Shown here: piece after piece, positions 1 through 32,000 of the stretch
Layout of the letters: the number at the start of each line of letters is the position of its first letter
How positions within the stretch are numbered: the stretch's first letter is position 1
NCBI RefSeq assembly: GCF_016127575.1
Contig: NZ_CP066019.1
Coordinates: 450,001-482,000, forward strand
DNA from: Cupriavidus necator
GTDB lineage: Bacteria; Pseudomonadota; Gammaproteobacteria; Burkholderiales; Burkholderiaceae
DNA: 32,000 nt
Direction of reading: 5' to 3'
Translations under genes and position numbers: made by a program
The notes under the pieces: generated by a model
Databases searched by the model: none
What the model was told of the DNA's origin: nothing
What the model saw: the letters and a program-made list of their open reading frames with translations, nothing else

Positions 1-347
1 AGCAAAAGGCCGCGTCGCTGAATGCCGACCTGCGCTTCTTGCAGTCGAACTACGAGGGACAGCTGGTCGACTGGATCCAGGAAGCGCGCGGCGTGGCGGA
101 CGGCATCATCATCAATGCGGCCGGCCTGACCTACTCGTCGATTCCGATCCTCGATGCCTTGCTGTCTTTCCCCGGCAAGATCATCGAAACCCATATGAGC
201 AACATCTGGAAGCGCGAGCCGTTCCGCCACCACTCCTACATCTCAAAGGTGGCGGATGGCGTGATCGCCGGGCTGGGCGGCGACGGCTACGAATTCGCCA
301 TCGAGGCCGTCACGCGGCTGGTGCAGAAGGGCAGAGCAGCGGTCTGA
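1..347 (+). CDS. aroQ: 3-dehydroquinate dehydratase, type II (5' end outside window; reading frame starts at position 3)
   Basis: The frame-3 ORF is open to the window edge ([28 protein letters not shown]...[18 protein letters not shown]...[20 protein letters not shown]...[13 protein letters not shown]). This matches conserved blocks of type II dehydroquinases. Stop TGA at 345-347. Confidence 0.9.
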
Positions 348-425
348 TTTCCATGCGCACGCGGAACGGCAGCAGGATGTACTCTCGCTGCCGTCCTTGC
401 CATTATTCTCAAGGCAGTTGCCAAG

Positions 426-1382
426 ATGCCAATTTCTGAAGACACCCCCTCGGGCGCGCTGGCTTTCTACAGCGCCTTCGACGATTTCGACACGTGGAAG
501 CGCGCGCTCCAGGCCCAGCTCCCGAACCTGAAAGTCATTCACTCCAGCAAAATCACCCGGCCAGCCGACATTCACTACGCGCTCGCCTGGAAACCGCCGG
601 AGAATTTCTTTGCCGAAATGACGAACCTGCGCCTGATCGTCAATCTGGGAGCGGGGGTTGATTCACTGGTCCAGCGGCAGGATCTTCCCCAAGGCATTCC
701 CATCACGCGGCTCACGGACCCGCAGATGGCGCGCATGATGGCGGGATACGTGCTGTTCTCCGTGCTGCGGCACGCCCGGGACATCCCGTACTTCGAGCAG
801 GCGCAGCGGCGGGGTGAGTGGGCCTACCGTCATCCCCGTTCTCCGGAAGACATCCGCGTGGCGGTTCTGGGGCTCGGTCAGCTGGGCGCGAAAGCGGCCC
901 ACGAACTGCAGCGCCAGGGGTTCAAGGTGATCGGCTGGTCGCGCAGCCCGGCGCAGATCGAAGGCGTGGAATGCTTTGCCGGACTGGAAACGCTCGACAC
1001 CGTGCTAGGACAGGCGGACATTGTCGTCGTGATGCTGCCGCTCACGCCGCAGACGGCTGGCATCCTGGATCGGGCGCGACTCGAGCAGCTGCCGCGAGGC
1101 GCGGCCTTCATCAACGTTGCGCGGGGCGCACTGGTCGATCAGGCGGCGCTTACGGACCTGCTCCAAAGCGGCCACATTGGCGGGGCAACCTTGGACGTTT
1201 TCGAGCGCGAACCTTTGCCTGCCGGGGATCCGCTGTGGAGCATGCCTAATGTGCTGATCACACCCCATCTGGCTTCGGTGGCGATTCCGTCGTCTGCGGC
1301 GAGGCAGATTGCGGAGAATATTGTTCGGGTTTCTGCCGGCGAATCGCCGGATAACATCATTGATCCAGCACGCGGATATTGA
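426..1382 (+). CDS. ghrA: glyoxylate/hydroxypyruvate reductase A-like D-2-hydroxyacid dehydrogenase
   Basis: 318 aa with the NAD-binding motif VAVLGLGQLGAKAA and the catalytic-domain block LDVFEREPLP...ITPHLAS. The C-terminal IDPARGY resembles the E. coli GhrA terminus as I recall it. ATG is preceded by AAGGCAG. Confidence 0.85.
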   Translation: MPISEDTPSGALAFYSAFDDFDTWKRALQAQLPNLKVIHSSKITRPADIHYALAWKPPENFFAEMTNLRLIVNLGAGVDSLVQRQDLPQGIPITRLTDPQMARMMAGYVLFSVLRHARDIPYFEQAQRRGEWAYRHPRSPEDIRVAVLGLGQLGAKAAHELQRQGFKVIGWSRSPAQIEGVECFAGLETLDTVLGQADIVVVMLPLTPQTAGILDRARLEQLPRGAAFINVARGALVDQAALTDLLQSGHIGGATLDVFEREPLPAGDPLWSMPNVLITPHLASVAIPSSAARQIAENIVRVSAGESPDNIIDPARGY

Positions 1383-1393
1383 GGTATGGGCTA

Positions 1394-1416
1394 CGTCCGG
1401 TGCAATGCGCCGGACG
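1394..1416 (+). terminator. GC hairpin downstream of ghrA (possible terminator, no T-tract)
   Basis: 7-bp stem cgtccgg (1394-1400) / ccggacg (1410-1416) with a 9-nt loop, starting 12 nt after the ghrA stop. No U-run follows, so the function is uncertain. Confidence 0.3.
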
Positions 1417-1430
1417 CGTGGAAGGGATGA

Positions 1431-1595
1431 GAGACGCGATCAAAATGGAGCGAAGCGGTTCTGGCTAGGGGGCGAAGCAGGGGACTTGGATCGCGAGGCG
1501 AATTGTTCCAATGCCGCTGTGCCAGGGTGGCGGCAGACAGTACAGGTAGTCCGGCGAGGCCACGCAACAATGACAGATCATTTTGATCGCGTCTC
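1431..1595. repeat. perfect 17-bp inverted repeat pair flanking a 131-bp spacer
   Basis: gagacgcgatcaaaatg at 1431-1447 is the exact reverse complement of cattttgatcgcgtctc at 1579-1595. It lies between ghrA and the P-II remnant at the left edge of the AT-rich island. Confidence 0.85.
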
Positions 1596-1600
1596 CAGCG

Positions 1601-1702
1601 TCAGACTGCCGCTTCTTCCTGCTCACCCGTATGAATGCGGATGACGCGGTCGATCAGCGTCACGAAAATCTTGCCGTCGCCGATCTTGCCGGTAAGCGCA
1701 GC
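1601..1702 (-). pseudogene. 3'-terminal remnant of a nitrogen regulatory protein P-II gene (glnB/glnK-like), N-terminal ~70% missing
   Basis: The minus-strand translation reads [33 protein letters not shown]-stop (TGA = plus tca 1601-1603). This matches the conserved P-II C-terminus (T-G-x-I-G-D-G-K-I-F-V...V-I-R-I-R-T-G-E). Similarity ends upstream (GRAP...), and no minus-strand ORF of 60 aa or more is listed here. Confidence 0.6.
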
Positions 1703-1801
1703 TGGCGCCCGACCTCGTACCGAGTCACCTTGCAGTGAGAGCCGCCAAGCCGTCAGTGGACCACCTTTTGGCCCCCCGTGCGCAAGTTCCCCAACTATGT
1801 C

Positions 1802-2974
1802 CTAAGCAAATGGTCGAATCGATTTGCTGTAGCCGTTCCGGATGCCTGATGAGAAGAACCCGCCGCACTCCGCCTTTCGCGCACAGGGCTCGCATTCTGG
1901 TGCGTATTCGTTCTTCCAGTCAGAGATGGACTTGACATATGCTGGCTCGACATCCGCATTCACCAAGCAGAGTTGATGGTTATACACAGACGTCTTGAGT
2001 CCATAGCTTCTTAGAATCCCGACAGCCGTACTAAGCTCCGTCTTGTAGTCGGCGGGGTCGATCCAGAGCGCATCCAGGTTCGCGCGGGTGAACCCGGTCA
2101 TTTCCAATCCCATTAGCGCGACGTGGTCGACAAACAGAAGATTCCGGGCAATGAATTCTGAAAGCGCAGGCAGACCTTTATAGGTTTGCTTGTGGACCAC
2201 AACACGAATCTCAACTTTCTGATTCAGGCGTTTCAGATTCAGGATGCCTCGAATTGTTTCATCAAAGGCCCCTTCGGCTTGGACAACGTAGTCATGACGT
2301 GCCGGGTCGGCCGAGTAGACTGGGATGCCTATCATCACATCGGGATGCTGAACTGCTGCATATTGTTCAGCAAACGCCGCGGCGGCGAATGTTCGCCCGT
2401 TCGACAGGATGTGCAGGGAGGTACGTGGTAGCCAGTTCCTAATTTGATGAAGCAGATCGATGAATCCGTCGCCGAACAGCGTTGGTTCTCCGCCTGTAAT
2501 GCCCAGCGAACGCGTGTTCCGCGGAATCAGGCGAACGGTCTCCATGGCCTCGTCCAGCAACCAGCGGTCATCAACCTTCTTCGGTGGCTGCGAACACATC
2601 AAGCAATAGTTGTTGCACTGCTCTGTAAGCAGGATGCTGTTGTGGTTGGACTCCGCCCGGAAAAGCGCTCTGATCCTACCGTCGCCGGTCAAGCTGACAA
2701 CATCGCCCTCAGCCAGGTAAGAGAACTCGTCGGTCAACAGGGTGCAGGGGATGTCATCGGTCAGGCTCGTCGGCCGTTCGTTGAACGCGAAATAGTGAGC
2801 GAAGCCGGTGGGGGCCGGCACATTAGATCGGGACAGGTAAGCCCTTGCCCCCCTCAATGGGAGTGGAAGGGCAGGATTCGTACTGAGGCTGAACTGCCGC
2901 CGAGGTGCCGGCGATTGCGGCTGTGGAGCCTTCTCCTCGGCGAGGCGGATAACGCGTCCTGAAAGTGTTAGCAT
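1802..2974 (-). CDS. hxsC: His-Xaa-Ser system radical SAM maturase HxsC
   Basis: Radical SAM CX3CX2C motif (CNNYCLMC) followed by GITGGEPTL. C-terminal Cys cluster CEPCARKAEC-GG. It is the last gene of the hxsA-D-B-C cassette. I prefer ATG at 2974 (MLTLSGRV...) over the track's GTG at 2986; that ATG overlaps the hxsB stop as ATGCTAA. Confidence 0.85.
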   Translation of the reverse strand: MLTLSGRVIRLAEEKAPQPQSPAPRRQFSLSTNPALPLPLRGARAYLSRSNVPAPTGFAHYFAFNERPTSLTDDIPCTLLTDEFSYLAEGDVVSLTGDGRIRALFRAESNHNSILLTEQCNNYCLMCSQPPKKVDDRWLLDEAMETVRLIPRNTRSLGITGGEPTLFGDGFIDLLHQIRNWLPRTSLHILSNGRTFAAAAFAEQYAAVQHPDVMIGIPVYSADPARHDYVVQAEGAFDETIRGILNLKRLNQKVEIRVVVHKQTYKGLPALSEFIARNLLFVDHVALMGLEMTGFTRANLDALWIDPADYKTELSTAVGILRSYGLKTSVYNHQLCLVNADVEPAYVKSISDWKNEYAPECEPCARKAECGGFFSSGIRNGYSKSIRPFA

Positions 2975-4431
2975 CGATTCACCCACCGCATGAAAATTTC
3001 CCTGGCTGCTTCGTCATTGCGCATCTTATCGAGCAGGTACTTGGTAATCCCCATGACGCGCTTGCAGAAGTCGGACTCCGGCTTCCGTCCAAGAACGTCG
3101 CCATACATGCCATGGTGAAACACAGGGTCGGATCCACACCACGGCTCGAACGCACAATCGCTACACATTGGTGCAGACGCCGTGAAGGAGTCTTCGAGGG
3201 CCGTCAGTAGCGCGTCCGCGGTGAATATTTCCTCGTAACTGTTCTGATGAACATTACCGATGCGGAACGTCGTGTCGCCCATCTCACGCAGCATGCGGCT
3301 CTCGTCAGACGCATAGACGTCACCGTCGTAGTTAAACACGACGGCTGCGATGCCGGCGCCTGCAGGAGTCATCAGATCCACAAAGCCAGGGTCTTCGGCC
3401 GACATCATCTTGGTCAGCAACAGGGTGGAGTAGTACTCGGTGAAGGGCGTTCCTGCCTTGTTGAGGGCGAGGATGTAGTCCATTCCCTCTTTGTAGAATT
3501 CGAGCCACCGTTCGGTGTTGTAGGCCTGAAAGCTCTTCGTCTTGAGCGCAAAGCCGTAGGGGGAGAGATGGCGCAGAAAAATACCGTCGAAGCCATGCTT
3601 GAGGTATTCGTCGATGATGTCGCGGACGCGATTCAGACTTGCCGGCGAAGTGGTCATCAGCGCGGATACCGAGTCGTAGCCCACCATGTCGCGGGCGCGC
3701 TTGAGGCCTGAGACAAAGCGCTCGTGACTGTCCCGACCGGGACGCGGCCGGTTCTTGTTATGCAGGTCCGCCGGGCCATCCAGGGAGGATGACAGGAAGA
3801 TCTTGTGGTCGCGACAGAACTCCAGAATCTCATCCGTGGCCAGCGACAAGGTTGTGGTGATAACAAACTGGAGATCCCGGCCTTCCACTTTGTTTATTTT
3901 CTCAGCCTTTTTCACTACATATCGAATCAGCTCGAAGTTCAGTAATGGCTCACCACCTTGAAACTCAATTTTTATAGCGGGGTTCGGGGAACGGAAAACG
4001 AGGTCCAAAGCCTTGTCCGCTGTCTCCGGTGTCATATCGAAGGCCGCTTTGTTCTCCGACTGGCGAGAGACTTGGCAATACTGGCAACTATGATCGCAGC
4101 GTAACGATGCGACAAATATGTGCAGATTCGTGAAGTTGGAAAGCTTACTAAACTTGGTCCGCGTCTTCAGTGTGAGCAGTTCCAAACTAGCTTCGTCACC
4201 GGCTTCACGGAGGAAATGCCGGGATCTCAGCGTAATGTAGTCGGGGTCGCTAGGACTCAAACGATGCGCTACGAGGTCCTCAAGCTGCCGGCGAGATAAA
4301 AAAGCAAACTCGCCGACGGCATTCGTGGCCACCACATTTTCGTTATCCAGGGCTTCAAACCGAAACGGTAGTAACTGATATCGCCCCGCATTCTTGCTTT
4401 GATAGCTCTCTAGGCTGCGAAACTTATTCAT
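2968..4431 (-). CDS. hxsB: His-Xaa-Ser system radical SAM maturase HxsB (SPASM/twitch-type C-terminus)
   Basis: 487 aa with the CX3CX2C motif CDHSCQYC, the block EFQGGEPLL, and the C-terminal auxiliary-cluster-like motif CSDCAFEPWCGSDP...C. The ATG overlaps the hxsD stop (ATGA at 4428-4431). Confidence 0.85.
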   Translation of the reverse strand: MNKFRSLESYQSKNAGRYQLLPFRFEALDNENVVATNAVGEFAFLSRRQLEDLVAHRLSPSDPDYITLRSRHFLREAGDEASLELLTLKTRTKFSKLSNFTNLHIFVASLRCDHSCQYCQVSRQSENKAAFDMTPETADKALDLVFRSPNPAIKIEFQGGEPLLNFELIRYVVKKAEKINKVEGRDLQFVITTTLSLATDEILEFCRDHKIFLSSSLDGPADLHNKNRPRPGRDSHERFVSGLKRARDMVGYDSVSALMTTSPASLNRVRDIIDEYLKHGFDGIFLRHLSPYGFALKTKSFQAYNTERWLEFYKEGMDYILALNKAGTPFTEYYSTLLLTKMMSAEDPGFVDLMTPAGAGIAAVVFNYDGDVYASDESRMLREMGDTTFRIGNVHQNSYEEIFTADALLTALEDSFTASAPMCSDCAFEPWCGSDPVFHHGMYGDVLGRKPESDFCKRVMGITKYLLDKMRNDEAAREIFMRWVNRC

Positions 4432-4718
4432 TGTTGCAACCCTGTGCGCGAGAACGCGTACGCTAAAATCAGGTTTCTCGCTGCCTCTGTTTCGTTTTTT
4501 ATTTGCAGGCGGAGTTGTTGGTCGAGGAGTTCACGTTTGAAGTTGGCTAGAACGTCTTCCAGTGGTGCTGCGATGCCCCCGACCAATTCAATTTCGCAAA
4601 CTACGGAGGTCGGACTTTGCGAGATCAGCACCGTGAGCCGGTCTATGAATCTGTATGCCGCCTTTTGTACCGCCTCCAGGCAGTAGACGGCGGAATCTAG
4701 TTCCAAACGTGTTGTCAT
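4428..4718 (-). CDS. hxsD: His-Xaa-Ser system protein HxsD (small accessory protein)
   Basis: 96 aa, located between the precursor and maturase genes. It contains ELLDQQLRLQI, which fits the LLNDYxLRE-type motif after which the HxsD family model was named (from memory). Translationally coupled to hxsB. Confidence 0.75.
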   Translation of the reverse strand: MTTRLELDSAVYCLEAVQKAAYRFIDRLTVLISQSPTSVVCEIELVGGIAAPLEDVLANFKRELLDQQLRLQIKNETEAARNLILAYAFSRTGLQQ

Positions 4719-4732
4719 GGGGACCTTGGAGG

Positions 4733-4755
4733 AGCCGACCCACGAGGAGTCGGCT
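4733..4755 (-). promoter_or_regulatory. intercistronic stem-loop between hxsA and hxsD
   Basis: 7-bp stem agccgac (4733-4739) / gtcggct (4749-4755) with a 9-nt loop, inside the 58-nt hxsA-hxsD spacer. No U-tract follows on the minus strand. Confidence 0.4.
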
Positions 4756-4776
4756 ATGAAATGTGTTTGTTTCTGC

Positions 4777-5073
4777 TTAGTACCGGCTGGAGTAGTGCGA
4801 CGAATGCGACCGGTGCGACGAATGTGATGAGTGCGACTGATGCCACGCCATCAGCTTTCCCTCATGGGCGTCCGAGCGCTTCAGGATGAAATTGAAGACG
4901 TCGCCGGCAGAGTCTGTCACTGCGATTCTTTCGAGAGATTTGGCGTCAATCGAAGTGGTCGATGAAGCATCAACCGAATGTGTCGGCGCTTGCGACGGCA
5001 GCTGCGCTGCAGTGGCGCCCTGCGCCGCAAAACCTGCGGCGACTGCCGCAAATGTTTTGAGGAACCCCTTCAT
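4777..5073 (-). CDS. hxsA: His-Xaa-Ser repeat precursor protein HxsA
   Basis: 98 aa. The N-terminus MKGFLKTFAAVAAGFAAQGATAA looks like a signal peptide. The C-terminus reads W-HQS-HSS-HSS-HRS-HSS-HYS-SRY-stop, i.e. six H-x-S repeats. Strong SD (GGGAGA) lies 5 nt upstream of the ATG at 5073. Confidence 0.85.
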   Translation of the reverse strand: MKGFLKTFAAVAAGFAAQGATAAQLPSQAPTHSVDASSTTSIDAKSLERIAVTDSAGDVFNFILKRSDAHEGKLMAWHQSHSSHSSHRSHSSHYSSRY

Positions 5074-5129
5074 ACCGTCTCCCTTTTTATTAGTCCGCCT
5101 CTCTAGAAATTCAGCCTGCGGATGTATAA

Positions 5130-5171
5130 CCCATTTGAGTTAAATTCCTCCCATTTGTACTAAATGGGAGG
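5130..5171. promoter_or_regulatory. candidate operator upstream of hxsA: 10-bp perfect inverted repeat plus a direct half-site copy
   Basis: cctcccattt (5147-5156) and aaatgggagg (5162-5171) form an inverted repeat with a 5-nt spacer. The half-site core cccatttg also occurs at 5130-5137 and 5150-5157. The element lies 57-98 nt upstream of the hxsA ATG. Confidence 0.35.
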
Positions 5172-5867
5172 CAAGGCGTATTGGCCGTGTAAGGTCTTGG
5201 TACACCTTGTAAGGAAGTGTAACATCCGATTTTTGAATTGGCGGCATAAGGTGCTATGTGTGCTTTGTTATGCTCTCGCACATGTGGTTTTTGACAAGAA
5301 TCCTAAATCGAAAGTGGATACCGAGGCGCTTTGGAAGTTCTGCGCTTATGATCGATCGACGTGCGACATCGGAAGCCCATCCCGAGTGGTACCTCCGAAC
5401 CTTTGGCGCGGTCCGGCCAACTCTGGACAGAAGTGCGGGGGTTGGTCGTGGATGTTCACCAGTCCGAGGCAACGGGGATTCCAACGAGATCAAATACGTC
5501 AGCCCGACCCATTGGCCACAGGCGGACGAGGGGAAGATGAATTTCCCGGGTTGCAGCCCCTATCGAGTGAATATGCTAACTGACAGCAAAGAGGTTTTCA
5601 ATGCGAAGGCAAATGCTAGTCCTGCGTGTGGGAATTGACCGTGGGGGCGGGAACTATTAGGAGCCCCGATTTGCGGATCGCAGTTTTGAGTACACATTGA
5701 TTCCGGAATTTAAGGTTCATCGCTGATTTCCGGGAAGGCACAGATCGGCCAAGAGCTGTCGCCACCGCAATTTGCGATGATTCAACGGGCGCGCTTGCCG
5801 TCCTCGGTGGCCGTAGTGCATCATCCCTGCCGTACAAATCCACAAGCGCCTTACGGAGCTAACGCAC

Positions 5868-7094
5868 ATGGCGTACTCGAAGTCCAGGACCAGTCTGCTG
5901 ATTGCTTTTCTCATTGCGAGCAGCGCCACTTTCGCGCAGCATGAGGTCAATTTCCACGACCCCATCAATATCGAAGGCCACGTGTCGGAAAAAAATGGCC
6001 CACAACATGCAGGTGGAGCAGAAAAGGGTGGCCCGGAGGGCCCACGCGACAAGCCAGCTAACGGCCCAACCACCACGATTCAGGCTCAACCCATTGATGT
6101 AGTTGCGGAAATGTCCCGCGGTCGAATCAGCGGGAAGGATGCTGTTCCTGTCACGGTGGGAGGCGTCACCTACATGGTGTCGCCTCAAGCAAAGGCGGAC
6201 CTGAAGGAATTTATCAAGACGTACAACGCGACCGGCCACGTCGGACAGCTTGTCGCTGCAGCCGCAACCCTTTTCGCAATGTTTGGACTCGTCACCGAGC
6301 CCGATCTGAGTCAGATCGATTTCAACATCGACGAGACTGTAATGGTGCTGTCGGCGCCTTCGATCTTTGCAGCAGCTTGGCGCGCCCAGGCCTTGGACTA
6401 TGTTCGAGGCTACATCAATCCCAGCCGCGCCCATACCCAAGAGGGTCGCATGTGGCAGCGGATGGAAGATCTGATCCGCGAGCCGGGGAGGTATCGCGAC
6501 GGCGGTATCAAGCGGGAGCCGAATGGGCAAATACAAATGCGCGCGCTGCCCGCGCAGCGGTATCGCGATGTGCCAGGCGACTATCCCCTGACGCAAGCGG
6601 ACGAGGTCGAACTGGGACGGCTGATCGATAGCCTGCGACGGAACCCCATTGCCATGGACTACCTTGCTAAAACTGACGCCGTGTTGGGCATCTATACGCA
6701 GGACCCACAAGGACGGCCAAGACTGTCCGCACGAGACCAATACCTCATGAACATGGCGCTACTGCGACTCGCGCCCCAAGAGAAGACACAACTCGCACAA
6801 GCATTCTGGCGAAACACGCAGTTTCCGGCCGCACTCACGCCGGCATTCTGGTCATCCATGTCGGCCTACCTGCAGCGTGAGGAATGGGATCGCAATTCGC
6901 ACATCGCAATCCTGCGTCACATGGCGGGCTTCAGCGACGACCTTGGCTTTCCGGACGAGTTGCCGAGGTATGACGATGGGTTCTGGACGAACATCGCACC
7001 AGCAGCGTTGGCGGCCACTGGGCCGATCTTCGTCTTTCCCCAGCACGGCCCGCAGGCTTGGACCTTCCACTATCCCGGTCCCGGAGGCCAGTAG
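5868..7094 (+). CDS. hypothetical secreted protein (no recognisable domain)
   Basis: 408 aa with a Sec-type N-terminus (MAYSKSRTSLLIAFLIASSATFAQ|HE). Amino-acid composition is balanced compared with the Arg/Cys-rich antisense ORF 5859-6740. GGAG lies 11 nt upstream of the ATG. Confidence 0.65.
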   Translation: MAYSKSRTSLLIAFLIASSATFAQHEVNFHDPINIEGHVSEKNGPQHAGGAEKGGPEGPRDKPANGPTTTIQAQPIDVVAEMSRGRISGKDAVPVTVGGVTYMVSPQAKADLKEFIKTYNATGHVGQLVAAAATLFAMFGLVTEPDLSQIDFNIDETVMVLSAPSIFAAAWRAQALDYVRGYINPSRAHTQEGRMWQRMEDLIREPGRYRDGGIKREPNGQIQMRALPAQRYRDVPGDYPLTQADEVELGRLIDSLRRNPIAMDYLAKTDAVLGIYTQDPQGRPRLSARDQYLMNMALLRLAPQEKTQLAQAFWRNTQFPAALTPAFWSSMSAYLQREEWDRNSHIAILRHMAGFSDDLGFPDELPRYDDGFWTNIAPAALAATGPIFVFPQHGPQAWTFHYPGPGGQ

Positions 7095-7410
7095 CAACGC
7101 GTGCGATTCGCCCGGCCGGAGTAGCGGAACGATCGAGTTCGTCGACTACCTGCAGCCTCCGCTATACCGCGAAGGCGGGTCCTTCCAGCATCGAAACGGC
7201 GTAGGGCAACGGACGGCGGCCACCTTTGGCACCATCTTGCACGTCTCCACGACGTGTGGGTCCAAGCGCGCCTTTGTCACAGTCTGCCGTCAGAGTGCGT
7301 CCAGCGCGGGCCGCGGGCTGCTTTGGGTCGGATTCGGCCGGTTGCGACGTCAACGGCCCAGGCACTCTCCCAGAGACAGTAAGATCAATCACGCAGATCG
7401 GCGAAGATCC

Positions 7411-7437
7411 AAAAAAAAACCGCAGCCGAAGCTGCGG
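7411..7437 (-). terminator. rho-independent terminator (minus strand; possibly weakly bidirectional)
   Basis: Stem ccgcagc (7420-7426) / gctgcgg (7431-7437) with loop cgaa. The A9 run at 7411-7419 gives a U9 tail on the minus-strand transcript. It lies ~50 nt downstream of the 73-aa ORF stop. Confidence 0.75.
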
Positions 7438-7486
7438 TTATTCCTTCACGCCGGAGCAACACCCCCGGCCACATCAGCACCACCAC

Positions 7487-7708
7487 TCACTCCACCGGAC
7501 AAATCTCCCCCGCCGTCCGGTCAAACTTCGCCTTAATCATCGCCACCAGACACCGGATACCAAAGCAAGCATCCGAACATTCGCTTTCCACTTCCAACAG
7601 CACTAGCACCCTGTCCAATCCAGCACTGATGCAATTCAGCGATTCGCGACAATCTTCCGGATTGGCGATCAAGACGGTTTGTTGTTTCGACGCGGTTTGC
7701 TCTTCCAT
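7487..7708 (-). CDS. hypothetical small acidic protein (73 aa)
   Basis: ATG at 7708 is preceded by AGGAG with a 6-nt spacer, and a canonical terminator follows. The sequence (…NPEDCRESLNCISAGLDRVLVLLE…CLVAMIKAKFD) vaguely recalls DUF3077-type proteins; that is an unverified memory. Confidence 0.6.
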   Translation of the reverse strand: MEEQTASKQQTVLIANPEDCRESLNCISAGLDRVLVLLEVESECSDACFGIRCLVAMIKAKFDRTAGEICPVE

Positions 7709-8019
7709 TGCGAACTCCTATCAAAGTTGGAAGACCCGCCTGATGGATAAAAATGAAGGGTGGCGGGCCAGACAGCGGGGGTACCAAACCGGTCTTCACA
7801 GAGTAATCCGGCCAGCCTTTCGGCTGCCCCGCCCGGCCCGCCAAAAACTGAGGAGACGTGGACGCGCGAACTTGGCCGTATGAGACGGCCGTCTGTAAAG
7901 ATCCGGGTTGGTACGCCCGATCACCGTTGTCTCGGTGATGGCTCCAGTGTTCCCATCTCTGTCGTCTGTGGCGATCAGACGATTCGCAATCTTCCGGCGC
8001 TTCGCTGTCAGGCAGTTGC

Positions 8020-8520
8020 CTAGCGAATCCTGTCGAACCCACCAGCAGCCCAACGCTCTGCGCTGTCCCGCGTCAGCCGAAAGTCGGGCCGCACCTTCAC
8101 AGTCGCCAGCACATCGCCGAAGGAATCCTCAGCCGTGAGCGTGCCAAAGGGCTCGAATTCATCCGGCGTAATGACGAGCTTCACAATCACAGTGCCGGAT
8201 TCAGACTCGATACTGACCTGCTTGTTGAGCTGCGCATGCAATTGCTGCTCATGCCGCCGGATAACCTCTGAAGCCGTCTTGACCAGCGTCTGGTGCGCAG
8301 TGGCATCCAGCGGCTTGGGATCGACCTTGTTTCGCCCCATGGTCCAGGGACCGACCAGCGCGGGCTCGGCGCTGCCGCCGCGGATCATTTCGACTGCCCA
8401 GCCGTCGCCGTCCTCGTTCTTGATGACGCGGGCGGTCCAGCCCTTGTCGCGCCAGAGGCGGGGCTCGTGGATGGCGGTGGATTCGTGCTCGGAAAGGGCG
8501 TCGTCGGTGTGGTGCATCAA
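8020..8520 (-). CDS. hypothetical protein (166 aa)
   Basis: Composition is protein-like (…WTARVIKNEDGDGWAVEMIRGG…). TTG at 8520 and ATG at 8517 are adjacent candidate starts. I recognise no domain. Confidence 0.55.
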   Translation of the reverse strand: MMHHTDDALSEHESTAIHEPRLWRDKGWTARVIKNEDGDGWAVEMIRGGSAEPALVGPWTMGRNKVDPKPLDATAHQTLVKTASEVIRRHEQQLHAQLNKQVSIESESGTVIVKLVITPDEFEPFGTLTAEDSFGDVLATVKVRPDFRLTRDSAERWAAGGFDRIR

Positions 8521-8749
8521 TCTCGTGGTACGGGTCGGGGAACCCGCGAGGATACTATAGGGGCCGACAGGCAGCGTTCGGCCGTGCGTGTGGGCGCCTG
8601 GCAGGTTGCTGAAAGACCGGCCGGCGGCGGGGTTGCTCCCCTCTTAAATGAGTTCCTTCATCAAGCGCTCGACAGTCATCGGTCGATTGGAATTCAGGAG
8701 CAATGCTCGCATTGCGGACGCACCTTCAGGAACATGCCGGAAGGTCATG

Positions 8750-9436
8750 CTATCCCTGATCCTTCTCGGACAGCGCGCTTTCCAGTAGCTCACGTGCCTC
8801 CCTTCCATGAAGCCAAATGCAACGCTTCCATTCTTCGGTGGCTCCGTGCCTTCCTAAATATGCCTCGCGCTCTTCGGCGGTTAAGGATTCCCAGAATGAA
8901 GACCAATAGTTATCCCACCAATATTCAATGTCGCCTTGCAGGAATCCCAGCTTAAGCGGTTCGCTAATCTCTGGAAAGGCGACCCACGGAGGCGGTGGAC
9001 TTGAGTTGGCCACTACTATGCGATCCAACACGGAAGTATCGTTGGTCATCATTGATACTATTGATCCAGAAAATTCATTACTGAACGCAATGGAGATGAA
9101 AAAATCTCCAGCCTCATTGCCGCTGCGTCTTATATACAAGTGCTCATCAACTTTATCGAATCCGTTTTTAATGCCTTCGATAAGCTCATGTACCTTATTC
9201 GACTCCAGTTGAAAGTGAGCGTAAAAAGCATTTATACCCGTTCCGGGTAATAAGCTGGAAATCTCAGGGTACCTAGAAGGCCTCTTTTCAGTCGCTGATA
9301 TTGGCACCATATCTAGCGGACGAGAAAATAAACCTTTCAATTCTTCCAGCGAGCGGCCGAAGCGTGCTCGGAGGGCTCGATTCCGCTCCTCGGCGATACG
9401 CCTGTGAGTCAACATGTCGCGCAATTTCTTGAGCAC
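8750..9436 (-). CDS. hypothetical protein (228 aa), AT-rich gene with a Trp-rich C-terminal region
   Basis: GTG at 9436 is preceded by GGAG with an 8-nt spacer. The C-terminal block PPPWVAFPEISEPLKLGFLQGDIEYWWDNYWSSFWESLTAEEREAYL looks like a folded domain that I cannot name. Confidence 0.6.
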   Translation of the reverse strand: MLKKLRDMLTHRRIAEERNRALRARFGRSLEELKGLFSRPLDMVPISATEKRPSRYPEISSLLPGTGINAFYAHFQLESNKVHELIEGIKNGFDKVDEHLYIRRSGNEAGDFFISIAFSNEFSGSIVSMMTNDTSVLDRIVVANSSPPPPWVAFPEISEPLKLGFLQGDIEYWWDNYWSSFWESLTAEEREAYLGRHGATEEWKRCIWLHGREARELLESALSEKDQG

Positions 9437-9628
9437 TTATCTCACTCCATTTGATCGACCACCCAGTCCGCGCCCGAATAACCTAGGCTTCCGCCGATGA
9501 TGCCATGGCTAGCGCCGCGCCGGCAGTAGCCGGGGCGCTTGCGCTATCGATCACGGGACAGCCCATCAGGGTGCCGTTCGCGGCCAGCGTCGGATACGCA
9601 TATGGGTCTTGCGCCGTGCGACAGTCTG

Positions 9629-11992
9629 CTAGGCGCGGCTGAACATCGACTTCCTGATAATGGCATGCACGCCCCAGTTGCCATTCACCACCTGCGTGAT
9701 ACCAAAATCCACTGCAACAGAGATCAGCGCAACCGCCTCATCTTCACTCAGCCCCTTGACCGACATAAGGAAGCGGCGTGTCTTGCGGAAGGCGTCGCGC
9801 ATGGCGTCGTCCAGGGTGGACTTCAGGTAGATATGGCTCTGCGCCATCTGGCCCAGTTCAGCCAGGTGGTTGGGCGAGCTGAAGCCATGCAGGATCCATT
9901 CGTCGGCGGTTTCCACCAGCGGGTAGCTCAGGTCGGCGAAGGGAGCGTCGCGGTCGATCATGGTGCTCTTGTGCAGGACGAGCTGGAAGTCACCGGTCAG
10001 CGAGCATTCGATGGCCGTGCCGCACAGCTCGGAGTCTCCCTGCGAGGCATGGGGATCGCCAATCGACAGCAGGGCGCCCGGCACGGCTACCCTGAGGTAG
10101 ACGCTGGCGCCCCGGGTGACGCGCCAGTTGTCCAGGTTGCCGGCGAAGCTGGAGGGCGGGATGGAGTCGATCAGGCCGTCCTGCGCCGGCGCCACGGCGA
10201 TGACGCCGAAGTGGGGGCGGACCGGTATCTCGATATCGCGCAGCACGTCGTAGTTCTTGACGATGGTGTCGTGGTCGACCGGCACGCCGGGATAGTCGAT
10301 GGTCGGGTGCAGCACGCCGAACGGATCGCGCTGCGGCGTCCAGCGGAAGTTGTAGACCGCGCGCGCACGGCTGTCGGCGCGTTCGCAATCGATCTCGAAG
10401 ACGGTGACCACTTCGCGCTCGCGCGGCTCGGTCAGCATGTCGCGGTAATGAAAGCCCCACCAGGTCGCGGCGTTGCTGCCGAAGGCCCTGCCGGCAAAGC
10501 GCGGGTTGCAGCACGGGCGCGGGCGCACGTCCAGGATGCGCACCTCCAGCACATCGCCGGGCATGGCGCCGCGCACCGCGACCGGGCCGGTGCAGATATG
10601 CACGCCAAAGCCTTCGCCGGCGCCGCGGCCGTAGACCGACGCATCGATGGGGCCCGCGCCGCGCCGGTTGACGTTCTTCTGCTCCGCGGTCCAGTGAAAG
10701 ACGCTTTCGGCGCCGGCGTCGCCGTCGATCATGCGTTCCCGGTCGTCAGAGGCGTGCTGCGTCAGGGTTTCGATGGTGACGGTGTCGCCGGGCATGACCT
10801 CAAGCACGGGCGGCAGGTCGTGGCTGAGATAGCCCCAGTGCACGGTCTTGTCCGTGGCCTGCAGCCAGTGGTGCCGGCCTTCCGGGCGGGCGGCGTGCGA
10901 GCGCGCCTGGGTGATGGGGACGATGGTGGGCGCCGCTTGCAGGCGCGCAGCAGGGCCATCGTTCGCGGGCGCGCCATGGCTAGCGGGAGCCCGCTTCGCA
11001 TTGGCCGGAAGCCCGCGGGAGACATTCTGCGGTGGGCGATGCTCGGGCGTGTTCGCGGTCTGCTCACGGTAGGCGCGGGGCGAGATCCCGAACTGTTCGC
11101 GAAACGCGTGGCTGAAGTGCGAAGGGTCGTTGAAGCCCCAGCGATAGCAGATGTCGGAGACCGAGAGCTTGTCGTACTGGTGGTTCGCCAGGTCGGCCCG
11201 GCATCGCTCGAGCCGGCTGGTGCGCAGGTAGGCGGAAAAGCTGCTGCCGGATTTCTCGAAGAGCTTCTGCAGGTAGCGGGCCGACATGCGCTCGTCCGCG
11301 GCGATGGCGGCGAGGCTGAGTTCCGGCTCGGCAAGGCGTGCGTCGATGCGGCTGCAGACGCGCGCAAAAACGGCCGCGCGCGAGGGCGTCATGTCCGGCG
11401 GTGCGCTGGGCTGGCTGTCGGCCAGCGCGGCGTCAAGGCAGGCGGTGATGGTGTTGTCGAAGGGCTGGATGGCCTTGGCGTTTGCGGACACGATGGTGTC
11501 GAAGCTGGCCGCCATGGACTGGAGCAGGCGGGCAAACAGTTCAGCGGCGTCGCCGCTCAGCACCAGCGCGGAGCGAGGCAAGGGGGCCGTGATGCGTGCG
11601 CTCAGCAATGCCTGGCCGATATGCACGATCAGCATGCGGAAGCTGGTGGCCAGGGCCAGCCTGCGGGCGGCGTGTTCCGGCACGCAGACCACCTGCCCCG
11701 GCCGCAGCGGTTCACGCAGTTCCGGCGCAGCGAGGTGCGCTTCGCCTTCGGTCAGCATCAGCAGCATCAGGCCGCGGCCGTCGCCGCTGGTGATGGCCAG
11801 CGTCTGGGGGACCGATGCAATGCAGGTCAGCTCGATGCCCGCGGGGGTGGTCCGCGACTCGATCGTGCCGTGCAGGGTGTGATCGGCGCACAGGCTTTCG
11901 CAATGCAGGCGTGCGGCGCGGAGTTCGTCACGCCAGGCTGCGCCGCGCCGGTTGTGTGGATAGGCTTCGGTGGAAAAACGCAAAAGGTGCAA
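9629..11992 (-). CDS. AraC-family regulator (effector domain + HTH) fused in-frame to an acetamidase/formamidase-family domain
   Basis: One uninterrupted frame. The AraC HTH reads …RYLQKLFEKSGSSFSAYLRTSRLERCRADL…ICYRWGFNDPSHFSHAFREQFGISPRAYRE and ends ~11060. A Pro/Ala/Arg-rich linker spans 11059-10865. The amidase domain (TVHWGYL…GDVLEVRILDV…NLDNWR…SIGDPHASQGDSELCGTAIE…FGITQVV) runs to the stop at 9629. Start reassigned to TTG at 11992 (AGGGAGG + 5 nt), because the track's start at 12199 overlaps the upstream XapX gene. Confidence 0.7.
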   Translation of the reverse strand: MHLLRFSTEAYPHNRRGAAWRDELRAARLHCESLCADHTLHGTIESRTTPAGIELTCIASVPQTLAITSGDGRGLMLLMLTEGEAHLAAPELREPLRPGQVVCVPEHAARRLALATSFRMLIVHIGQALLSARITAPLPRSALVLSGDAAELFARLLQSMAASFDTIVSANAKAIQPFDNTITACLDAALADSQPSAPPDMTPSRAAVFARVCSRIDARLAEPELSLAAIAADERMSARYLQKLFEKSGSSFSAYLRTSRLERCRADLANHQYDKLSVSDICYRWGFNDPSHFSHAFREQFGISPRAYREQTANTPEHRPPQNVSRGLPANAKRAPASHGAPANDGPAARLQAAPTIVPITQARSHAARPEGRHHWLQATDKTVHWGYLSHDLPPVLEVMPGDTVTIETLTQHASDDRERMIDGDAGAESVFHWTAEQKNVNRRGAGPIDASVYGRGAGEGFGVHICTGPVAVRGAMPGDVLEVRILDVRPRPCCNPRFAGRAFGSNAATWWGFHYRDMLTEPREREVVTVFEIDCERADSRARAVYNFRWTPQRDPFGVLHPTIDYPGVPVDHDTIVKNYDVLRDIEIPVRPHFGVIAVAPAQDGLIDSIPPSSFAGNLDNWRVTRGASVYLRVAVPGALLSIGDPHASQGDSELCGTAIECSLTGDFQLVLHKSTMIDRDAPFADLSYPLVETADEWILHGFSSPNHLAELGQMAQSHIYLKSTLDDAMRDAFRKTRRFLMSVKGLSEDEAVALISVAVDFGITQVVNGNWGVHAIIRKSMFSRA

Positions 11993-12089
11993 TTGAACCT
12001 CCCTGGCATCACGCTGCAACAGCGAAAACGGGCGGACATTGCTGTCCGCCGCGCATCCAAAGCATTTCCTGCGAAGGCCGGGCCCTCCG

Positions 12090-12281
12090 CTAGCCGAACA
12101 GCAACTGCCCCCGCATCGCGGCCACCAGTACGAATCCCGCGAACGTGCCAAAGATGGCGAAGATCCCGCCGAGCACGTTCGGGGCCGGTATCGGTGCACG
12201 TACCGCAGTGTAGATAACGCCGGTCACCAAGCCAACGGCTGCGGCCTGCAGCTCGGTGCTGCCCAATGCAATTTCCACCAT
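12090..12281 (-). CDS. XapX-domain (DUF1427-like) small membrane protein, copy 2
   Basis: 63 aa: MVEIALGSTELQAAAVGLVTGVIYTAVRAPIPAPNVLGGIFAIFGTFAGFVLVAAMRGQLLFG. Two hydrophobic helices flank a P-I-P-A-P-N-V turn. GGGGA precedes the ATG at 12281; ATG at 12299 is an alternative start. It is the internal part of track ORF 12090-12620. Confidence 0.65.
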   Translation of the reverse strand: MVEIALGSTELQAAAVGLVTGVIYTAVRAPIPAPNVLGGIFAIFGTFAGFVLVAAMRGQLLFG

Positions 12282-12313
12282 GTCATTCCCCAATCTCATG
12301 AGTTGCGCGTGAT

Positions 12314-12523
12314 TCAGCGGCTTTCCGGCGGCCGCCCGAAGGCGATGGTCCTGCGCCACGCGTGCACGATCAGATAGCCGATGTAGGTGAAGAGGATGGC
12401 GCAGATCCCGCCGGTGACGTTTGGCGCGGGGATCGGCAGGTTCAGCCAGGAATACAGCGTGCCGGTGACCAGGCCGACAATCAGTGCAACCAGCTCGTTG
12501 CGTCCTATGTAGACGTATTGCAT
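12314..12523 (-). CDS. XapX-domain (DUF1427-like) small membrane protein, copy 1
   Basis: 69 aa: MQYVYIGRNELVALIVGLVTGTLYSWLNLPIPAPNVTGGICAILFTYIGYLIVHAW…. It shares the PIPAPNV core with copy 2. SD GGGAGA lies upstream of the ATG at 12523. Confidence 0.7.
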   Translation of the reverse strand: MQYVYIGRNELVALIVGLVTGTLYSWLNLPIPAPNVTGGICAILFTYIGYLIVHAWRRTIAFGRPPESR

Positions 12524-12555
12524 ATGGCGCTCTCCCTTTGTATTGAGTTGACGGC

Positions 12556-13581
12556 TCAGCCCTTGTCCTTGGGCGGGAAGATCGAGCGCGGCATGGTGCA
12601 ATGGATGCCCTGGGTGCCATCGACGACCTGCGTCACGCCGAAGTCAGCCGAGACGCTCATGAGCGAATAGGCATCGTCGCGCGAGAGTCCCTGTTGCTCG
12701 GTCAGCAGGTGGATCATGTCGCGGGCCGCGTTCTTGCCGGCTTCATCCAGGTCTTCATGGAAGCCGTGGACGACCCAGCAATCCGGCGTTTCCAGCAGCG
12801 GCGAGGGGAAGTGGAAGTCCTTGCGCAGGACCACCTGGAACAGGACGTTCAATGAGGCCTCGATGGCGGTGCCGCTGATCTCGCCGTCGCCTTGCGAGAT
12901 ATGCGGGTCGCCGATCGAGAACAGCGCGCCGTCGACCTGGACCGGGTAGTACATGGTGGCGCCCGCGCCGATGCGCCAGTTGTCGATATTGCCGCCATGC
13001 AGGCCGGGCTCGACGGTGGTGACGCGGCCGCGCGCGTCGGGCGCGACGCCAGCGGTGCCCAGGTGCGGGCGCACGGGAACCCGCACACCGGCCAGCGCCG
13101 GCTGCCTGCAGCATTCCCGCTCATCCACGAGCTTGCCGGGGATGGTCATCTTGCCGGGGTAGTCGAAGGCGTACAGGGCATGCGCGGTGTTGGAGCGCTG
13201 GTCCAGCTCATAGATGGTGACCCGCTCCTTCTCGAACTCTTTGTACAGCTGGCCCCAGTGCGCCGCGGCATTCGCCCCGAAACGGAAGCGCGGAATCATC
13301 TGCAGGTAGCGCACCTCCAGCACGTCGCCGGGCTTGGCGTCTTCGACATAGATAGGGCCGGTCATGATGTGCACGCCGGGGTTGCGGTCGTCGTGGGGAA
13401 TCGCCCGGAAGATCTCGCGAATGGCGTCGTCCATCATCAGGTCGGGGGCATCGCCGGCATGGTGGGTTACCGCTTCGGCGCGGATGAGGTCGCCGCTTTT
13501 CACGGTCAGGGCGGGCGCCTTGGCGGCATCGAAGTAGCCCCAGTGGACGGTCTCGGGGCGGGCGGGCAGGTCGTGCAGCAT
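12556..13581 (-). CDS. acetamidase/formamidase family protein
   Basis: 341 aa with ETVHWGYFD, PGDVLEVRYLQ, GGNIDNWR, SIGDPHISQGDGEISGTAIE and DFGVTQVVDG. It is a paralog of the C-terminal domain of the 9629-11992 product. Confidence 0.9.
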   Translation of the reverse strand: MLHDLPARPETVHWGYFDAAKAPALTVKSGDLIRAEAVTHHAGDAPDLMMDDAIREIFRAIPHDDRNPGVHIMTGPIYVEDAKPGDVLEVRYLQMIPRFRFGANAAAHWGQLYKEFEKERVTIYELDQRSNTAHALYAFDYPGKMTIPGKLVDERECCRQPALAGVRVPVRPHLGTAGVAPDARGRVTTVEPGLHGGNIDNWRIGAGATMYYPVQVDGALFSIGDPHISQGDGEISGTAIEASLNVLFQVVLRKDFHFPSPLLETPDCWVVHGFHEDLDEAGKNAARDMIHLLTEQQGLSRDDAYSLMSVSADFGVTQVVDGTQGIHCTMPRSIFPPKDKG

Positions 13582-13852
13582 GTTGTCTCCTATGTTTTCT
13601 TGCAGCCGTGTCCGCAGCCGTTCACCCGGTGAGCGGCTGGATTCGATGAGGTAATCAGGGACACTGGCTATGCGTGGCAGGCGGGGTATGCCTGGTACCG
13701 CGCGGCAGTCCTGCTGGCGCCGCGCGGTGAGTCAATACTAGGGACAGGGCGTTGCGGGGCAGTAGGGCGATTCACCCCAAACTCTTGTGTTGCTGCGTAC
13801 TAAGGTAAACCCGCTGCACGATGCCGGGTCGCGGCGGGCTGTTAATTCCTGG

Positions 13853-13899
13853 TTGACATCGTGTCAACGATCTATGGAATTGTCGACAACGCCTTGACA
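13853..13899. promoter_or_regulatory. cluster of TTGACA/TGTCAA palindromic half-sites (candidate operator or promoter)
   Basis: TTGACAtcgTGTCAA at 13853-13867, TTGTCGACAA at 13880-13889 and TTGACA at 13894-13899. The cluster lies ~270-320 nt upstream of the amidase operon start and ~150 nt downstream of the cqsS stop. Confidence 0.3.
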
Positions 13900-14014
13900 G
13901 TGCGGAAGCCCGGCAGAGCCAGGGGCTGATGCTGAGGATGGCAGGGGCCCTGGGCATGGATGCCGCGCAGGTTGCGGGGCTGAAGGCCGCCGGGGGTGGT
14001 GTAAGTCGCTGTGC

Positions 14015-14037
14015 GGCGCCGGCGCAATGCCGGCGCC
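14015..14037 (-). terminator. GC-rich hairpin immediately downstream of cqsS
   Basis: Perfect 9-bp stem ggcgccggc (14015-14023) / gccggcgcc (14029-14037) with a 5-nt loop, 8 nt after the cqsS stop codon. There is no clear U-tract on the minus strand. Confidence 0.4.
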
Positions 14038-14045
14038 TGCTATTG

Positions 14046-15374
14046 CTATTGCGATGGCGCCTCGGGCCATTTCCCCTTGCGGGGAAGGCGCATATCGAAC
14101 TCGGTGAACACGTGCTCCTCGGAGCGGCAGCTGATGCTTGCCCCCCAGCTGTTCAGCACCTTCTGGCAAAACGCCAGTCCGATGCCGGTGCCGCGATGTG
14201 CCGGGTAAGAGAAGAAGGGCTGGAACATCCGGGCCAGCACTTGCGGCGGCACGCCCGTGGCGGTGTCGCGGAACACCACATGGACGGCGTCGGGCCGGAC
14301 CTCGCAGCGGATATGGATGGTGCCCTTGCCGGCCCGCTTGGTCGCTTCCAGCGCGTTCTTCAGCAAGTTGGTCGTGACCAGCCCGAACAACTGGGCGTTG
14401 CCCATCACGTAGGCGGGGCCAGGCAGGTCGACGGTGACCAGATCCAGGTCGCTGTGCTCGAACGGAAACCGGCCGACAGCGTCGCGGATCACACCGCCCA
14501 GTTCGAACAGCTCCTGCGTGGCGTTGTCCGGGTTCTTGGAGTTGGCGACCAGCAGTTCAATGCTGTTGCTAATATGGGCCAGGTCTGATTCCATCCGGGC
14601 CACGGCCTGCATCAGGCCGTCGCGCTGCGGCGTGTCCTGGTCCAGGGCTGCCGGCAGCCGCGCCTTGAGGCCCCTGGCAGTCATGGCCAGGCTGGTCAGC
14701 GGCGTGCGCAGTTCGTGCGCGACGGTGGCCAGCGCGGCGGCCATCCCGCGCCGCTTCTGTTCGGCCAGCAGCTGGCGGTCCATCTTGATCACCACCAGCA
14801 CCGCGATGACAAAGCCGATCACCGGCAGCTGCAGCAGTACCGGCTCCCACGGGATTCCGCCCATGGAGTTGCCCGCCAGCACGAACAGCGCAATGGCTGC
14901 TGCGGCCCCTGAGAACAAGGCAATGGTCGCGAACGCGGTGTTGAAGTGATACAGGATCACCACCGCGATGATGACCGATTCGGCCCACACCATGGAGCCG
15001 CCATTCTCCAGGTAGAAGAAGATAAAGGCGAACGGCAGGCCTATGGTAATGGCAAAGAGTGCATAGGGCGGCAGCCAGCGCCGGTCCGAGAAGGCGGAGG
15101 CGAACAGCAGCGGCACGAACAGCGCGGTGCAGACCAGGCGCAGCCAGAGGTTTTCATAGGGCTGCGGGAAGATGTAGGACCAGATCACGTAGTACAGCGG
15201 GTGTCCGATCACGCCCAGCGCCCCCACCATCTGGATCCGGCGCAGCCGGATGACGCTCTCCTCGTCCAGCAGCGTAGCCCGCGCGGCGGTCTCGAATACA
15301 GTCTGCCACGCATCGCGGGCGACGCCGGCAAGTGAGGTGCGGCCGTCTTCCGCTTGCGCTACCTTTGCATCCAT
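14046..15374 (-). CDS. cqsS: CqsS/LqsS-type alpha-hydroxyketone autoinducer sensor histidine kinase (no receiver domain)
   Basis: The polytopic N-terminus (…GALGVIGHPLYYVIWSYIFPQPYENLWLRLVCTALF…) aligns by eye with V. cholerae CqsS (…GMLGFPAYYFIWEYWFPQSYENLGLRCAAAVLF…). H-box is HELRTPL, N-box is LLKNALEA, G-box is GTGIGL. The protein ends ~30 aa after the G-box. Start set at ATG 15374, 9 nt after the cqsA stop; the track's start at 15461 overlaps cqsA. Confidence 0.8.
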   Translation of the reverse strand: MDAKVAQAEDGRTSLAGVARDAWQTVFETAARATLLDEESVIRLRRIQMVGALGVIGHPLYYVIWSYIFPQPYENLWLRLVCTALFVPLLFASAFSDRRWLPPYALFAITIGLPFAFIFFYLENGGSMVWAESVIIAVVILYHFNTAFATIALFSGAAAAIALFVLAGNSMGGIPWEPVLLQLPVIGFVIAVLVVIKMDRQLLAEQKRRGMAAALATVAHELRTPLTSLAMTARGLKARLPAALDQDTPQRDGLMQAVARMESDLAHISNSIELLVANSKNPDNATQELFELGGVIRDAVGRFPFEHSDLDLVTVDLPGPAYVMGNAQLFGLVTTNLLKNALEATKRAGKGTIHIRCEVRPDAVHVVFRDTATGVPPQVLARMFQPFFSYPAHRGTGIGLAFCQKVLNSWGASISCRSEEHVFTEFDMRLPRKGKWPEAPSQ

Positions 15375-15382
15375 CTCCAGGA

Positions 15383-16675
15383 CTACTCCTCGCGGGAGCC
15401 TGCCAGCGACCCGCTTGTGGGATTTTGAGACTTGCGCCGGGCCCGGCGCGTCGAGGACCATTCATCCAGCCGGACTTCGTCGCGGATGCTGGCGAGCACG
15501 CCGACCAGGCGGTCGATTTCATTGGCGGCAAGTTTCGCATGCAGCGTAAGTCGCATCAATGCCCGATTCTTCGGTGTTGCCGGCGCACAGAATACCGCGC
15601 CGAAGATCCCGCGGCTCTGCAGCGCATCGCGCAGCACCTTGACTTGCGGCTCGGTTCCCGCCTCCAGGCCGATGATCTGCTCGGAGCCTTCGCTGATGTT
15701 GTAGCCCAGTTCGGCAATCGCAGCCCGGGTGTCGCGAGTGATGGCGTGCAGGCGCGCACGGCGCTCATCCGCCGTGGCGACGAAATCCGTCACGGCATCG
15801 AACCACGCAACCTCATGGCGCAGCAGCCCGGAACTGAAAATGGCCGGCCGGGACTCAACCGCGAAGAAGTCCTTGAAGTCGGTCGAACAGGCAACATAGC
15901 CGGCGCGGCCGGCAAACGCCTTGGCCAGCGAGGCCGTGCGGAAGTGTACGCGCTCGGACAGCCCGAGCGCGCGCACCAGGCCGCCGCCAGACGGCCCATG
16001 GGTGCCGAGCGAGTGCGACTCATCCACCACCAGCACGCAGCCAGACGCCTCCGCCAGGTCGACATAGTCCTCCAGCGGCGCCACGCTGCCGGTGGTGCTG
16101 TAGACCGAGTCCACCATGATCACGCCCGGGCCGAAGCGCTCAAGCTGGCGGCGCACGTGCTCGCAATCGTTGTGGCGCACCGGCACGGCCTGCGCGCCCG
16201 CGGCGATGATGCCCTCCCACAGGGAGGCATGCCCGTTCATGTCGATATAGACCGGAATGCCGGGGCCGGCAATGCACTGCACCAGGCCGACGTTGGCGGC
16301 CCAGCCGGACTGGGCGATCAGCCCGTCCTCGGCCTGCATCAGGTCTGCGATCTTGCGCTCGACGCGCCGCTGCGGGGTGTCGCCGTGCTGGAACACGGAC
16401 GACATCAGCAACTCCGGCTCCTCATTGAGGAAGGCCCGCGCCTGCGCCTGTACCAGAGAGGTCTCGCCGAGCAGGCAGAGATAGTCGTTGCTGCTCAGGT
16501 GCAGTGCATCGGGCCCGGGCGTGCGTCCGTGAAGCAGATGATCGCCGCCCCAGAGCTTGCCCATCCGCTCGTCGAAATGTTGTGCCATCCGCGCCGTGAT
16601 CCATGGCGGCAGCGTGGGGGCTTTGGCGCGAGAGGCGTGGCGCATCGAGTGCGGAGGCTCGGCTTCGGAGAACAT
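15383..16675 (-). CDS. cqsA: CqsA/LqsA-type autoinducer synthase (PLP-dependent alpha-oxoamine synthase family)
   Basis: Blocks SQSGWAANVGLVQ, VDSVYSTTGSVAPL, VDESHSLGTHGPSGGGL, HFRTASLAKAFAGRAG, PAIFSSGLL, EQIIGLEAG and FGAVFCAPATPKNRALMRLTL match V. cholerae CqsA almost block for block (from memory). Start reassigned to ATG 16675 (SD GAAGGAAAG); the upstream part of the track ORF looks non-coding. Confidence 0.9.
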   Translation of the reverse strand: MFSEAEPPHSMRHASRAKAPTLPPWITARMAQHFDERMGKLWGGDHLLHGRTPGPDALHLSSNDYLCLLGETSLVQAQARAFLNEEPELLMSSVFQHGDTPQRRVERKIADLMQAEDGLIAQSGWAANVGLVQCIAGPGIPVYIDMNGHASLWEGIIAAGAQAVPVRHNDCEHVRRQLERFGPGVIMVDSVYSTTGSVAPLEDYVDLAEASGCVLVVDESHSLGTHGPSGGGLVRALGLSERVHFRTASLAKAFAGRAGYVACSTDFKDFFAVESRPAIFSSGLLRHEVAWFDAVTDFVATADERRARLHAITRDTRAAIAELGYNISEGSEQIIGLEAGTEPQVKVLRDALQSRGIFGAVFCAPATPKNRALMRLTLHAKLAANEIDRLVGVLASIRDEVRLDEWSSTRRARRKSQNPTSGSLAGSREE

Positions 16676-16983
16676 CGGCTTTCCTTCTACAGGTCGGGTA
16701 ATCAGTGAGATCGGTGGCAAGGCTCTGCATGGCGGTTGCGGCAAAAAGCTGCCGTCCGCGCGCGACGCGGCCGCACCCAGTCCTTCCGGCGAGGTGCCAT
16801 TGCTGACAAGTCGGGGGAGTCCTGTTGACGTAGCGACCACTGTGCCAGCCTTACTCAGCGATTGTGACCGGACTTCCACCAATCCAACGTCCGTTTGGAG
16901 TGGGGGGTGCCGGGTTGAGACAGCCGCGTCGTGGCCGCACCTTCGCCGGCCGATAGGCCGATTTCTCACTGTAAAATGCCTTT

Positions 16984-17003
16984 AGCATCACTTATGTGAT
17001 GCT
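16984..17003. promoter_or_regulatory. palindrome in the long cqsA upstream region
   Basis: agcatcac-ttat-gtgatgct is a perfect 8-bp inverted repeat with a 4-nt spacer, ~310 nt upstream of the cqsA ATG. A second hairpin (ccggtccg / cggaccgg) follows within ~20 nt. Confidence 0.3.
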
Positions 17004-17379
17004 TGCGCTACCTGCTGCGCCGGTCCGTGAAGCCCGGACCGGGCGGGCTCGCGCTTGGCGGGACCTTGTCAGGCCCGGGACTGCCGAATGCTCATCATCA
17101 GTTTTGGTGAAGAATGCCCTTTTTGCACGCCCTGTTTACAGGCAGGCGCCTGCGGCAGCGCGCCATAGCCAGGAAGCGGGGCAACATGGGACTTGGCACC
17201 GAGGGCGGGAGACAAGGGGACTGCCAGGTACGCAGGTTGCCGCCAGCGTGACCTGGCTGGCGGCGTGTGGGGGAGGGGGGCTTCGGAGAGAGGGCGCTGC
17301 CCATGGCGCTTCCAGGCTGGTGCCTTTGGCGCAGGGGTACAGGGCAGCAGCGTGCTGCGACGCTTGTGTCGGGGGCGCC

Positions 17380-18675
17380 TTACGCCTGGCCTGCCTCGTC
17401 GATCAGCGCGGAAACGTCGACGATATACATCTGCCGCTCGGAGTCGTGGATCGAATCGATGCACACGTGCCGCCCGTCGCGGCTCCAGCGTGGATGCAGG
17501 TCGCAGCGGTTTTCCTTCTTCAGGACCGGGCTGGTGTAGTAACTGCCCAGGTCATGGCGCACGCCCTGCGCCATGTCGAAGAGAAACAGCACGCGCTCGT
17601 TGGTGTGCGCGTCGGGATAGGTGTCGCTGAGCAGCCAGCGCTTGTTGGTGGGCGAGAAGGTCATGTGACCGTTCTCGGTCAGGATGCCGTCGCCGATGAC
17701 TTCAACCTTGCCGCCGGGGCTGTCGTGGTAGAGGTGGTAGTGGATGCTGCCCGCGTGCGGTCCCCACACGATGATATTGCTATCGTCTTGCCAGAGCGGA
17801 TGGGAGATCTGGTACTCGGACTTCTCATAGTCGAAGGTGCCGACCGCGTTCGGATCGAAATCTTCGGCAAGCTGCGGCAGCGGATGGTCGGAGCATTCGA
17901 GCAAGCGCATGTCGCTGCCGTCCGGATTGACCGTGATCAGCCGGTGCAGGAAGCAGGTTTCGTCCTCGACCCGTTCGGTCCAGCGGTGCAGCAGCAGCAC
18001 GCGCGATGAGGACGGGTTAATTTCGATGTGGCTGACCCAGTGGATGGCCTTGTCCATCGAGGCGCGCGGATTGAAGTTGCGCAGGTCAGCGTAGCTCACG
18101 ACCAGGCGCGTCTGGCCGGTGCGCAGGTCCATGTAGTGGATGCCGTCGTCGGCGGGCGCATTGTCCAGCGCGGGCTGGGTGCCGTGGTCGCTGTAGCCGA
18201 TGGTCTGGTGCGTGACGTAGAGGCGGCGGTAGTCCACGCACAGTGCATAGCGGCTGTCCGGCGCGACCACATAGACCGGCATCGGCAACTGGCGCGCTTC
18301 ACCGGTATCGAGGTTGAAGATGGTGGCGCCCAGGTTGGGATAGAAGGCCTTCACGTCCTGGGTGCGGCAGTTGTAGACAAGCTGGCGCTGTGCTTCCCCA
18401 TCCAGCCATTGCAGCTGCGAGCCCATCTGCCAGTTCCAGGCGGTAGTTACCCCCACGCGATGGAAGCGGTCGTTGTCCTGCAGGTCGAAGTAGCCGATCT
18501 CGGCAACCAGGTCGGGGGTCAGGTCGGCATCGGCCATCGGCACGCGCTGCGCCAGCAGGTAGCGGCCGCTGCGGTCCCAGTTGGTCTTGTTGTAGTAGCC
18601 GAAGAAGTGATGAGGCTCGCCCGCGCCGACGCGGCGGCAGGGCAGCGGCTTGGCAATGATGCGTTCCGTTGACAT
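17380..18675 (-). CDS. beta-propeller-like protein of unknown function (TolB/PD40 or oligogalacturonate-lyase-like fold suspected)
   Basis: 431 aa from ATG 18675 (MSTERIIAKPLP…HHFFGYYNKTNWDRSGRYLL…). It has repeated hydrophobic-strand/Asp-Gly patterns (…NPDGSDMRLL…, …WSRDGRHVCIDS…) and no signal peptide. The track ORF 17380-19863 runs on, in a shadow frame, across the upstream Bug gene. Confidence 0.7.
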   Translation of the reverse strand: MSTERIIAKPLPCRRVGAGEPHHFFGYYNKTNWDRSGRYLLAQRVPMADADLTPDLVAEIGYFDLQDNDRFHRVGVTTAWNWQMGSQLQWLDGEAQRQLVYNCRTQDVKAFYPNLGATIFNLDTGEARQLPMPVYVVAPDSRYALCVDYRRLYVTHQTIGYSDHGTQPALDNAPADDGIHYMDLRTGQTRLVVSYADLRNFNPRASMDKAIHWVSHIEINPSSSRVLLLHRWTERVEDETCFLHRLITVNPDGSDMRLLECSDHPLPQLAEDFDPNAVGTFDYEKSEYQISHPLWQDDSNIIVWGPHAGSIHYHLYHDSPGGKVEVIGDGILTENGHMTFSPTNKRWLLSDTYPDAHTNERVLFLFDMAQGVRHDLGSYYTSPVLKKENRCDLHPRWSRDGRHVCIDSIHDSERQMYIVDVSALIDEAGQA

Positions 18676-18719
18676 GAAGCGTGTGTGTCCGTGTTGAAGC
18701 TGAAGTCTGGAAGGGGCAA

Positions 18720-18741
18720 TGGCTGGCCGCGCGGCCAGCCA
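18720..18741. other. perfect 22-bp GC-rich palindrome between the Bug receptor gene and the beta-propeller gene
   Basis: tggctggccgc|gcggccagcca is exactly self-complementary and sits inside the 101-nt intergenic spacer. It could be an intra-operon hairpin, an attenuator, or a REP-like element. Confidence 0.5.
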
Positions 18742-18776
18742 TGAAGGGGGCGTGTCCGTGCGCGGATGGAAGCCGC

Positions 18777-19766
18777 TTATTCGGCGCTGATCCTGCCCTT
18801 CAGGATCACCTGGTCCCAGCGCACTTTCTCCGCGGCGACGAACTTCTGCGCGGCATCGCGCGTATTGGCCACCGGGGTCATGCCCTGCTCTTGCAGTCCC
18901 TGCCGGAACTCCGGCGTGGCCACGATCTGGCGGATATCGGCGTTGAGCTTGTCCGCGATCGCATCGGGCACCCTGGCGCCAACCGCAACCGTGGTCCAGG
19001 AAGTCGCCACGAACGACGGGTAGCCGGCTTCGCTGGCAGTGGGCACATCGGGCAGCGCGGCCGAGCGGGTCTTGCCGGTCACCGCCAGCGCCTTGAGCTT
19101 GCCGGAGCGGATATAGGCCAGCGTGGTGGGCGGATTCTCGAACATCATGTCGATCTGGCCACCGAGAAGATCCGTCATGGCCGCTGAGCTGCCCTTGTAC
19201 GGCACATGCGTGATCGGCGCATTGGCATTGAGCCGGAACAGCTCGCCCATCATGTGCACCGAGGAACCGACGCCGGCCGAGCCGAAGGTCCGCGTGTCTG
19301 GCTGCTGGCGCGCCAGGCTGGCCAGTTGCTGCAGGTTGTTCACCGCCAGCTTCGGGTTGACCACCACCACGTGCGGCATCTCGGCCAGCACCGTCACGAC
19401 CTTGAGGTCGGTGGCGGGGTTGTAGTTCAGCTTCTTGAAGGTGGCATAGGTGGCGTGCAGGCCCAGCGAGCCCAGCAGCAGCGTGTAGCCGTCGGGCGCC
19501 GCATCGACCACGGCCTTGCCCCCGATATGGCCGCCGGCGCCGGGCCGGTTCTCGACCACCACCGATTGCTTGTAGAGCTTGCCCAGCCGGTCGGCCAGCA
19601 TGCGTGCCTGCAGGTCCGAGCTGCCCCCGGCGCTGAACGGCACGATGATCCGGATCGTGTGGTCCGGATAGCCCGGCTGGGCGAGCGCGCTGCCCGTGCC
19701 GGCGATGGCCAGCACGGCCGCAACGATCGCGCGTTTCCAAACATTCCGGGGTGAATGCCGCTTCAT
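18777..19766 (-). CDS. Bug-family (TctC-like) periplasmic tripartite tricarboxylate transporter substrate-binding protein
   Basis: Signal peptide MKRHSPRNVWKRAIVAAVLAIAGTGSALA, followed by the family blocks IRIIVPFSAGGSSD, VVENRPGAGG and VPYKGSSAAMTDLLGGQIDMMF. ATG at 19766 is preceded by AAGGAGA. Confidence 0.9.
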   Translation of the reverse strand: MKRHSPRNVWKRAIVAAVLAIAGTGSALAQPGYPDHTIRIIVPFSAGGSSDLQARMLADRLGKLYKQSVVVENRPGAGGHIGGKAVVDAAPDGYTLLLGSLGLHATYATFKKLNYNPATDLKVVTVLAEMPHVVVVNPKLAVNNLQQLASLARQQPDTRTFGSAGVGSSVHMMGELFRLNANAPITHVPYKGSSAAMTDLLGGQIDMMFENPPTTLAYIRSGKLKALAVTGKTRSAALPDVPTASEAGYPSFVATSWTTVAVGARVPDAIADKLNADIRQIVATPEFRQGLQEQGMTPVANTRDAAQKFVAAEKVRWDQVILKGRISAE

Positions 19767-19920
19767 CAACTTTCTCCTTGGGTTCTGGTCCTGCCGTCTT
19801 GGAAGCGGCAATGCGAAGCGAGTGTAGAGGAGGGGTTGGCATTCTGAATAATTCTTTGTTCAATGCACCCTATGCAGATTTGATATACATTGCCCGACGC
19901 GCCCGTCCCTTGCCGATGCC

Positions 19921-20850
19921 ATGTCCCGTCCCCTGAATTTCCGCCAGATCGAGGCGTTCCGCGCGGTCATGCTGACCGGAACTACGACCGCGGCCGCTGC
20001 CATGCTGCATACGACCCAGCCGTCGGTGAGCCGATTGCTGGCCCAGATGCAGGCGGCGACTGAACTGAAGCTGTTCGATATCCAGAAGGGCCGGCTGCGG
20101 CCGACGCAGGAAGCGCGGCGCCTGTTCGACACGGTGCAGAACCACTTCCAGGGGCTGGCGCGGATCGAACAGGACGTGGCGGTGCTGCGCAAGTCCGGCA
20201 CCGGCGTGCTGCGTATCGGTTGCACGCCTTCACTCGGGCTGGGGGTGATGCCCAAGGTGATCCGGCCGTTCACCGAGCGCCACCCGGACGTGCATATCAG
20301 CCTGCAAACGGTCGGCGGGCACCAGTTGCGCGAAGGGTTGCTGCATGGCCTCTACGACCTGGTGCTGACCACCAGCGAGATCGATCATCCGCACCTGGAT
20401 GTCAACGTGGTGCATGAGTCGGGGGCGGTGTGCGTCATGCACCCGGAACACGCGCTGGCGGCGCGCGACACCCTTCGCGTGCGCGACTTGCGCGGGCAGT
20501 TCCTGATCCTGCTGAACGCAGACGATGCGCTGCACCTGGCGGTGCAGCGGCTCATGCAAAAAGCCGGCGTCGAGCCGTCGGCGACCATCGAGACCACTTA
20601 CTCAGGCACGATCTGCACGATGGCGGCCGAAGGGGCGGGCATAGGGATCGTCAATCCCTATGTCGCGGCTGTATTCGGACACGGCTTGCGGGTGGTGCCG
20701 CTCGCACCGCGCTGCCCGGTGGAGGTGCGCATGGCGTTCTCCGGGCATTCCGCGCCATCGGAGATCGCGGAGGAATTCGCGGCGCTGCTGGCGGCGCATT
20801 TTCGCGTGCGCTCGCCGCTGGCGGAGAAGGCGGGGCGGGGGCGGGGCTGA
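19921..20850 (+). CDS. LysR-family transcriptional regulator
   Basis: N-terminal HTH (FRQIEAFRAVMLTGTTTAAAAMLHTTQPSVSRLLAQ) plus a LysR substrate-binding domain. It is divergent from the Bug / beta-propeller operon. Confidence 0.9.
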   Translation: MSRPLNFRQIEAFRAVMLTGTTTAAAAMLHTTQPSVSRLLAQMQAATELKLFDIQKGRLRPTQEARRLFDTVQNHFQGLARIEQDVAVLRKSGTGVLRIGCTPSLGLGVMPKVIRPFTERHPDVHISLQTVGGHQLREGLLHGLYDLVLTTSEIDHPHLDVNVVHESGAVCVMHPEHALAARDTLRVRDLRGQFLILLNADDALHLAVQRLMQKAGVEPSATIETTYSGTICTMAAEGAGIGIVNPYVAAVFGHGLRVVPLAPRCPVEVRMAFSGHSAPSEIAEEFAALLAAHFRVRSPLAEKAGRGRG

Positions 20851-20868
20851 AGGCCCCGGGGCAGTCGC

Positions 20869-21837
20869 TCAGTCCAGCGACACGCCGAGCTTGCGGATCA
20901 GTTCGCCCCAGCGCGTACGCCCCGCGGCCAGCCATTGCGCTGCCGCCGCGCCGTTGCTCGTCTGCGGCCGCACGCCCTGTGCCAGCAGCTTCTTCTGGAA
21001 ATCCGCGTCCGCGAAGACGGTCTTGAGCTGCTGCTCCCAGCGCGCACGGATGGCCGCGGGCGTGCCTGAGGGCAGGAACATGACGAAGGCGAACTCGGCA
21101 TCGAAGTTGGCGATGCCGGTCTCTGCCACCGTCGGCACGTCCGGGAGCAAGGGGTCGCGCTTGAGGCCGGACACCGCAAGCGCGACCAGCTTGCCGCCCT
21201 TGATGTATTGCACGGCGGTCGGCGTGGCCAGGAATCCTGCCGGTACCTGACCCGCGAGCACGTCGCTCAGCGCTGGCGCATTGCCCTTGTAGGGGACATG
21301 GGTGCCCCGGATCTGCGTGCGTGCCTTCAGCATCTCGAACACAATATGGCCCGGCGATGCTACGCCAGCCGATGCATAGGACAGGTCTTTGTCCTTGCCG
21401 GCAGCCAGGAACTGCTTCAGGTCGCGGATTTTCAGGCCGGGATGCGTGACCAGCACCTGATTGAAGGTGCCGGCCAGGCCAACCGGCTCCAGGTCGCGGA
21501 CCGGGTCGAACGACATCTTGCGATAGGCGAACGGATTGACGGTGACAACGGTGTCAGTCGACATCAGCAACGTGTAGCCGTCCGGCGTCGCATGCGCGAC
21601 GGCTTCGGCACCGATGTTGCCGCCGGCGCCGGAGCGGTTCTCCACCACGACCGGCTGCTTCAGGTCGCGCCCGGCACGCTCGGCAATGAGCCGTGCCACG
21701 GTGTCGAGCGGGCCACCTGCAGGAAAGTTGACGATCAGGCGGACCGGCTTGGCCGGGTAGGCATCCTGCGCGCAGGCGGGGACCGCGGCCGCCAGCATGG
21801 CTGCGGCGATCAGTATTCTGAAGGGACGGGGTGTCAT
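20869..21837 (-). CDS. Bug-family (TctC-like) periplasmic substrate-binding protein
   Basis: MTPRPFRILIAAAMLAAAVPACAQDAYPAKPVRLIVNFPAGGPLD…VVENRSGAGG…VPYKGNAPALSDVLAGQV. Start set to ATG 21837 (GGAG + 7 nt); ATG 21864 is an alternative. Confidence 0.9.
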   Translation of the reverse strand: MTPRPFRILIAAAMLAAAVPACAQDAYPAKPVRLIVNFPAGGPLDTVARLIAERAGRDLKQPVVVENRSGAGGNIGAEAVAHATPDGYTLLMSTDTVVTVNPFAYRKMSFDPVRDLEPVGLAGTFNQVLVTHPGLKIRDLKQFLAAGKDKDLSYASAGVASPGHIVFEMLKARTQIRGTHVPYKGNAPALSDVLAGQVPAGFLATPTAVQYIKGGKLVALAVSGLKRDPLLPDVPTVAETGIANFDAEFAFVMFLPSGTPAAIRARWEQQLKTVFADADFQKKLLAQGVRPQTSNGAAAAQWLAAGRTRWGELIRKLGVSLD

Positions 21838-21899
21838 GGTTGTCTCCGTGGATATTGTTGTCATGGGGTGCTGCCGCTGGTGGCGCGGGCGGACCCGAT

Positions 21900-23513
21900 T
21901 CAGGCAAGCGCGGTCGGATTGGGGCTGGCGTCGCTGTGCGAGATCATGGTGACCAGCAGCTGGTGCAGCAGCGCCTGGCGCGTGCTTGCCAGCGCTGGCG
22001 CATCCCACAGGTTGTGCGATTCGGTTGGGTCGGTTTCAAGGTCGTAGAGTTCGCCCCACGGCGCGCCTTCGTACACACTGAGCCGATAGCGCGCGGTTTG
22101 CAGCGTCCGCATGCGCGTGCGCATCGGGAAGCCGAACATGGTGCGCTGGTTCTCTTCCTCGATCAGCAGGGCTTCCCGCGGCAATGCCTCGCCGGCGATG
22201 GCGGGCAGCAGCGACAGGCCTTGCATGCCGTTGTAGGGCGCGCAGCCCGCGCGCGCGAGGATCGACGGCGCGATATCGATGCTCGAGCACAGTGCCTGGC
22301 TGCGCGCGGCGCGGGCATCGGTGGCCGTGCGCGCTGCGGGTTCCGACCAGATCAGCGGCGTGCGGATCAGGCCCTGGTAGTGCAGCGGCCCTTTCCAGAG
22401 CAACTGGTGATCGCCGAAGAAGTCGCCATGGTCGCTGGTGAACAGGACCACAGTGTTGCGATCCAGGCCGAGCGCGGCCAGGTGCGCCATCACGCGGCCG
22501 ATGGTGTCGTCGATATGCGCGATCGAGCCATAGTTCAGCGCCAGCGCTTCGCGGGCCTCGCGCGCCGTGCAGGCGAACATCGCCGGCGTATGCTTGACGG
22601 CGCGGCCGGCGTCGCGCTGCGCGTGCATCCAGCGCAGGTGCGGCGGCGCCAGCGCCGGATCGGCGTCGAACGAGGGCGGCAGGGTCATGTCCTCGGGCCG
22701 GTACATGTCCCAGAATCGGCCGGGTGGCGTGAACGGGTGATGGGGATCCGGAAACGAACACTGGATCATGAAGGGGGCGTCCTCCTGCGCGTATTGCCCG
22801 AGCAGGTCAATGGTGCGATCGCCGATCCATGCCGTGGTCGACAGCGTTTCCGGTACGCGCGTGCGCCAGGCCTGCCGCGCTTCGGCCAACACATAGCCAG
22901 GCGTCGGGATGGCATGCTCCTGGCCGCAGGCACGCGCTACTTCGGGATGGCGCTGCTCCAGCCAGCGCCGGTAATGCCCGCCGGCCGTGTCGCCATGGTC
23001 GGTCACCAGCTGCACGTCGGCAAAGCCGTAATACGGCAGGGACATGGCGAAGTCAGGATCGTCGCGCCAGGCCGGTCCCCATTCCTGGTCGAAGCGCCCG
23101 CTTTCAGGCCGGCGCGCTTCGCCCTCCGTGCGCGGATCGCCGGGACGTGGCCAGACGGGCGCAAGGCCGGTCATGTTCTGCAGATGCGATTTGCCGACCA
23201 GCCCCGTGCGATAGCCGGCATCGCGCAACCGCTCGACAAACGTCGTCTGTGACAGCGGCAAGGGAATGCCATTGTGGCGCGCGCCGTGTACCGACGGCAC
23301 GCGCCCGGTCATCAGCGATGCGCGGTTCGGCATGCAGATCGGCGAGGCCACATAGCAGCGCTCTGCCACCCAGCCGTGGCTGCCGAGCCGGTCGATATTG
23401 GGCGTCTGCACCACGGCGTTGCCATAGATGCCGAGATGGTCGGCGCGATGCTGGTCGGTGATGAACAGCAGGAAATTGGGGCGGGCGCTGGCGGGAATGC
23501 TGGACGGGGGCAT
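21900..23513 (-). CDS. sulfatase-family protein (Cys-type CxPxR active site), no signal peptide
   Basis: The N-terminal block PNFLLFITDQHRADHLG and the SPICMPNRASLMTGR motif (C-x-P-x-R) are present. 537 aa. The ORF begins only 11 aa before the first conserved strand. Confidence 0.9.
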   Translation of the reverse strand: MPPSSIPASARPNFLLFITDQHRADHLGIYGNAVVQTPNIDRLGSHGWVAERCYVASPICMPNRASLMTGRVPSVHGARHNGIPLPLSQTTFVERLRDAGYRTGLVGKSHLQNMTGLAPVWPRPGDPRTEGEARRPESGRFDQEWGPAWRDDPDFAMSLPYYGFADVQLVTDHGDTAGGHYRRWLEQRHPEVARACGQEHAIPTPGYVLAEARQAWRTRVPETLSTTAWIGDRTIDLLGQYAQEDAPFMIQCSFPDPHHPFTPPGRFWDMYRPEDMTLPPSFDADPALAPPHLRWMHAQRDAGRAVKHTPAMFACTAREAREALALNYGSIAHIDDTIGRVMAHLAALGLDRNTVVLFTSDHGDFFGDHQLLWKGPLHYQGLIRTPLIWSEPAARTATDARAARSQALCSSIDIAPSILARAGCAPYNGMQGLSLLPAIAGEALPREALLIEEENQRTMFGFPMRTRMRTLQTARYRLSVYEGAPWGELYDLETDPTESHNLWDAPALASTRQALLHQLLVTMISHSDASPNPTALA

Positions 23514-23611
23514 GGCAATGGCGGCTTGCGGGGGATGGAAAAATTATTGCATCGTCCGCGATTCCATTGAAATGATTAATATGACCTCTGCTATAACCTG
23601 AAACTCATACC

Positions 23612-24523
23612 ATGGACTGGACCCAACGGATGCGTATCCGCCAGCTGCATGTGCTGGTGGCGCTACATGAAACCCGCAATGTCAGCCGTACCGCTGCGCG
23701 CCTGAACATGACCCAGCCAGCCCTGTCGCGCTGGCTGGCCGAGCTGGAGAGTGAACTGGGGGTGGCGCTGTTCGAGCGGCATTCGCGCGGCCTGGTGCCG
23801 ACCCGCTTCTGCGAAGCGCTGGTCGTACATGCCCGCACCATCCTCAATGAGATCGAACGCACCCAGGCCACCATTCGCGTGATGGCAGAAGGCGCGGCTG
23901 GGCAACTGGCGATCGGCGCGACGCCAACCGTATCGGTCGACCTGCTGCCGTCGGCGATCAGCCGGTTCCGCGAGCGCTTTCCCGATGCCCACCTGACGCT
24001 GGCAGAGGGCACCGTCGAAGACATGCTGCCGGCCCTGCGCGAAGGACGGCTGGACTTCGTCATGGGGCGTACCGAAGTGCAGGGCATCGACGGCGAGCTG
24101 CGCTGCGACCTGCTATATCCGGAGACCATCCGCGTGATCGCCGGCCCCACGCATCCGCTTGCGCGCAAGCGCAAGGTCGGGTGGGCGGATACGCGCGCCT
24201 ATACCTGGGTGGGGCCGCCCGTGACCAGCCAGATCCGGCGCGAGCTGGACTACGAACTGGCACTGGCCGGCGAACCCGCCCCATGTGTGCGGATCGAGAG
24301 CGCGACGTTGCTTGCCAACGTGTCGCTGCTGCAGCAGGGAGAACTGCTGGCCGTGATGTCAGGCCGGATGGCAGCGTTCTTCAGTCGCCTGGGGCAGGTG
24401 GCGATATTGCGGCTGCCATACCGGCGCGAGGGCATGGTCGGCGTGCTCCGGCGCCGGGACACCGAGCAGACGCCGCTGCGGCAGGCGTTCATGGACGCGC
24501 TGGCTGCCAGCGCGCACGGATAG
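23612..24523 (+). CDS. LysR-family transcriptional regulator
   Basis: HTH reads IRQLHVLVALHETRNVSRTAARLNMTQPALSRWLAELE. It is divergent from the sulfatase-Bug operon. Confidence 0.9.
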   Translation: MDWTQRMRIRQLHVLVALHETRNVSRTAARLNMTQPALSRWLAELESELGVALFERHSRGLVPTRFCEALVVHARTILNEIERTQATIRVMAEGAAGQLAIGATPTVSVDLLPSAISRFRERFPDAHLTLAEGTVEDMLPALREGRLDFVMGRTEVQGIDGELRCDLLYPETIRVIAGPTHPLARKRKVGWADTRAYTWVGPPVTSQIRRELDYELALAGEPAPCVRIESATLLANVSLLQQGELLAVMSGRMAAFFSRLGQVAILRLPYRREGMVGVLRRRDTEQTPLRQAFMDALAASAHG

Positions 24524-24551
24524 TCAGATAGTCAGCAAGGACGCAATCCGG

Positions 24552-25754
24552 CTACCGCGCCGGTTGCCTCGCATCTGGCTCAGGCCCACTCCCCTCCAGC
24601 GCCGCCCCACGCGCCTCCATCGTCCTGCGCGCAATATTGAGCTGGTGGATCTGCGTCGTGCCTTCATACAGCCGGAACAACCGCACATCGCGATAGAAGC
24701 GCTCGGCCACGGTGCGTGCCATATACCCGCTGCCGCCGAACACCTGCACCGCGCGGTCGGCCACGCGGCCGGACATTTCGGAGGCGAACAGCTTGCACAT
24801 CGACGCCTCCATGGTCACGTCCTCGCCGGCGTCGCGCTTGCGCGCGGTGTCGAGCACCAGTGCGCGGGCGGCGTGCAGTTCCGTATTGCTGTCGGCGATC
24901 ATCTGCTGCACCAGCTGGTAGTCCGCGATCGGCTTGCCGAACTGCCGGCGCTGCGCCGCGTAGCGGACCATCTCGTCGACCAGCCGGATGGCGGGCCCCA
25001 CGCACAGGCCGGCCAGGTTGATGCGCTGCTTGTTGAGCGCCTTCATCGCCGTCTTGAAGCCGACATTGGGTTTGCCGCCGACGATGGCGCTGGCCGGCAC
25101 GCGGCAGTCCTTCAGGTAGACATCGCCCACCGGCGAGCCGTGCTGTCCCATCTTGCGTTCCGGTTCGCTGGTGCTGAGGCCCGGGGTGCCGCGCTCGATC
25201 AGGAAGGCGCTGATGCCATGGGCTCCCGGTGTATCGGGATTGGTGCGGGCGAACACGGTGAACAGGTCGGCGATCGGCGCATTGGTGATAAAGCACTTGC
25301 TGCCGTTCAGCACGTAGTGATCGCCGTCTTGCCTTGCGGTGGTTTGCAGTGATGTCGCATCGGAGCCGGCTTCCGGTTCGGTCAGCGCAAAGCAGCCGGT
25401 CACCTTGCCGGAGGCCAGTTGCGGCAGGTAGCGCTGCCGCTGCGCTTCGGTGCCGTCGGCCACCAGCGATTCGGAGGCGATCCCGGTATTACCGCCGAAG
25501 CGGGCACGGAACACGGTGGCGGCCTGCGAGACCTCGATGTTCACCAACGCCAGCTCCTCGGTGGTCAGCCCTGCGCCACCGTACGCTTCGGGGATGCTGT
25601 GGCCGAACAGGCCGAGGCGGCGCATCTGTTCGACCACGGGCTCGGGGATGACATCGGTGCGGTCGATCTCCGCCTCTAGCGGGATGCAGGTTTCGAGCAC
25701 GAAGCGGCGGATATCGGCAAGCAGCGCTTGCTGGCGGGCGGAGTCGCGGATCAT
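24552..25754 (-). CDS. acyl-CoA dehydrogenase family protein
   Basis: 400 aa from ATG 25754 (MIRDSARQQALLADIRRFV…). It contains the ACAD blocks GCFALTEPEAGSD, KCFITNA, and YEGTTQIHQLNIAR near the C-terminus. The upstream part of the track ORF overlaps the Bug gene in a shadow frame. Confidence 0.9.
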   Translation of the reverse strand: MIRDSARQQALLADIRRFVLETCIPLEAEIDRTDVIPEPVVEQMRRLGLFGHSIPEAYGGAGLTTEELALVNIEVSQAATVFRARFGGNTGIASESLVADGTEAQRQRYLPQLASGKVTGCFALTEPEAGSDATSLQTTARQDGDHYVLNGSKCFITNAPIADLFTVFARTNPDTPGAHGISAFLIERGTPGLSTSEPERKMGQHGSPVGDVYLKDCRVPASAIVGGKPNVGFKTAMKALNKQRINLAGLCVGPAIRLVDEMVRYAAQRRQFGKPIADYQLVQQMIADSNTELHAARALVLDTARKRDAGEDVTMEASMCKLFASEMSGRVADRAVQVFGGSGYMARTVAERFYRDVRLFRLYEGTTQIHQLNIARRTMEARGAALEGSGPEPDARQPAR

Positions 25755-25789
25755 GGAATGTTTCCGGTAGGTTGGATGAGCGTGTGCGG

Positions 25790-26788
25790 CTACTGTGCCG
25801 TGATGCCGGCGGTCTTCAGCACGCCGGTCCATTTCTTGGTTTCCGTGTCCAGGAAGCGGTCGAATGCGGCGGTGGATTGCGGTGCCAGGTCCATGCCGAG
25901 TTCGGCCAGGCGGCGTGCCGTGGCGGGGTCCGCGGTGGCCTGCGCGGCGGCCTCGGCCAGCTTGCGCACCACCGCGTCCGGCGTGCCCTGCGGCGCGACC
26001 AGGCCGAACCACCCGCCCACTTCATAGCCGGGCAGGCGCGCGGCCTCGGCCACGGTGGGCACGTCGGGCATCACGGCTGAGCGTTTTGCCGAAGTCACCG
26101 CCAGCGCGCGCAGCTTGCCGCTTTGCACCTGCTGGCGGGCAATGGCCGAGGTCAGCGCCATCATCGAGACGCGCGCGCCCAGCAGGTCGCTCATGGCCTC
26201 GGGCTGGCCCTTGTAGGGCACGTGGGTGAGCTTCACGTGCGTCATCTGCGCCAGCAGTTCGGCCGACAGATGGTTCGAGGTGCCGACGCCCGCGCTGGCG
26301 TAGGTCAGCGTGCCGGGCTTGCTGCGCGCGGCGTCGAGCAGTTCAGGCAGTGTGCGCAGCGGCGACGAAGCCGGCACCACGATCACGTTGGGTACGGCAC
26401 CAATGCCCGCCACCGCGCGGAAGTCCTTGCCGCTCTTGCCCTGGATCGACGGGTTCAGCATCGGCCCGACCACATAGCTGGGGCTGACCGCCAGCAGCGT
26501 ATAGCCGTCGGCGGGTGACCGGGCGACGAAGTCCGCGCCGATGGCGCCGCCGGCGCCGGTCTTGTTCTCGACGATGACGGGCTGCTTCAGTACCTTGGCC
26601 ATGTTCTCCGCGGTGATGCGGGTGACGGAGTCGACCACACCGCCCGCCGAGAACGGCACGATGATCCGTATCGGGTGGTCCGGGAAGCGCGCCGCATTGT
26701 CAGGGGCGGCCAGCACTGGCAGCGGCATCAGCGCGGCGCAGGCCAGCATGCCGGCAGCGAGCCGGCGCAACGGTTGGATGGCATCCAT
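25790..26788 (-). CDS. Bug-family (TctC-like) periplasmic substrate-binding protein
   Basis: Signal peptide …MLACAALMPLPVLAAP, then IRIIVPFSAGGVVD, VENKTGAGG and VPYKGQPEAMSDLLGARVSMM. Strong SD AAGGAGA. Confidence 0.9.
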   Translation of the reverse strand: MDAIQPLRRLAAGMLACAALMPLPVLAAPDNAARFPDHPIRIIVPFSAGGVVDSVTRITAENMAKVLKQPVIVENKTGAGGAIGADFVARSPADGYTLLAVSPSYVVGPMLNPSIQGKSGKDFRAVAGIGAVPNVIVVPASSPLRTLPELLDAARSKPGTLTYASAGVGTSNHLSAELLAQMTHVKLTHVPYKGQPEAMSDLLGARVSMMALTSAIARQQVQSGKLRALAVTSAKRSAVMPDVPTVAEAARLPGYEVGGWFGLVAPQGTPDAVVRKLAEAAAQATADPATARRLAELGMDLAPQSTAAFDRFLDTETKKWTGVLKTAGITAQ

Positions 26789-26910
26789 CTTGTCTCCTTG
26801 GGTTGCCTGCGCCGGGGGATTTCCCGCGGCGCGGTTTCATGCGGGCCTCTGGCGGGCCGCTTGTCATGCCGGCGACATCGCCGGCAGAGTGCATTGCTGC
26901 GTCCTGCCGG

Positions 26911-27756
26911 CTAGCGCGCGCAGCTCAGTTCGATCTGCCGCACCGCCTCGCGCAGCCTTGGCGCCACCTCGCGCTCCAGCATGTTGTCGCGGTTGCGCGA
27001 TGCGGCGATGGTGCAGTTCAGCGCAAACGGGTCTTCGTGCAGCGACTGGCGCACGGGTGCCGCGATCGCGTGGATCTCTGGCCGCCACTCGCCGCGGCTC
27101 AGGCAGTAGCCGTGGGCGCGGAAATGCTTCTGGTCGTCCGTCCACATCTGGCGCTCAACGTTGAAGCGCTCCGGATCGTCCACGCGCAGCCGGTTCAGCA
27201 GCGCCGTGCGCTCGTCTGCGCTGCAGGCCAGCAAGATCGCGCGGCCGATCGCGCTGGCCAGCAGCGGCCGGGTGCTGCCGATGTCCGGCTGGTAGAGGTT
27301 GCCGGGATCCAGCCGGCAACTGTCCACGTACACCACCGACAGCCGCTCGCGCATGCCCAGGTTCACCGTGCAGCCGGTTTCCCGCGCAATGGCCTCCATA
27401 TAAGGCCGCGCCACCTGGCGGATCGCCAGCCCGGCCAGCATCGGGTAGGCCAGCGCCAGCACGCCGGCGCCCAGCCGGTACTTCTGGTTGCCGGGCACGC
27501 GGCTCAGGAAGCCGAGCAGCCCCAGCGTGTAGGTCAGCCGCGACACCGTCGCCTTGGGCAGCCCCGTGCGCGCCACGATGTCCTGGTTGCCCAGCACCGG
27601 GCTGGACGGCGTGAAGGCACGCAGCACCTCCAGCCCGCGCGCCAGGTTGGTGGCGAACTGGCGGTCGGTGGCCAGTGCATCCTCGCTGGCCAGGCCGGGC
27701 AGGGGCAGGTGTTCCGGGTTGCGGTCCATGCTGTGCGGTGGTTGCTTGGGTTCCAT
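26911..27756 (-). CDS. IclR-family transcriptional regulator
   Basis: HTH region reads LARGLEVLRAFTPSSPVLGNQDIVARTGLPKATVSRLTYTLGLLGFL, followed by an IclR effector domain. The start is uncertain: ATG 27756 is preferred, ATG 27729 is possible, and the track's 27921 is unlikely. Confidence 0.85.
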   Translation of the reverse strand: MEPKQPPHSMDRNPEHLPLPGLASEDALATDRQFATNLARGLEVLRAFTPSSPVLGNQDIVARTGLPKATVSRLTYTLGLLGFLSRVPGNQKYRLGAGVLALAYPMLAGLAIRQVARPYMEAIARETGCTVNLGMRERLSVVYVDSCRLDPGNLYQPDIGSTRPLLASAIGRAILLACSADERTALLNRLRVDDPERFNVERQMWTDDQKHFRAHGYCLSRGEWRPEIHAIAAPVRQSLHEDPFALNCTIAASRNRDNMLEREVAPRLREAVRQIELSCAR

Positions 27757-27881
27757 GCTGGGATCCGGAGATGGGGGCGTCAATGTTGTAGCACGACAGT
27801 TCCGCACAGCGAAACCGTGCTTGCATCCGGGCAAGCCGCCTGCCACCTTGCAGCAGACGCCAATGCCGCCGGAGGCCCGCC

Positions 27882-29117
27882 ATGCAAGACCAGGACACAC
27901 ACGCTGTATCGCCAGACGCACACTGCACGGGCCCGCTGGCCGGACTGCGCATCCTGGACATGGCCACCGTGGTGGCCGGCCCGTTTTCCGCCACGCTGTG
28001 TGCCGACATGGGCGCCGATGTGGTCAAGCTCGAGCTGCCCGACGGCAGCGATCCGCTGCGCGGGCTTGAACCGGTTACCGAGGACCACGCCCTGTACTGG
28101 AAGGTGACCAACCGCGGCAAGCGCGGCATCTCGCTCGACGTGCGCACGCCGCGCGGCCGCGAGATCTTCCTGCGCTTGCTGCCCCAGTTCGATGTGCTGG
28201 TCGAGAACTTCCGCACCGGCACGCTCACGCGCTGGGGGCTGGATCTCGACACCCTCCATGCGGCCAACCCGAAGCTGATCGTGCTGCGGCTGACCGGCTT
28301 CGGCCAGACCGGGCCCGATGCGGCGCGGCCCGGCTTTGCCCGCATCTTTGAAGCCAGGAGCGGCTTCACCAACCTGGCGGGCACCGCGCAGAGCGGACCG
28401 ATGCATATGAACTACCCGGTGGGGGACATGATCGCCGGGCTGTTCGGCGCGTTTGCGATTGCCACTGCGGTGGCAGAGCAGCGCGCCAGGCCCGGCCAGC
28501 GCGGCCGCGAGATCGACCTGGCCGCCACCGAGGCGTTGTTCCGCCTGCTGGATCCGCTGGCCATCGAATATGAACAGTTGGGGCATGTGCGCCAGCGCGC
28601 CGGCAACCGCACCACCTACGCGGCGCCGTCCAACATGTACCGCACCGCGGACGAGATCTGGGTCACGGTAGTGGCCTCCTCCGACGCCACCTTCCGCCGG
28701 CTGGCCGAGGCCATGGGCGCACCGCAACTGGCGCAGGCGCCGGAATACGCCACCAACGCCGGGCGCGTGCGCAATATCGAAGCGCTGGACGGCAGCATTG
28801 CCGAGTGGTTTGCCGCACAGCCCTATGCCGCCGTGGCGGCCCGGCTGGAGCAGTGCCAGGTGCCATTCAGCAAGGTATTCAGCATCGCCGATATCGTCGA
28901 CGACCCGCAGATGGCGGCGCGCCAGGCCATCGTGCGGCTGCCCGATCCGGACCTGGGCTCGGTGCCGGCGCCATGCGTGGTGCCGCGCTTCTCGGGCTAT
29001 GCGCCGCCGTCACCGCGTACCGGGCCGGATGTGGGCGAACACAATGCCGAGGTCTATGGGCGGCTTGGTATCGGGGATGAGGAGCTGGTCCGGCTGCGGG
29101 CGGAGGGCGTGGTCTGA
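27882..29117 (+). CDS. class III CoA-transferase (CaiB/BaiF family)
   Basis: GPLAGLRILDMATVVAGPFSATLCADMGADVVKLE…NRGKRGISLDV…ENFRTGTL is the typical family III CoA-transferase N-terminus. GGAGG lies 8 nt upstream of the ATG. Confidence 0.9.
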   Translation: MQDQDTHAVSPDAHCTGPLAGLRILDMATVVAGPFSATLCADMGADVVKLELPDGSDPLRGLEPVTEDHALYWKVTNRGKRGISLDVRTPRGREIFLRLLPQFDVLVENFRTGTLTRWGLDLDTLHAANPKLIVLRLTGFGQTGPDAARPGFARIFEARSGFTNLAGTAQSGPMHMNYPVGDMIAGLFGAFAIATAVAEQRARPGQRGREIDLAATEALFRLLDPLAIEYEQLGHVRQRAGNRTTYAAPSNMYRTADEIWVTVVASSDATFRRLAEAMGAPQLAQAPEYATNAGRVRNIEALDGSIAEWFAAQPYAAVAARLEQCQVPFSKVFSIADIVDDPQMAARQAIVRLPDPDLGSVPAPCVVPRFSGYAPPSPRTGPDVGEHNAEVYGRLGIGDEELVRLRAEGVV

Positions 29118-29135
29118 CACACCGGGCGCGAAGGC

Positions 29136-30065
29136 TCACTCCCCAGTCATCAGCGCCGAGAAGTCCCCCACGATCTGCCGCAACAGCCGTGCCGCCGGCG
29201 GCGACAACACCCGGCCCTGGCGCGACACGGTCTGGATTTCCCCCTGGTAAAGCAGGGGGTTTTTCATTGGCAGCGACACCACGGGCGCCTCGTTAAGCTG
29301 GTTCCACAAGGCCAGGCGCGTACACAGGACGTAGCCAAGCCCCGCCGCCGCGAAGTGCCCCAGCGCATTGAATGACGAGGTGGTCAGCAGCGACTGCAGG
29401 CGCACGCCCTCGCTGATCTCTGCGGCCTCGATGTGCTGGCGCACGCCGAAGGTCCGGTGCAGGGTGGCGCCAGGGTAGGGCAGCAGGTCCTGCAGGTCCA
29501 GCGGCCGGCCCAGCTGCGCCAGCGGGTGCGAGGCCAGCACCTGGGTCTGGATCGGCATCGGATGGGCGTGGTGGCAGCGCAGCCGCGCGTCCTTGGGGGG
29601 CTGGAACACCAGCCCGATATGGGCGCTGCCATCGACAATGCGCTGCACGATCTCGTCGGTGCTGCCCACCGACAGGTCCACCGTGATGCCCGGGTGGGCC
29701 AGCATGAAGGTGCGCAGGCTATGGCGCATCAGCCATTCGACGAAACCTTCGCCCGCCACGATGTCGATATGGCCGCGCGCCACCTTCTGGATGCTGTCGA
29801 GTTCGGCCAGCAACTGCTGCTTCTGGTTGTTCTGGTTGCGGACATAGGCGGCCAGCAGATCGCCCGCCTCGGTGGCAACCACGCCGCGGCCGTGCCGCTC
29901 CAGCAGGCGCGTGCCGCAGTCTTTCTCCAGCACGGCGATGGCCCGGCTGACGGCTGAGGGGTCCATGTCGAGGACTTCGGCGGCGCCGCGGACCGAGCCG
30001 CTGTCGAGCACCTGCATGAAGTAACGCACGCGCCGCGTGTCCAGTTTGTCGTCCATCGAAAGCAC
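29136..30065 (-). CDS. LysR-family transcriptional regulator
   Basis: HTH reads RRVRYFMQVLDSGSVRGAAEVLDMDPSAVSRAIAVLEKD. GTG at 30065 has GGAG + 6 nt upstream; ATG at 30056 is an alternative. It is divergent from the membrane protein / amidohydrolase genes. Confidence 0.9.
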   Translation of the reverse strand: MLSMDDKLDTRRVRYFMQVLDSGSVRGAAEVLDMDPSAVSRAIAVLEKDCGTRLLERHGRGVVATEAGDLLAAYVRNQNNQKQQLLAELDSIQKVARGHIDIVAGEGFVEWLMRHSLRTFMLAHPGITVDLSVGSTDEIVQRIVDGSAHIGLVFQPPKDARLRCHHAHPMPIQTQVLASHPLAQLGRPLDLQDLLPYPGATLHRTFGVRQHIEAAEISEGVRLQSLLTTSSFNALGHFAAAGLGYVLCTRLALWNQLNEAPVVSLPMKNPLLYQGEIQTVSRQGRVLSPPAARLLRQIVGDFSALMTGE

Positions 30066-30243
30066 GTGTCACTCCGGTTGAGCGTTGCATTGAATGCAAC
30101 AAGTTTCCCATATCACGATCATTGATGAAACGCTCAGGCGCCGGAATACTAGCCCGATCCTTCGGTAAGCGGTCAAGATCGAACCGGAATGCCGAAGAGA
30201 GCACGTTTGTGCGACATAAGCAGCCTTCCCGCGGAGACACCCG

Positions 30244-31587
30244 ATGACCAACCCCATTGCCCAGCCGGCGCTTGCGTCCGCTTCCCCGATTGCCGCCGTC
30301 ACCGGCAGTGGCAAGGTACGACTGGCCGTTGTCACGCTGGTCGTGGTGGCGATTGCCGAAACCATTGGCGCGGTGCAGTTCAAGCTGGGGCCCGGCAAGG
30401 TCGTGCTGATGCCGATGCTGTGGGCGCTGCTGATGGCCGCGGCGTGGGGCATCGCGGCCCGGAACGTGCCGCGCGCGGTGCGCATCGACGCGCCGCTGCA
30501 ATCGCTTGCCACCGGGCTGCTCAATGCCGGGCTGCTGCTGTTCGTGGTGAAGCTCGGCCTGACCGTGGGCGGCGCGCTGCCGCAGCTCAAGGGCGCAGGC
30601 TGGGCGCTGTTGTTCCAGGAGTTCGGGCACGCGCTCGGGACACTGGCGCTGGGCCTGCCGCTGGCCTTGCTGCTAGGCATCAAGCGCGAGGCCGTCGGCG
30701 CGACCTTCTCGGTTGGGCGCGAGGGCAATATCGTCATCATCGGCGAGAAATACGGCATGGCGTCGCCGGAAGGCCGCGGCGTGCTGGCCGAGTACATCAC
30801 CGGCACCGTGCTGGGCGCGCTCTTCATCGCGGTGCTGTCGGGGTTTGTCAGCAGCCTGGGCATCTTCGATCCGCGTTCGCTGGCCATGGGTGCCGGCGTG
30901 GGCTCGGGCAGCCTGATGGCGGCGGCCGTCGGCGCCATCGTCGCGCAGCACCCCGGGCAGGCTTCCGAGATCATGGCGATTGCCGCGGCGTCGAACCTGC
31001 TGACCTCGGTGGCCGGCTTCTACTTCACGCTGTTCCTGTCGCTGCCGCTGTGCTCATGGCTGTACGGCAAGCTGGAGCCGGTACTGGGCCGCTTCTCGCG
31101 CCGTGACGCCATGCGCGAGGTGCAGGGCGTCAAGCTCGATGGCGCGCTGGCGCACGGCACCTCGGCGCGGGATGCCGCCCTGGGCTGGTTCCTGGTTGGT
31201 GCCGGCGTGCTGATCGGCAACAAGCTGTCATACAACGTGCCGCTGTCGGTATCGCTCAAGGGCATCCTGGTAGCCATTGCCATCGTGGTGGCCTGCGACA
31301 TGCTCAAGCGCGTGTTCCCGCGCGTGCCGCTGCTGCTGACGATGTCGGTGGCGGTCACGCTGATCGGCGTGCCGGGGATGTTCCCGTTCTCCGATGCCGT
31401 CATCGCCATGACGGAAAAACTCAACTTCATGACCTTCACCACGCCGGTGCTGGCGCTGGCGGGCTTCTCGGTGGCCAAGGACCTGCCGGTGTTCCGGCTG
31501 CTCGGCTGGCGCATCGTGGTGGTGTCGCTGACGGCCACGGCCGGCACCTTCCTCGGCGCCACGCTGATTGCCGAGTTCTTCCACTGA
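30244..31587 (+). CDS. polytopic inner-membrane protein, putative transporter (possibly DUF3100-like)
   Basis: 447 aa, hydrophobic throughout with about 10 or more predicted helices. GGAGA lies upstream of the ATG. The DUF3100 assignment comes from my memory of the gene context with M20 amidohydrolases and is not verified. Confidence 0.75.
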   Translation: MTNPIAQPALASASPIAAVTGSGKVRLAVVTLVVVAIAETIGAVQFKLGPGKVVLMPMLWALLMAAAWGIAARNVPRAVRIDAPLQSLATGLLNAGLLLFVVKLGLTVGGALPQLKGAGWALLFQEFGHALGTLALGLPLALLLGIKREAVGATFSVGREGNIVIIGEKYGMASPEGRGVLAEYITGTVLGALFIAVLSGFVSSLGIFDPRSLAMGAGVGSGSLMAAAVGAIVAQHPGQASEIMAIAAASNLLTSVAGFYFTLFLSLPLCSWLYGKLEPVLGRFSRRDAMREVQGVKLDGALAHGTSARDAALGWFLVGAGVLIGNKLSYNVPLSVSLKGILVAIAIVVACDMLKRVFPRVPLLLTMSVAVTLIGVPGMFPFSDAVIAMTEKLNFMTFTTPVLALAGFSVAKDLPVFRLLGWRIVVVSLTATAGTFLGATLIAEFFH

Positions 31588-31612
31588 ATCCCACCCGTAG
31601 CAGAGATTACCC

Positions 31613-32000
31613 ATGTACCGCGACCCCGATATTGCCGACGACATCCGCCAGGACATGCTGGCCTGGCGCCGCGACATCCACGCTGTTCCGGAAACCGCAT
31701 TCGAAGAACACCGCACCGCTGGCATCGTGGCGCAGGCGCTGGGTTTGATGGACATCGAAGTGCAGCGGGGACTGGCGACGACGGGCGTGGTCGGCACGCT
31801 GCGCAACGGCGACGGCCCCAGCATCGCGCTGCGCGCGGACCTGGATGCGCTGAACATGCAGGAGCTGGGCAAGGCCGCCCACGCTTCCACCTGCGCGGGC
31901 AAGATGCACGCCTGTGGCCACGACGGCCATACCGCCATGCTGCTGGGTGCGGCCGCGCACCTGTCGCGCAACCGCGATGCCTTCCGCGGCACGGTGCATT
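31613..32000 (+). CDS. M20D-family amidohydrolase (hippurate hydrolase / N-acyl-amino-acid amidohydrolase-like), 3' end outside window
   Basis: My own translation from ATG 31613 gives MYRDPDIADDIRQDMLAWRRDIHAVPETAFEEHRTAGIVAQAL…IALRADLDAL…GKMHACGHDGHTAMLLGAA. The HACGHDGH metal-binding motif is diagnostic. The ORF is open to the window end and so is absent from the track. Confidence 0.85.
   Translation, partial: MYRDPDIADDIRQDMLAWRRDIHAVPETAFEEHRTAGIVAQALGLMDIEVQRGLATTGVVGTLRNGDGPSIALRADLDALNMQELGKAAHASTCAGKMHACGHDGHTAMLLGAAAHLSRNRDAFRGTVH

Follow-up and report, generated by a model that had tools for sequence, protein, structure and literature searches.

The HXS system of E. coli is a broad antiphage system that restricts 110 of 113 coliphages and requires all four of its genes for defence (Li et al., Nat Commun 2026, PMC13128918). 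Its HxsA is a periplasmic effector matured by HxsB, HxsC and HxsD, with a maturation that includes N-terminal processing and a +8 Da modification of the SHRSS motif, proposed to be +C/-4H. The system blocks phage DNA entry, and the peptidoglycan-binding domain of HxsA is needed for defence. The same work includes a pull-down of HxsC with HxsD and mutation of the Asp and Arg of the HxsD motif, and it reports the gene order D-B-C-A in 99.6% of the HXS systems surveyed; it mentions neither HxsA2 nor betaproteobacteria (PMC13128918). With a phage defence role shown for a sister version, the cassette described here no longer belongs to a system devoid of known function. Its initial annotation, which credited the system with neither a known product nor a known function and was aware of no experimental study, has been overtaken by the demonstration of maturation and of the DNA-entry block in E. 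coli. Its statement that the Hxs families were defined by comparative genomics is in line with a passage of PMC9062424 that refers to Haft and Basu in this sense. The A2 precursor architecture and the gene order set the cassette described here apart from the characterised HXS.

We analysed a window of 32 kb that is 100% identical to chromosome 2 of C. necator H16 and contains hxsA2, hxsD, hxsB and hxsC, all intact and co-directional on the minus strand (Table 1). Family calls were made for each of the four proteins with NCBIfam equivalog models at curated cut-offs, the test that the initial annotation had proposed, and all four score above them, a match far past chance expectation; the gene layout and the sequence motifs reported there are present as well. 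With respect to NF038296, TIGR03976, TIGR03977 and TIGR03978, the H16 cassette is an exact member with no sequence-level difference. The identification as Hxs, including the HxsA2 label, already exists in public annotation, where NCBI names the identical proteins HxsA2 and HxsD, and HxsB is named in close relatives.

Table 1 Features of the H16 cassette and its control region (positions in the 32-kb window).
Feature	Position	Strand	Description	Model or basis
hxsC	1802..2974	-	390-aa radical SAM maturase	TIGR03977, 422.7 vs cut-off 267.9, E=5e-127
hxsB	2968..4431	-	487-aa radical SAM maturase	TIGR03978, 640.6 vs cut-off 370, E=1e-192
hxsD	4428..4718	-	96-aa accessory protein	TIGR03976, 61.6 vs cut-off 50
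Hairpin	4733..4755	-	AGCCGAC-TCCTCGTGG-GTCGGCT, within the 58-nt hxsA2-hxsD spacer
hxsA2	4777..5073	-	98-aa precursor/effector	NF038296, 90.9 bits vs cut-off 48
HxS repeat tract	4789..4842	-	HQS HSS HSS HRS HSS HYS	Regex scan
Upstream element	5187..5223	-	GTTACACTTCCTTACAAGGTGTACCAAGACCTTACAC, 114-150 nt upstream of hxsA2 ATG

The precursor was correctly placed in the Hxs family by the initial annotation, which missed its subtype. Canonical HxsA can be rejected, since the precursor reaches just 18 with TIGR03979 (cut-off 121.65), and the family models assign the precursor to the A2 subtype instead. At E<=1e-3, the NF038296 family gathers 758 representative clusters, almost all of them with lengths of 87-120 aa and end-to-end matches; its definition is bioinformatic, and no experimental function is attached to it in the literature searched. 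A regex scan of the window found HxS repeats in no ORF other than hxsA2.

HxsA2 is organised as a signal peptide, a variable linker, a conserved block from G57 to H78 (consensus GDvFnFiLKR...G.LMAWH), six HxS repeats and a terminal SRY, so that the protein ends in ...MAWHQSHSSHSSHRSHSSHYSSRY. The signal peptide, at about residues 1-23 (MKGFLKTFAAVAAGFAAQGATA followed by AQ), is predicted to be of the Sec type by inspection, in agreement with the name "conserved exported" given in one source. No Pfam domain is matched in HxsA2, and no domain lies C-terminal of the repeats. The DNA of the repeat tract forms a 9/18-bp tandem array, and members of the family carry 5-7 repeats (median 6). Residues F62, H78, S83, H84, S89, H90, S92, H93 and S95 are invariant in the family alignment. 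The tract is the presumed site of radical SAM modification and its terminal S-H-Y-S-S fits the pattern S-H-x-S-S, as does the SHRSS modified in E. coli HxsA, which suggests that the two sites may be equivalent. The protein contains no Cys, which makes thioether chemistry impossible. The mature peptide has a near-neutral pI of 7.3 (family median 6.9), compared to 9.4 for canonical HxsA, and a purely electrostatic DNA-binding model is thereby weakened.

The two enzymes show exactly 3+4 invariant cysteines each (14 in all), corresponding to a single radical SAM cluster plus a single auxiliary cluster. In HxsB, with motifs CDHSCQYC and, near the C terminus, CSDCAFEPWC, these are C112/C116/C119 and C423/C426/C432/C456, invariant in 19 of 19 sequences including Klebsiella. 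In HxsC, with CNNYCLMC and CEPCARKAEC, they are C120/C124/C127 and C336/C361/C364/C370, invariant in all 20 sequences, again with Klebsiella included. The term "SPASM-type" in the initial description of the two enzymes is loose: against the Pfam SPASM model HxsB scores 21.1, just short of the threshold of 21.5, and HxsC gives no match. The C terminus of HxsB is a degenerate SPASM domain that lacks the Aux-I cysteines. HxsB also has an N-terminal beta3-alpha3 domain (about residues 23-95), which may be RRE-like, as judged from a model with a pLDDT of 64. The comparison of HxsC with the PDB returned only BlsE, a weak relative. As for HxsD, its motif ELLDQQLRL corresponds to LLNDYxLRE by hhalign, with D66 and R70 invariant in the family alignment, and its AF2 model (pLDDT 91.2) shows the order beta-alpha-beta-beta-alpha-alpha. 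No PDB structure matches this model at E<=1e-3, the best being Pcc1/ferredoxin-like folds with E about 0.02.

Comparison with the E. coli and Klebsiella HXS shows both common and divergent features. HxsB, HxsC and HxsD belong to the same families through the same NCBIfam equivalog models, and the 3+4 cluster cysteines of both enzymes and the Asp and Arg of the HxsD motif are shared. The precursor is exported in E. coli and predicted to be exported in H16, in each case with tandem HxS repeats after a hydrophobic or aromatic residue plus His, and with S-H-x-S-S at the last repeat (SHYSS in H16, SHRSS in E. coli). Nevertheless, the gene order is A2-D-B-C in H16 and D-B-C-A in E. coli, and the precursor has 98 aa, compared to about 211-214 aa in canonical HXS. 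The repeats, which are N-proximal in canonical HxsA, lie at the extreme C terminus in H16, and HxsA2 is devoid of the Ser-rich linker and the PF01471 PG_binding_1 domain. No homology between HxsA2 and HxsA is detectable outside the signal peptide and the repeats, and HxsD has no similarity to enterobacterial HxsD detectable by BLASTP. Identity to the enterobacterial enzymes is only 32% for HxsB and 35% for HxsC (Klebsiella HxsC).

A closer layout is found in the temperate Leptospira phage vB_LnoZ_CZ214-LE1 (KF114877), whose cassette has the A-D-B-C order, as in H16, and a short precursor (99 aa) which, like HxsA2, has no peptidoglycan-binding domain. The phage HxsB shares 43% identity with that of H16, more than enterobacterial HxsB does. 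Unlike HxsA2, the phage precursor reaches none of the A, A2 and A3 cut-offs (32.8 vs 48 for A2), differs at its N terminus and continues after SHRSS with a 14-residue acidic tail, whereas the H16 precursor ends at the repeats; the Leptospira cassette is also phage-borne.

Among other radical SAM maturases, CteB/SCIFF, TigE, SuiB and anSME resemble HxsB in overall build and are the PDB entries that match it best in sequence and fold. The nearest solved structures are CteB, anSME and TigE, with ChlB and SuiB also among the nearest RiPP maturases, and the best alignments are to the RRE-bearing CteB, TigE and SuiB, which share with HxsB the beta3-alpha3 N-terminal domain and an adjacent gene encoding the peptide substrate. 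HxsB differs in having one auxiliary cluster (4 Cys), compared to two in a full SPASM domain, and the Hxs system, unlike CteB, TigE and SuiB, requires a further radical SAM enzyme unrelated to HxsB, namely HxsC, as well as the small partner HxsD. The PQQ system is reminiscent of Hxs in its short peptide substrate, in the precursor gene being first in the operon (PqqA/PqqD/PqqE) and in the presence of a partner of roughly 90 aa that complexes with a radical SAM enzyme, as the HxsC-HxsD pull-down indicates for E. coli. Nevertheless, a PqqD-like HxsD is ruled out by the topology of the confident model and by the PDB comparison; its fold is not PqqD-like.

The genes are tightly packed, with the hxsD stop overlapping the hxsB start (ATGA) and the hxsC start overlapping the hxsB stop by 7 nt. 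For hxsC, the ATG at 2974, which is preceded by GGGAGA and used in public annotation, is favoured over a GTG at 2986, and the Shine-Dalgarno sequence of hxsA2 is GGGAGA at 5078-5083. The element upstream of hxsA2 combines an inverted pair resembling GTTAC/GTAAC with phased TTACA repeats at a spacing of about 10 nt. Of 26 upstream regions, 6 contain an exact TTACA-N5-TTACA, located 122-160 nt ahead of the ATG, compared to a background of 0.0048 per 400 nt; all six belong to the closest clade and have unrelated genomic contexts. The element probably serves as an operator or promoter and accompanies the cassette when it moves. In H16, the search for a canonical sigma-70 promoter gave nothing above noise. 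Of 23 related loci, 20 have a GC-rich hairpin at the place equivalent to the H16 hairpin, with stem sequences that vary by clade; most of these hairpins precede a T-run, which is missing in H16. The hairpin is likely an attenuator or a stem that stabilises the mRNA, favouring precursor over enzymes.

DNA homology to Cupriavidus sp. P-10 is confined to positions 1815-5054. The four H16 neighbours compared (ghrA-like, orf408, orf166 and orf228) have no match in 26 related loci, no Pfam family recurs beside the cassette, and the A2-D-B-C order is kept in every locus with an upstream flank. Such comparisons indicate that the cassette moves as a self-contained four-gene unit. In H16 the surrounding segment is low in GC, looks foreign and contains orphan ORFs; next to the cassette is a phage remnant with a P1-type C4 immunity RNA, the RNA showing about 80% identity to Ralstonia phage sequences. 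In a second C. necator strain, two H-NS genes flank the cassette, with HEPN_RiboL-PSP, YAcAr and TniQ close by. The flanks of relatives match MADS, LmuB/AriA-like, PDC-M68, PDC-S31, HNH/REase and Shedu models, and also hold integrase and Tra genes; this defence-island signal around short-precursor cassettes stands without a matched control. The defence models match none of the H16 neighbour genes, and a Pseudomonas locus has a core-like context.

By analogy with E. coli HXS, the H16 cassette is probably an anchor-less, minimal-effector variant of HXS phage defence. The family identification, the antiphage activity of the E. coli member, the intact conserved residues, the low dN/dS of all four genes, the mobile unit, its conflict and mobile context, the short-precursor cassette of the temperate Leptospira phage, the operon logic and the alignment of HxsB with RRE-bearing maturases speak for this reading. 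The missing peptidoglycan-binding domain, the lack of HxsA homology beyond the repeats, the distant enzymes, the neutral pI, the uncontrolled context signal, the H16 and Pseudomonas surroundings and the low pLDDT of the model behind the putative RRE speak against it.

As the sequence shows, hxsA2 comes first in transcription from the cassette-borne control region, followed by the hairpin and the overlapping hxsD-hxsB-hxsC; in such a defence system, the hairpin would provide precursor in excess over the enzymes. In the cytoplasm, as E. coli genetics and pull-downs suggest, HxsB and the HxsC-HxsD complex would act on the C-terminal His/Ser tail, with the FxFVLKR...LMAYH block as the probable recognition sequence and the near-invariant terminal S-H-Y-S-S/G as the probable counterpart of the modified SHRSS site. 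Because the peptide has no cysteine, the modification must target side chains of His, Ser, Tyr or Arg, or else C-H bonds, and cannot yield thioethers. The unusual side-chain chemistry proposed in the initial annotation is compatible with the +8 Da found on E. coli HxsA (PMC13128918). Given the conserved Sec-type signal peptide, HxsA2 would leave the cytoplasm and be processed to a peptide of about 75 aa (8.3 kDa). Without the Ser-rich linker and the PG_binding_1 domain that canonical HxsA has, this product may be soluble in the periplasm, or possibly released. There it would interfere with phage genome entry, like the canonical effector.

Alternatively, the His-rich product could bind metals, in the periplasm or after secretion, as a metallochaperone, a metal buffer or a metallophore; it would then act in metal homeostasis, with the radical SAM modification tuning its affinity. 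The mature peptide, predicted to be exported, carries 8 His, 6 of which recur at every third residue, in a genus known for metal handling; it has neither the basicity nor the cell-wall anchor of canonical HxsA, and two TonB-dependent receptors are found among 130 flanking ORFs. We nevertheless consider this role unlikely: across 20 loci, no recurrent link to a metal transporter, a metal sensor or a regulator emerges, the bare four-gene unit occurs in unrelated contexts including conflict or mobile islands and a phage, and the sole homologue studied by experiment acts against phages (PMC13128918).

Somewhat more doubtful is a secreted RiPP, such as a bacteriocin, a signal or another bioactive peptide, aimed at other cells and not at phages. 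The layout is RiPP-like, with the precursor first, an attenuator-like hairpin, two radical SAM enzymes and a small partner; the kinship of HxsB with CteB, TigE, ChlB and SuiB and a second precursor copy in three loci point the same way. However, none of the loci links the cassette to a leader peptidase, a dedicated ABC exporter or an immunity gene, export would rely on a generic Sec-type signal peptide and not on a cleaved RiPP leader, and a 75-aa product that retains a conserved non-repeat block is large for a RiPP.

Least probable of all is a remnant of horizontal acquisition, now silent or in decay and without function in H16, to which the foreign-looking surroundings, the hairpin without T-run, the absent sigma-70 promoter and the flanking H-NS genes of the other strain, which would fit xenogeneic silencing, could point, but against which stand four intact ORFs with every catalytic and cluster residue present, a dN/dS of 0.03-0.10 across all four genes between H16 and C. 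phytorum, which indicates purifying selection on the cassette, and an identical HxsA2 precursor on about 150 contigs.

The four co-directional minus-strand genes that the initial annotation had read as a His-Xaa-Ser (HXS) peptide-maturation cassette are all present in the ORF listing, together with the motifs quoted for them. hxsA2 lies 58 nt upstream of hxsD, in the same direction, and the remaining genes overlap, hxsD with hxsB by 4 nt and hxsB with hxsC by 7 nt. The likely start of hxsC is the ATG at 2974, preceded by GGGAGA, which gives a protein of 390 aa and agrees with the public gene call.

The proposed membership of Hxs families A to D was borne out when the NCBIfam models were run, all four proteins scoring above the curated cut-offs. 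HxsB matches TIGR03978 over the whole model (1-466) with 640.6 bits (cut-off 370, E=1.4e-192), HxsC matches TIGR03977 with 422.7 bits (cut-off 267.9, E=5e-127), HxsD matches TIGR03976 with 61.6 bits (cut-off 50), and HxsA2 matches NF038296 with 90.9 bits (cut-off 48); a match to PF27806 (HxsD) is also precomputed for the protein identical to HxsD. The precursor fails the canonical HxsA model TIGR03979 (18 bits against a curated cut-off of 121.65), to which its repeats alone align; Klebsiella HxsA, the positive control for this model, scores 162.8 bits. The locus is almost certainly an intact A2-type HXS cassette. This identification is right yet not new, because NCBI names are already in place: identical proteins are called 'His-Xaa-Ser repeat protein HxsA2' and 'His-Xaa-Ser system protein HxsD', and 'HxsB' is the name used in close relatives. 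Moreover, AM260480.1 (Cupriavidus necator H16 chromosome 2), which the window matches at 100% over 15,073 nt, encodes an identical HxsA2. Catalogued and named before this analysis, the cassette does not constitute a new kind of system.

Features of the hxs cassette and its surroundings (window coordinates)
Feature	Position	Strand	Description
hxsA2 precursor	4777-5073	minus	98 aa, C-terminal end MAWHQSHSSHSSHRSHSSHYSSRY (ORF listing)
hxsD	4428-4718	minus	96 aa, motif ELLDQQLRLQ (ORF listing)
hxsB	2968-4431	minus	487 aa, CDHSCQYC and C-terminal CSDCAFEPWC (ORF listing)
hxsC, longest ORF	1802-2986	minus	394 aa, CNNYCLMC and C-terminal CEPCARKAEC (ORF listing)
Hairpin	4733-4755		hxsA2-hxsD spacer; from comparison of related loci
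Upstream element	5187-5223		37 nt, 114-150 nt before the hxsA2 ATG; phased TTACA repeats
Orphan ORF	5868-7094	plus	408 aa, apparent signal peptide
Orphan ORF	7487-7708	minus	73 aa, after the C4 RNA
C4 antisense RNA	7756-7848	minus	full-length, phage P1/P7 immunity type
isrK and c4-a1b1 target matches	7869-7952	minus	sub-threshold, before the C4 RNA
Orphan ORF	8020-8520	minus	166 aa
Orphan ORF	8750-9436	minus	228 aa
AraC/FmdA_AmdA ORF	9629-12199	minus	one ORF; AraC_binding_2, HTH_18, HTH_AraC, and FmdA_AmdA
Second FmdA_AmdA gene	12556-13581	minus	stand-alone
CqsA-type synthase	14046-15461	minus	alpha-hydroxyketone autoinducer synthase
Sensor histidine kinase	15383-16969	minus	best match LuxN-like, weak

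The initial annotation also held that no function or experimental description of the system was known, a statement that is out of date, since the E. coli HXS is an antiphage system (Li et al. 2026, PMC13128918). Of 113 coliphages, 110 are restricted by the hxsD-B-C-A operon of E. coli, which neither acts by abortive infection nor blocks adsorption and needs all four genes (PMC13128918). E. coli HxsA, a protein of 214 aa, starts with a signal peptide, bears its five HxS repeats N-proximally, and has a peptidoglycan-binding domain that is required for defence; it is processed at its N terminus and carries +8 Da (proposed as +C/-4H) on the SHRSS motif of the last repeat (PMC13128918). Mutants in the cysteines of the radical SAM or auxiliary clusters, or in the HxsD motifs, lose both processing and defence, HxsC and HxsD bind each other, and HxsB, HxsC, and HxsD are far scarcer than HxsA (PMC13128918). 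The mature HxsA is periplasmic and binds DNA, and the system stops phage DNA entry (PMC13128918). The paper did not settle the chemistry of the +8 Da change, in part owing to the insolubility and complex processing of E. coli HxsA (PMC13128918). In vitro reconstitution did not succeed (PMC13128918). That paper makes no mention of HxsA2, Cupriavidus, or betaproteobacteria; as late as 2022, HxsB and HxsC were listed merely as putative (PMC9062424), and our literature search found no further paper on HXS function.

We compared the cassette with a canonical locus on a Klebsiella plasmid (order D-B-C-A, HxsA of 211 aa). The window has the order A2-D-B-C instead of the D-B-C-A order that makes up 99.6% of the HXS systems surveyed (PMC13128918), and A2-D-B-C is kept in every related locus whose upstream flank is present. 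HxsB and HxsC are 32% and 35% identical, respectively, to their Klebsiella counterparts, and share with canonical HXS the intact radical SAM and auxiliary cysteines, all 14 of which are invariant, Klebsiella included: C112/116/119 and C423/426/432/456 in HxsB, C120/124/127 and C336/361/364/370 in HxsC. Exactly seven invariant cysteines per enzyme indicate one radical SAM and one auxiliary cluster each. The earlier description of both enzymes as SPASM-type maturases is loose: the seven-/eight-cysteine SPASM motif with its two auxiliary clusters is absent, HxsB and HxsC each having only four conserved C-terminal cysteines. The SPASM-like region of HxsB is devoid of the Aux-I cysteines, and the Pfam SPASM model is just missed by HxsB (21.1 against a threshold of 21.5) and not matched by HxsC.

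Among solved structures, the nearest proteins to HxsB by sequence are CteB, anSME, and TigE, and HxsC shows a weak match to BlsE only. The structural model of HxsB has its best fold matches in the RRE-bearing CteB and TigE (about 490-505 columns, TM ~0.5), compared to about 405 columns aligned with the RRE-less anSME, and its residues 23-95 adopt a beta3-alpha3 order, possibly an RRE-like domain; the confidence of the model is moderate (pLDDT 64). Both enzymes show weak matches to prokaryotic viperin models (E 1e-8 to 7e-5), which we read as the shared radical SAM fold rather than as a viperin identity; PADLOC-DB 2023 holds no HXS model. HxsD resembles its canonical counterpart in the LLNDYxLRE motif, since D66 and R70, both invariant, fall on the D and R of the motif. 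This region aligns weakly with Klebsiella HxsD in a profile comparison, and no similarity between the two proteins is detected by BLASTP. The HxsD model (pLDDT 91.2) has the order beta-alpha-beta-beta-alpha-alpha, a topology that differs from that of a PqqD-type RRE, and gave no PDB match at E<=1e-3, so this assignment was rejected.

The effectors have only a signal peptide and the repeats in common. Past its repeats, Klebsiella HxsA continues into a Ser-rich linker and a PF01471 (PG_binding_1) domain, whereas HxsA2 has neither: it contains six tandem HxS repeats (residues 78-95), stops 3 residues later, and has no cysteine and no Pfam domain. As in canonical HXS, an N-terminal signal peptide is predicted, by inspection (MKGFLK, a hydrophobic core, and ATA/AQ); it is conserved in an alignment of the HxsA2 family, and one source labels a homologue 'conserved exported'. 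Homology of HxsA2 to the N-terminal module of canonical HxsA was not detected: BLASTP found nothing and hhalign aligned the signal peptide of Klebsiella HxsA alone. The predicted mature HxsA2 (residues 24-98, 8.3 kDa) has a pI of 7.3 (family median 6.9), compared to 9.4 for mature Klebsiella HxsA, and only its tail is basic. SHRSS is absent; the terminal motif S92-H93-Y94-S95-S96 has the same S-H-x-S-S pattern. The family alignment shows no variation at H93 and S95, Y94 in at least 90% of sequences, and either S or G at the last position.

The plan of the family, drawn from an alignment of 40 homologues, comprises a signal peptide (consensus MKKFL..FAAVAAGFA.Q.A.A), about 30 variable residues, a conserved block (GDxFxFVLKRS..TG.LMAYH), 5-7 HxS repeats (median 6) in which X is chiefly S, R, Y, or A, and a near-invariant C terminus, H-Y-S-[S/G]-R. 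A profile search against 1.84 billion representative proteins gave 758 clusters at E<=1e-3 and 210 at E<=1e-10, almost all of them of 87-120 aa and aligned end to end, indicating that the short architecture is the rule in a sizeable family. Three loci, from Rhodocyclaceae, Limnohabitans, and Saprospiraceae MAGs (L008, L010, and L025, respectively), have a second, diverged HxsA2 immediately past hxsC (9615-9914, 9628-9906, and 1875-2156 within each locus), so that the order becomes A2-D-B-C-A2 and a single set of enzymes may act on two substrates.

Two regulatory features were found by comparative analysis, consensus promoter and terminator scans having given no signal above shuffle level. Of 23 related loci, 20 have a GC-rich hairpin at the same point of the hxsA2-hxsD spacer, in most cases with a T-run behind it, and the stem sequences vary between clades. 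This layout is the familiar precursor-then-attenuator arrangement of peptide-maturation operons, and would fit the scarcity of HxsB, HxsC, and HxsD relative to HxsA in E. coli. The upstream element is common to the six closest cassettes, which lie in unrelated genomic contexts (background frequency 0.005 per 400 nt), and is a putative operator or promoter element.

We hypothesize that the cassette serves in phage defence, which we hold to be its probable, if far from certain, function. In the sequence, the precursor gene comes first, followed by the hairpin and the overlapping hxsD-hxsB-hxsC, and the hairpin would leave the precursor in excess. By homology, cytoplasmic HxsB and HxsC-HxsD would modify the C-terminal tail of HxsA2, with the FxFVLKR...LMAYH block as recognition sequence and the terminal S-H-Y-S-S/G as the counterpart of SHRSS. 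The signal peptide points to Sec export and cleavage, yielding a peptide of ~75 aa which, having no wall anchor, would hinder phage genome entry as a soluble factor in the periplasm or after release.

Three other readings are each less well supported than phage defence. The repeats are rich in His, and HxsA2 might be a metal-binding peptide, which appears unlikely; the operon layout would also be compatible with a secreted RiPP, which we regard as quite improbable. In the flanks of 20 loci, no recurrent partner gene (exporter, protease, regulator, or metal transporter) was found, and the commonest Pfam family occurs only 3 times in 130 ORFs. That the cassette is a silent remnant is very improbable: dN/dS relative to C. 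phytorum is 0.098 for hxsA2, 0.096 for hxsD, 0.025 for hxsB, and 0.054 for hxsC, values that are approximate because dS is near saturation (1.7-1.9). In H16, the cassette is foreign in composition, with a GC3 of ~0.65 compared to ~0.85 in host genes, and the surrounding segment has 53-60% GC.

The genomic context of the cassette varies between hosts, as would fit a self-contained mobile unit. In Cupriavidus sp. P-10, DNA homology is confined to window positions 1815-5054 (80.5% identity), and the four H16 neighbours compared (a ghrA-like gene and the 408-, 166-, and 228-aa orphans) have no match in 26 related loci, which include Cupriavidus, Pandoraea, Limnohabitans, Rhodocyclaceae, Methylosinus, Sphingomonas, and Herbaspirillum. 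These three orphans, absent beside the cassette in every related locus, lie in a low-GC segment between the cassette and the host AraC/formamidase gene; neither they nor the 73-aa ORF match Pfam, NCBIfam, or PHROGs, and a PADLOC scan of the three gave no match. None of the H16 neighbours scanned matches a defence model. The C4 RNA in the adjoining segment scores 64.8 bits with Rfam RF01695 (gathering 45, E=4e-11), its region shares ~80% identity with several phages of Ralstonia solanacearum, and it looks like the remnant of a prophage immunity module beside the cassette.

Among the 130 flanking ORFs of 20 relatives, PADLOC matches include MADS (mad2/3/8), LmuB/AriA-like ATPases, PDC-M68A/B, PDC-S31, HNH/REase, and SduA; such matches adjoin the cassette in C. 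phytorum, C. alkaliphilus, and Methylosinus. The flanks also contain integrase, TraH/TraG, and ABC-3C domains. A second C. necator strain has a diverged cassette between two H-NS genes, adjoined by HEPN_RiboL-PSP, YAcAr, HAD_SAK_2, and TniQ, and in a temperate Leptospira phage, a cassette with a short precursor and the order A-D-B-C lies next to mobilome and IS66 genes. One Pseudomonas locus shows a core-like context. Taken together, the context suggests a role in conflict with phages, which is suggestive and not conclusive. The complete cassette of the Leptospira phage (L036, KF114877) spans 3293-6602 of its locus; its 99-aa precursor, which falls under the cut-offs of HxsA subtypes A, A2, and A3 and ends with SHRSS and then an acidic tail, may represent a further precursor subtype.

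HXS is, to our knowledge, the sole reported defence system shown to halt phage DNA during entry, and we know of no other with a radical SAM-modified protein effector. The A2 subtype, with its anchor-less effector, offers a test of whether the HXS mechanism depends on a cell-wall anchor. Because HxsA2 has no anchor, is near-neutral, and ends exactly at the conserved tail, we tentatively consider that A2-type cassettes might be more than a smaller version of the E. coli system, producing a radical SAM-modified peptide that is soluble or released and acts in a different way, although this seems rather doubtful; possibilities are direct targeting of the phage ejection machinery or of an envelope component, metal binding, and extracellular action. 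If so, the HxsA2 family, which is widespread (at least 210 well-supported 50%-identity clusters) and frequent among betaproteobacteria from the environment, would form a second class of HxS-repeat systems with a mechanism of its own. The A2 subtype also provides a natural minimal substrate, cysteine-free, ~75 aa long, and with the presumed modified tail as its C terminus. Being small, soluble-looking, and cysteine-free, HxsA2 is attractive for solving the +8 Da chemistry, which is directly approachable since this substrate comes from C. necator H16, a biotechnology strain that is well studied and genetically tractable. If the cassette protects its host, it also bears on the phage robustness of industrial Cupriavidus strains.

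Further observations concern neighbouring genes and individual loci. The AraC-type regulator joined to an acetamidase/formamidase, a single gene of 787-796 aa in public annotation, is an unusual regulator-enzyme fusion, and is followed in the table by a second FmdA_AmdA gene. The CqsA-type synthase (NF005526, 614.7 bits, cut-off 428) and the sensor histidine kinase, both on the secondary chromosome, have the appearance of a quorum-sensing pair of the CqsA/CqsS-like kind. Three co-directional genes come after hxsC in Neopusillimonas (L015 9668-14052) and two Limnohabitans strains (L012 9647-14053, L013 9701-14087): an ORF of 131-138 aa, a carbamoyltransferase of 611-622 aa (Carbam_trans_N/C Pfam matches in L012 and L013, the copies scanned), and an ORF of 656-660 aa. 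This trio could be a clade-specific linkage or plain shared synteny. Finally, on the Klebsiella IncF resistance plasmid (L027, NZ_LR130549, 4069-4998), the canonical hxsD is annotated as 79 aa only and starts within the end of an IS1B element, suggesting that an IS1 insertion may have truncated its 5' end.

Follow-up and report, generated by a model that had tools for sequence, protein, structure and literature searches.

The gene at positions 4777 to 5073 on the minus strand of the window, the 32,000-nucleotide stretch of DNA analysed here, is hxsA2, which opens a four-gene HXS-type cassette on chromosome 2 of C. necator H16. Its product, MKGFLKTFAAVAAGFAAQGATAAQLPSQAPTHSVDASSTTSIDAKSLERIAVTDSAGDVFNFILKRSDAHEGKLMAWHQSHSSHSSHRSHSSHYSSRY (98 amino acids, minus strand), joins a predicted Sec-type signal peptide to a C-terminal array of His-Xaa-Ser (HxS) repeats. 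We consider it probable that this precursor is modified in the cytoplasm by HxsB, HxsC and HxsD, exported by Sec and placed in the periplasm, where it may serve in phage defence. A preliminary description of the sequence had proposed an exported, cytoplasmically modified His/Ser-repeat product, a reading that our results support in part. A signal peptide on such a protein is no longer new, and the design is mostly explained already, because it was shown experimentally in 2026 for the HXS system of E. coli. Judged by its sequence, HxsA2 is an anchorless minimal variant of the HXS effector, since the peptidoglycan-binding domain is absent.

The cassette runs hxsA2-hxsD-hxsB-hxsC with all genes on the same strand, and all four products score above curated NCBIfam cut-offs. 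Its features are:

5078..5083, minus strand: ribosome-binding site GGGAGA, read from the sequence 4 nt upstream of the hxsA2 ATG
4777..5073, minus strand: hxsA2 coding sequence, 98 aa plus stop, His-Xaa-Ser repeat precursor/effector (ORF list, NF038296)
5008..5073, minus strand: codons 1-22, predicted signal peptide MKGFLKTFAAVAAGFAAQGATA, Sec-type/signal-peptidase-I-type by a rule-based test, predicted cleavage ATA|AQL
4933..5007, minus strand: codons 23-47, variable linker rich in Ser, Thr, Ala, Pro and Gln, with no conserved columns in alignment A1
4843..4932, minus strand: codons 48-77, conserved pre-core element ERIAVTDSAGDVFNFILKRSDAHEGKLMAW, family consensus GDxFxFVLxRSxxxGxLMAxH
4780..4842, minus strand: codons 78-98, core HQSHSSHSSHRSHSSHYSSRY carrying six HxS repeats, its Ser and His columns invariant
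4733..4755, minus strand: hairpin AGCCGACUCCUCGUGGGUCGGCU in the 58-nt hxsA2-hxsD spacer, fold z-score only -1.3
4428..4718, minus strand: hxsD, 96-aa accessory protein (TIGR03976, 61.6 bits, cut-off 50)
2968..4431, minus strand: hxsB, radical SAM/SPASM maturase of 487 aa (TIGR03978, 640.6 bits, cut-off 370)
1802..2986, minus strand: hxsC, second radical SAM maturase (TIGR03977, 422.7 bits, cut-off 267.9)

The name HxsA, first given to the protein, is corrected here to HxsA2. The protein scores 90.9 bits against the curated NCBIfam profile NF038296 (HxsA2; cut-off 48) in a full-length match, with residues 2-97 on profile positions 4-96 of 96, and 18 bits against TIGR03979 (HxsA; cut-off 121.65), where only the repeat region aligns. 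On the latter profile, Klebsiella and Rhizobium HxsA reach 162.8 and 218.8 bits, respectively. The window protein is 100% identical to the RefSeq "HxsA2" of C. necator H16 chromosome 2 (genomic record of the cassette, AM260480.1), and the C. taiwanensis orthologue is annotated as a 'conserved exported hypothetical protein'. NF038296 itself is a database definition, for which no experimental characterisation was found in the literature. A Pfam search of the window HxsA2 found no domain, a peptidoglycan-binding domain included; in the Klebsiella, Rhizobium and Adhaeribacter proteins the same resource identifies PG_binding_1.

The maturation genes are tightly packed, with the hxsD stop overlapping the hxsB start (ATGA) and hxsC overlapping the end of hxsB. 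HxsC comprises 394 aa with the GTG at 2986 as its start and 390 aa with the ATG at 2974, which public gene callers use; the 390-aa call is the one in L090. Both radical SAM enzymes retain an intact CxxxCxxC motif (residue 112 in HxsB, 124 in HxsC) and auxiliary-cluster cysteines in a Cx2Cx5C motif (residues 423 and 365). HxsD was modelled by AF2 with a pLDDT of 91 and a b-a-b-b-a-a topology, and the equivalents of D66 and R70 in the LLNDYxLRE motif are kept as invariant columns. A PqqD-like RRE of the winged-helix type was rejected for this protein, as no PDB structural match was obtained at E <= 0.001; the best structural matches were an S6 permutant and Pcc1, at a TM of about 0.5, and an HxsD profile gave no match among PDB sequences. 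The earlier statement that HxsB, HxsC and HxsD carry no signal peptides was borne out, in that all three window proteins failed the rule-based signal test and none has a transmembrane segment (no segment with KD19 > 1.5).

Sequence comparison supports the N-terminus of HxsA2 as an export signal, conserved across the family as a physical property. Each element that had been read from the sequence was recovered: a charged n-region (K2 and K6), an uncharged, Ala-rich h-region (FAAVAAGFAA; best 10-residue Kyte-Doolittle mean 2.02) and an A-x-A-like site, the best predicted cleavage falling at ATA22|AQL, i.e., A20-T21-A22|A23. The test behind this prediction is a home-made, heuristic rule set, not a SignalP-type predictor; it looks for a positive n-region, an h-region of 7-15 residues and small residues at -3 and -1, all of which HxsA2 has. 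It was passed by 64 of the 66 database homologues, compared with 62 of 5000 shuffles of HxsA2 (1.2%) and 16 of 150 unrelated flanking ORFs read from their longest start (11%), and the same features are kept in 57/61 short ORFs of a census of HxS loci. The two homologues that failed are gene calls extended too far at the N-terminus, and both contain the MKKFL... segment internally. The homologue N-termini diverge in sequence while retaining the n/h/c layout (alignment A1), and the AF2 model has a helix at residues 4-19. By sequence rules, the lipoprotein, Tat and membrane-anchor alternatives were all negative: HxsA2 has no Cys, and hence no lipobox, it has no twin arginine (RR), and its best 19-residue hydrophobicity (KD19 maximum 1.12) is too low for a membrane anchor. 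A distinction between SRP- and SecA-dependent targeting by hydrophobicity was dropped, since reference signal peptides for the two routes overlap in this measure.

A spacer of 55 residues, the length given in the preliminary description, separates the signal segment from the repeats, and the core indeed sits at the extreme C-terminus, with six repeats at residues 78-95 and a 3-residue tail. The spacer is not, as had been thought, ordinary sequence throughout. Its variable part is slightly acidic (net charge -2 for a larger segment, residues 23-55) and poorly modelled at residues 33-41 (pLDDT < 50), whereas residues ~48-77 are conserved position by position in every HxsA type, at a constant distance from the first His. 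AF2 models a beta-hairpin here (48-53 and 59-64; mean pLDDT 81 for residues 51-60). The conserved register and the modelled hairpin suggest that a leader-like recognition element probably still exists, adjoining the core. The proposal that the signal peptide serves export rather than recognition is thus supported as regards export, and probably needs correction in so far as it took leader logic to be absent. We regard the last ~15-30 spacer residues as a likelier enzyme-recognition site than the signal peptide, and as a candidate for contact with HxsD, HxsC or HxsB. Beyond it, the C-terminus SHYSSR(Y) is nearly invariant among homologues.

The HXS system was reportedly first described by Haft and Basu in 2011, a paper cited in PMC9062424. 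In E. coli it is an anti-phage system, HxsD-HxsB-HxsC-HxsA, in which processing of HxsA requires HxsB, HxsC and HxsD, and the signal peptide (residues 1-22) is required for both periplasmic recovery and defence (Li et al., Nat Commun 2026, PMC13128918). HxsA with its signal peptide replaced by a His tag was still processed and was not recovered in the periplasm, and HxsA fragments could be exported by both Sec and Tat signals (PMC13128918). A modification of +8 Da was located on SHRSS, the last repeat (PMC13128918); by analogy, the last repeat of HxsA2, SHYSS, would be its likeliest modification site. N-terminal processing of E. coli HxsA goes beyond the signal peptide and depends on HxsBCD, in a pathway that the authors call non-canonical (PMC13128918); because HxsBCD are needed, this is not plain signal-peptidase cleavage. 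Mutation of the peptidoglycan-binding domain abolished defence, and the only function tested for the family is anti-phage, a block of DNA entry with basic repeats that bind DNA (PMC13128918). [quoted passage not shown]

The window cassette encodes the same four protein families, with an effector that combines a signal peptide, a hydrophobic pre-core element and tandem HxS repeats, and with maturases that have no signals. In E. coli, maturation precedes periplasmic accumulation and is required for it, and we propose the same logic for HxsA2: the order of events in the preliminary description, modification before export, is experimentally established for E. coli HxsA, fits the cytoplasmic-type maturases of the window, and is extended to HxsA2 by analogy. 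When compared with the HXS system, the window thus has the radical SAM pair with HxsD and the signal peptide with repeats, and departs from it in gene order (A2-D-B-C rather than D-B-C-A). The effectors also differ. HxsA2 is shorter (98 aa) than E. coli HxsA (214 aa), its core is at the extreme C-terminus, unlike that of E. coli HxsA, its last repeat is SHYSS instead of SHRSS, and it has neither the Ser/Thr-rich linker nor the PG_binding_1 domain. The mature protein has a net charge of 0 with His neutral, which makes DNA binding less obvious than for the 'basic' repeats of E. coli. The window HxsB shares only ~31% identity with HxsB of the Klebsiella/E. coli type. Since HxsA2 is without the peptidoglycan-binding domain essential in E. 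coli, the E. coli mechanism may not transfer.

Cytoplasmic modification of a periplasm-bound protein by a radical SAM/SPASM enzyme, before or during export, is also known from AtsA (a Ser-type sulfatase) with AtsB and from QhpC with QhpD; in both cases the protein modified is an enzyme or a subunit of one rather than a repeat peptide. HxsB matches these maturases weakly (anaerobic sulfatase maturase, 71 bits against a cut-off of 349; QhpD, 84 against 453). The bufferins (BufA/BufB/BufC) are earlier RiPP precursors with Sec signals, and they can be modified even without the signal peptide (Leprevost et al., PNAS 2024, PMC11626156). The departure from the usual leader-core design that had been noted for the window is not new, and has already been published for HXS (2026) as well as for bufferins. 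In bufferins, a precursor of 80-120 aa carries a Sec signal peptide, is modified in the cytoplasm by an enzyme and a partner protein and leaves by general Sec export to give a periplasmic product, the route that we propose for HxsA2. Their chemistry is different, as an MNIO makes Cys-derived thiooxazoles whereas the window cassette pairs two radical SAM enzymes with a His/Ser core that lacks Cys, and so is their function, copper binding, unlike HXS. HxsA2 was consequently rejected as a bufferin-type RiPP: the cassette has radical SAM enzymes only, no MNIO with a DUF2063 partner, and no Cys in the precursor.

In the mechanism we propose, the 98-aa precursor, whose ORF has a ribosome-binding site, would be made in the cytoplasm, where HxsB and HxsC together with HxsD would modify the C-terminal core, as homology and the E. 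coli data suggest, most likely at SHYSS. For recognition of the core, the enzymes would use the pre-core element, which precedes the first His by ~3-15 residues, and not the signal peptide. The Sec-type signal peptide would carry the modified, largely unfolded HxsA2 across the inner membrane, with cleavage near ATA22|AQL and possibly additional HxsBCD-dependent trimming of the N-terminus as in E. coli. General Sec machinery would take the place of a dedicated exporter and leader protease, which would explain why neither is encoded. The product would be a small periplasmic peptide, its repeat array charged through His and Arg, with no peptidoglycan anchor. Its most likely role, which we put at about an even chance, would be defence against phage DNA entry at the level of the envelope, as in HXS.

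A census of HxS loci, biased towards relatives of the window HxsB, found the short form in 56 of 74 loci with an HxS ORF, and the record titles of these short-form loci include Pseudomonadota, Acidobacteriota, Nitrospirota and Actinomycetota-type lineages. Almost all census HxS ORFs (76/79) lie directly upstream of hxsB on the same strand; the A-D-B-C order is present in loci L001 and L003-L006, and A2-D-B-C synteny is common to Pseudomonas and metagenomic loci. Among 150 ORFs flanking the surveyed cassettes there was no conserved extra gene, ABC_tran was matched by only two, and the 25 most frequent Pfam families listed included no protease family. With this order and no recurring exporter or protease partner, the cassette appears to be self-contained. 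The divergent neighbour in the window (ORF 5868-7094), which has a rule-based signal peptide and was assigned no family by profile searches, was considered as an anchor-supplying partner and rejected, as it is absent from the other loci examined. In long relatives, the signal-plus-core unit is fused to PG_binding_1 and CHRD domains, or, in Actinomycetota, followed by a C-terminal hydrophobic TM-like segment and a basic tail; we take these fusions to point to an extracytoplasmic core.

At 53-60% GC, the islet that holds the cassette is poorer in GC than its flanks (65-70%), and loci L005 and L006 are within an integrase and primase island. PADLOC v2.0.0, which has no model for the system, gave no HXS-specific match when run on the cassette and neighbouring island genes; its viperin models match the two radical SAM enzymes weakly. 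Some neighbours at other loci match PARIS, HNH, MADS and AbiL models, and the immediate neighbours in the window gave no defence-family match.

Release rather than retention of the product has to be weighed. On such an account the linker is trimmed and an HxS peptide of ~20-45 residues is released to the periplasm or the medium, as an antimicrobial, signal or surface-active agent and not an anchored gatekeeper. The terminal core and missing anchor domain speak for it, as do the two tandem precursor genes at five related loci, a common RiPP trait, and the HxsBCD-dependent processing of E. coli HxsA beyond its signal peptide. However, no immunity gene, outward exporter or protease was seen in the cassette or the surveyed neighbours, and long relatives anchor the equivalent core to the envelope, which points to a cell-bound role. 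We consider release unlikely.

Cupriavidus is a metal-adapted genus, and six His in 21 residues of a flexible C-terminus could chelate periplasmic Cu, Ni or Zn, whether modified or not, making HxsA2 a metal buffer or metallophore. Bufferins offer a precedent, being Sec-exported, cytoplasmically modified small proteins that bind periplasmic metal (PMC11626156). Yet no metal-resistance or metal-regulator gene adjoins the cassette in the window or at the surveyed loci, the cassette occurs patchily, in island-like settings with mobile and defence genes nearby, two radical SAM enzymes would be costly for a chelator resembling a His tag, and phage defence is the sole function that has been tested in the family. 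The metal-binding or chaperone role suggested earlier therefore found no support, and we hold the metal-buffer account to be distinctly unlikely.

The N-terminus could also be mainly a leader for the maturation proteins, with a product that stays cytoplasmic. The motif [FWY][LIMV]xP occurs there in 39/61 short census ORFs against 3/150 controls, a conservation beyond generic Sec signal needs that suggests a possible second role, and the non-canonical, HxsBCD-dependent cleavage in E. coli is in line with this. However, the signal-replaced E. coli variant is still processed (PMC13128918), the extracytoplasmic domains and C-terminal hydrophobic anchors of relatives make sense only after export, and the pre-core element is the better-conserved recognition candidate, which leaves a cytoplasmic product very improbable. 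The slimmest chance falls to Tat export, which would move modified cargo without threading it through SecY: family N-termini resemble a degenerate Tat motif (basic-basic-x-F-L-x-P), true RRxFL motifs occur in 5/79 census ORFs (e.g., MDRRKFLKP in L054) and the h-region is Ala/Gly-rich and weakly hydrophobic, but the window n-region MKGFLK has no Arg, RR is present in 0/66 close homologues and E. coli HxsA fragments are exportable by Sec as well as Tat signals.

Cytoplasmic modification followed by Sec export remains our preferred reading. Comparison with E. coli HXS, where the peptidoglycan anchor is essential, raises the question of how an effector could work without one. That anchorless HxsA2 forms a separate functional class, instead of a truncated copy of E. 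coli HxsA, is a tentative idea that we rather doubt; were it true, HxsA2 could yield a freely diffusing radical-SAM-modified His/Ser peptide, with a target (phage channel, metal or other) and a way of being retained that depart from the published model, and the N-terminal basic-basic-x-F-L-x-P motif, with RR in few lineages, may combine export with hand-over from the maturation complex. If HxsA2 cassettes defend as E. coli HXS does, the industrial chassis C. necator H16 would bar phage DNA entry at its envelope, and the 98-aa HxsA2 would be the simplest substrate for studying the radical SAM chemistry (+8 Da) and the hand-over to export.

A scan for sigma-70 promoters and terminators around hxsA2 returned nothing above shuffle expectation, and the hxsA2-hxsD hairpin, though present, is not statistically distinctive by its z-score. 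A hairpin of different sequence occupies the equivalent position in C. phytorum (L010), and the element may set the ratio of precursor to enzyme, either as an attenuator or by stabilising the mRNA.

HxsA2 belongs to a curated protein family and is annotated as such in a model strain. In a profile search all four cassette proteins scored above curated NCBIfam cut-offs, with the repeat protein reaching 90.9 bits against NF038296 (HxsA2; cut-off 48). Its identity as HxsA (TIGR03979) was ruled out, at 18 bits against a cut-off of 121.65. The window corresponds to part of chromosome 2 in strain H16 (AM260480.1, about 519-540 kb), its HxsA2 is 100% identical to the RefSeq entry "His-Xaa-Ser repeat protein HxsA2 [Cupriavidus necator]", and the orthologue in C. 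taiwanensis is already annotated as "conserved exported hypothetical protein". The cassette is arranged as follows:

4777-5073, minus strand: hxsA2, an ORF encoding 98 residues
4428-4718, minus strand: hxsD, downstream of hxsA2 on the same strand
2968-4431, minus strand: hxsB, with an ATGA overlap with hxsD
1802-2986 or 1802-2974, minus strand: hxsC, overlapping the end of hxsB

A GGGAGA ribosome-binding site can be read 4 nt upstream of the hxsA2 ATG. Translation of the ORF bore out the layout given in a preliminary description (N-terminal segment, spacer of ~55 residues, C-terminal repeats): the segment MKGFLKTFAAVAAGFAAQGATAA is followed by 55 residues and then by six His-Xaa-Ser repeats (H78-S95), with three residues left as a tail. 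Between hxsA2 and hxsD lie 58 nt that contain a hairpin (4733-4755, minus strand; z-score only -1.3), which may be an attenuator setting the precursor-to-enzyme ratio; in the C. phytorum locus L010 a hairpin of other sequence, followed by UUUCAUU, stands at the same place (~3678-3698).

The N-terminus was assessed with a home-made, rule-based test for signal peptides, comprising net positive charge ahead of a hydrophobic stretch, a Kyte-Doolittle mean that reaches 1.6 or more over the best 10 residues, this segment beginning no later than residue 15, and small residues at -3/-1 after that stretch. HxsA2 passes (K2 and K6, hydrophobicity 2.02, best site after ATA22 and before AQL), as do 64 of its 66 database homologues, and the signal peptide proposed earlier is borne out on this basis; both failing homologues are over-extended gene calls with the MKKFL... 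segment present internally. Pass rates were 62/5000 for shuffles of HxsA2, 16/150 for unrelated flanking ORFs with the longest start, and 49/150 for the same ORFs under a very permissive choice of start. HxsB, HxsC and HxsD, correctly described as having no signal peptide, fail the test together with three other window neighbours. HxsA2 contains no Cys, and thus no lipobox, and no twin arginine, and its best 19-residue hydrophobicity (1.12) is too low for a membrane anchor. AlphaFold2 modelled residues 4-19 as a helix. The N-termini of the aligned homologues diverge in sequence (MKGFLKTFAAVAAGF..., MKKRNFLIPLASLVATL..., MKPKKFLLPLAALVTAV...) and retain the n/h/c layout, a pattern that would be expected of a targeting signal.

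Related loci were surveyed in a census of 80 genome loci, the best matches to the window HxsB (at least 48% identical), which were scanned for ORFs containing at least three HxS units in tandem. Such ORFs were present in 74/80 loci, and 76 of 79 directly precede hxsB in the same orientation, a place occupied by hxsD in annotated loci (A-D-B-C order). Sixty-one are short, with a median of 94 aa and only 2-6 residues between core and C-terminus; 57 of them satisfy the signal-peptide test, the other four being three with a longer n-region and one truncated ORF. The remaining 18 are long (15 pass). Long forms fuse signal peptide, pre-core element (the conserved stretch directly before the repeats) and HxS core to further modules: PG_binding_1 in the long HxsA forms of Klebsiella, Rhizobium and Adhaeribacter, a CHRD domain at one locus (L055), a weak PEGA-like domain in myxobacteria, and in Actinomycetota a C-terminal hydrophobic segment and Arg/Lys tail, which by the positive-inside rule places the core outside. 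These modules make sense only outside the cytoplasm, and they support export independently of the rule-based heuristic.

Several further features of these loci were recorded. A basic-basic-x-[FWY][LIMV]-x-P motif, beyond generic signal-peptide features and resembling a degenerate Tat motif, occurs at the N-terminus of 39/61 short census ORFs against 3/150 controls, and five census ORFs carry true RRxFL motifs (e.g., MDRRKFLKP at L054, RRAFLIPV at L064 and L066); the window HxsA2 (MKGFLKTF, 5008-5073, minus strand, residues 1-22) has neither the motif Pro nor any Arg. Two HxsA2-type precursor genes stand upstream of hxsB at L029, L030, L032, L039 and L048, adjacent in four loci and ~0.8 kb apart in L039, and their cores differ (e.g., HGSHGSHGSHRSHRSGY vs HRSHRSHASHRSHRSGR at L029). 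The A-first close relatives of the window HxsB (L010-L089) reach well beyond Pseudomonadota, with record titles naming Actinomycetota, myxobacteria, Planctomycetota, Acidobacteriota, Nitrospirota, Nostoc and Verrucomicrobiota.

Cytoplasmic radical SAM modification of periplasm-bound proteins has older cases in Ser-type sulfatases with AtsB and in QhpC with QhpD. Bufferins are an earlier precedent among RiPPs, their precursors carrying Sec signal peptides (dispensable for modification), undergoing modification in the cytoplasm, leaving it through Sec and acting in the periplasm (PMC11626156). A full-text search located one experimental study of an HXS system, plus its preprint (Li et al., Nat Commun 2026; PMC13128918), in which HxsA2 and Cupriavidus are not mentioned. 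The E. coli cassette (order D-B-C-A, HxsA of 214 aa) gives broad anti-phage activity by blocking DNA entry. A signal peptide (residues 1-22) was predicted by SignalP on HxsA only; a His tag in its place abolished both periplasmic HxsA and defence, as mutation of the peptidoglycan-binding domain abolished defence. N-terminal processing requires HxsB, HxsC and HxsD and persists at lower efficiency once the signal peptide is gone, a +8 Da modification lies on SHRSS in the last repeat, an HxsC-HxsD complex was reported, and periplasmic HxsA binds DNA (PMC13128918). Li et al. propose maturation in the cytoplasm, then export, the same order of events as had been proposed for HxsA2. That reading was right on export and its timing, though incomplete on recognition (see the pre-core element below), and the principle of a signal peptide followed by a modified repeat is already published; the suggested metal-binding or chaperone role is unsupported.

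No transporter or leader protease lies beside the cassette, either in the window or at loci L001 and L003-L006. Among 150 flanking ORFs from census loci only two matched ABC_tran, and the list of the 25 commonest Pfam families contained no protease family. This absence is consistent with use of the general Sec machinery.

The spacer had been described as ordinary sequence, which holds for residues 23-47 (variable, slightly acidic, modelled as disordered) but not for residues ~48-77, which are conserved (family consensus GDxFxFVLxRSxxxGxLMAxH) and modelled by AlphaFold2 as a beta-hairpin with the highest confidence within HxsA2. When 81 HxsA-type proteins of all architectures were aligned on the first core His, the pre-core element kept a fixed register: hydrophobic residues occupy -14, -13 and -12 (86%, 63% and 62%), positions -11 and -10 hold Lys, Arg or Pro, a turn of Gly, Ser or Asp comes next, and two further hydrophobic positions, -4 and -3, lead to Ala at -2 in 75%. 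Klebsiella HxsA has a similar element offset by about two residues (...LVIAPLNTEVPFYIAGH). From this conservation the pre-core element appears the likeliest site of enzyme recognition, so that the usual leader-core logic, from which a departure had been claimed, is probably retained in HxsA2 with a signal peptide added in front. Recognition there fits the E. coli data, in which HxsA residues 23-47 are needed for activity and processing survives signal-peptide replacement (PMC13128918). A PqqD-like recognition domain in HxsD is unsupported, its confident model (pLDDT 91, beta-alpha-beta-beta-alpha-alpha) having no significant match in the PDB (best, S6 permutant and Pcc1, E = 0.02-0.03). We offer only as a suggestion that an exposed three-stranded sheet of HxsD could pair with the pre-core hairpin.

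The window cassette differs from the characterised system in several respects. HxsA2 stops three residues past the core and lacks the Ser/Thr-rich linker and, by Pfam search, PG_binding_1, the domain essential in E. coli. The order is A-first rather than D-B-C-A, and the last repeat is SHYSS rather than SHRSS, within a nearly invariant SHYSSR(Y) C-terminus. HxsB identity is 59-70% among A2-type loci, 44% to Adhaeribacter and 27-31% to Klebsiella and Rhizobium. If His is counted as neutral, charges of +2 on the core and -2 on the remaining mature protein cancel (net 0). Of the HXS systems reported by Li et al., 99.7% belong to Pseudomonadota and 99.6% show the D-B-C-A order (PMC13128918), proportions not comparable with those of a census of best matches to one HxsB. 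We think it rather unlikely that the A2 class, with no anchor, departs far enough from E. coli HXS in its mode of action to be of real interest; the remaining point of novelty is how an unanchored effector would be retained and act.

Census neighbours are heterogeneous, including integrases, resolvases and a Tn3 transposase, and match PARIS AriA, HNH, MADS, AbiL and Schlafen-type helicase models (PADLOC hit rates without a genome-wide baseline). At L005 and L006 the cassette lies within an integrase and primase-helicase island, and the classical Klebsiella cassette is flanked by IS elements on conjugative plasmids. Such a neighbourhood suits, but does not prove, a mobile defence module. The window cassette shares a low-GC islet of ~8 kb (~1400-9600; 53-60% G+C vs 65-70% in the flanks) with family-less ORFs; no integrase gene or tRNA was found in the window. 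One such ORF (5868-7094, plus strand, 408 aa), transcribed divergently from hxsA2 with 795 bp between them, has an N-terminus that clearly resembles a signal peptide (MAYSKSRTSLLIAFLIASSATFAQ), no match in NCBIfam, Pfam or PADLOC, and no counterpart found beside HxsA2 in other genera that were examined. Two more ORFs of the islet, 8020-8520 and 8750-9436 (minus), are also family-less.

Elsewhere in the window, an arylsulfatase-family ORF (21900-23513, minus; about 240 bits, under the equivalog cut-off) is unlinked to the cassette. An AraC/FeaR-type regulator is fused to a formamidase/acetamidase (FmdA_AmdA) domain (9629-12199, minus; 856 aa as listed vs 787-796 aa in public gene calls) and adjoins a separate 341-aa FmdA-like gene (12556-13581, minus). 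A CqsA/LqsA-like alpha-hydroxyketone-type quorum-sensing autoinducer synthase (15383-16969, minus; NF005526, 614.7 bits vs a cut-off of 428) is followed by a sensor histidine kinase (14046-15461, minus) with a weak best match to LuxN.

Follow-up and report, generated by a model that had tools for sequence, protein, structure and literature searches.

The gene at positions 9629..11992 (minus strand) of the window, i.e. of the whole 32,000 nt stretch of Cupriavidus necator DNA analysed, encodes a single polypeptide in which a FeaR-like AraC regulator is joined by a flexible linker to a full-length FmdA/AmdA amidase domain. The conservation of the fusion, and the free-standing amidase gene that nearly always lies beside it, make an amide-sensing switch for the adjacent amidase operon its most likely role. 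We would give a probability of about one half to the reading of the protein as a one-component activator that responds to amides, in which the amidase domain itself serves as the sensor and is probably still catalytic.

AraC-family regulators normally consist of a sensor domain followed by a helix-turn-helix (HTH) at the C-terminal end. The fusion departs from this norm, having a complete enzyme after the HTH and lying beside a paralogue of that enzyme. Should the amidase domain be the sensor, the fusion would provide a clear example from nature of a regulator having taken over a copy of the enzyme it controls as its ligand-binding module. The fusion also represents a ready-made scaffold for amide biosensors, and a handle on the substrates of two widespread, uncharacterised FmdA/AmdA subfamilies as well as XapX small membrane proteins. 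The family is already present in databases as ‘acetamidase/formamidase/AraC-like DNA-binding protein’, but also under the names ‘acetamidase/formamidase family protein’, ‘AraC family transcriptional regulator’ and ‘Tat pathway signal domain protein’, a spread that constitutes an annotation problem. A literature search found no experimental study of an AraC-amidase fusion.

Domain organisation of the fusion

The minus strand is free of stop codons from 12199 to 9629 (856 codons at most). A TTG at 11992, with a Shine-Dalgarno sequence read 5 nt 5′ of it (GGGAGG; 11998..12003, minus strand), and a stop codon at 9631..9629 delimit a protein of 787 aa. This TTG occupies the aligned start position common to 84 of 119 homologues, and the start assigned in the initial annotation was therefore right. 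The GC3 of the minus frame was 0.84, versus 0.66 for an 892-aa antisense shadow ORF (9539..12217), which indicates that the minus strand is the coding one. As first noted, no stop codon separates the AraC HTH from the amidase domain: a single frame runs through 9629..11992, with the segment FGISPRAYRE ending at 11063 and TVHWGYL starting at 10846. Pfam confirmed all the parts (AraC_binding_2, HTH_18, HTH_AraC and FmdA_AmdA), and the polypeptide combines a DNA-binding domain with an enzyme domain, as trigger enzymes do.

The N-terminal region (aa 1 to ~205; 11378..11992, minus strand) comprises a cupin-like AraC_binding_2 domain (Pfam PF14525) and a helical region. The PF14525 match covers 11492..11779 with 27.2 bits, the cut-off being 27. 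In the AF2 model, residues 1–126 are beta-rich and those that follow helical, at a pLDDT of 80–90. In the alignment of homologues this was the least conserved of the folded parts (30–40%). The AraC-type double HTH (aa 231–311; 11060..11302, minus strand) showed 60–72% conservation and scored 78 bits for HTH_18 (cut-off 33.6) and 56.5 bits for HTH_AraC (cut-off 26.6); the protein thus has the two-HTH domain of ~100 aa that characterises the AraC/XylS family. Foldseek matches of the regulator part included CuxR, ToxT, Rns and AraC-type HTH domains. For residues 22–312, the FeaR model was the best named match and was covered entirely (E 9e-34). The score of 117.2 bits is, however, below the equivalog cut-off of 199 (NCBIfam PRK09685), so the N-terminal part is FeaR-like, not FeaR. 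FeaR is an AraC-family activator of phenylethylamine and tyramine catabolism; it has the same AraC_binding_2 plus HTH_18 architecture, but lacks a C-terminal domain.

The linker (aa 312–372; 10877..11059, minus strand) is about 60 aa long, rich in Ala, Arg and Pro, and predicted to be disordered (pLDDT below 50 for residues 315–370). The ~65 Pro/Ala/Arg-rich codons originally described correspond to 66 residues between FGISPRAYRE and TVHWGYL. Both sequence and length of the linker vary among homologues, with 13–29% identity and 62–100 aa (median 75, measured from motif to motif). The alignment nevertheless revealed a conserved R-G-x-P motif (S-R-G-L-P in the window; 11006..11020, minus strand), whose residues R326, G327 and P329 were invariant in 98 sequences. 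It was present 12–17 aa past the HTH end in 82 of 82 fusions, and 10 stand-alone AraC paralogues lacked it in their tails. A ToxR-like membrane topology based on a transmembrane linker helix was rejected, since none of 85 linkers contains a hydrophobic run of 18 or more residues (the longest has 11). The possibility of the linker being a degenerate Tat signal was also discarded, as it has no S-R-R-x-F-L-K-like motif with a hydrophobic region. An HMMER alignment to the Tat-type relative P0126 did run on into the linker; by BLASTP, no real similarity was found before the R-H-H motif.

The rest of the protein is a complete FmdA/AmdA-family amidase domain of the 3B9T subtype (aa 373–784; 9641..10876, minus strand), the most conserved of all the parts (70–95%). 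It matched PF03069 with 95.5 bits (cut-off 27) and PDB 3B9T with an E of 7e-181 over 412 residues. 3B9T, from Methylobacillus flagellatus, is a predicted acetamidase/formamidase that was deposited under the name ‘Tat pathway signal protein’; no functional study of it was found in the literature search. It shares about 60% identity with the whole fused domain (Foldseek alignment) and has the same subtype insertions, but both 3B9T and the 482-aa relative P0126 are stand-alone proteins. P0126 carries a twin-arginine signal, whereas the fused domain is internal and lacks the N-terminal signal of a Tat-exported 3B9T-like amidase; having no signal peptide, it must be cytoplasmic. The score for formamidase FmdA proper (NCBIfam NF045496) was 59.4 bits, far below the equivalog cut-off of 500, and the fusion should therefore not be named formamidase.

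The sequence G-D-P-H-A-S-Q-G-D-S-E (aa 645–655; 10028..10060, minus strand), which forms a D-x-H...D-x-E motif, is presumed to be a metal or catalytic site that is intact in the fusion. In comparisons of fusions, stand-alone amidases and PDB members, it was invariant in the fusions, common to both stand-alone amidase types and present in the distant PDB members 2F4L, 2II1, 3TKK and 5UBU. Residues N619, D621, D646, H648, D653 and E655 were invariant in the fusions and the same in stand-alone enzymes and PDB members. The family motifs G-G-N-x-D and G-D-x-H-A-x-x-G-D-x-E are kept, all their His, Asp and Glu residues being included in the 79 positions, out of 103 invariant in both stand-alone enzyme types, that are retained in the fusions.

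The fusion is old and under purifying selection

The initial annotation had proposed a search with the full-length protein for recurrence of the architecture. At least 120 protein clusters were found to contain the fusion in full, with 54–91% identity. At least 590 genome matches were obtained, the best 80 of which span Beta-, Alpha- and Gammaproteobacteria; these 80, the window and seven contig look-ups made up the 88 loci examined. Both parts lie in one open frame in 86 of the 88 loci, far beyond what chance would give, and the other two merely missed the match thresholds. These results bear out the expectation that the cell makes a ~787-aa chimera. The fusion is kept in at least 85 proteobacterial loci from many genera of three classes, and its identity across these classes falls to 48–55%. 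The architecture is old and under purifying selection.

A recent stop-loss between a regulator and its target, suggested earlier as the origin of the fusion, is at odds with this age and with the target amidase still being a separate gene next door; a sequencing error or indel is at odds with the frame being the same in 86 loci. Both were rejected on the basis of the full-length homologues and the one-frame loci. No genuine split orthologue was found among the homologues and loci examined. The 352-aa protein P0183, considered as a stand-alone regulator next to an amidase, turned out to be cut by a contig end, and stand-alone AraC proteins of 317–341 aa, with 35–39% identity, are paralogues without the R-G-x-P tail.

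The adjacent amidase operon

The gene order in the window is amidase, XapX, XapX and regulator, a self-contained module behind a conserved promoter block. The first gene (12556..13581, minus strand) codes for a stand-alone FmdA/AmdA amidase of 341 aa (Pfam, 112 bits). This protein is a paralogue of the fused domain (37% pairwise identity) and is presumed to be the regulated enzyme; its orthologues (70–94% identity) adjoin the fusion in 38 loci. The next two genes encode XapX-domain small membrane proteins (TIGR03510) of 69 aa (12314..12523, minus strand; 68.1 bits) and 63 aa (12090..12281, minus strand; 55.8 bits). Fifteen loci with the short amidase type, and two Herminiimonas loci, have retained the second XapX gene upstream of the regulator. 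The genes that flank this four-gene module differ among genomes. Of 85 distinct loci, 76 had a stand-alone paralogous amidase in the fetched flank, 65 of them at a distance of no more than 800 bp. The layouts were co-directional, divergent or convergent, and three loci with full flanks lacked such a neighbour. The proposal that the fused amidase domain acts as a sensor or autoregulatory module fits this near-universal adjacency. Other versions of the locus carry an amino-acid-type ABC importer and RidA. The fusion of Variovorax soli, which has the XapX-type module, is 67% identical to that of the window, while those of other Variovorax, with the ABC-type module, are 53–54% identical.

Phylogenetic footprinting identified a conserved promoter/operator block upstream of the amidase operon, GGGTTTACCTTAGTAC...CCCTA...CTAGTATTGACTCACCG (13725..13812, minus strand), which spans Cupriavidus, Paraburkholderia, Pandoraea and V. 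soli. It includes a -10-like TAGTAT; a good -35 box is lacking. This block is where the regulator may bind, although a different regulator could use it instead. Near the ABC-type loci examined, the YTAGTWC element of the XapX-type promoters was not found, and a single operator motif for all locus types was thus rejected. Between the second XapX gene and the regulator gene there is a GC-rich hairpin followed by CGTTTTCGCT (12031..12050, minus strand), a possible partial terminator; the hairpin is also present in other Cupriavidus loci. An Rfam scan of 9400..14200 detected no riboswitch or leader family.

Proposed function and alternatives

In the amide-sensing switch proposed, the fused domain, a duplicate of the kind of enzyme under control, would bind a small amide substrate and would probably still hydrolyse it. 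Amide occupancy or turnover would be relayed via the linker to the AraC module, which would then activate the promoter with a weak -35 region behind the conserved block. The regulator gene would be read at a lower level, past the hairpin, either from the same transcript or from a start of its own. The substrate is probably a small polar amide, since the additional genes in other versions of the locus are those for an amino-acid-type ABC importer and RidA. The AF2 model of the full-length protein (pTM 0.48) contains no confident inter-domain contact, and the real sensor could instead be the cupin-like domain at the N-terminus.

Several known systems resemble the fusion in part. Ada of E. coli, like other Ada/AlkA-type fusions, contains a sensor module, an AraC-type HTH and a C-terminal enzyme domain in one polypeptide. 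This is the domain order of the fusion, and shows that an AraC HTH can carry a C-terminal enzyme. However, the Ada enzyme is a suicide O6-alkylguanine transferase rather than an amidase, activation occurs by self-methylation of the N-domain, and the sequence relation is limited to the HTH. PutA, BirA, NadR, MocR/GabR (an aminotransferase fold on a GntR HTH) and the GATase1-like AraC regulators GbdR and CdhR are trigger enzymes or enzyme-derived sensor regulators. In these, too, the fold of a metabolic enzyme is joined to a DNA-binding domain and the pathway substrate is sensed through an enzyme-type pocket, but the enzyme families are different. In addition, the enzyme-like domain of GbdR and CdhR is N-terminal and replaces the cupin, while the fusion keeps a cupin-like domain and has the enzyme added after the HTH. 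The aliphatic amidase operon of Pseudomonas aeruginosa is controlled by AmiC/AmiR. Expression of an amidase operon is amide-inducible in that case as well, although it relies on a periplasmic-binding-protein-like sensor and an ANTAR antiterminator with no homology to the fusion. AmiC/AmiR control is cited in a study in which FmdA_AmdA amidases are linked to SBP_bac_5 transporters, in a different operon type with an ANTAR regulator (bioRxiv 10.1101/2024.02.22.581678).

A tentative alternative is that the fusion works as a trigger enzyme, in which turnover of the amide by an active amidase domain sets the DNA-binding state of the AraC module, and/or in which mixed oligomers form with the stand-alone amidase; the R-G-x-P motif would be a docking or transmission element. 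If true, AraC regulators would have a novel means of responding to flux or to the level of an enzyme, and not just to ligand concentration.

It is also conceivable, if rather doubtful, that the amidase domain is a pseudoenzyme that binds an amide, or a metal and an amide, without turnover, a pure ligand-binding domain as in MocR/GabR. His412 is replaced by Gln in 90% of the fusions and Tyr633 by Leu in 98%, both at positions invariant in the two close stand-alone enzyme types, and these changes could mean altered or lost catalysis. Further, the G-D-P-H-A-S-Q-G-D-S-E motif has been lost altogether from P0141, a diverged fusion representative of 665 aa; if P0141 is functional, catalysis is dispensable in at least one lineage. 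However, neither position is invariant across the family: the segment around position 412 is absent from distant members, and Leu is found at the equivalent of position 633 in the 330-aa amidase type. Every family-wide invariant residue is kept, and the family-wide motifs showed no loss of catalytic residues. Pure sensor domains often drift more than enzymes. The fused domain is nearly as constrained as the real enzymes, evolving only slightly faster than its stand-alone neighbours (mean pairwise identities of 77% versus 85%, and 72% versus 76%, for the same genome pairs).

The notion that the amidase is simply an extra active enzyme, tethered for co-expression or stoichiometry and without cross-talk, with the N-terminal cupin-like domain sensing alone like that of stand-alone FeaR-like regulators, appears unlikely. 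It would agree with the N-terminal part being a complete regulator that FeaR matches over its full length, with the existence of stand-alone regulator paralogues, with an amidase domain that looks catalytically intact and with the lack of predicted domain contacts in the AF2 model. Regulators are, however, normally made in far lower amounts than catabolic enzymes, so that tethering would yield little enzyme, and a separate paralogous amidase is kept next door in most loci. Moreover, conservation among the folded parts is lowest in the N-domain but strict in the amidase domain, as it is in the R-G-x-P motif of the linker, which would not be expected if the amidase were a passive passenger.

A sequencing or assembly error, a very recent stop-loss or the internal initiation of a free amidase is highly improbable, since the GAAGG...CTG near the start of the amidase domain that would favour it is opposed by the single frame common to many genera and by a linker that, in the window, has no in-frame ATG, GTG or TTG. 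The original statement that the linker contains no ATG is correct for the reading frame, but four ATG trinucleotides are present out of frame. Among 85 fusions, an ATG within the final 20 codons of the linker occurs in only one, and no internal start codon is conserved, so a separately initiated amidase was rejected. The CTG at 10864, pointed out earlier as start-like, is indeed in frame and 13 nt past GAAGG; however, it codes for the conserved Leu of the H-H-x-L sequence with which the amidase domain begins.

Reading frame, domains and recurrence of the fusion

The gene at 9629..11992 (minus strand) encodes a single polypeptide whose domains are all complete. The fusion is ancient, constrained, and tightly linked to a paralogous amidase operon. 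A single stop-free frame ran on the minus strand between 12199 and its stop codon at 9629, and its codon-position GC content (GC3 0.84) identifies it as the coding frame. The start proposed in the initial annotation, 11992, was correct: it is a TTG codon with GGGAGG 5 nt before it, and 84 of 119 homologues begin at the aligned residue. The product is therefore 787 aa long. The Pfam families AraC_binding_2, HTH_18/HTH_AraC and FmdA_AmdA were all matched within this one protein. The AraC HTH was confirmed to end at FGISPRAYRE (11063) and the amidase domain to start at TVHWGYL (10846), the Ala/Pro/Arg-rich stretch reported between them comprising 66 residues. The linker had also been described as free of ATG; this holds in frame, where GTG and TTG are missing too, but not out of frame, where four ATG trinucleotides occur.

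A plus-strand ORF of 892 aa (9539..12217; GC1 0.83, GC3 0.66) lies antisense to the fusion gene. Codon-position GC marked it as a GC-rich shadow ORF, and it was rejected as a gene.

Residues 22-312 covered the whole FeaR model (E 9e-34), with a score under the FeaR equivalog cut-off, and stand-alone paralogues of this part exist (317-341 aa, 35-39% identity). On these two grounds, the N-terminal part is a complete FeaR-like AraC regulator and not a fragment. An AF2 model confidently predicted a cupin-like and helical domain followed by the HTH, and Foldseek matched this part to CuxR, ToxT and Rns. Residues 315-370 had a pLDDT <50 in the model. Linkers, defined as the span from the HTH end to the T-V-H-W-G motif, measured 62-100 aa (median 75) in 85 fusions and were rich in Ala, Arg and Pro. 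Their longest hydrophobic run was 11 residues, so that a transmembrane segment or signal peptide was rejected; only one of the 85 had an ATG within the final 20 linker codons. An R-G-x-P motif (SRGLP in the window; 11020..11006, minus strand) is kept in the fusions, lying 12-17 residues past the HTH in 82 out of 82, and was absent from the tails of ten stand-alone AraC paralogues.

The amidase part, residues 373-784, shared ∼60% identity with PDB 3B9T (Methylobacillus flagellatus, predicted acetamidase/formamidase), 65% with the 482-aa protein P0126, which carries a Tat signal, 58% with a 428-aa amidase from Paraburkholderia fungorum that is cytoplasmic and stands alone, and 37% with the neighbouring 341-aa amidase of the window. 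It scored far under the FmdA formamidase equivalog cut-off; the name ‘formamidase’ is therefore unwarranted. A diverged AraC-amidase fusion, the 665-aa metagenome representative P0141, has lost the G-D-P-H-A-S-Q-G-D-S-E motif of its amidase part, along with several insertions, and may be a natural ‘dead-enzyme’ form of the regulator.

At protein level, the search brought up at least 120 clusters of full-length homologues (about 785-830 aa, 54-91% identity) from Cupriavidus, Paraburkholderia, Pandoraea, Caballeronia, Pararobbsia, Janthinobacterium and Ramlibacter, for which the database name ‘acetamidase/formamidase/AraC-like DNA-binding protein’ is already in use. A scan of a single genome for each species yielded at least 590 matches, and the 80 best loci among them added Variovorax, Rubrivivax, Thiomonas, Herminiimonas and Nevskia, as well as several Alphaproteobacteria (Parvibaculum, Methylobacterium, Beijerinckiaceae, Stellaceae, Acetobacteraceae). 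The AraC and amidase parts shared one stop-free frame in 86 of 88 loci; of the two exceptions, one was cut by a contig end and the other fell under the score threshold, a 798-codon ORF being recovered there. The recurrence check suggested in the initial annotation thus came out positive, and this recurrence at full length, in a single frame and across many genera, refutes both the sequencing artefact and the recent stop-loss fusion considered there; it supports the central proposal that one chimeric protein is made. The comparison shows that the fusion is real and old. Among the matches listed, the window's protein was closest to one from a Cupriavidus MAG (91% identity), which makes Cupriavidus the most probable source of the window. 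Clustering at 50% reduced the family to about five full-length clusters; the family is compact yet widespread.

When 119 homologues were compared with the window's protein, identity was 30-40% for the N-terminal domain, 60-72% for the HTH, 13-29% for the linker and 70-95% for the amidase domain. In the same genome pairs, the fused amidase domain was only slightly less conserved than the adjoining stand-alone enzymes (77% versus 85% where the neighbour is of the 428-aa type; 72% versus 76% where it is of the 341-aa type).

The adjoining amidase operon and its candidate promoter

Every gene of the window's module lies on the minus strand: the stand-alone amidase (341 aa; 13581..12556), the small membrane proteins XapX1 (69 aa; 12523..12314) and XapX2 (63 aa; 12281..12090), both TIGR03510, and the regulator (11992..9629). 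Between XapX2 and the regulator, a hairpin at 12050..12031 (minus strand; GGCGGACAGCAATGTCCGCC followed by CGTTTTCGCT, a short T-run) may dampen transcription that continues into the regulator gene. It recurs in other Cupriavidus loci, and different GC-rich hairpins are found at this position in other genera. The XapX tandem pair (12090..12523) was kept as a pair in 17 loci, and its constant pairing with an amidase may hint at what XapX proteins do. In two Herminiimonas loci (L084 and L085) the amidase upstream of the pair was of the long type that resembles 3B9T (57% identity to the domain within the regulator) and not of the 341-aa type; the pair therefore associates with either. The four-gene module was also found in Cupriavidus, Pandoraea, some Paraburkholderia and Variovorax soli. 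It is flanked in the window by a CqsA/CqsS-like pair and a low-GC stretch, and in Cupriavidus sp. a3 by LysR and fumarase genes; since its flanks vary, the module behaves as a self-contained unit.

In other lineages the partners of the fusion are SBP_bac_3, a fused ABC permease/ATPase and the 428-aa amidase, joined at some loci by RidA; the gene order there is co-directional, divergent or convergent. A stand-alone FmdA/AmdA gene was present in the fetched flank at 76 of 85 distinct loci (≤800 bp away in 65); six of the remaining nine were cut by contig ends. Similarity of the fusion follows module type and not taxonomy: the V. soli fusion was 67% identical to that of the window, versus 53-54% for other Variovorax.

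Upstream of the stand-alone amidase, conservation across four genera (Cupriavidus, Paraburkholderia, Pandoraea and Variovorax soli) delimited a candidate promoter/operator block of 88 bp (13812..13725, minus strand). Three C-Y-T-A-like elements lie within it, and at its end is a -10-like TAGTAT, with no good -35 box, a layout typical of activator-dependent promoters. At the ABC-type loci that were examined, no copy of its YTAGTWC element turned up nearby. The leader that follows is ∼145 nt in the window and much shorter in Pandoraea.

Proposed working of the fusion protein

Most likely, the fusion protein would be a one-component activator of the adjoining amidase operon. Its own amidase domain would act as the sensor, binding the operon's amide substrate and probably hydrolysing it too, and the linker with its R-G-x-P motif would relay the signal to the AraC module. 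A rival reading holds the amidase domain to be a non-catalytic pseudoenzyme sensor. Against it, 79 of 103 reference positions (invariant, and identical in both stand-alone amidase types) were unchanged in 95% or more of the fusions, including every His, Asp and Glu of G-G-N-x-D and G-D-x-H-A-x-x-G-D-x-E, motifs also common to distant PDB members. In its favour, two changes were near-universal: Gln replaces His412 and Leu replaces Tyr633. Neither position is family-wide: distant members lack the His412 segment, and the 330-aa amidase type has Leu at the equivalent of position 633. Another rival makes the amidase domain a passive passenger enzyme and leaves sensing to the cupin-like domain. A third reading, that the fusion is an artefact or that two separate products are made, is essentially excluded.

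Among the closest precedents, Ada likewise carries an enzyme domain C-terminal to an AraC-type HTH; PutA and BirA are trigger enzymes, and MocR/GabR and the GATase1-like AraC proteins are regulators with enzyme-derived sensor domains. In the GATase1-like proteins the enzyme-like domain takes the place of the N-terminal sensor, whereas here it is appended after the HTH. To our knowledge, none of these uses an FmdA/AmdA amidase. A literature search found no study of the AraC-FmdA/AmdA architecture; a related paper links FmdA_AmdA amidases to SBP_bac_5 transporters and ANTAR regulation (bioRxiv 10.1101/2024.02.22.581678). The gene is a member of a widespread family that is already annotated in databases. 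Nothing in these findings contradicts current understanding; the architecture is a clean example, open to test, of a regulator that took up a copy of the enzyme it presumably controls.

Other features of the window

Immediately upstream of the amidase operon lies a CqsA/CqsS-like pair (14046..16969, minus strand): an alpha-hydroxyketone-type quorum-sensing autoinducer synthase (CqsA/LqsA-like; 15383..16969, 615 bits against a cut-off of 428) and a sensor histidine kinase (14046..15461) whose best match, LuxN, was below cut-off. Directly downstream of the regulator gene, GC content falls to 53-60% between ∼2000 and 10000, versus 65-70% elsewhere. The corresponding flank differs in Cupriavidus sp. 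a3, and the stretch is probably a horizontally acquired island. Its ORFs at 5868..7094 (plus strand), 8020..8520 (minus) and 8750..9436 (minus; GC3 0.51) had no family match. The stretch also contains a complete four-gene His-Xaa-Ser system (1802..5073, minus strand), all members scoring above their NCBIfam equivalog cut-offs. They are the repeat peptide HxsA2 (4777..5073), which carries a signal peptide and has HQSHSSHSSHRSHSSHYSSRY as its C-terminal tail, HxsD (4428..4718), and two maturases, HxsB (radical-SAM/SPASM; 2968..4431) and HxsC (radical-SAM; 1802..2986).

Follow-up and report, generated by a model that had tools for sequence, protein, structure and literature searches.

The closest described systems that use α-hydroxyketones as signals are the Lqs system of Legionella pneumophila, the CqsA/CqsS system of Vibrio, the Jqs system of Janthinobacterium and Duganella, and the hydroxyketone system of Cupriavidus taiwanensis. 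The Lqs system encompasses LqsA, the kinases LqsS and LqsT and the regulator LqsR, with LAI-1 (3-hydroxypentadecan-4-one) as signal, and for both LqsS and LqsT inhibition of the kinase by the ligand was established (PMC5289986). In Vibrio, the signal is CAI-1 (3-hydroxytridecan-4-one) and CqsS is a hybrid kinase of ~690 aa, the C-terminal receiver domain of which signals to LuxU and LuxO. Within the order Burkholderiales, the Jqs system consists of jqsA, jqsS and jqsR and uses JAI-1; the jqsA regulon and a promoter motif were published for Janthinobacterium and Duganella (PMC3566124; PMC5080296), and JqsA was reported to be most similar to a protein of Cupriavidus necator N-1 (PMC3566124). An lqsA/lqsS cluster of Ralstonia eutropha was already listed in a review in 2012 (PMC3376566). 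As far as Wakimoto et al. (2020; J Nat Prod 83:1876) is cited in PMC10653808, the system of C. taiwanensis works, and its deletion has little effect on growth, motility, biofilm or exopolysaccharide. With the jqsA regulon published and, according to this citation, a functional system in C. taiwanensis, the initial annotation, which took both signal and regulon to be undefined in Burkholderiales, is outdated on this point. For C. necator, no description of the signal structure, the phosphorylation partner of the kinase or the regulon was found in the literature examined; as this is an industrial strain, regulation by cell density could have practical relevance.

The window analyzed here, i.e., the whole stretch of 32 kb, has a GC content of ~65% and is closest to Cupriavidus necator, in agreement with the high-GC betaproteobacterial background assumed before. 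Its minus strand carries two intact, full-length genes in the interval 14046-16675, which most probably (at roughly 0.88) constitute a two-gene α-hydroxyketone quorum-sensing module of the Legionella Lqs/Janthinobacterium Jqs type on a C. necator-like replicon. The pair as such is already known, as it is named by the NCBI standard annotation and has appeared in reviews since 2012, and since database annotation and published descriptions of it already exist, the locus is ordinary. The upstream gene cqsA (15383..16675, 430 aa) encodes a cqsA/lqsA-type PLP-dependent α-hydroxyketone autoinducer synthase; it starts at 16675 with ATG, preceded by GAAGGAAA, and ends with TAG. The downstream gene (14046..15374, 442 aa, start at 15374) encodes an LqsS/JqsS-type sensor histidine kinase, and a GAGGAG upstream of its start overlaps the end of cqsA. 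The genes were described as being 9 nt apart on the same strand; the strand is correct, but direct reading of the sequence from the cqsA stop codon to the kinase start codon gives a spacer of 8 nt (15375..15382, minus strand). Co-transcription of both genes is likely. An alternative in-frame kinase start at 15461 would result in a longer form overlapping cqsA by 79 nt; however, 15374 is the likelier start, since kinase homologues start at the equivalent position and the gene call in C. necator CP068435 keeps the 8-nt spacing. The GC content at third codon positions (0.79 for cqsA, 0.85 for the kinase) indicates that both frames are coding, and the long ORFs opposite them on the plus strand were rejected as shadow ORFs. 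Both genes are under purifying selection, with dN/dS of 0.07-0.20 for cqsA and 0.18-0.24 for the kinase.

Assignment of the synthase to the CqsA/LqsA clade follows from comparison of its sequence with family models and solved structures. On NF005526, the curated CqsA-specific NCBIfam model of α-hydroxyketone autoinducer synthases, it scores 615.7 bits (cutoff 428) over model positions 5-407 of 407, whereas the sister models for BioF (212.8 bits, cutoff 426), Kbl (171.7, cutoff 460) and SPT (180.9, cutoff 500) and also the ALAS model are missed by far. The grouping with BioF/Kbl enzymes that had been named as a possible refutation is therefore not what is found. The match to V. cholerae CqsA noted from the letters was borne out, as the best PDB match is the V. 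cholerae CqsA structure 3hqt (336.6 bits, E 1.9e-99); the structures 3hqt, 2wk8 and 2wk7 reach ~335 bits, compared to at most 126 bits for structures of SPT, KBL, AONS and ALAS. TASLAK, which contains the PLP-binding lysine K252, and VDESHSLGTHGP align identically with the CqsA structures. The enzyme shares 99% identity with the C. necator protein named 'quorum-sensing autoinducer CAI-1 synthase', 58% with JqsA of Janthinobacterium/Duganella and 41% with V. campbellii CqsA.

The kinase possesses six predicted membrane helices (approximately residues 48-197, from the hydropathy profile), followed by a HisKA domain (30.6 bits) with the phospho-acceptor H220 in the motif AHELRTPL and a HATPase_c domain (67 bits, residues 329-432); no other Pfam domain was found, and the protein ends 10 residues past the ATPase domain. 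No receiver domain is present in the kinase by Pfam and none was found in the 32-kb window by tblastn with four receiver sequences. All Burkholderiales homologues have 373-473 aa, with the exception of three fragments. The kinase is thus classified by its domain composition as LqsS/JqsS-type and not as a Vibrio hybrid CqsS, so that from the proposed CqsA/CqsS-type pair the identity as α-hydroxyketone synthase and sensor holds and the kinase type does not. Its alignment with V. campbellii CqsS, the gene of which adjoins cqsA, is end-to-end and collinear (residues 46-434, E 5e-48), and the membrane sensor signature of CqsS/LqsS noted before is present as YYVIWSYIFPQPYENLWLR, including the motif FPQPYENL. 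The N-terminal 177 aa alone match Vibrio chromosome-2 records (E 1e-13 to 1e-15, tblastn against PLSDB, which files some Vibrio second chromosomes as plasmids); by this, genuine Vibrio CqsS was recovered. A protein search with the sensor domain only returned five fragments and no Vibrio or Legionella proteins; no Pfam match was obtained in the sensor domain, a precomputed PF20968 tag on one homologue was not reproduced, and a sequence search for solved CqsS/LqsS sensor structures yielded generic kinase cores only.

Positions governing ligand specificity were transferred via V. campbellii W109, S112, F165, F167, F171, F175 and H199, which correspond to the V. cholerae numbers plus 5 (PMC3376566). 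The ligand-contact Trp, Ser and Phe align with those of V. campbellii CqsS, and FPQxYE, W130, S133, P184, F188 and H220 do not vary between Cupriavidus and Vibrio homologues. In the receptor, helix 4 keeps the Vibrio-type Trp and Ser (W130, S133) and helix 6 has a Legionella-like gate of I186, F188 and V192. The position setting the tail length is occupied by I196, a weak hint at a ligand tail of at least C10. In place of DxGxG, the G1 box has DTATG in this protein and in some Cupriavidus homologues; other homologues have DTGPG or DTGAG.

As the kinase has no receiver domain, a separate response regulator is needed; none is encoded in the 32-kb window. In Oxalobacteraceae and in Imbroritus the regulator gene adjoins the kinase gene: in Imbroritus, Collimonas, Janthinobacterium and Massilia it is located directly 3' of the kinase gene with cqsA adjacent, and in a Pseudoduganella locus it abuts the kinase gene with no cqsA found. 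In about 50 Cupriavidus loci, the LqsR-family regulator is encoded more than 8 kb away from any cqsA or cqsS. In C. necator A5-1 it is located between pntB and an rlmL-like gene on a 4.3-Mb scaffold, and regulators with intact phospho-acceptor are present in C. necator SHC 2-3, A5-1 and EM36. None was found on Cupriavidus chromids in PLSDB; a genome scan places the regulator on contigs of main-chromosome size. The unlinked lqsR was described as a rearrangement in 2023, with the regulator gene close to the phc cluster in Cupriavidus and directly beside it in Ralstonia, and a rewiring of the network was proposed (PMC10653808). As kinase and LqsR-family regulator co-occur throughout Cupriavidus and are ancestrally linked in other genera, we infer that the kinase acts on LqsR in Cupriavidus.

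By homology, the module would work as follows. CqsA would use an acyl-CoA and a small amino donor with PLP to form an amino-ketone or enamino-ketone, from which a 3-hydroxy-4-ketone signal would arise and leave the cell by diffusion. As long as cell density is low, the kinase is expected to autophosphorylate on H220 and to phosphorylate the unlinked LqsR/PhcX-type regulator on the aspartate in VVDYSMPQMDG. In dense populations, binding of the signal would inhibit the kinase, as was shown for CqsS, LqsS and LqsT, and the regulator would lose its phosphate.

Upstream of cqsA, the non-coding region 16676..17379 (704 bp, read on the minus strand) presumably bears the promoter; searches of it yielded neither a sigma-70-like site nor an Rfam family or JAI-1 motif, and a related C. 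necator locus has no gene call at the corresponding place. Consensus scans for promoters and terminators around the pair were uninformative and no RNA family was matched. At the 3' end of the kinase gene, alignment with two C. necator loci revealed a strain-specific insertion of ~215 bp (13840..14055, minus strand), which is absent in the nearest relatives and supplies the last few kinase codons and the stop codon. The palindrome TTGACACGATGTCAA at 13853-13867 inside this insertion is the sole match to the JAI-1 promoter motif in the window; it was rejected as a regulatory site of the system, as such a match arises by chance in 29% of shuffles and the insertion is strain-specific. The insertion probably does not belong to the conserved system. 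The pair is directly followed by formamidase genes. A metabolic output had been suggested from the adjacent amidase and catabolic islands; this receives no support, since the pair has other neighbours in C. pauculus and C. necator and adjacency to amidase genes is therefore not conserved. The linkage of cqsA and the kinase gene is kept in C. necator, C. pauculus, Imbroritus, Duganella and V. campbellii.

The formamidase neighbours, together with the generic Aminotran_1_2 family as the only Pfam match of the synthase, would fit a metabolic α-oxoamine synthase (BioF-, Kbl- or SPT-like) acting with amidase and catabolic genes, with the kinase as an unrelated nutrient sensor. The 615.7 bits on the CqsA model versus sub-cutoff scores on all sister models and a synthase-kinase pairing that extends from Vibrio to Cupriavidus, which the amidase neighbours do not follow, leave hardly any probability for this, and by these comparisons it can be regarded as effectively refuted. 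Just as improbable is that the module is a decaying, non-functional remnant in this strain. The insertion that replaces the last kinase codons compared to other C. necator strains, the alanine in place of the first glycine of the G1 box and the weak phenotypes in C. taiwanensis, as far as these are related in PMC10653808, could be taken as signs of decay, but both frames are intact and of full length with dN/dS of 0.07-0.24, the insertion affects only residues beyond the HATPase domain, which ends at residue 432, and all family-invariant catalytic and sensor residues are present.

Somewhat more weight, still within the range of the improbable, is given to the possibility that the hydroxyketone is made and sensed but that the kinase is rewired off the LqsR-family regulator, for instance to a regulator of the phc system (methyl 3-hydroxymyristate). 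The regulator gene is unlinked at all Cupriavidus loci examined, PMC10653808 places it near phc and proposes a rewiring, and Ralstonia solanacearum lacks cqsA yet retains the regulator and a kinase homologue. Against this, kinase and regulator co-occur throughout Cupriavidus with the phospho-acceptor motif kept, no other partner is encoded near the kinase, and in C. necator A5-1 a scan of ORFs up to 8 kb from the regulator gene showed no phc-type kinase or methyltransferase. The Lqs/Jqs-type module with an LqsR-family regulator probably encoded elsewhere in the genome is preferred.

The Ralstonia solanacearum species complex has no synthase but retains PhcX/LqsR and an orphan receptor of the CqsS/LqsS type, which is intact. 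A tentative reading, considered rather doubtful, is that in the Cupriavidus/Ralstonia lineage the receptor and the LqsR-type regulator lost their coupling to the synthase gene and were integrated into the phc network; by extension, R. solanacearum could eavesdrop on hydroxyketones from neighbouring bacteria such as Cupriavidus, R. insidiosa or Oxalobacteraceae. The 2023 paper on PhcX stated that Lqs sensor kinases are missing from the R. solanacearum complex (PMC10653808), and the orphan receptor appears to have been overlooked there. The Ralstonia kinase homologue was also considered as PhcK and this was rejected, as PhcK (RSc1351) has four membrane helices and is another protein. The published Shk primers have no match in the Ralstonia loci examined, which are from another strain. 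As R. solanacearum is a wilt pathogen, its orphan receptor may merit separate attention.

Compared with the known systems, the pair shares features with each of them. As to Vibrio CqsA/CqsS, the synthase matches V. cholerae CqsA, and the sensor domain likewise contains FPQPYENL and residues equivalent to W104, S107 and F162. In contrast to the hybrid CqsS, the kinase stops after the ATPase domain, and the genes are arranged in tandem, whereas cqsA and cqsS are convergent in Vibrio. Legionella Lqs has a synthase of the same PLP-dependent family, a six-helix kinase without receiver and, as in the genus Cupriavidus, a separate LqsR-family regulator, and the helix-6 gate resembles I166/F168/A172 of LqsS (PMC3376566). 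However, helix 4 has a Trp (W130) where LqsS has a Ser, and Legionella encodes its components in an lqsA-lqsR-hdeD-lqsS cluster, while here the window contains no regulator gene, and in Cupriavidus generally this gene is unlinked. The Jqs system comes from the same order and has a kinase without receiver, with identities of 58% for the synthase and 38% for the kinase. There, jqsA is divergent from jqsS-jqsR and the intergenic region carries TTGA-N6/7-TCAA (PMC5080296), whereas here cqsA and the kinase gene follow each other in tandem at 8 nt, no such motif is found upstream of cqsA and no regulator adjoins the kinase. The system of C. taiwanensis, although from another species, belongs to the same genus, has the same two-gene module with unlinked lqsR and, as cited in PMC10653808, was reported to be functional.

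The initial annotation placed a same-strand synthase and kinase pair at 14046-16675, and this observation was confirmed. The gene cqsA (16675..15383, minus strand) encodes 430 aa, starting with ATG directly preceded by GAAGGAAA and ending with TAG, and is followed by the sensor kinase gene (15374..14046, minus strand; 442 aa). The reported distance of 9 nt is off by one, as the spacer between the cqsA stop and the kinase start comprises 8 bases (15375-15382), and the gene call of the closely related C. necator locus CP068435 shows the identical 8-nt gap. An alternative in-frame kinase start at 15461 would create a 79 nt overlap with cqsA; in the alignment, kinase homologues start at the equivalent of 15374. 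GC at third codon positions reaches 0.79 in the cqsA frame and 0.85 in the kinase frame. The synthase-receptor pair is intact and tightly linked, and its dN/dS of 0.07-0.24 shows selective constraint. Long plus-strand ORFs across 14046-16675 were rejected as shadow ORFs, which are usual for DNA of 65% GC.

The synthase covers the entire NCBIfam model NF005526 for alpha-hydroxyketone autoinducer synthases with 615.7 bits (cutoff 428) and stays below the cutoffs of the models for BioF (212.8 vs 426), serine palmitoyltransferase (180.9 vs 500) and Kbl (171.7 vs 460). Its top match among solved structures is V. cholerae CqsA (336.6 bits, E 1.9e-99), while all other alpha-oxoamine synthase structures reach at most 126 bits. 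The PLP-lysine motif TASLAK, with K252 as PLP lysine, and the block VDESHSLGTHGP are identical in the alignment with V. cholerae CqsA. By model scores and solved structures, the enzyme thus groups with CqsA/LqsA and not with BioF/Kbl, and its designation as CqsA-type stands.

The pair is real and already known. The synthase shares 99% identity with a C. necator protein that databases list as CAI-1 synthase, and close kinase homologues carry the name CqsS at JGI. Ralstonia eutropha was reported among the bacteria with an lqsA-lqsS cluster, lqsR being missing from most such clusters (PMC3376566), Cupriavidus is listed in PMC5289986, and JqsA was found to be closest to a C. necator N-1 protein (PMC3566124). 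In PMC10653808, the system is described as functional in C. taiwanensis (citing Wakimoto et al., 2020). A claim of novelty can thus not be upheld, nor can the claim that no regulon is defined in Burkholderiales, as the jqsA regulon was published (PMC5080296).

Downstream of the pair lie formamidase-family genes, among them a stand-alone formamidase (12556-13581), together with two small membrane ORFs that are paralogous. These adjoin an AraC-family regulator (AraC_binding_2 and HTH_18) running in frame into an acetamidase/formamidase domain (9629-12199, minus strand), which is a single 787-aa gene in the CP068435 gene call. Upstream are an unassigned 431-aa protein (17380-18675, minus strand), a TctC-family binding protein and a LysR regulator. 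The gene order around the pair is common to the window and CP068435, whereas the C. pauculus pair lies between TetR, IspA, RPE65-family and other unrelated genes. Therefore, the amidase adjacency is not conserved and offers no basis for the metabolic output suggested initially. The 431-aa protein has no Pfam or NCBIfam match, and its place upstream of cqsA is conserved in C. necator. On the chromid of C. metallidurans CH34, part of it recurs at 82% DNA identity, with no match there to the cqsA/cqsS part of the query. It probably belongs to the adjacent LysR and TctC unit.

Compared with the closest C. necator loci, the window carries an insertion of ~215 bp (about 13840-14055), which replaces the 3' end of the kinase gene (last codons and stop codon) and contains the perfect palindrome TTGACACGATGTCAA (13853-13867). 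In almost all Oxalobacteraceae loci, the spacer between jqsA and jqsS contains the Janthinobacterium promoter motif TTGA-N6/7-TCAA. The window lacks this motif upstream of cqsA and has a single instance of it, inside the insertion; at least one match occurs in 29% of shuffles.

The left, lower-GC (53-60%) part of the window holds a His-Xaa-Ser (Hxs) radical-SAM peptide cassette (1802-5073, minus strand) with HxsC (1802-2986; TIGR03977, 422.7 bits), HxsB (2968-4431; TIGR03978, 640.6 bits), a 96-aa ORF (4428-4718) and a precursor-like 98-aa ORF (4777-5073) with the C-terminal end WHQSHSSHSSHRSHSSHYSSRY, all on the minus strand. A C4 antisense RNA match (RF01695; 7756-7848, minus strand; 64.8 bits, gathering score 45), surrounded by ORFs without family matches in the lower-GC segment, could be a relic of a mobile element or prophage.

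In Duganella HH101 and Imbroritus primus, the gene immediately behind the kinase gene encodes an LqsR-type regulator of 336-346 aa. An alignment of these two regulators, used to scan one genome per species, returned 80 loci. In Janthinobacterium, Collimonas, Massilia, Pseudoduganella and Imbroritus the kinase abuts the regulator wherever the latter has a kinase neighbour, nearly always with cqsA alongside; neither cqsA nor the kinase was found within 8 kb of the regulator in any of ~50 Cupriavidus loci. This reproduces the reported dissociation of phcX/lqsR from lqsA and lqsS in Cupriavidus (PMC10653808). In C. necator A5-1 a 4.3-Mb scaffold carries the regulator, which is flanked by pntB and an rlmL-like gene and keeps the acceptor motif VVDYSMPQMDG. 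The genus possesses an intact LqsR-type regulator unlinked to the pair. In PLSDB, LqsR-family genes were also observed on conjugative Legionella plasmids (~136-150 kb) and on plasmids of Massilia, Rhodanobacter, Dyella, Burkholderia and Polaromonas; therefore, hydroxyketone-sensing components may be plasmid-borne and mobile.

If the pair works like its characterised counterparts in Vibrio and Legionella (PMC3376566, PMC5289986), the synthase would convert acyl-CoA to an amino-ketone precursor, which would yield a 3-hydroxy-4-ketone. At low cell density the kinase would phosphorylate the regulator, and accumulated signal would inhibit the kinase. That the kinase is rewired to a different regulator has a low probability. 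A purely metabolic role of the pair is likewise improbable and is contradicted by the family-model scores and solved-structure matches of the synthase, just as the intact frames and purifying selection contradict a decayed module, which is also considered unlikely.

The kinase has six membrane segments by hydropathy (residues 48-197), and its N-terminal 177 residues alone match Vibrio second-chromosome records (E 1e-13 to 1e-15). Among these is a V. campbellii locus in which a 690-aa hybrid kinase, the Vibrio CqsS, adjoins cqsA; the window kinase is collinear with it over its own residues 46-434 (28% identity, E 5e-48). The proposed membrane sensor signature was borne out, as the FPQxYE block is invariant from Cupriavidus to Vibrio, together with W130, S133, P184, F188 and H220, in an alignment of 11 sequences from Cupriavidus, Ralstonia, Imbroritus, Collimonas, Duganella, Gallionella and Vibrio. 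An orphan kinase of this type, 55-58% identical to the window kinase and with all invariant sensor residues kept, was observed in the R. solanacearum species complex (8001-9299 in both loci L001 and L002; proteins P0029-P0038). It follows sspB in L001 and is preceded by unrelated genes in L002; neither cqsA nor a cqsA remnant is present at either locus. Lqs sensor kinases were stated to be missing from this complex (PMC10653808). Its identification as PhcK was rejected, PhcK being RSc1351.

Ligand-specificity positions (PMC3376566) were transferred via V. campbellii numbering, i.e., V. cholerae numbering +5, an offset confirmed by V. campbellii W109, S112, F165, F167, F171, F175 and H199. W130 and S133 are Vibrio-like, the Trp being replaced by Ser in Legionella LqsS, and the LqsS gate I166/F168/A172 is similar to I186, F188 and V192 of the window kinase. 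At the tail-length position the window kinase has I196, V. cholerae C170, V. harveyi F175 and LqsS T175/L176 (PMC3376566). These residues (W130, S133, I186, F188, V192, I196) would allow no more than a weak ligand prediction.

HisKA and HATPase_c are the only Pfam domains of the kinase, which ends ten residues past the ATPase domain, and no receiver domain was found in the 32-kb window by Pfam on the main ORFs or by tblastn with four receiver sequences. The 120 homologues listed, essentially all from Burkholderiales, have 373-473 aa except for three fragments. The initial interpretation is partly supported. The family assignment as a CqsA/CqsS-type pair holds and the Vibrio CqsS subtype does not: in contrast to the hybrid Vibrio CqsS, the kinase is therefore built like Legionella LqsS or Janthinobacterium JqsS.
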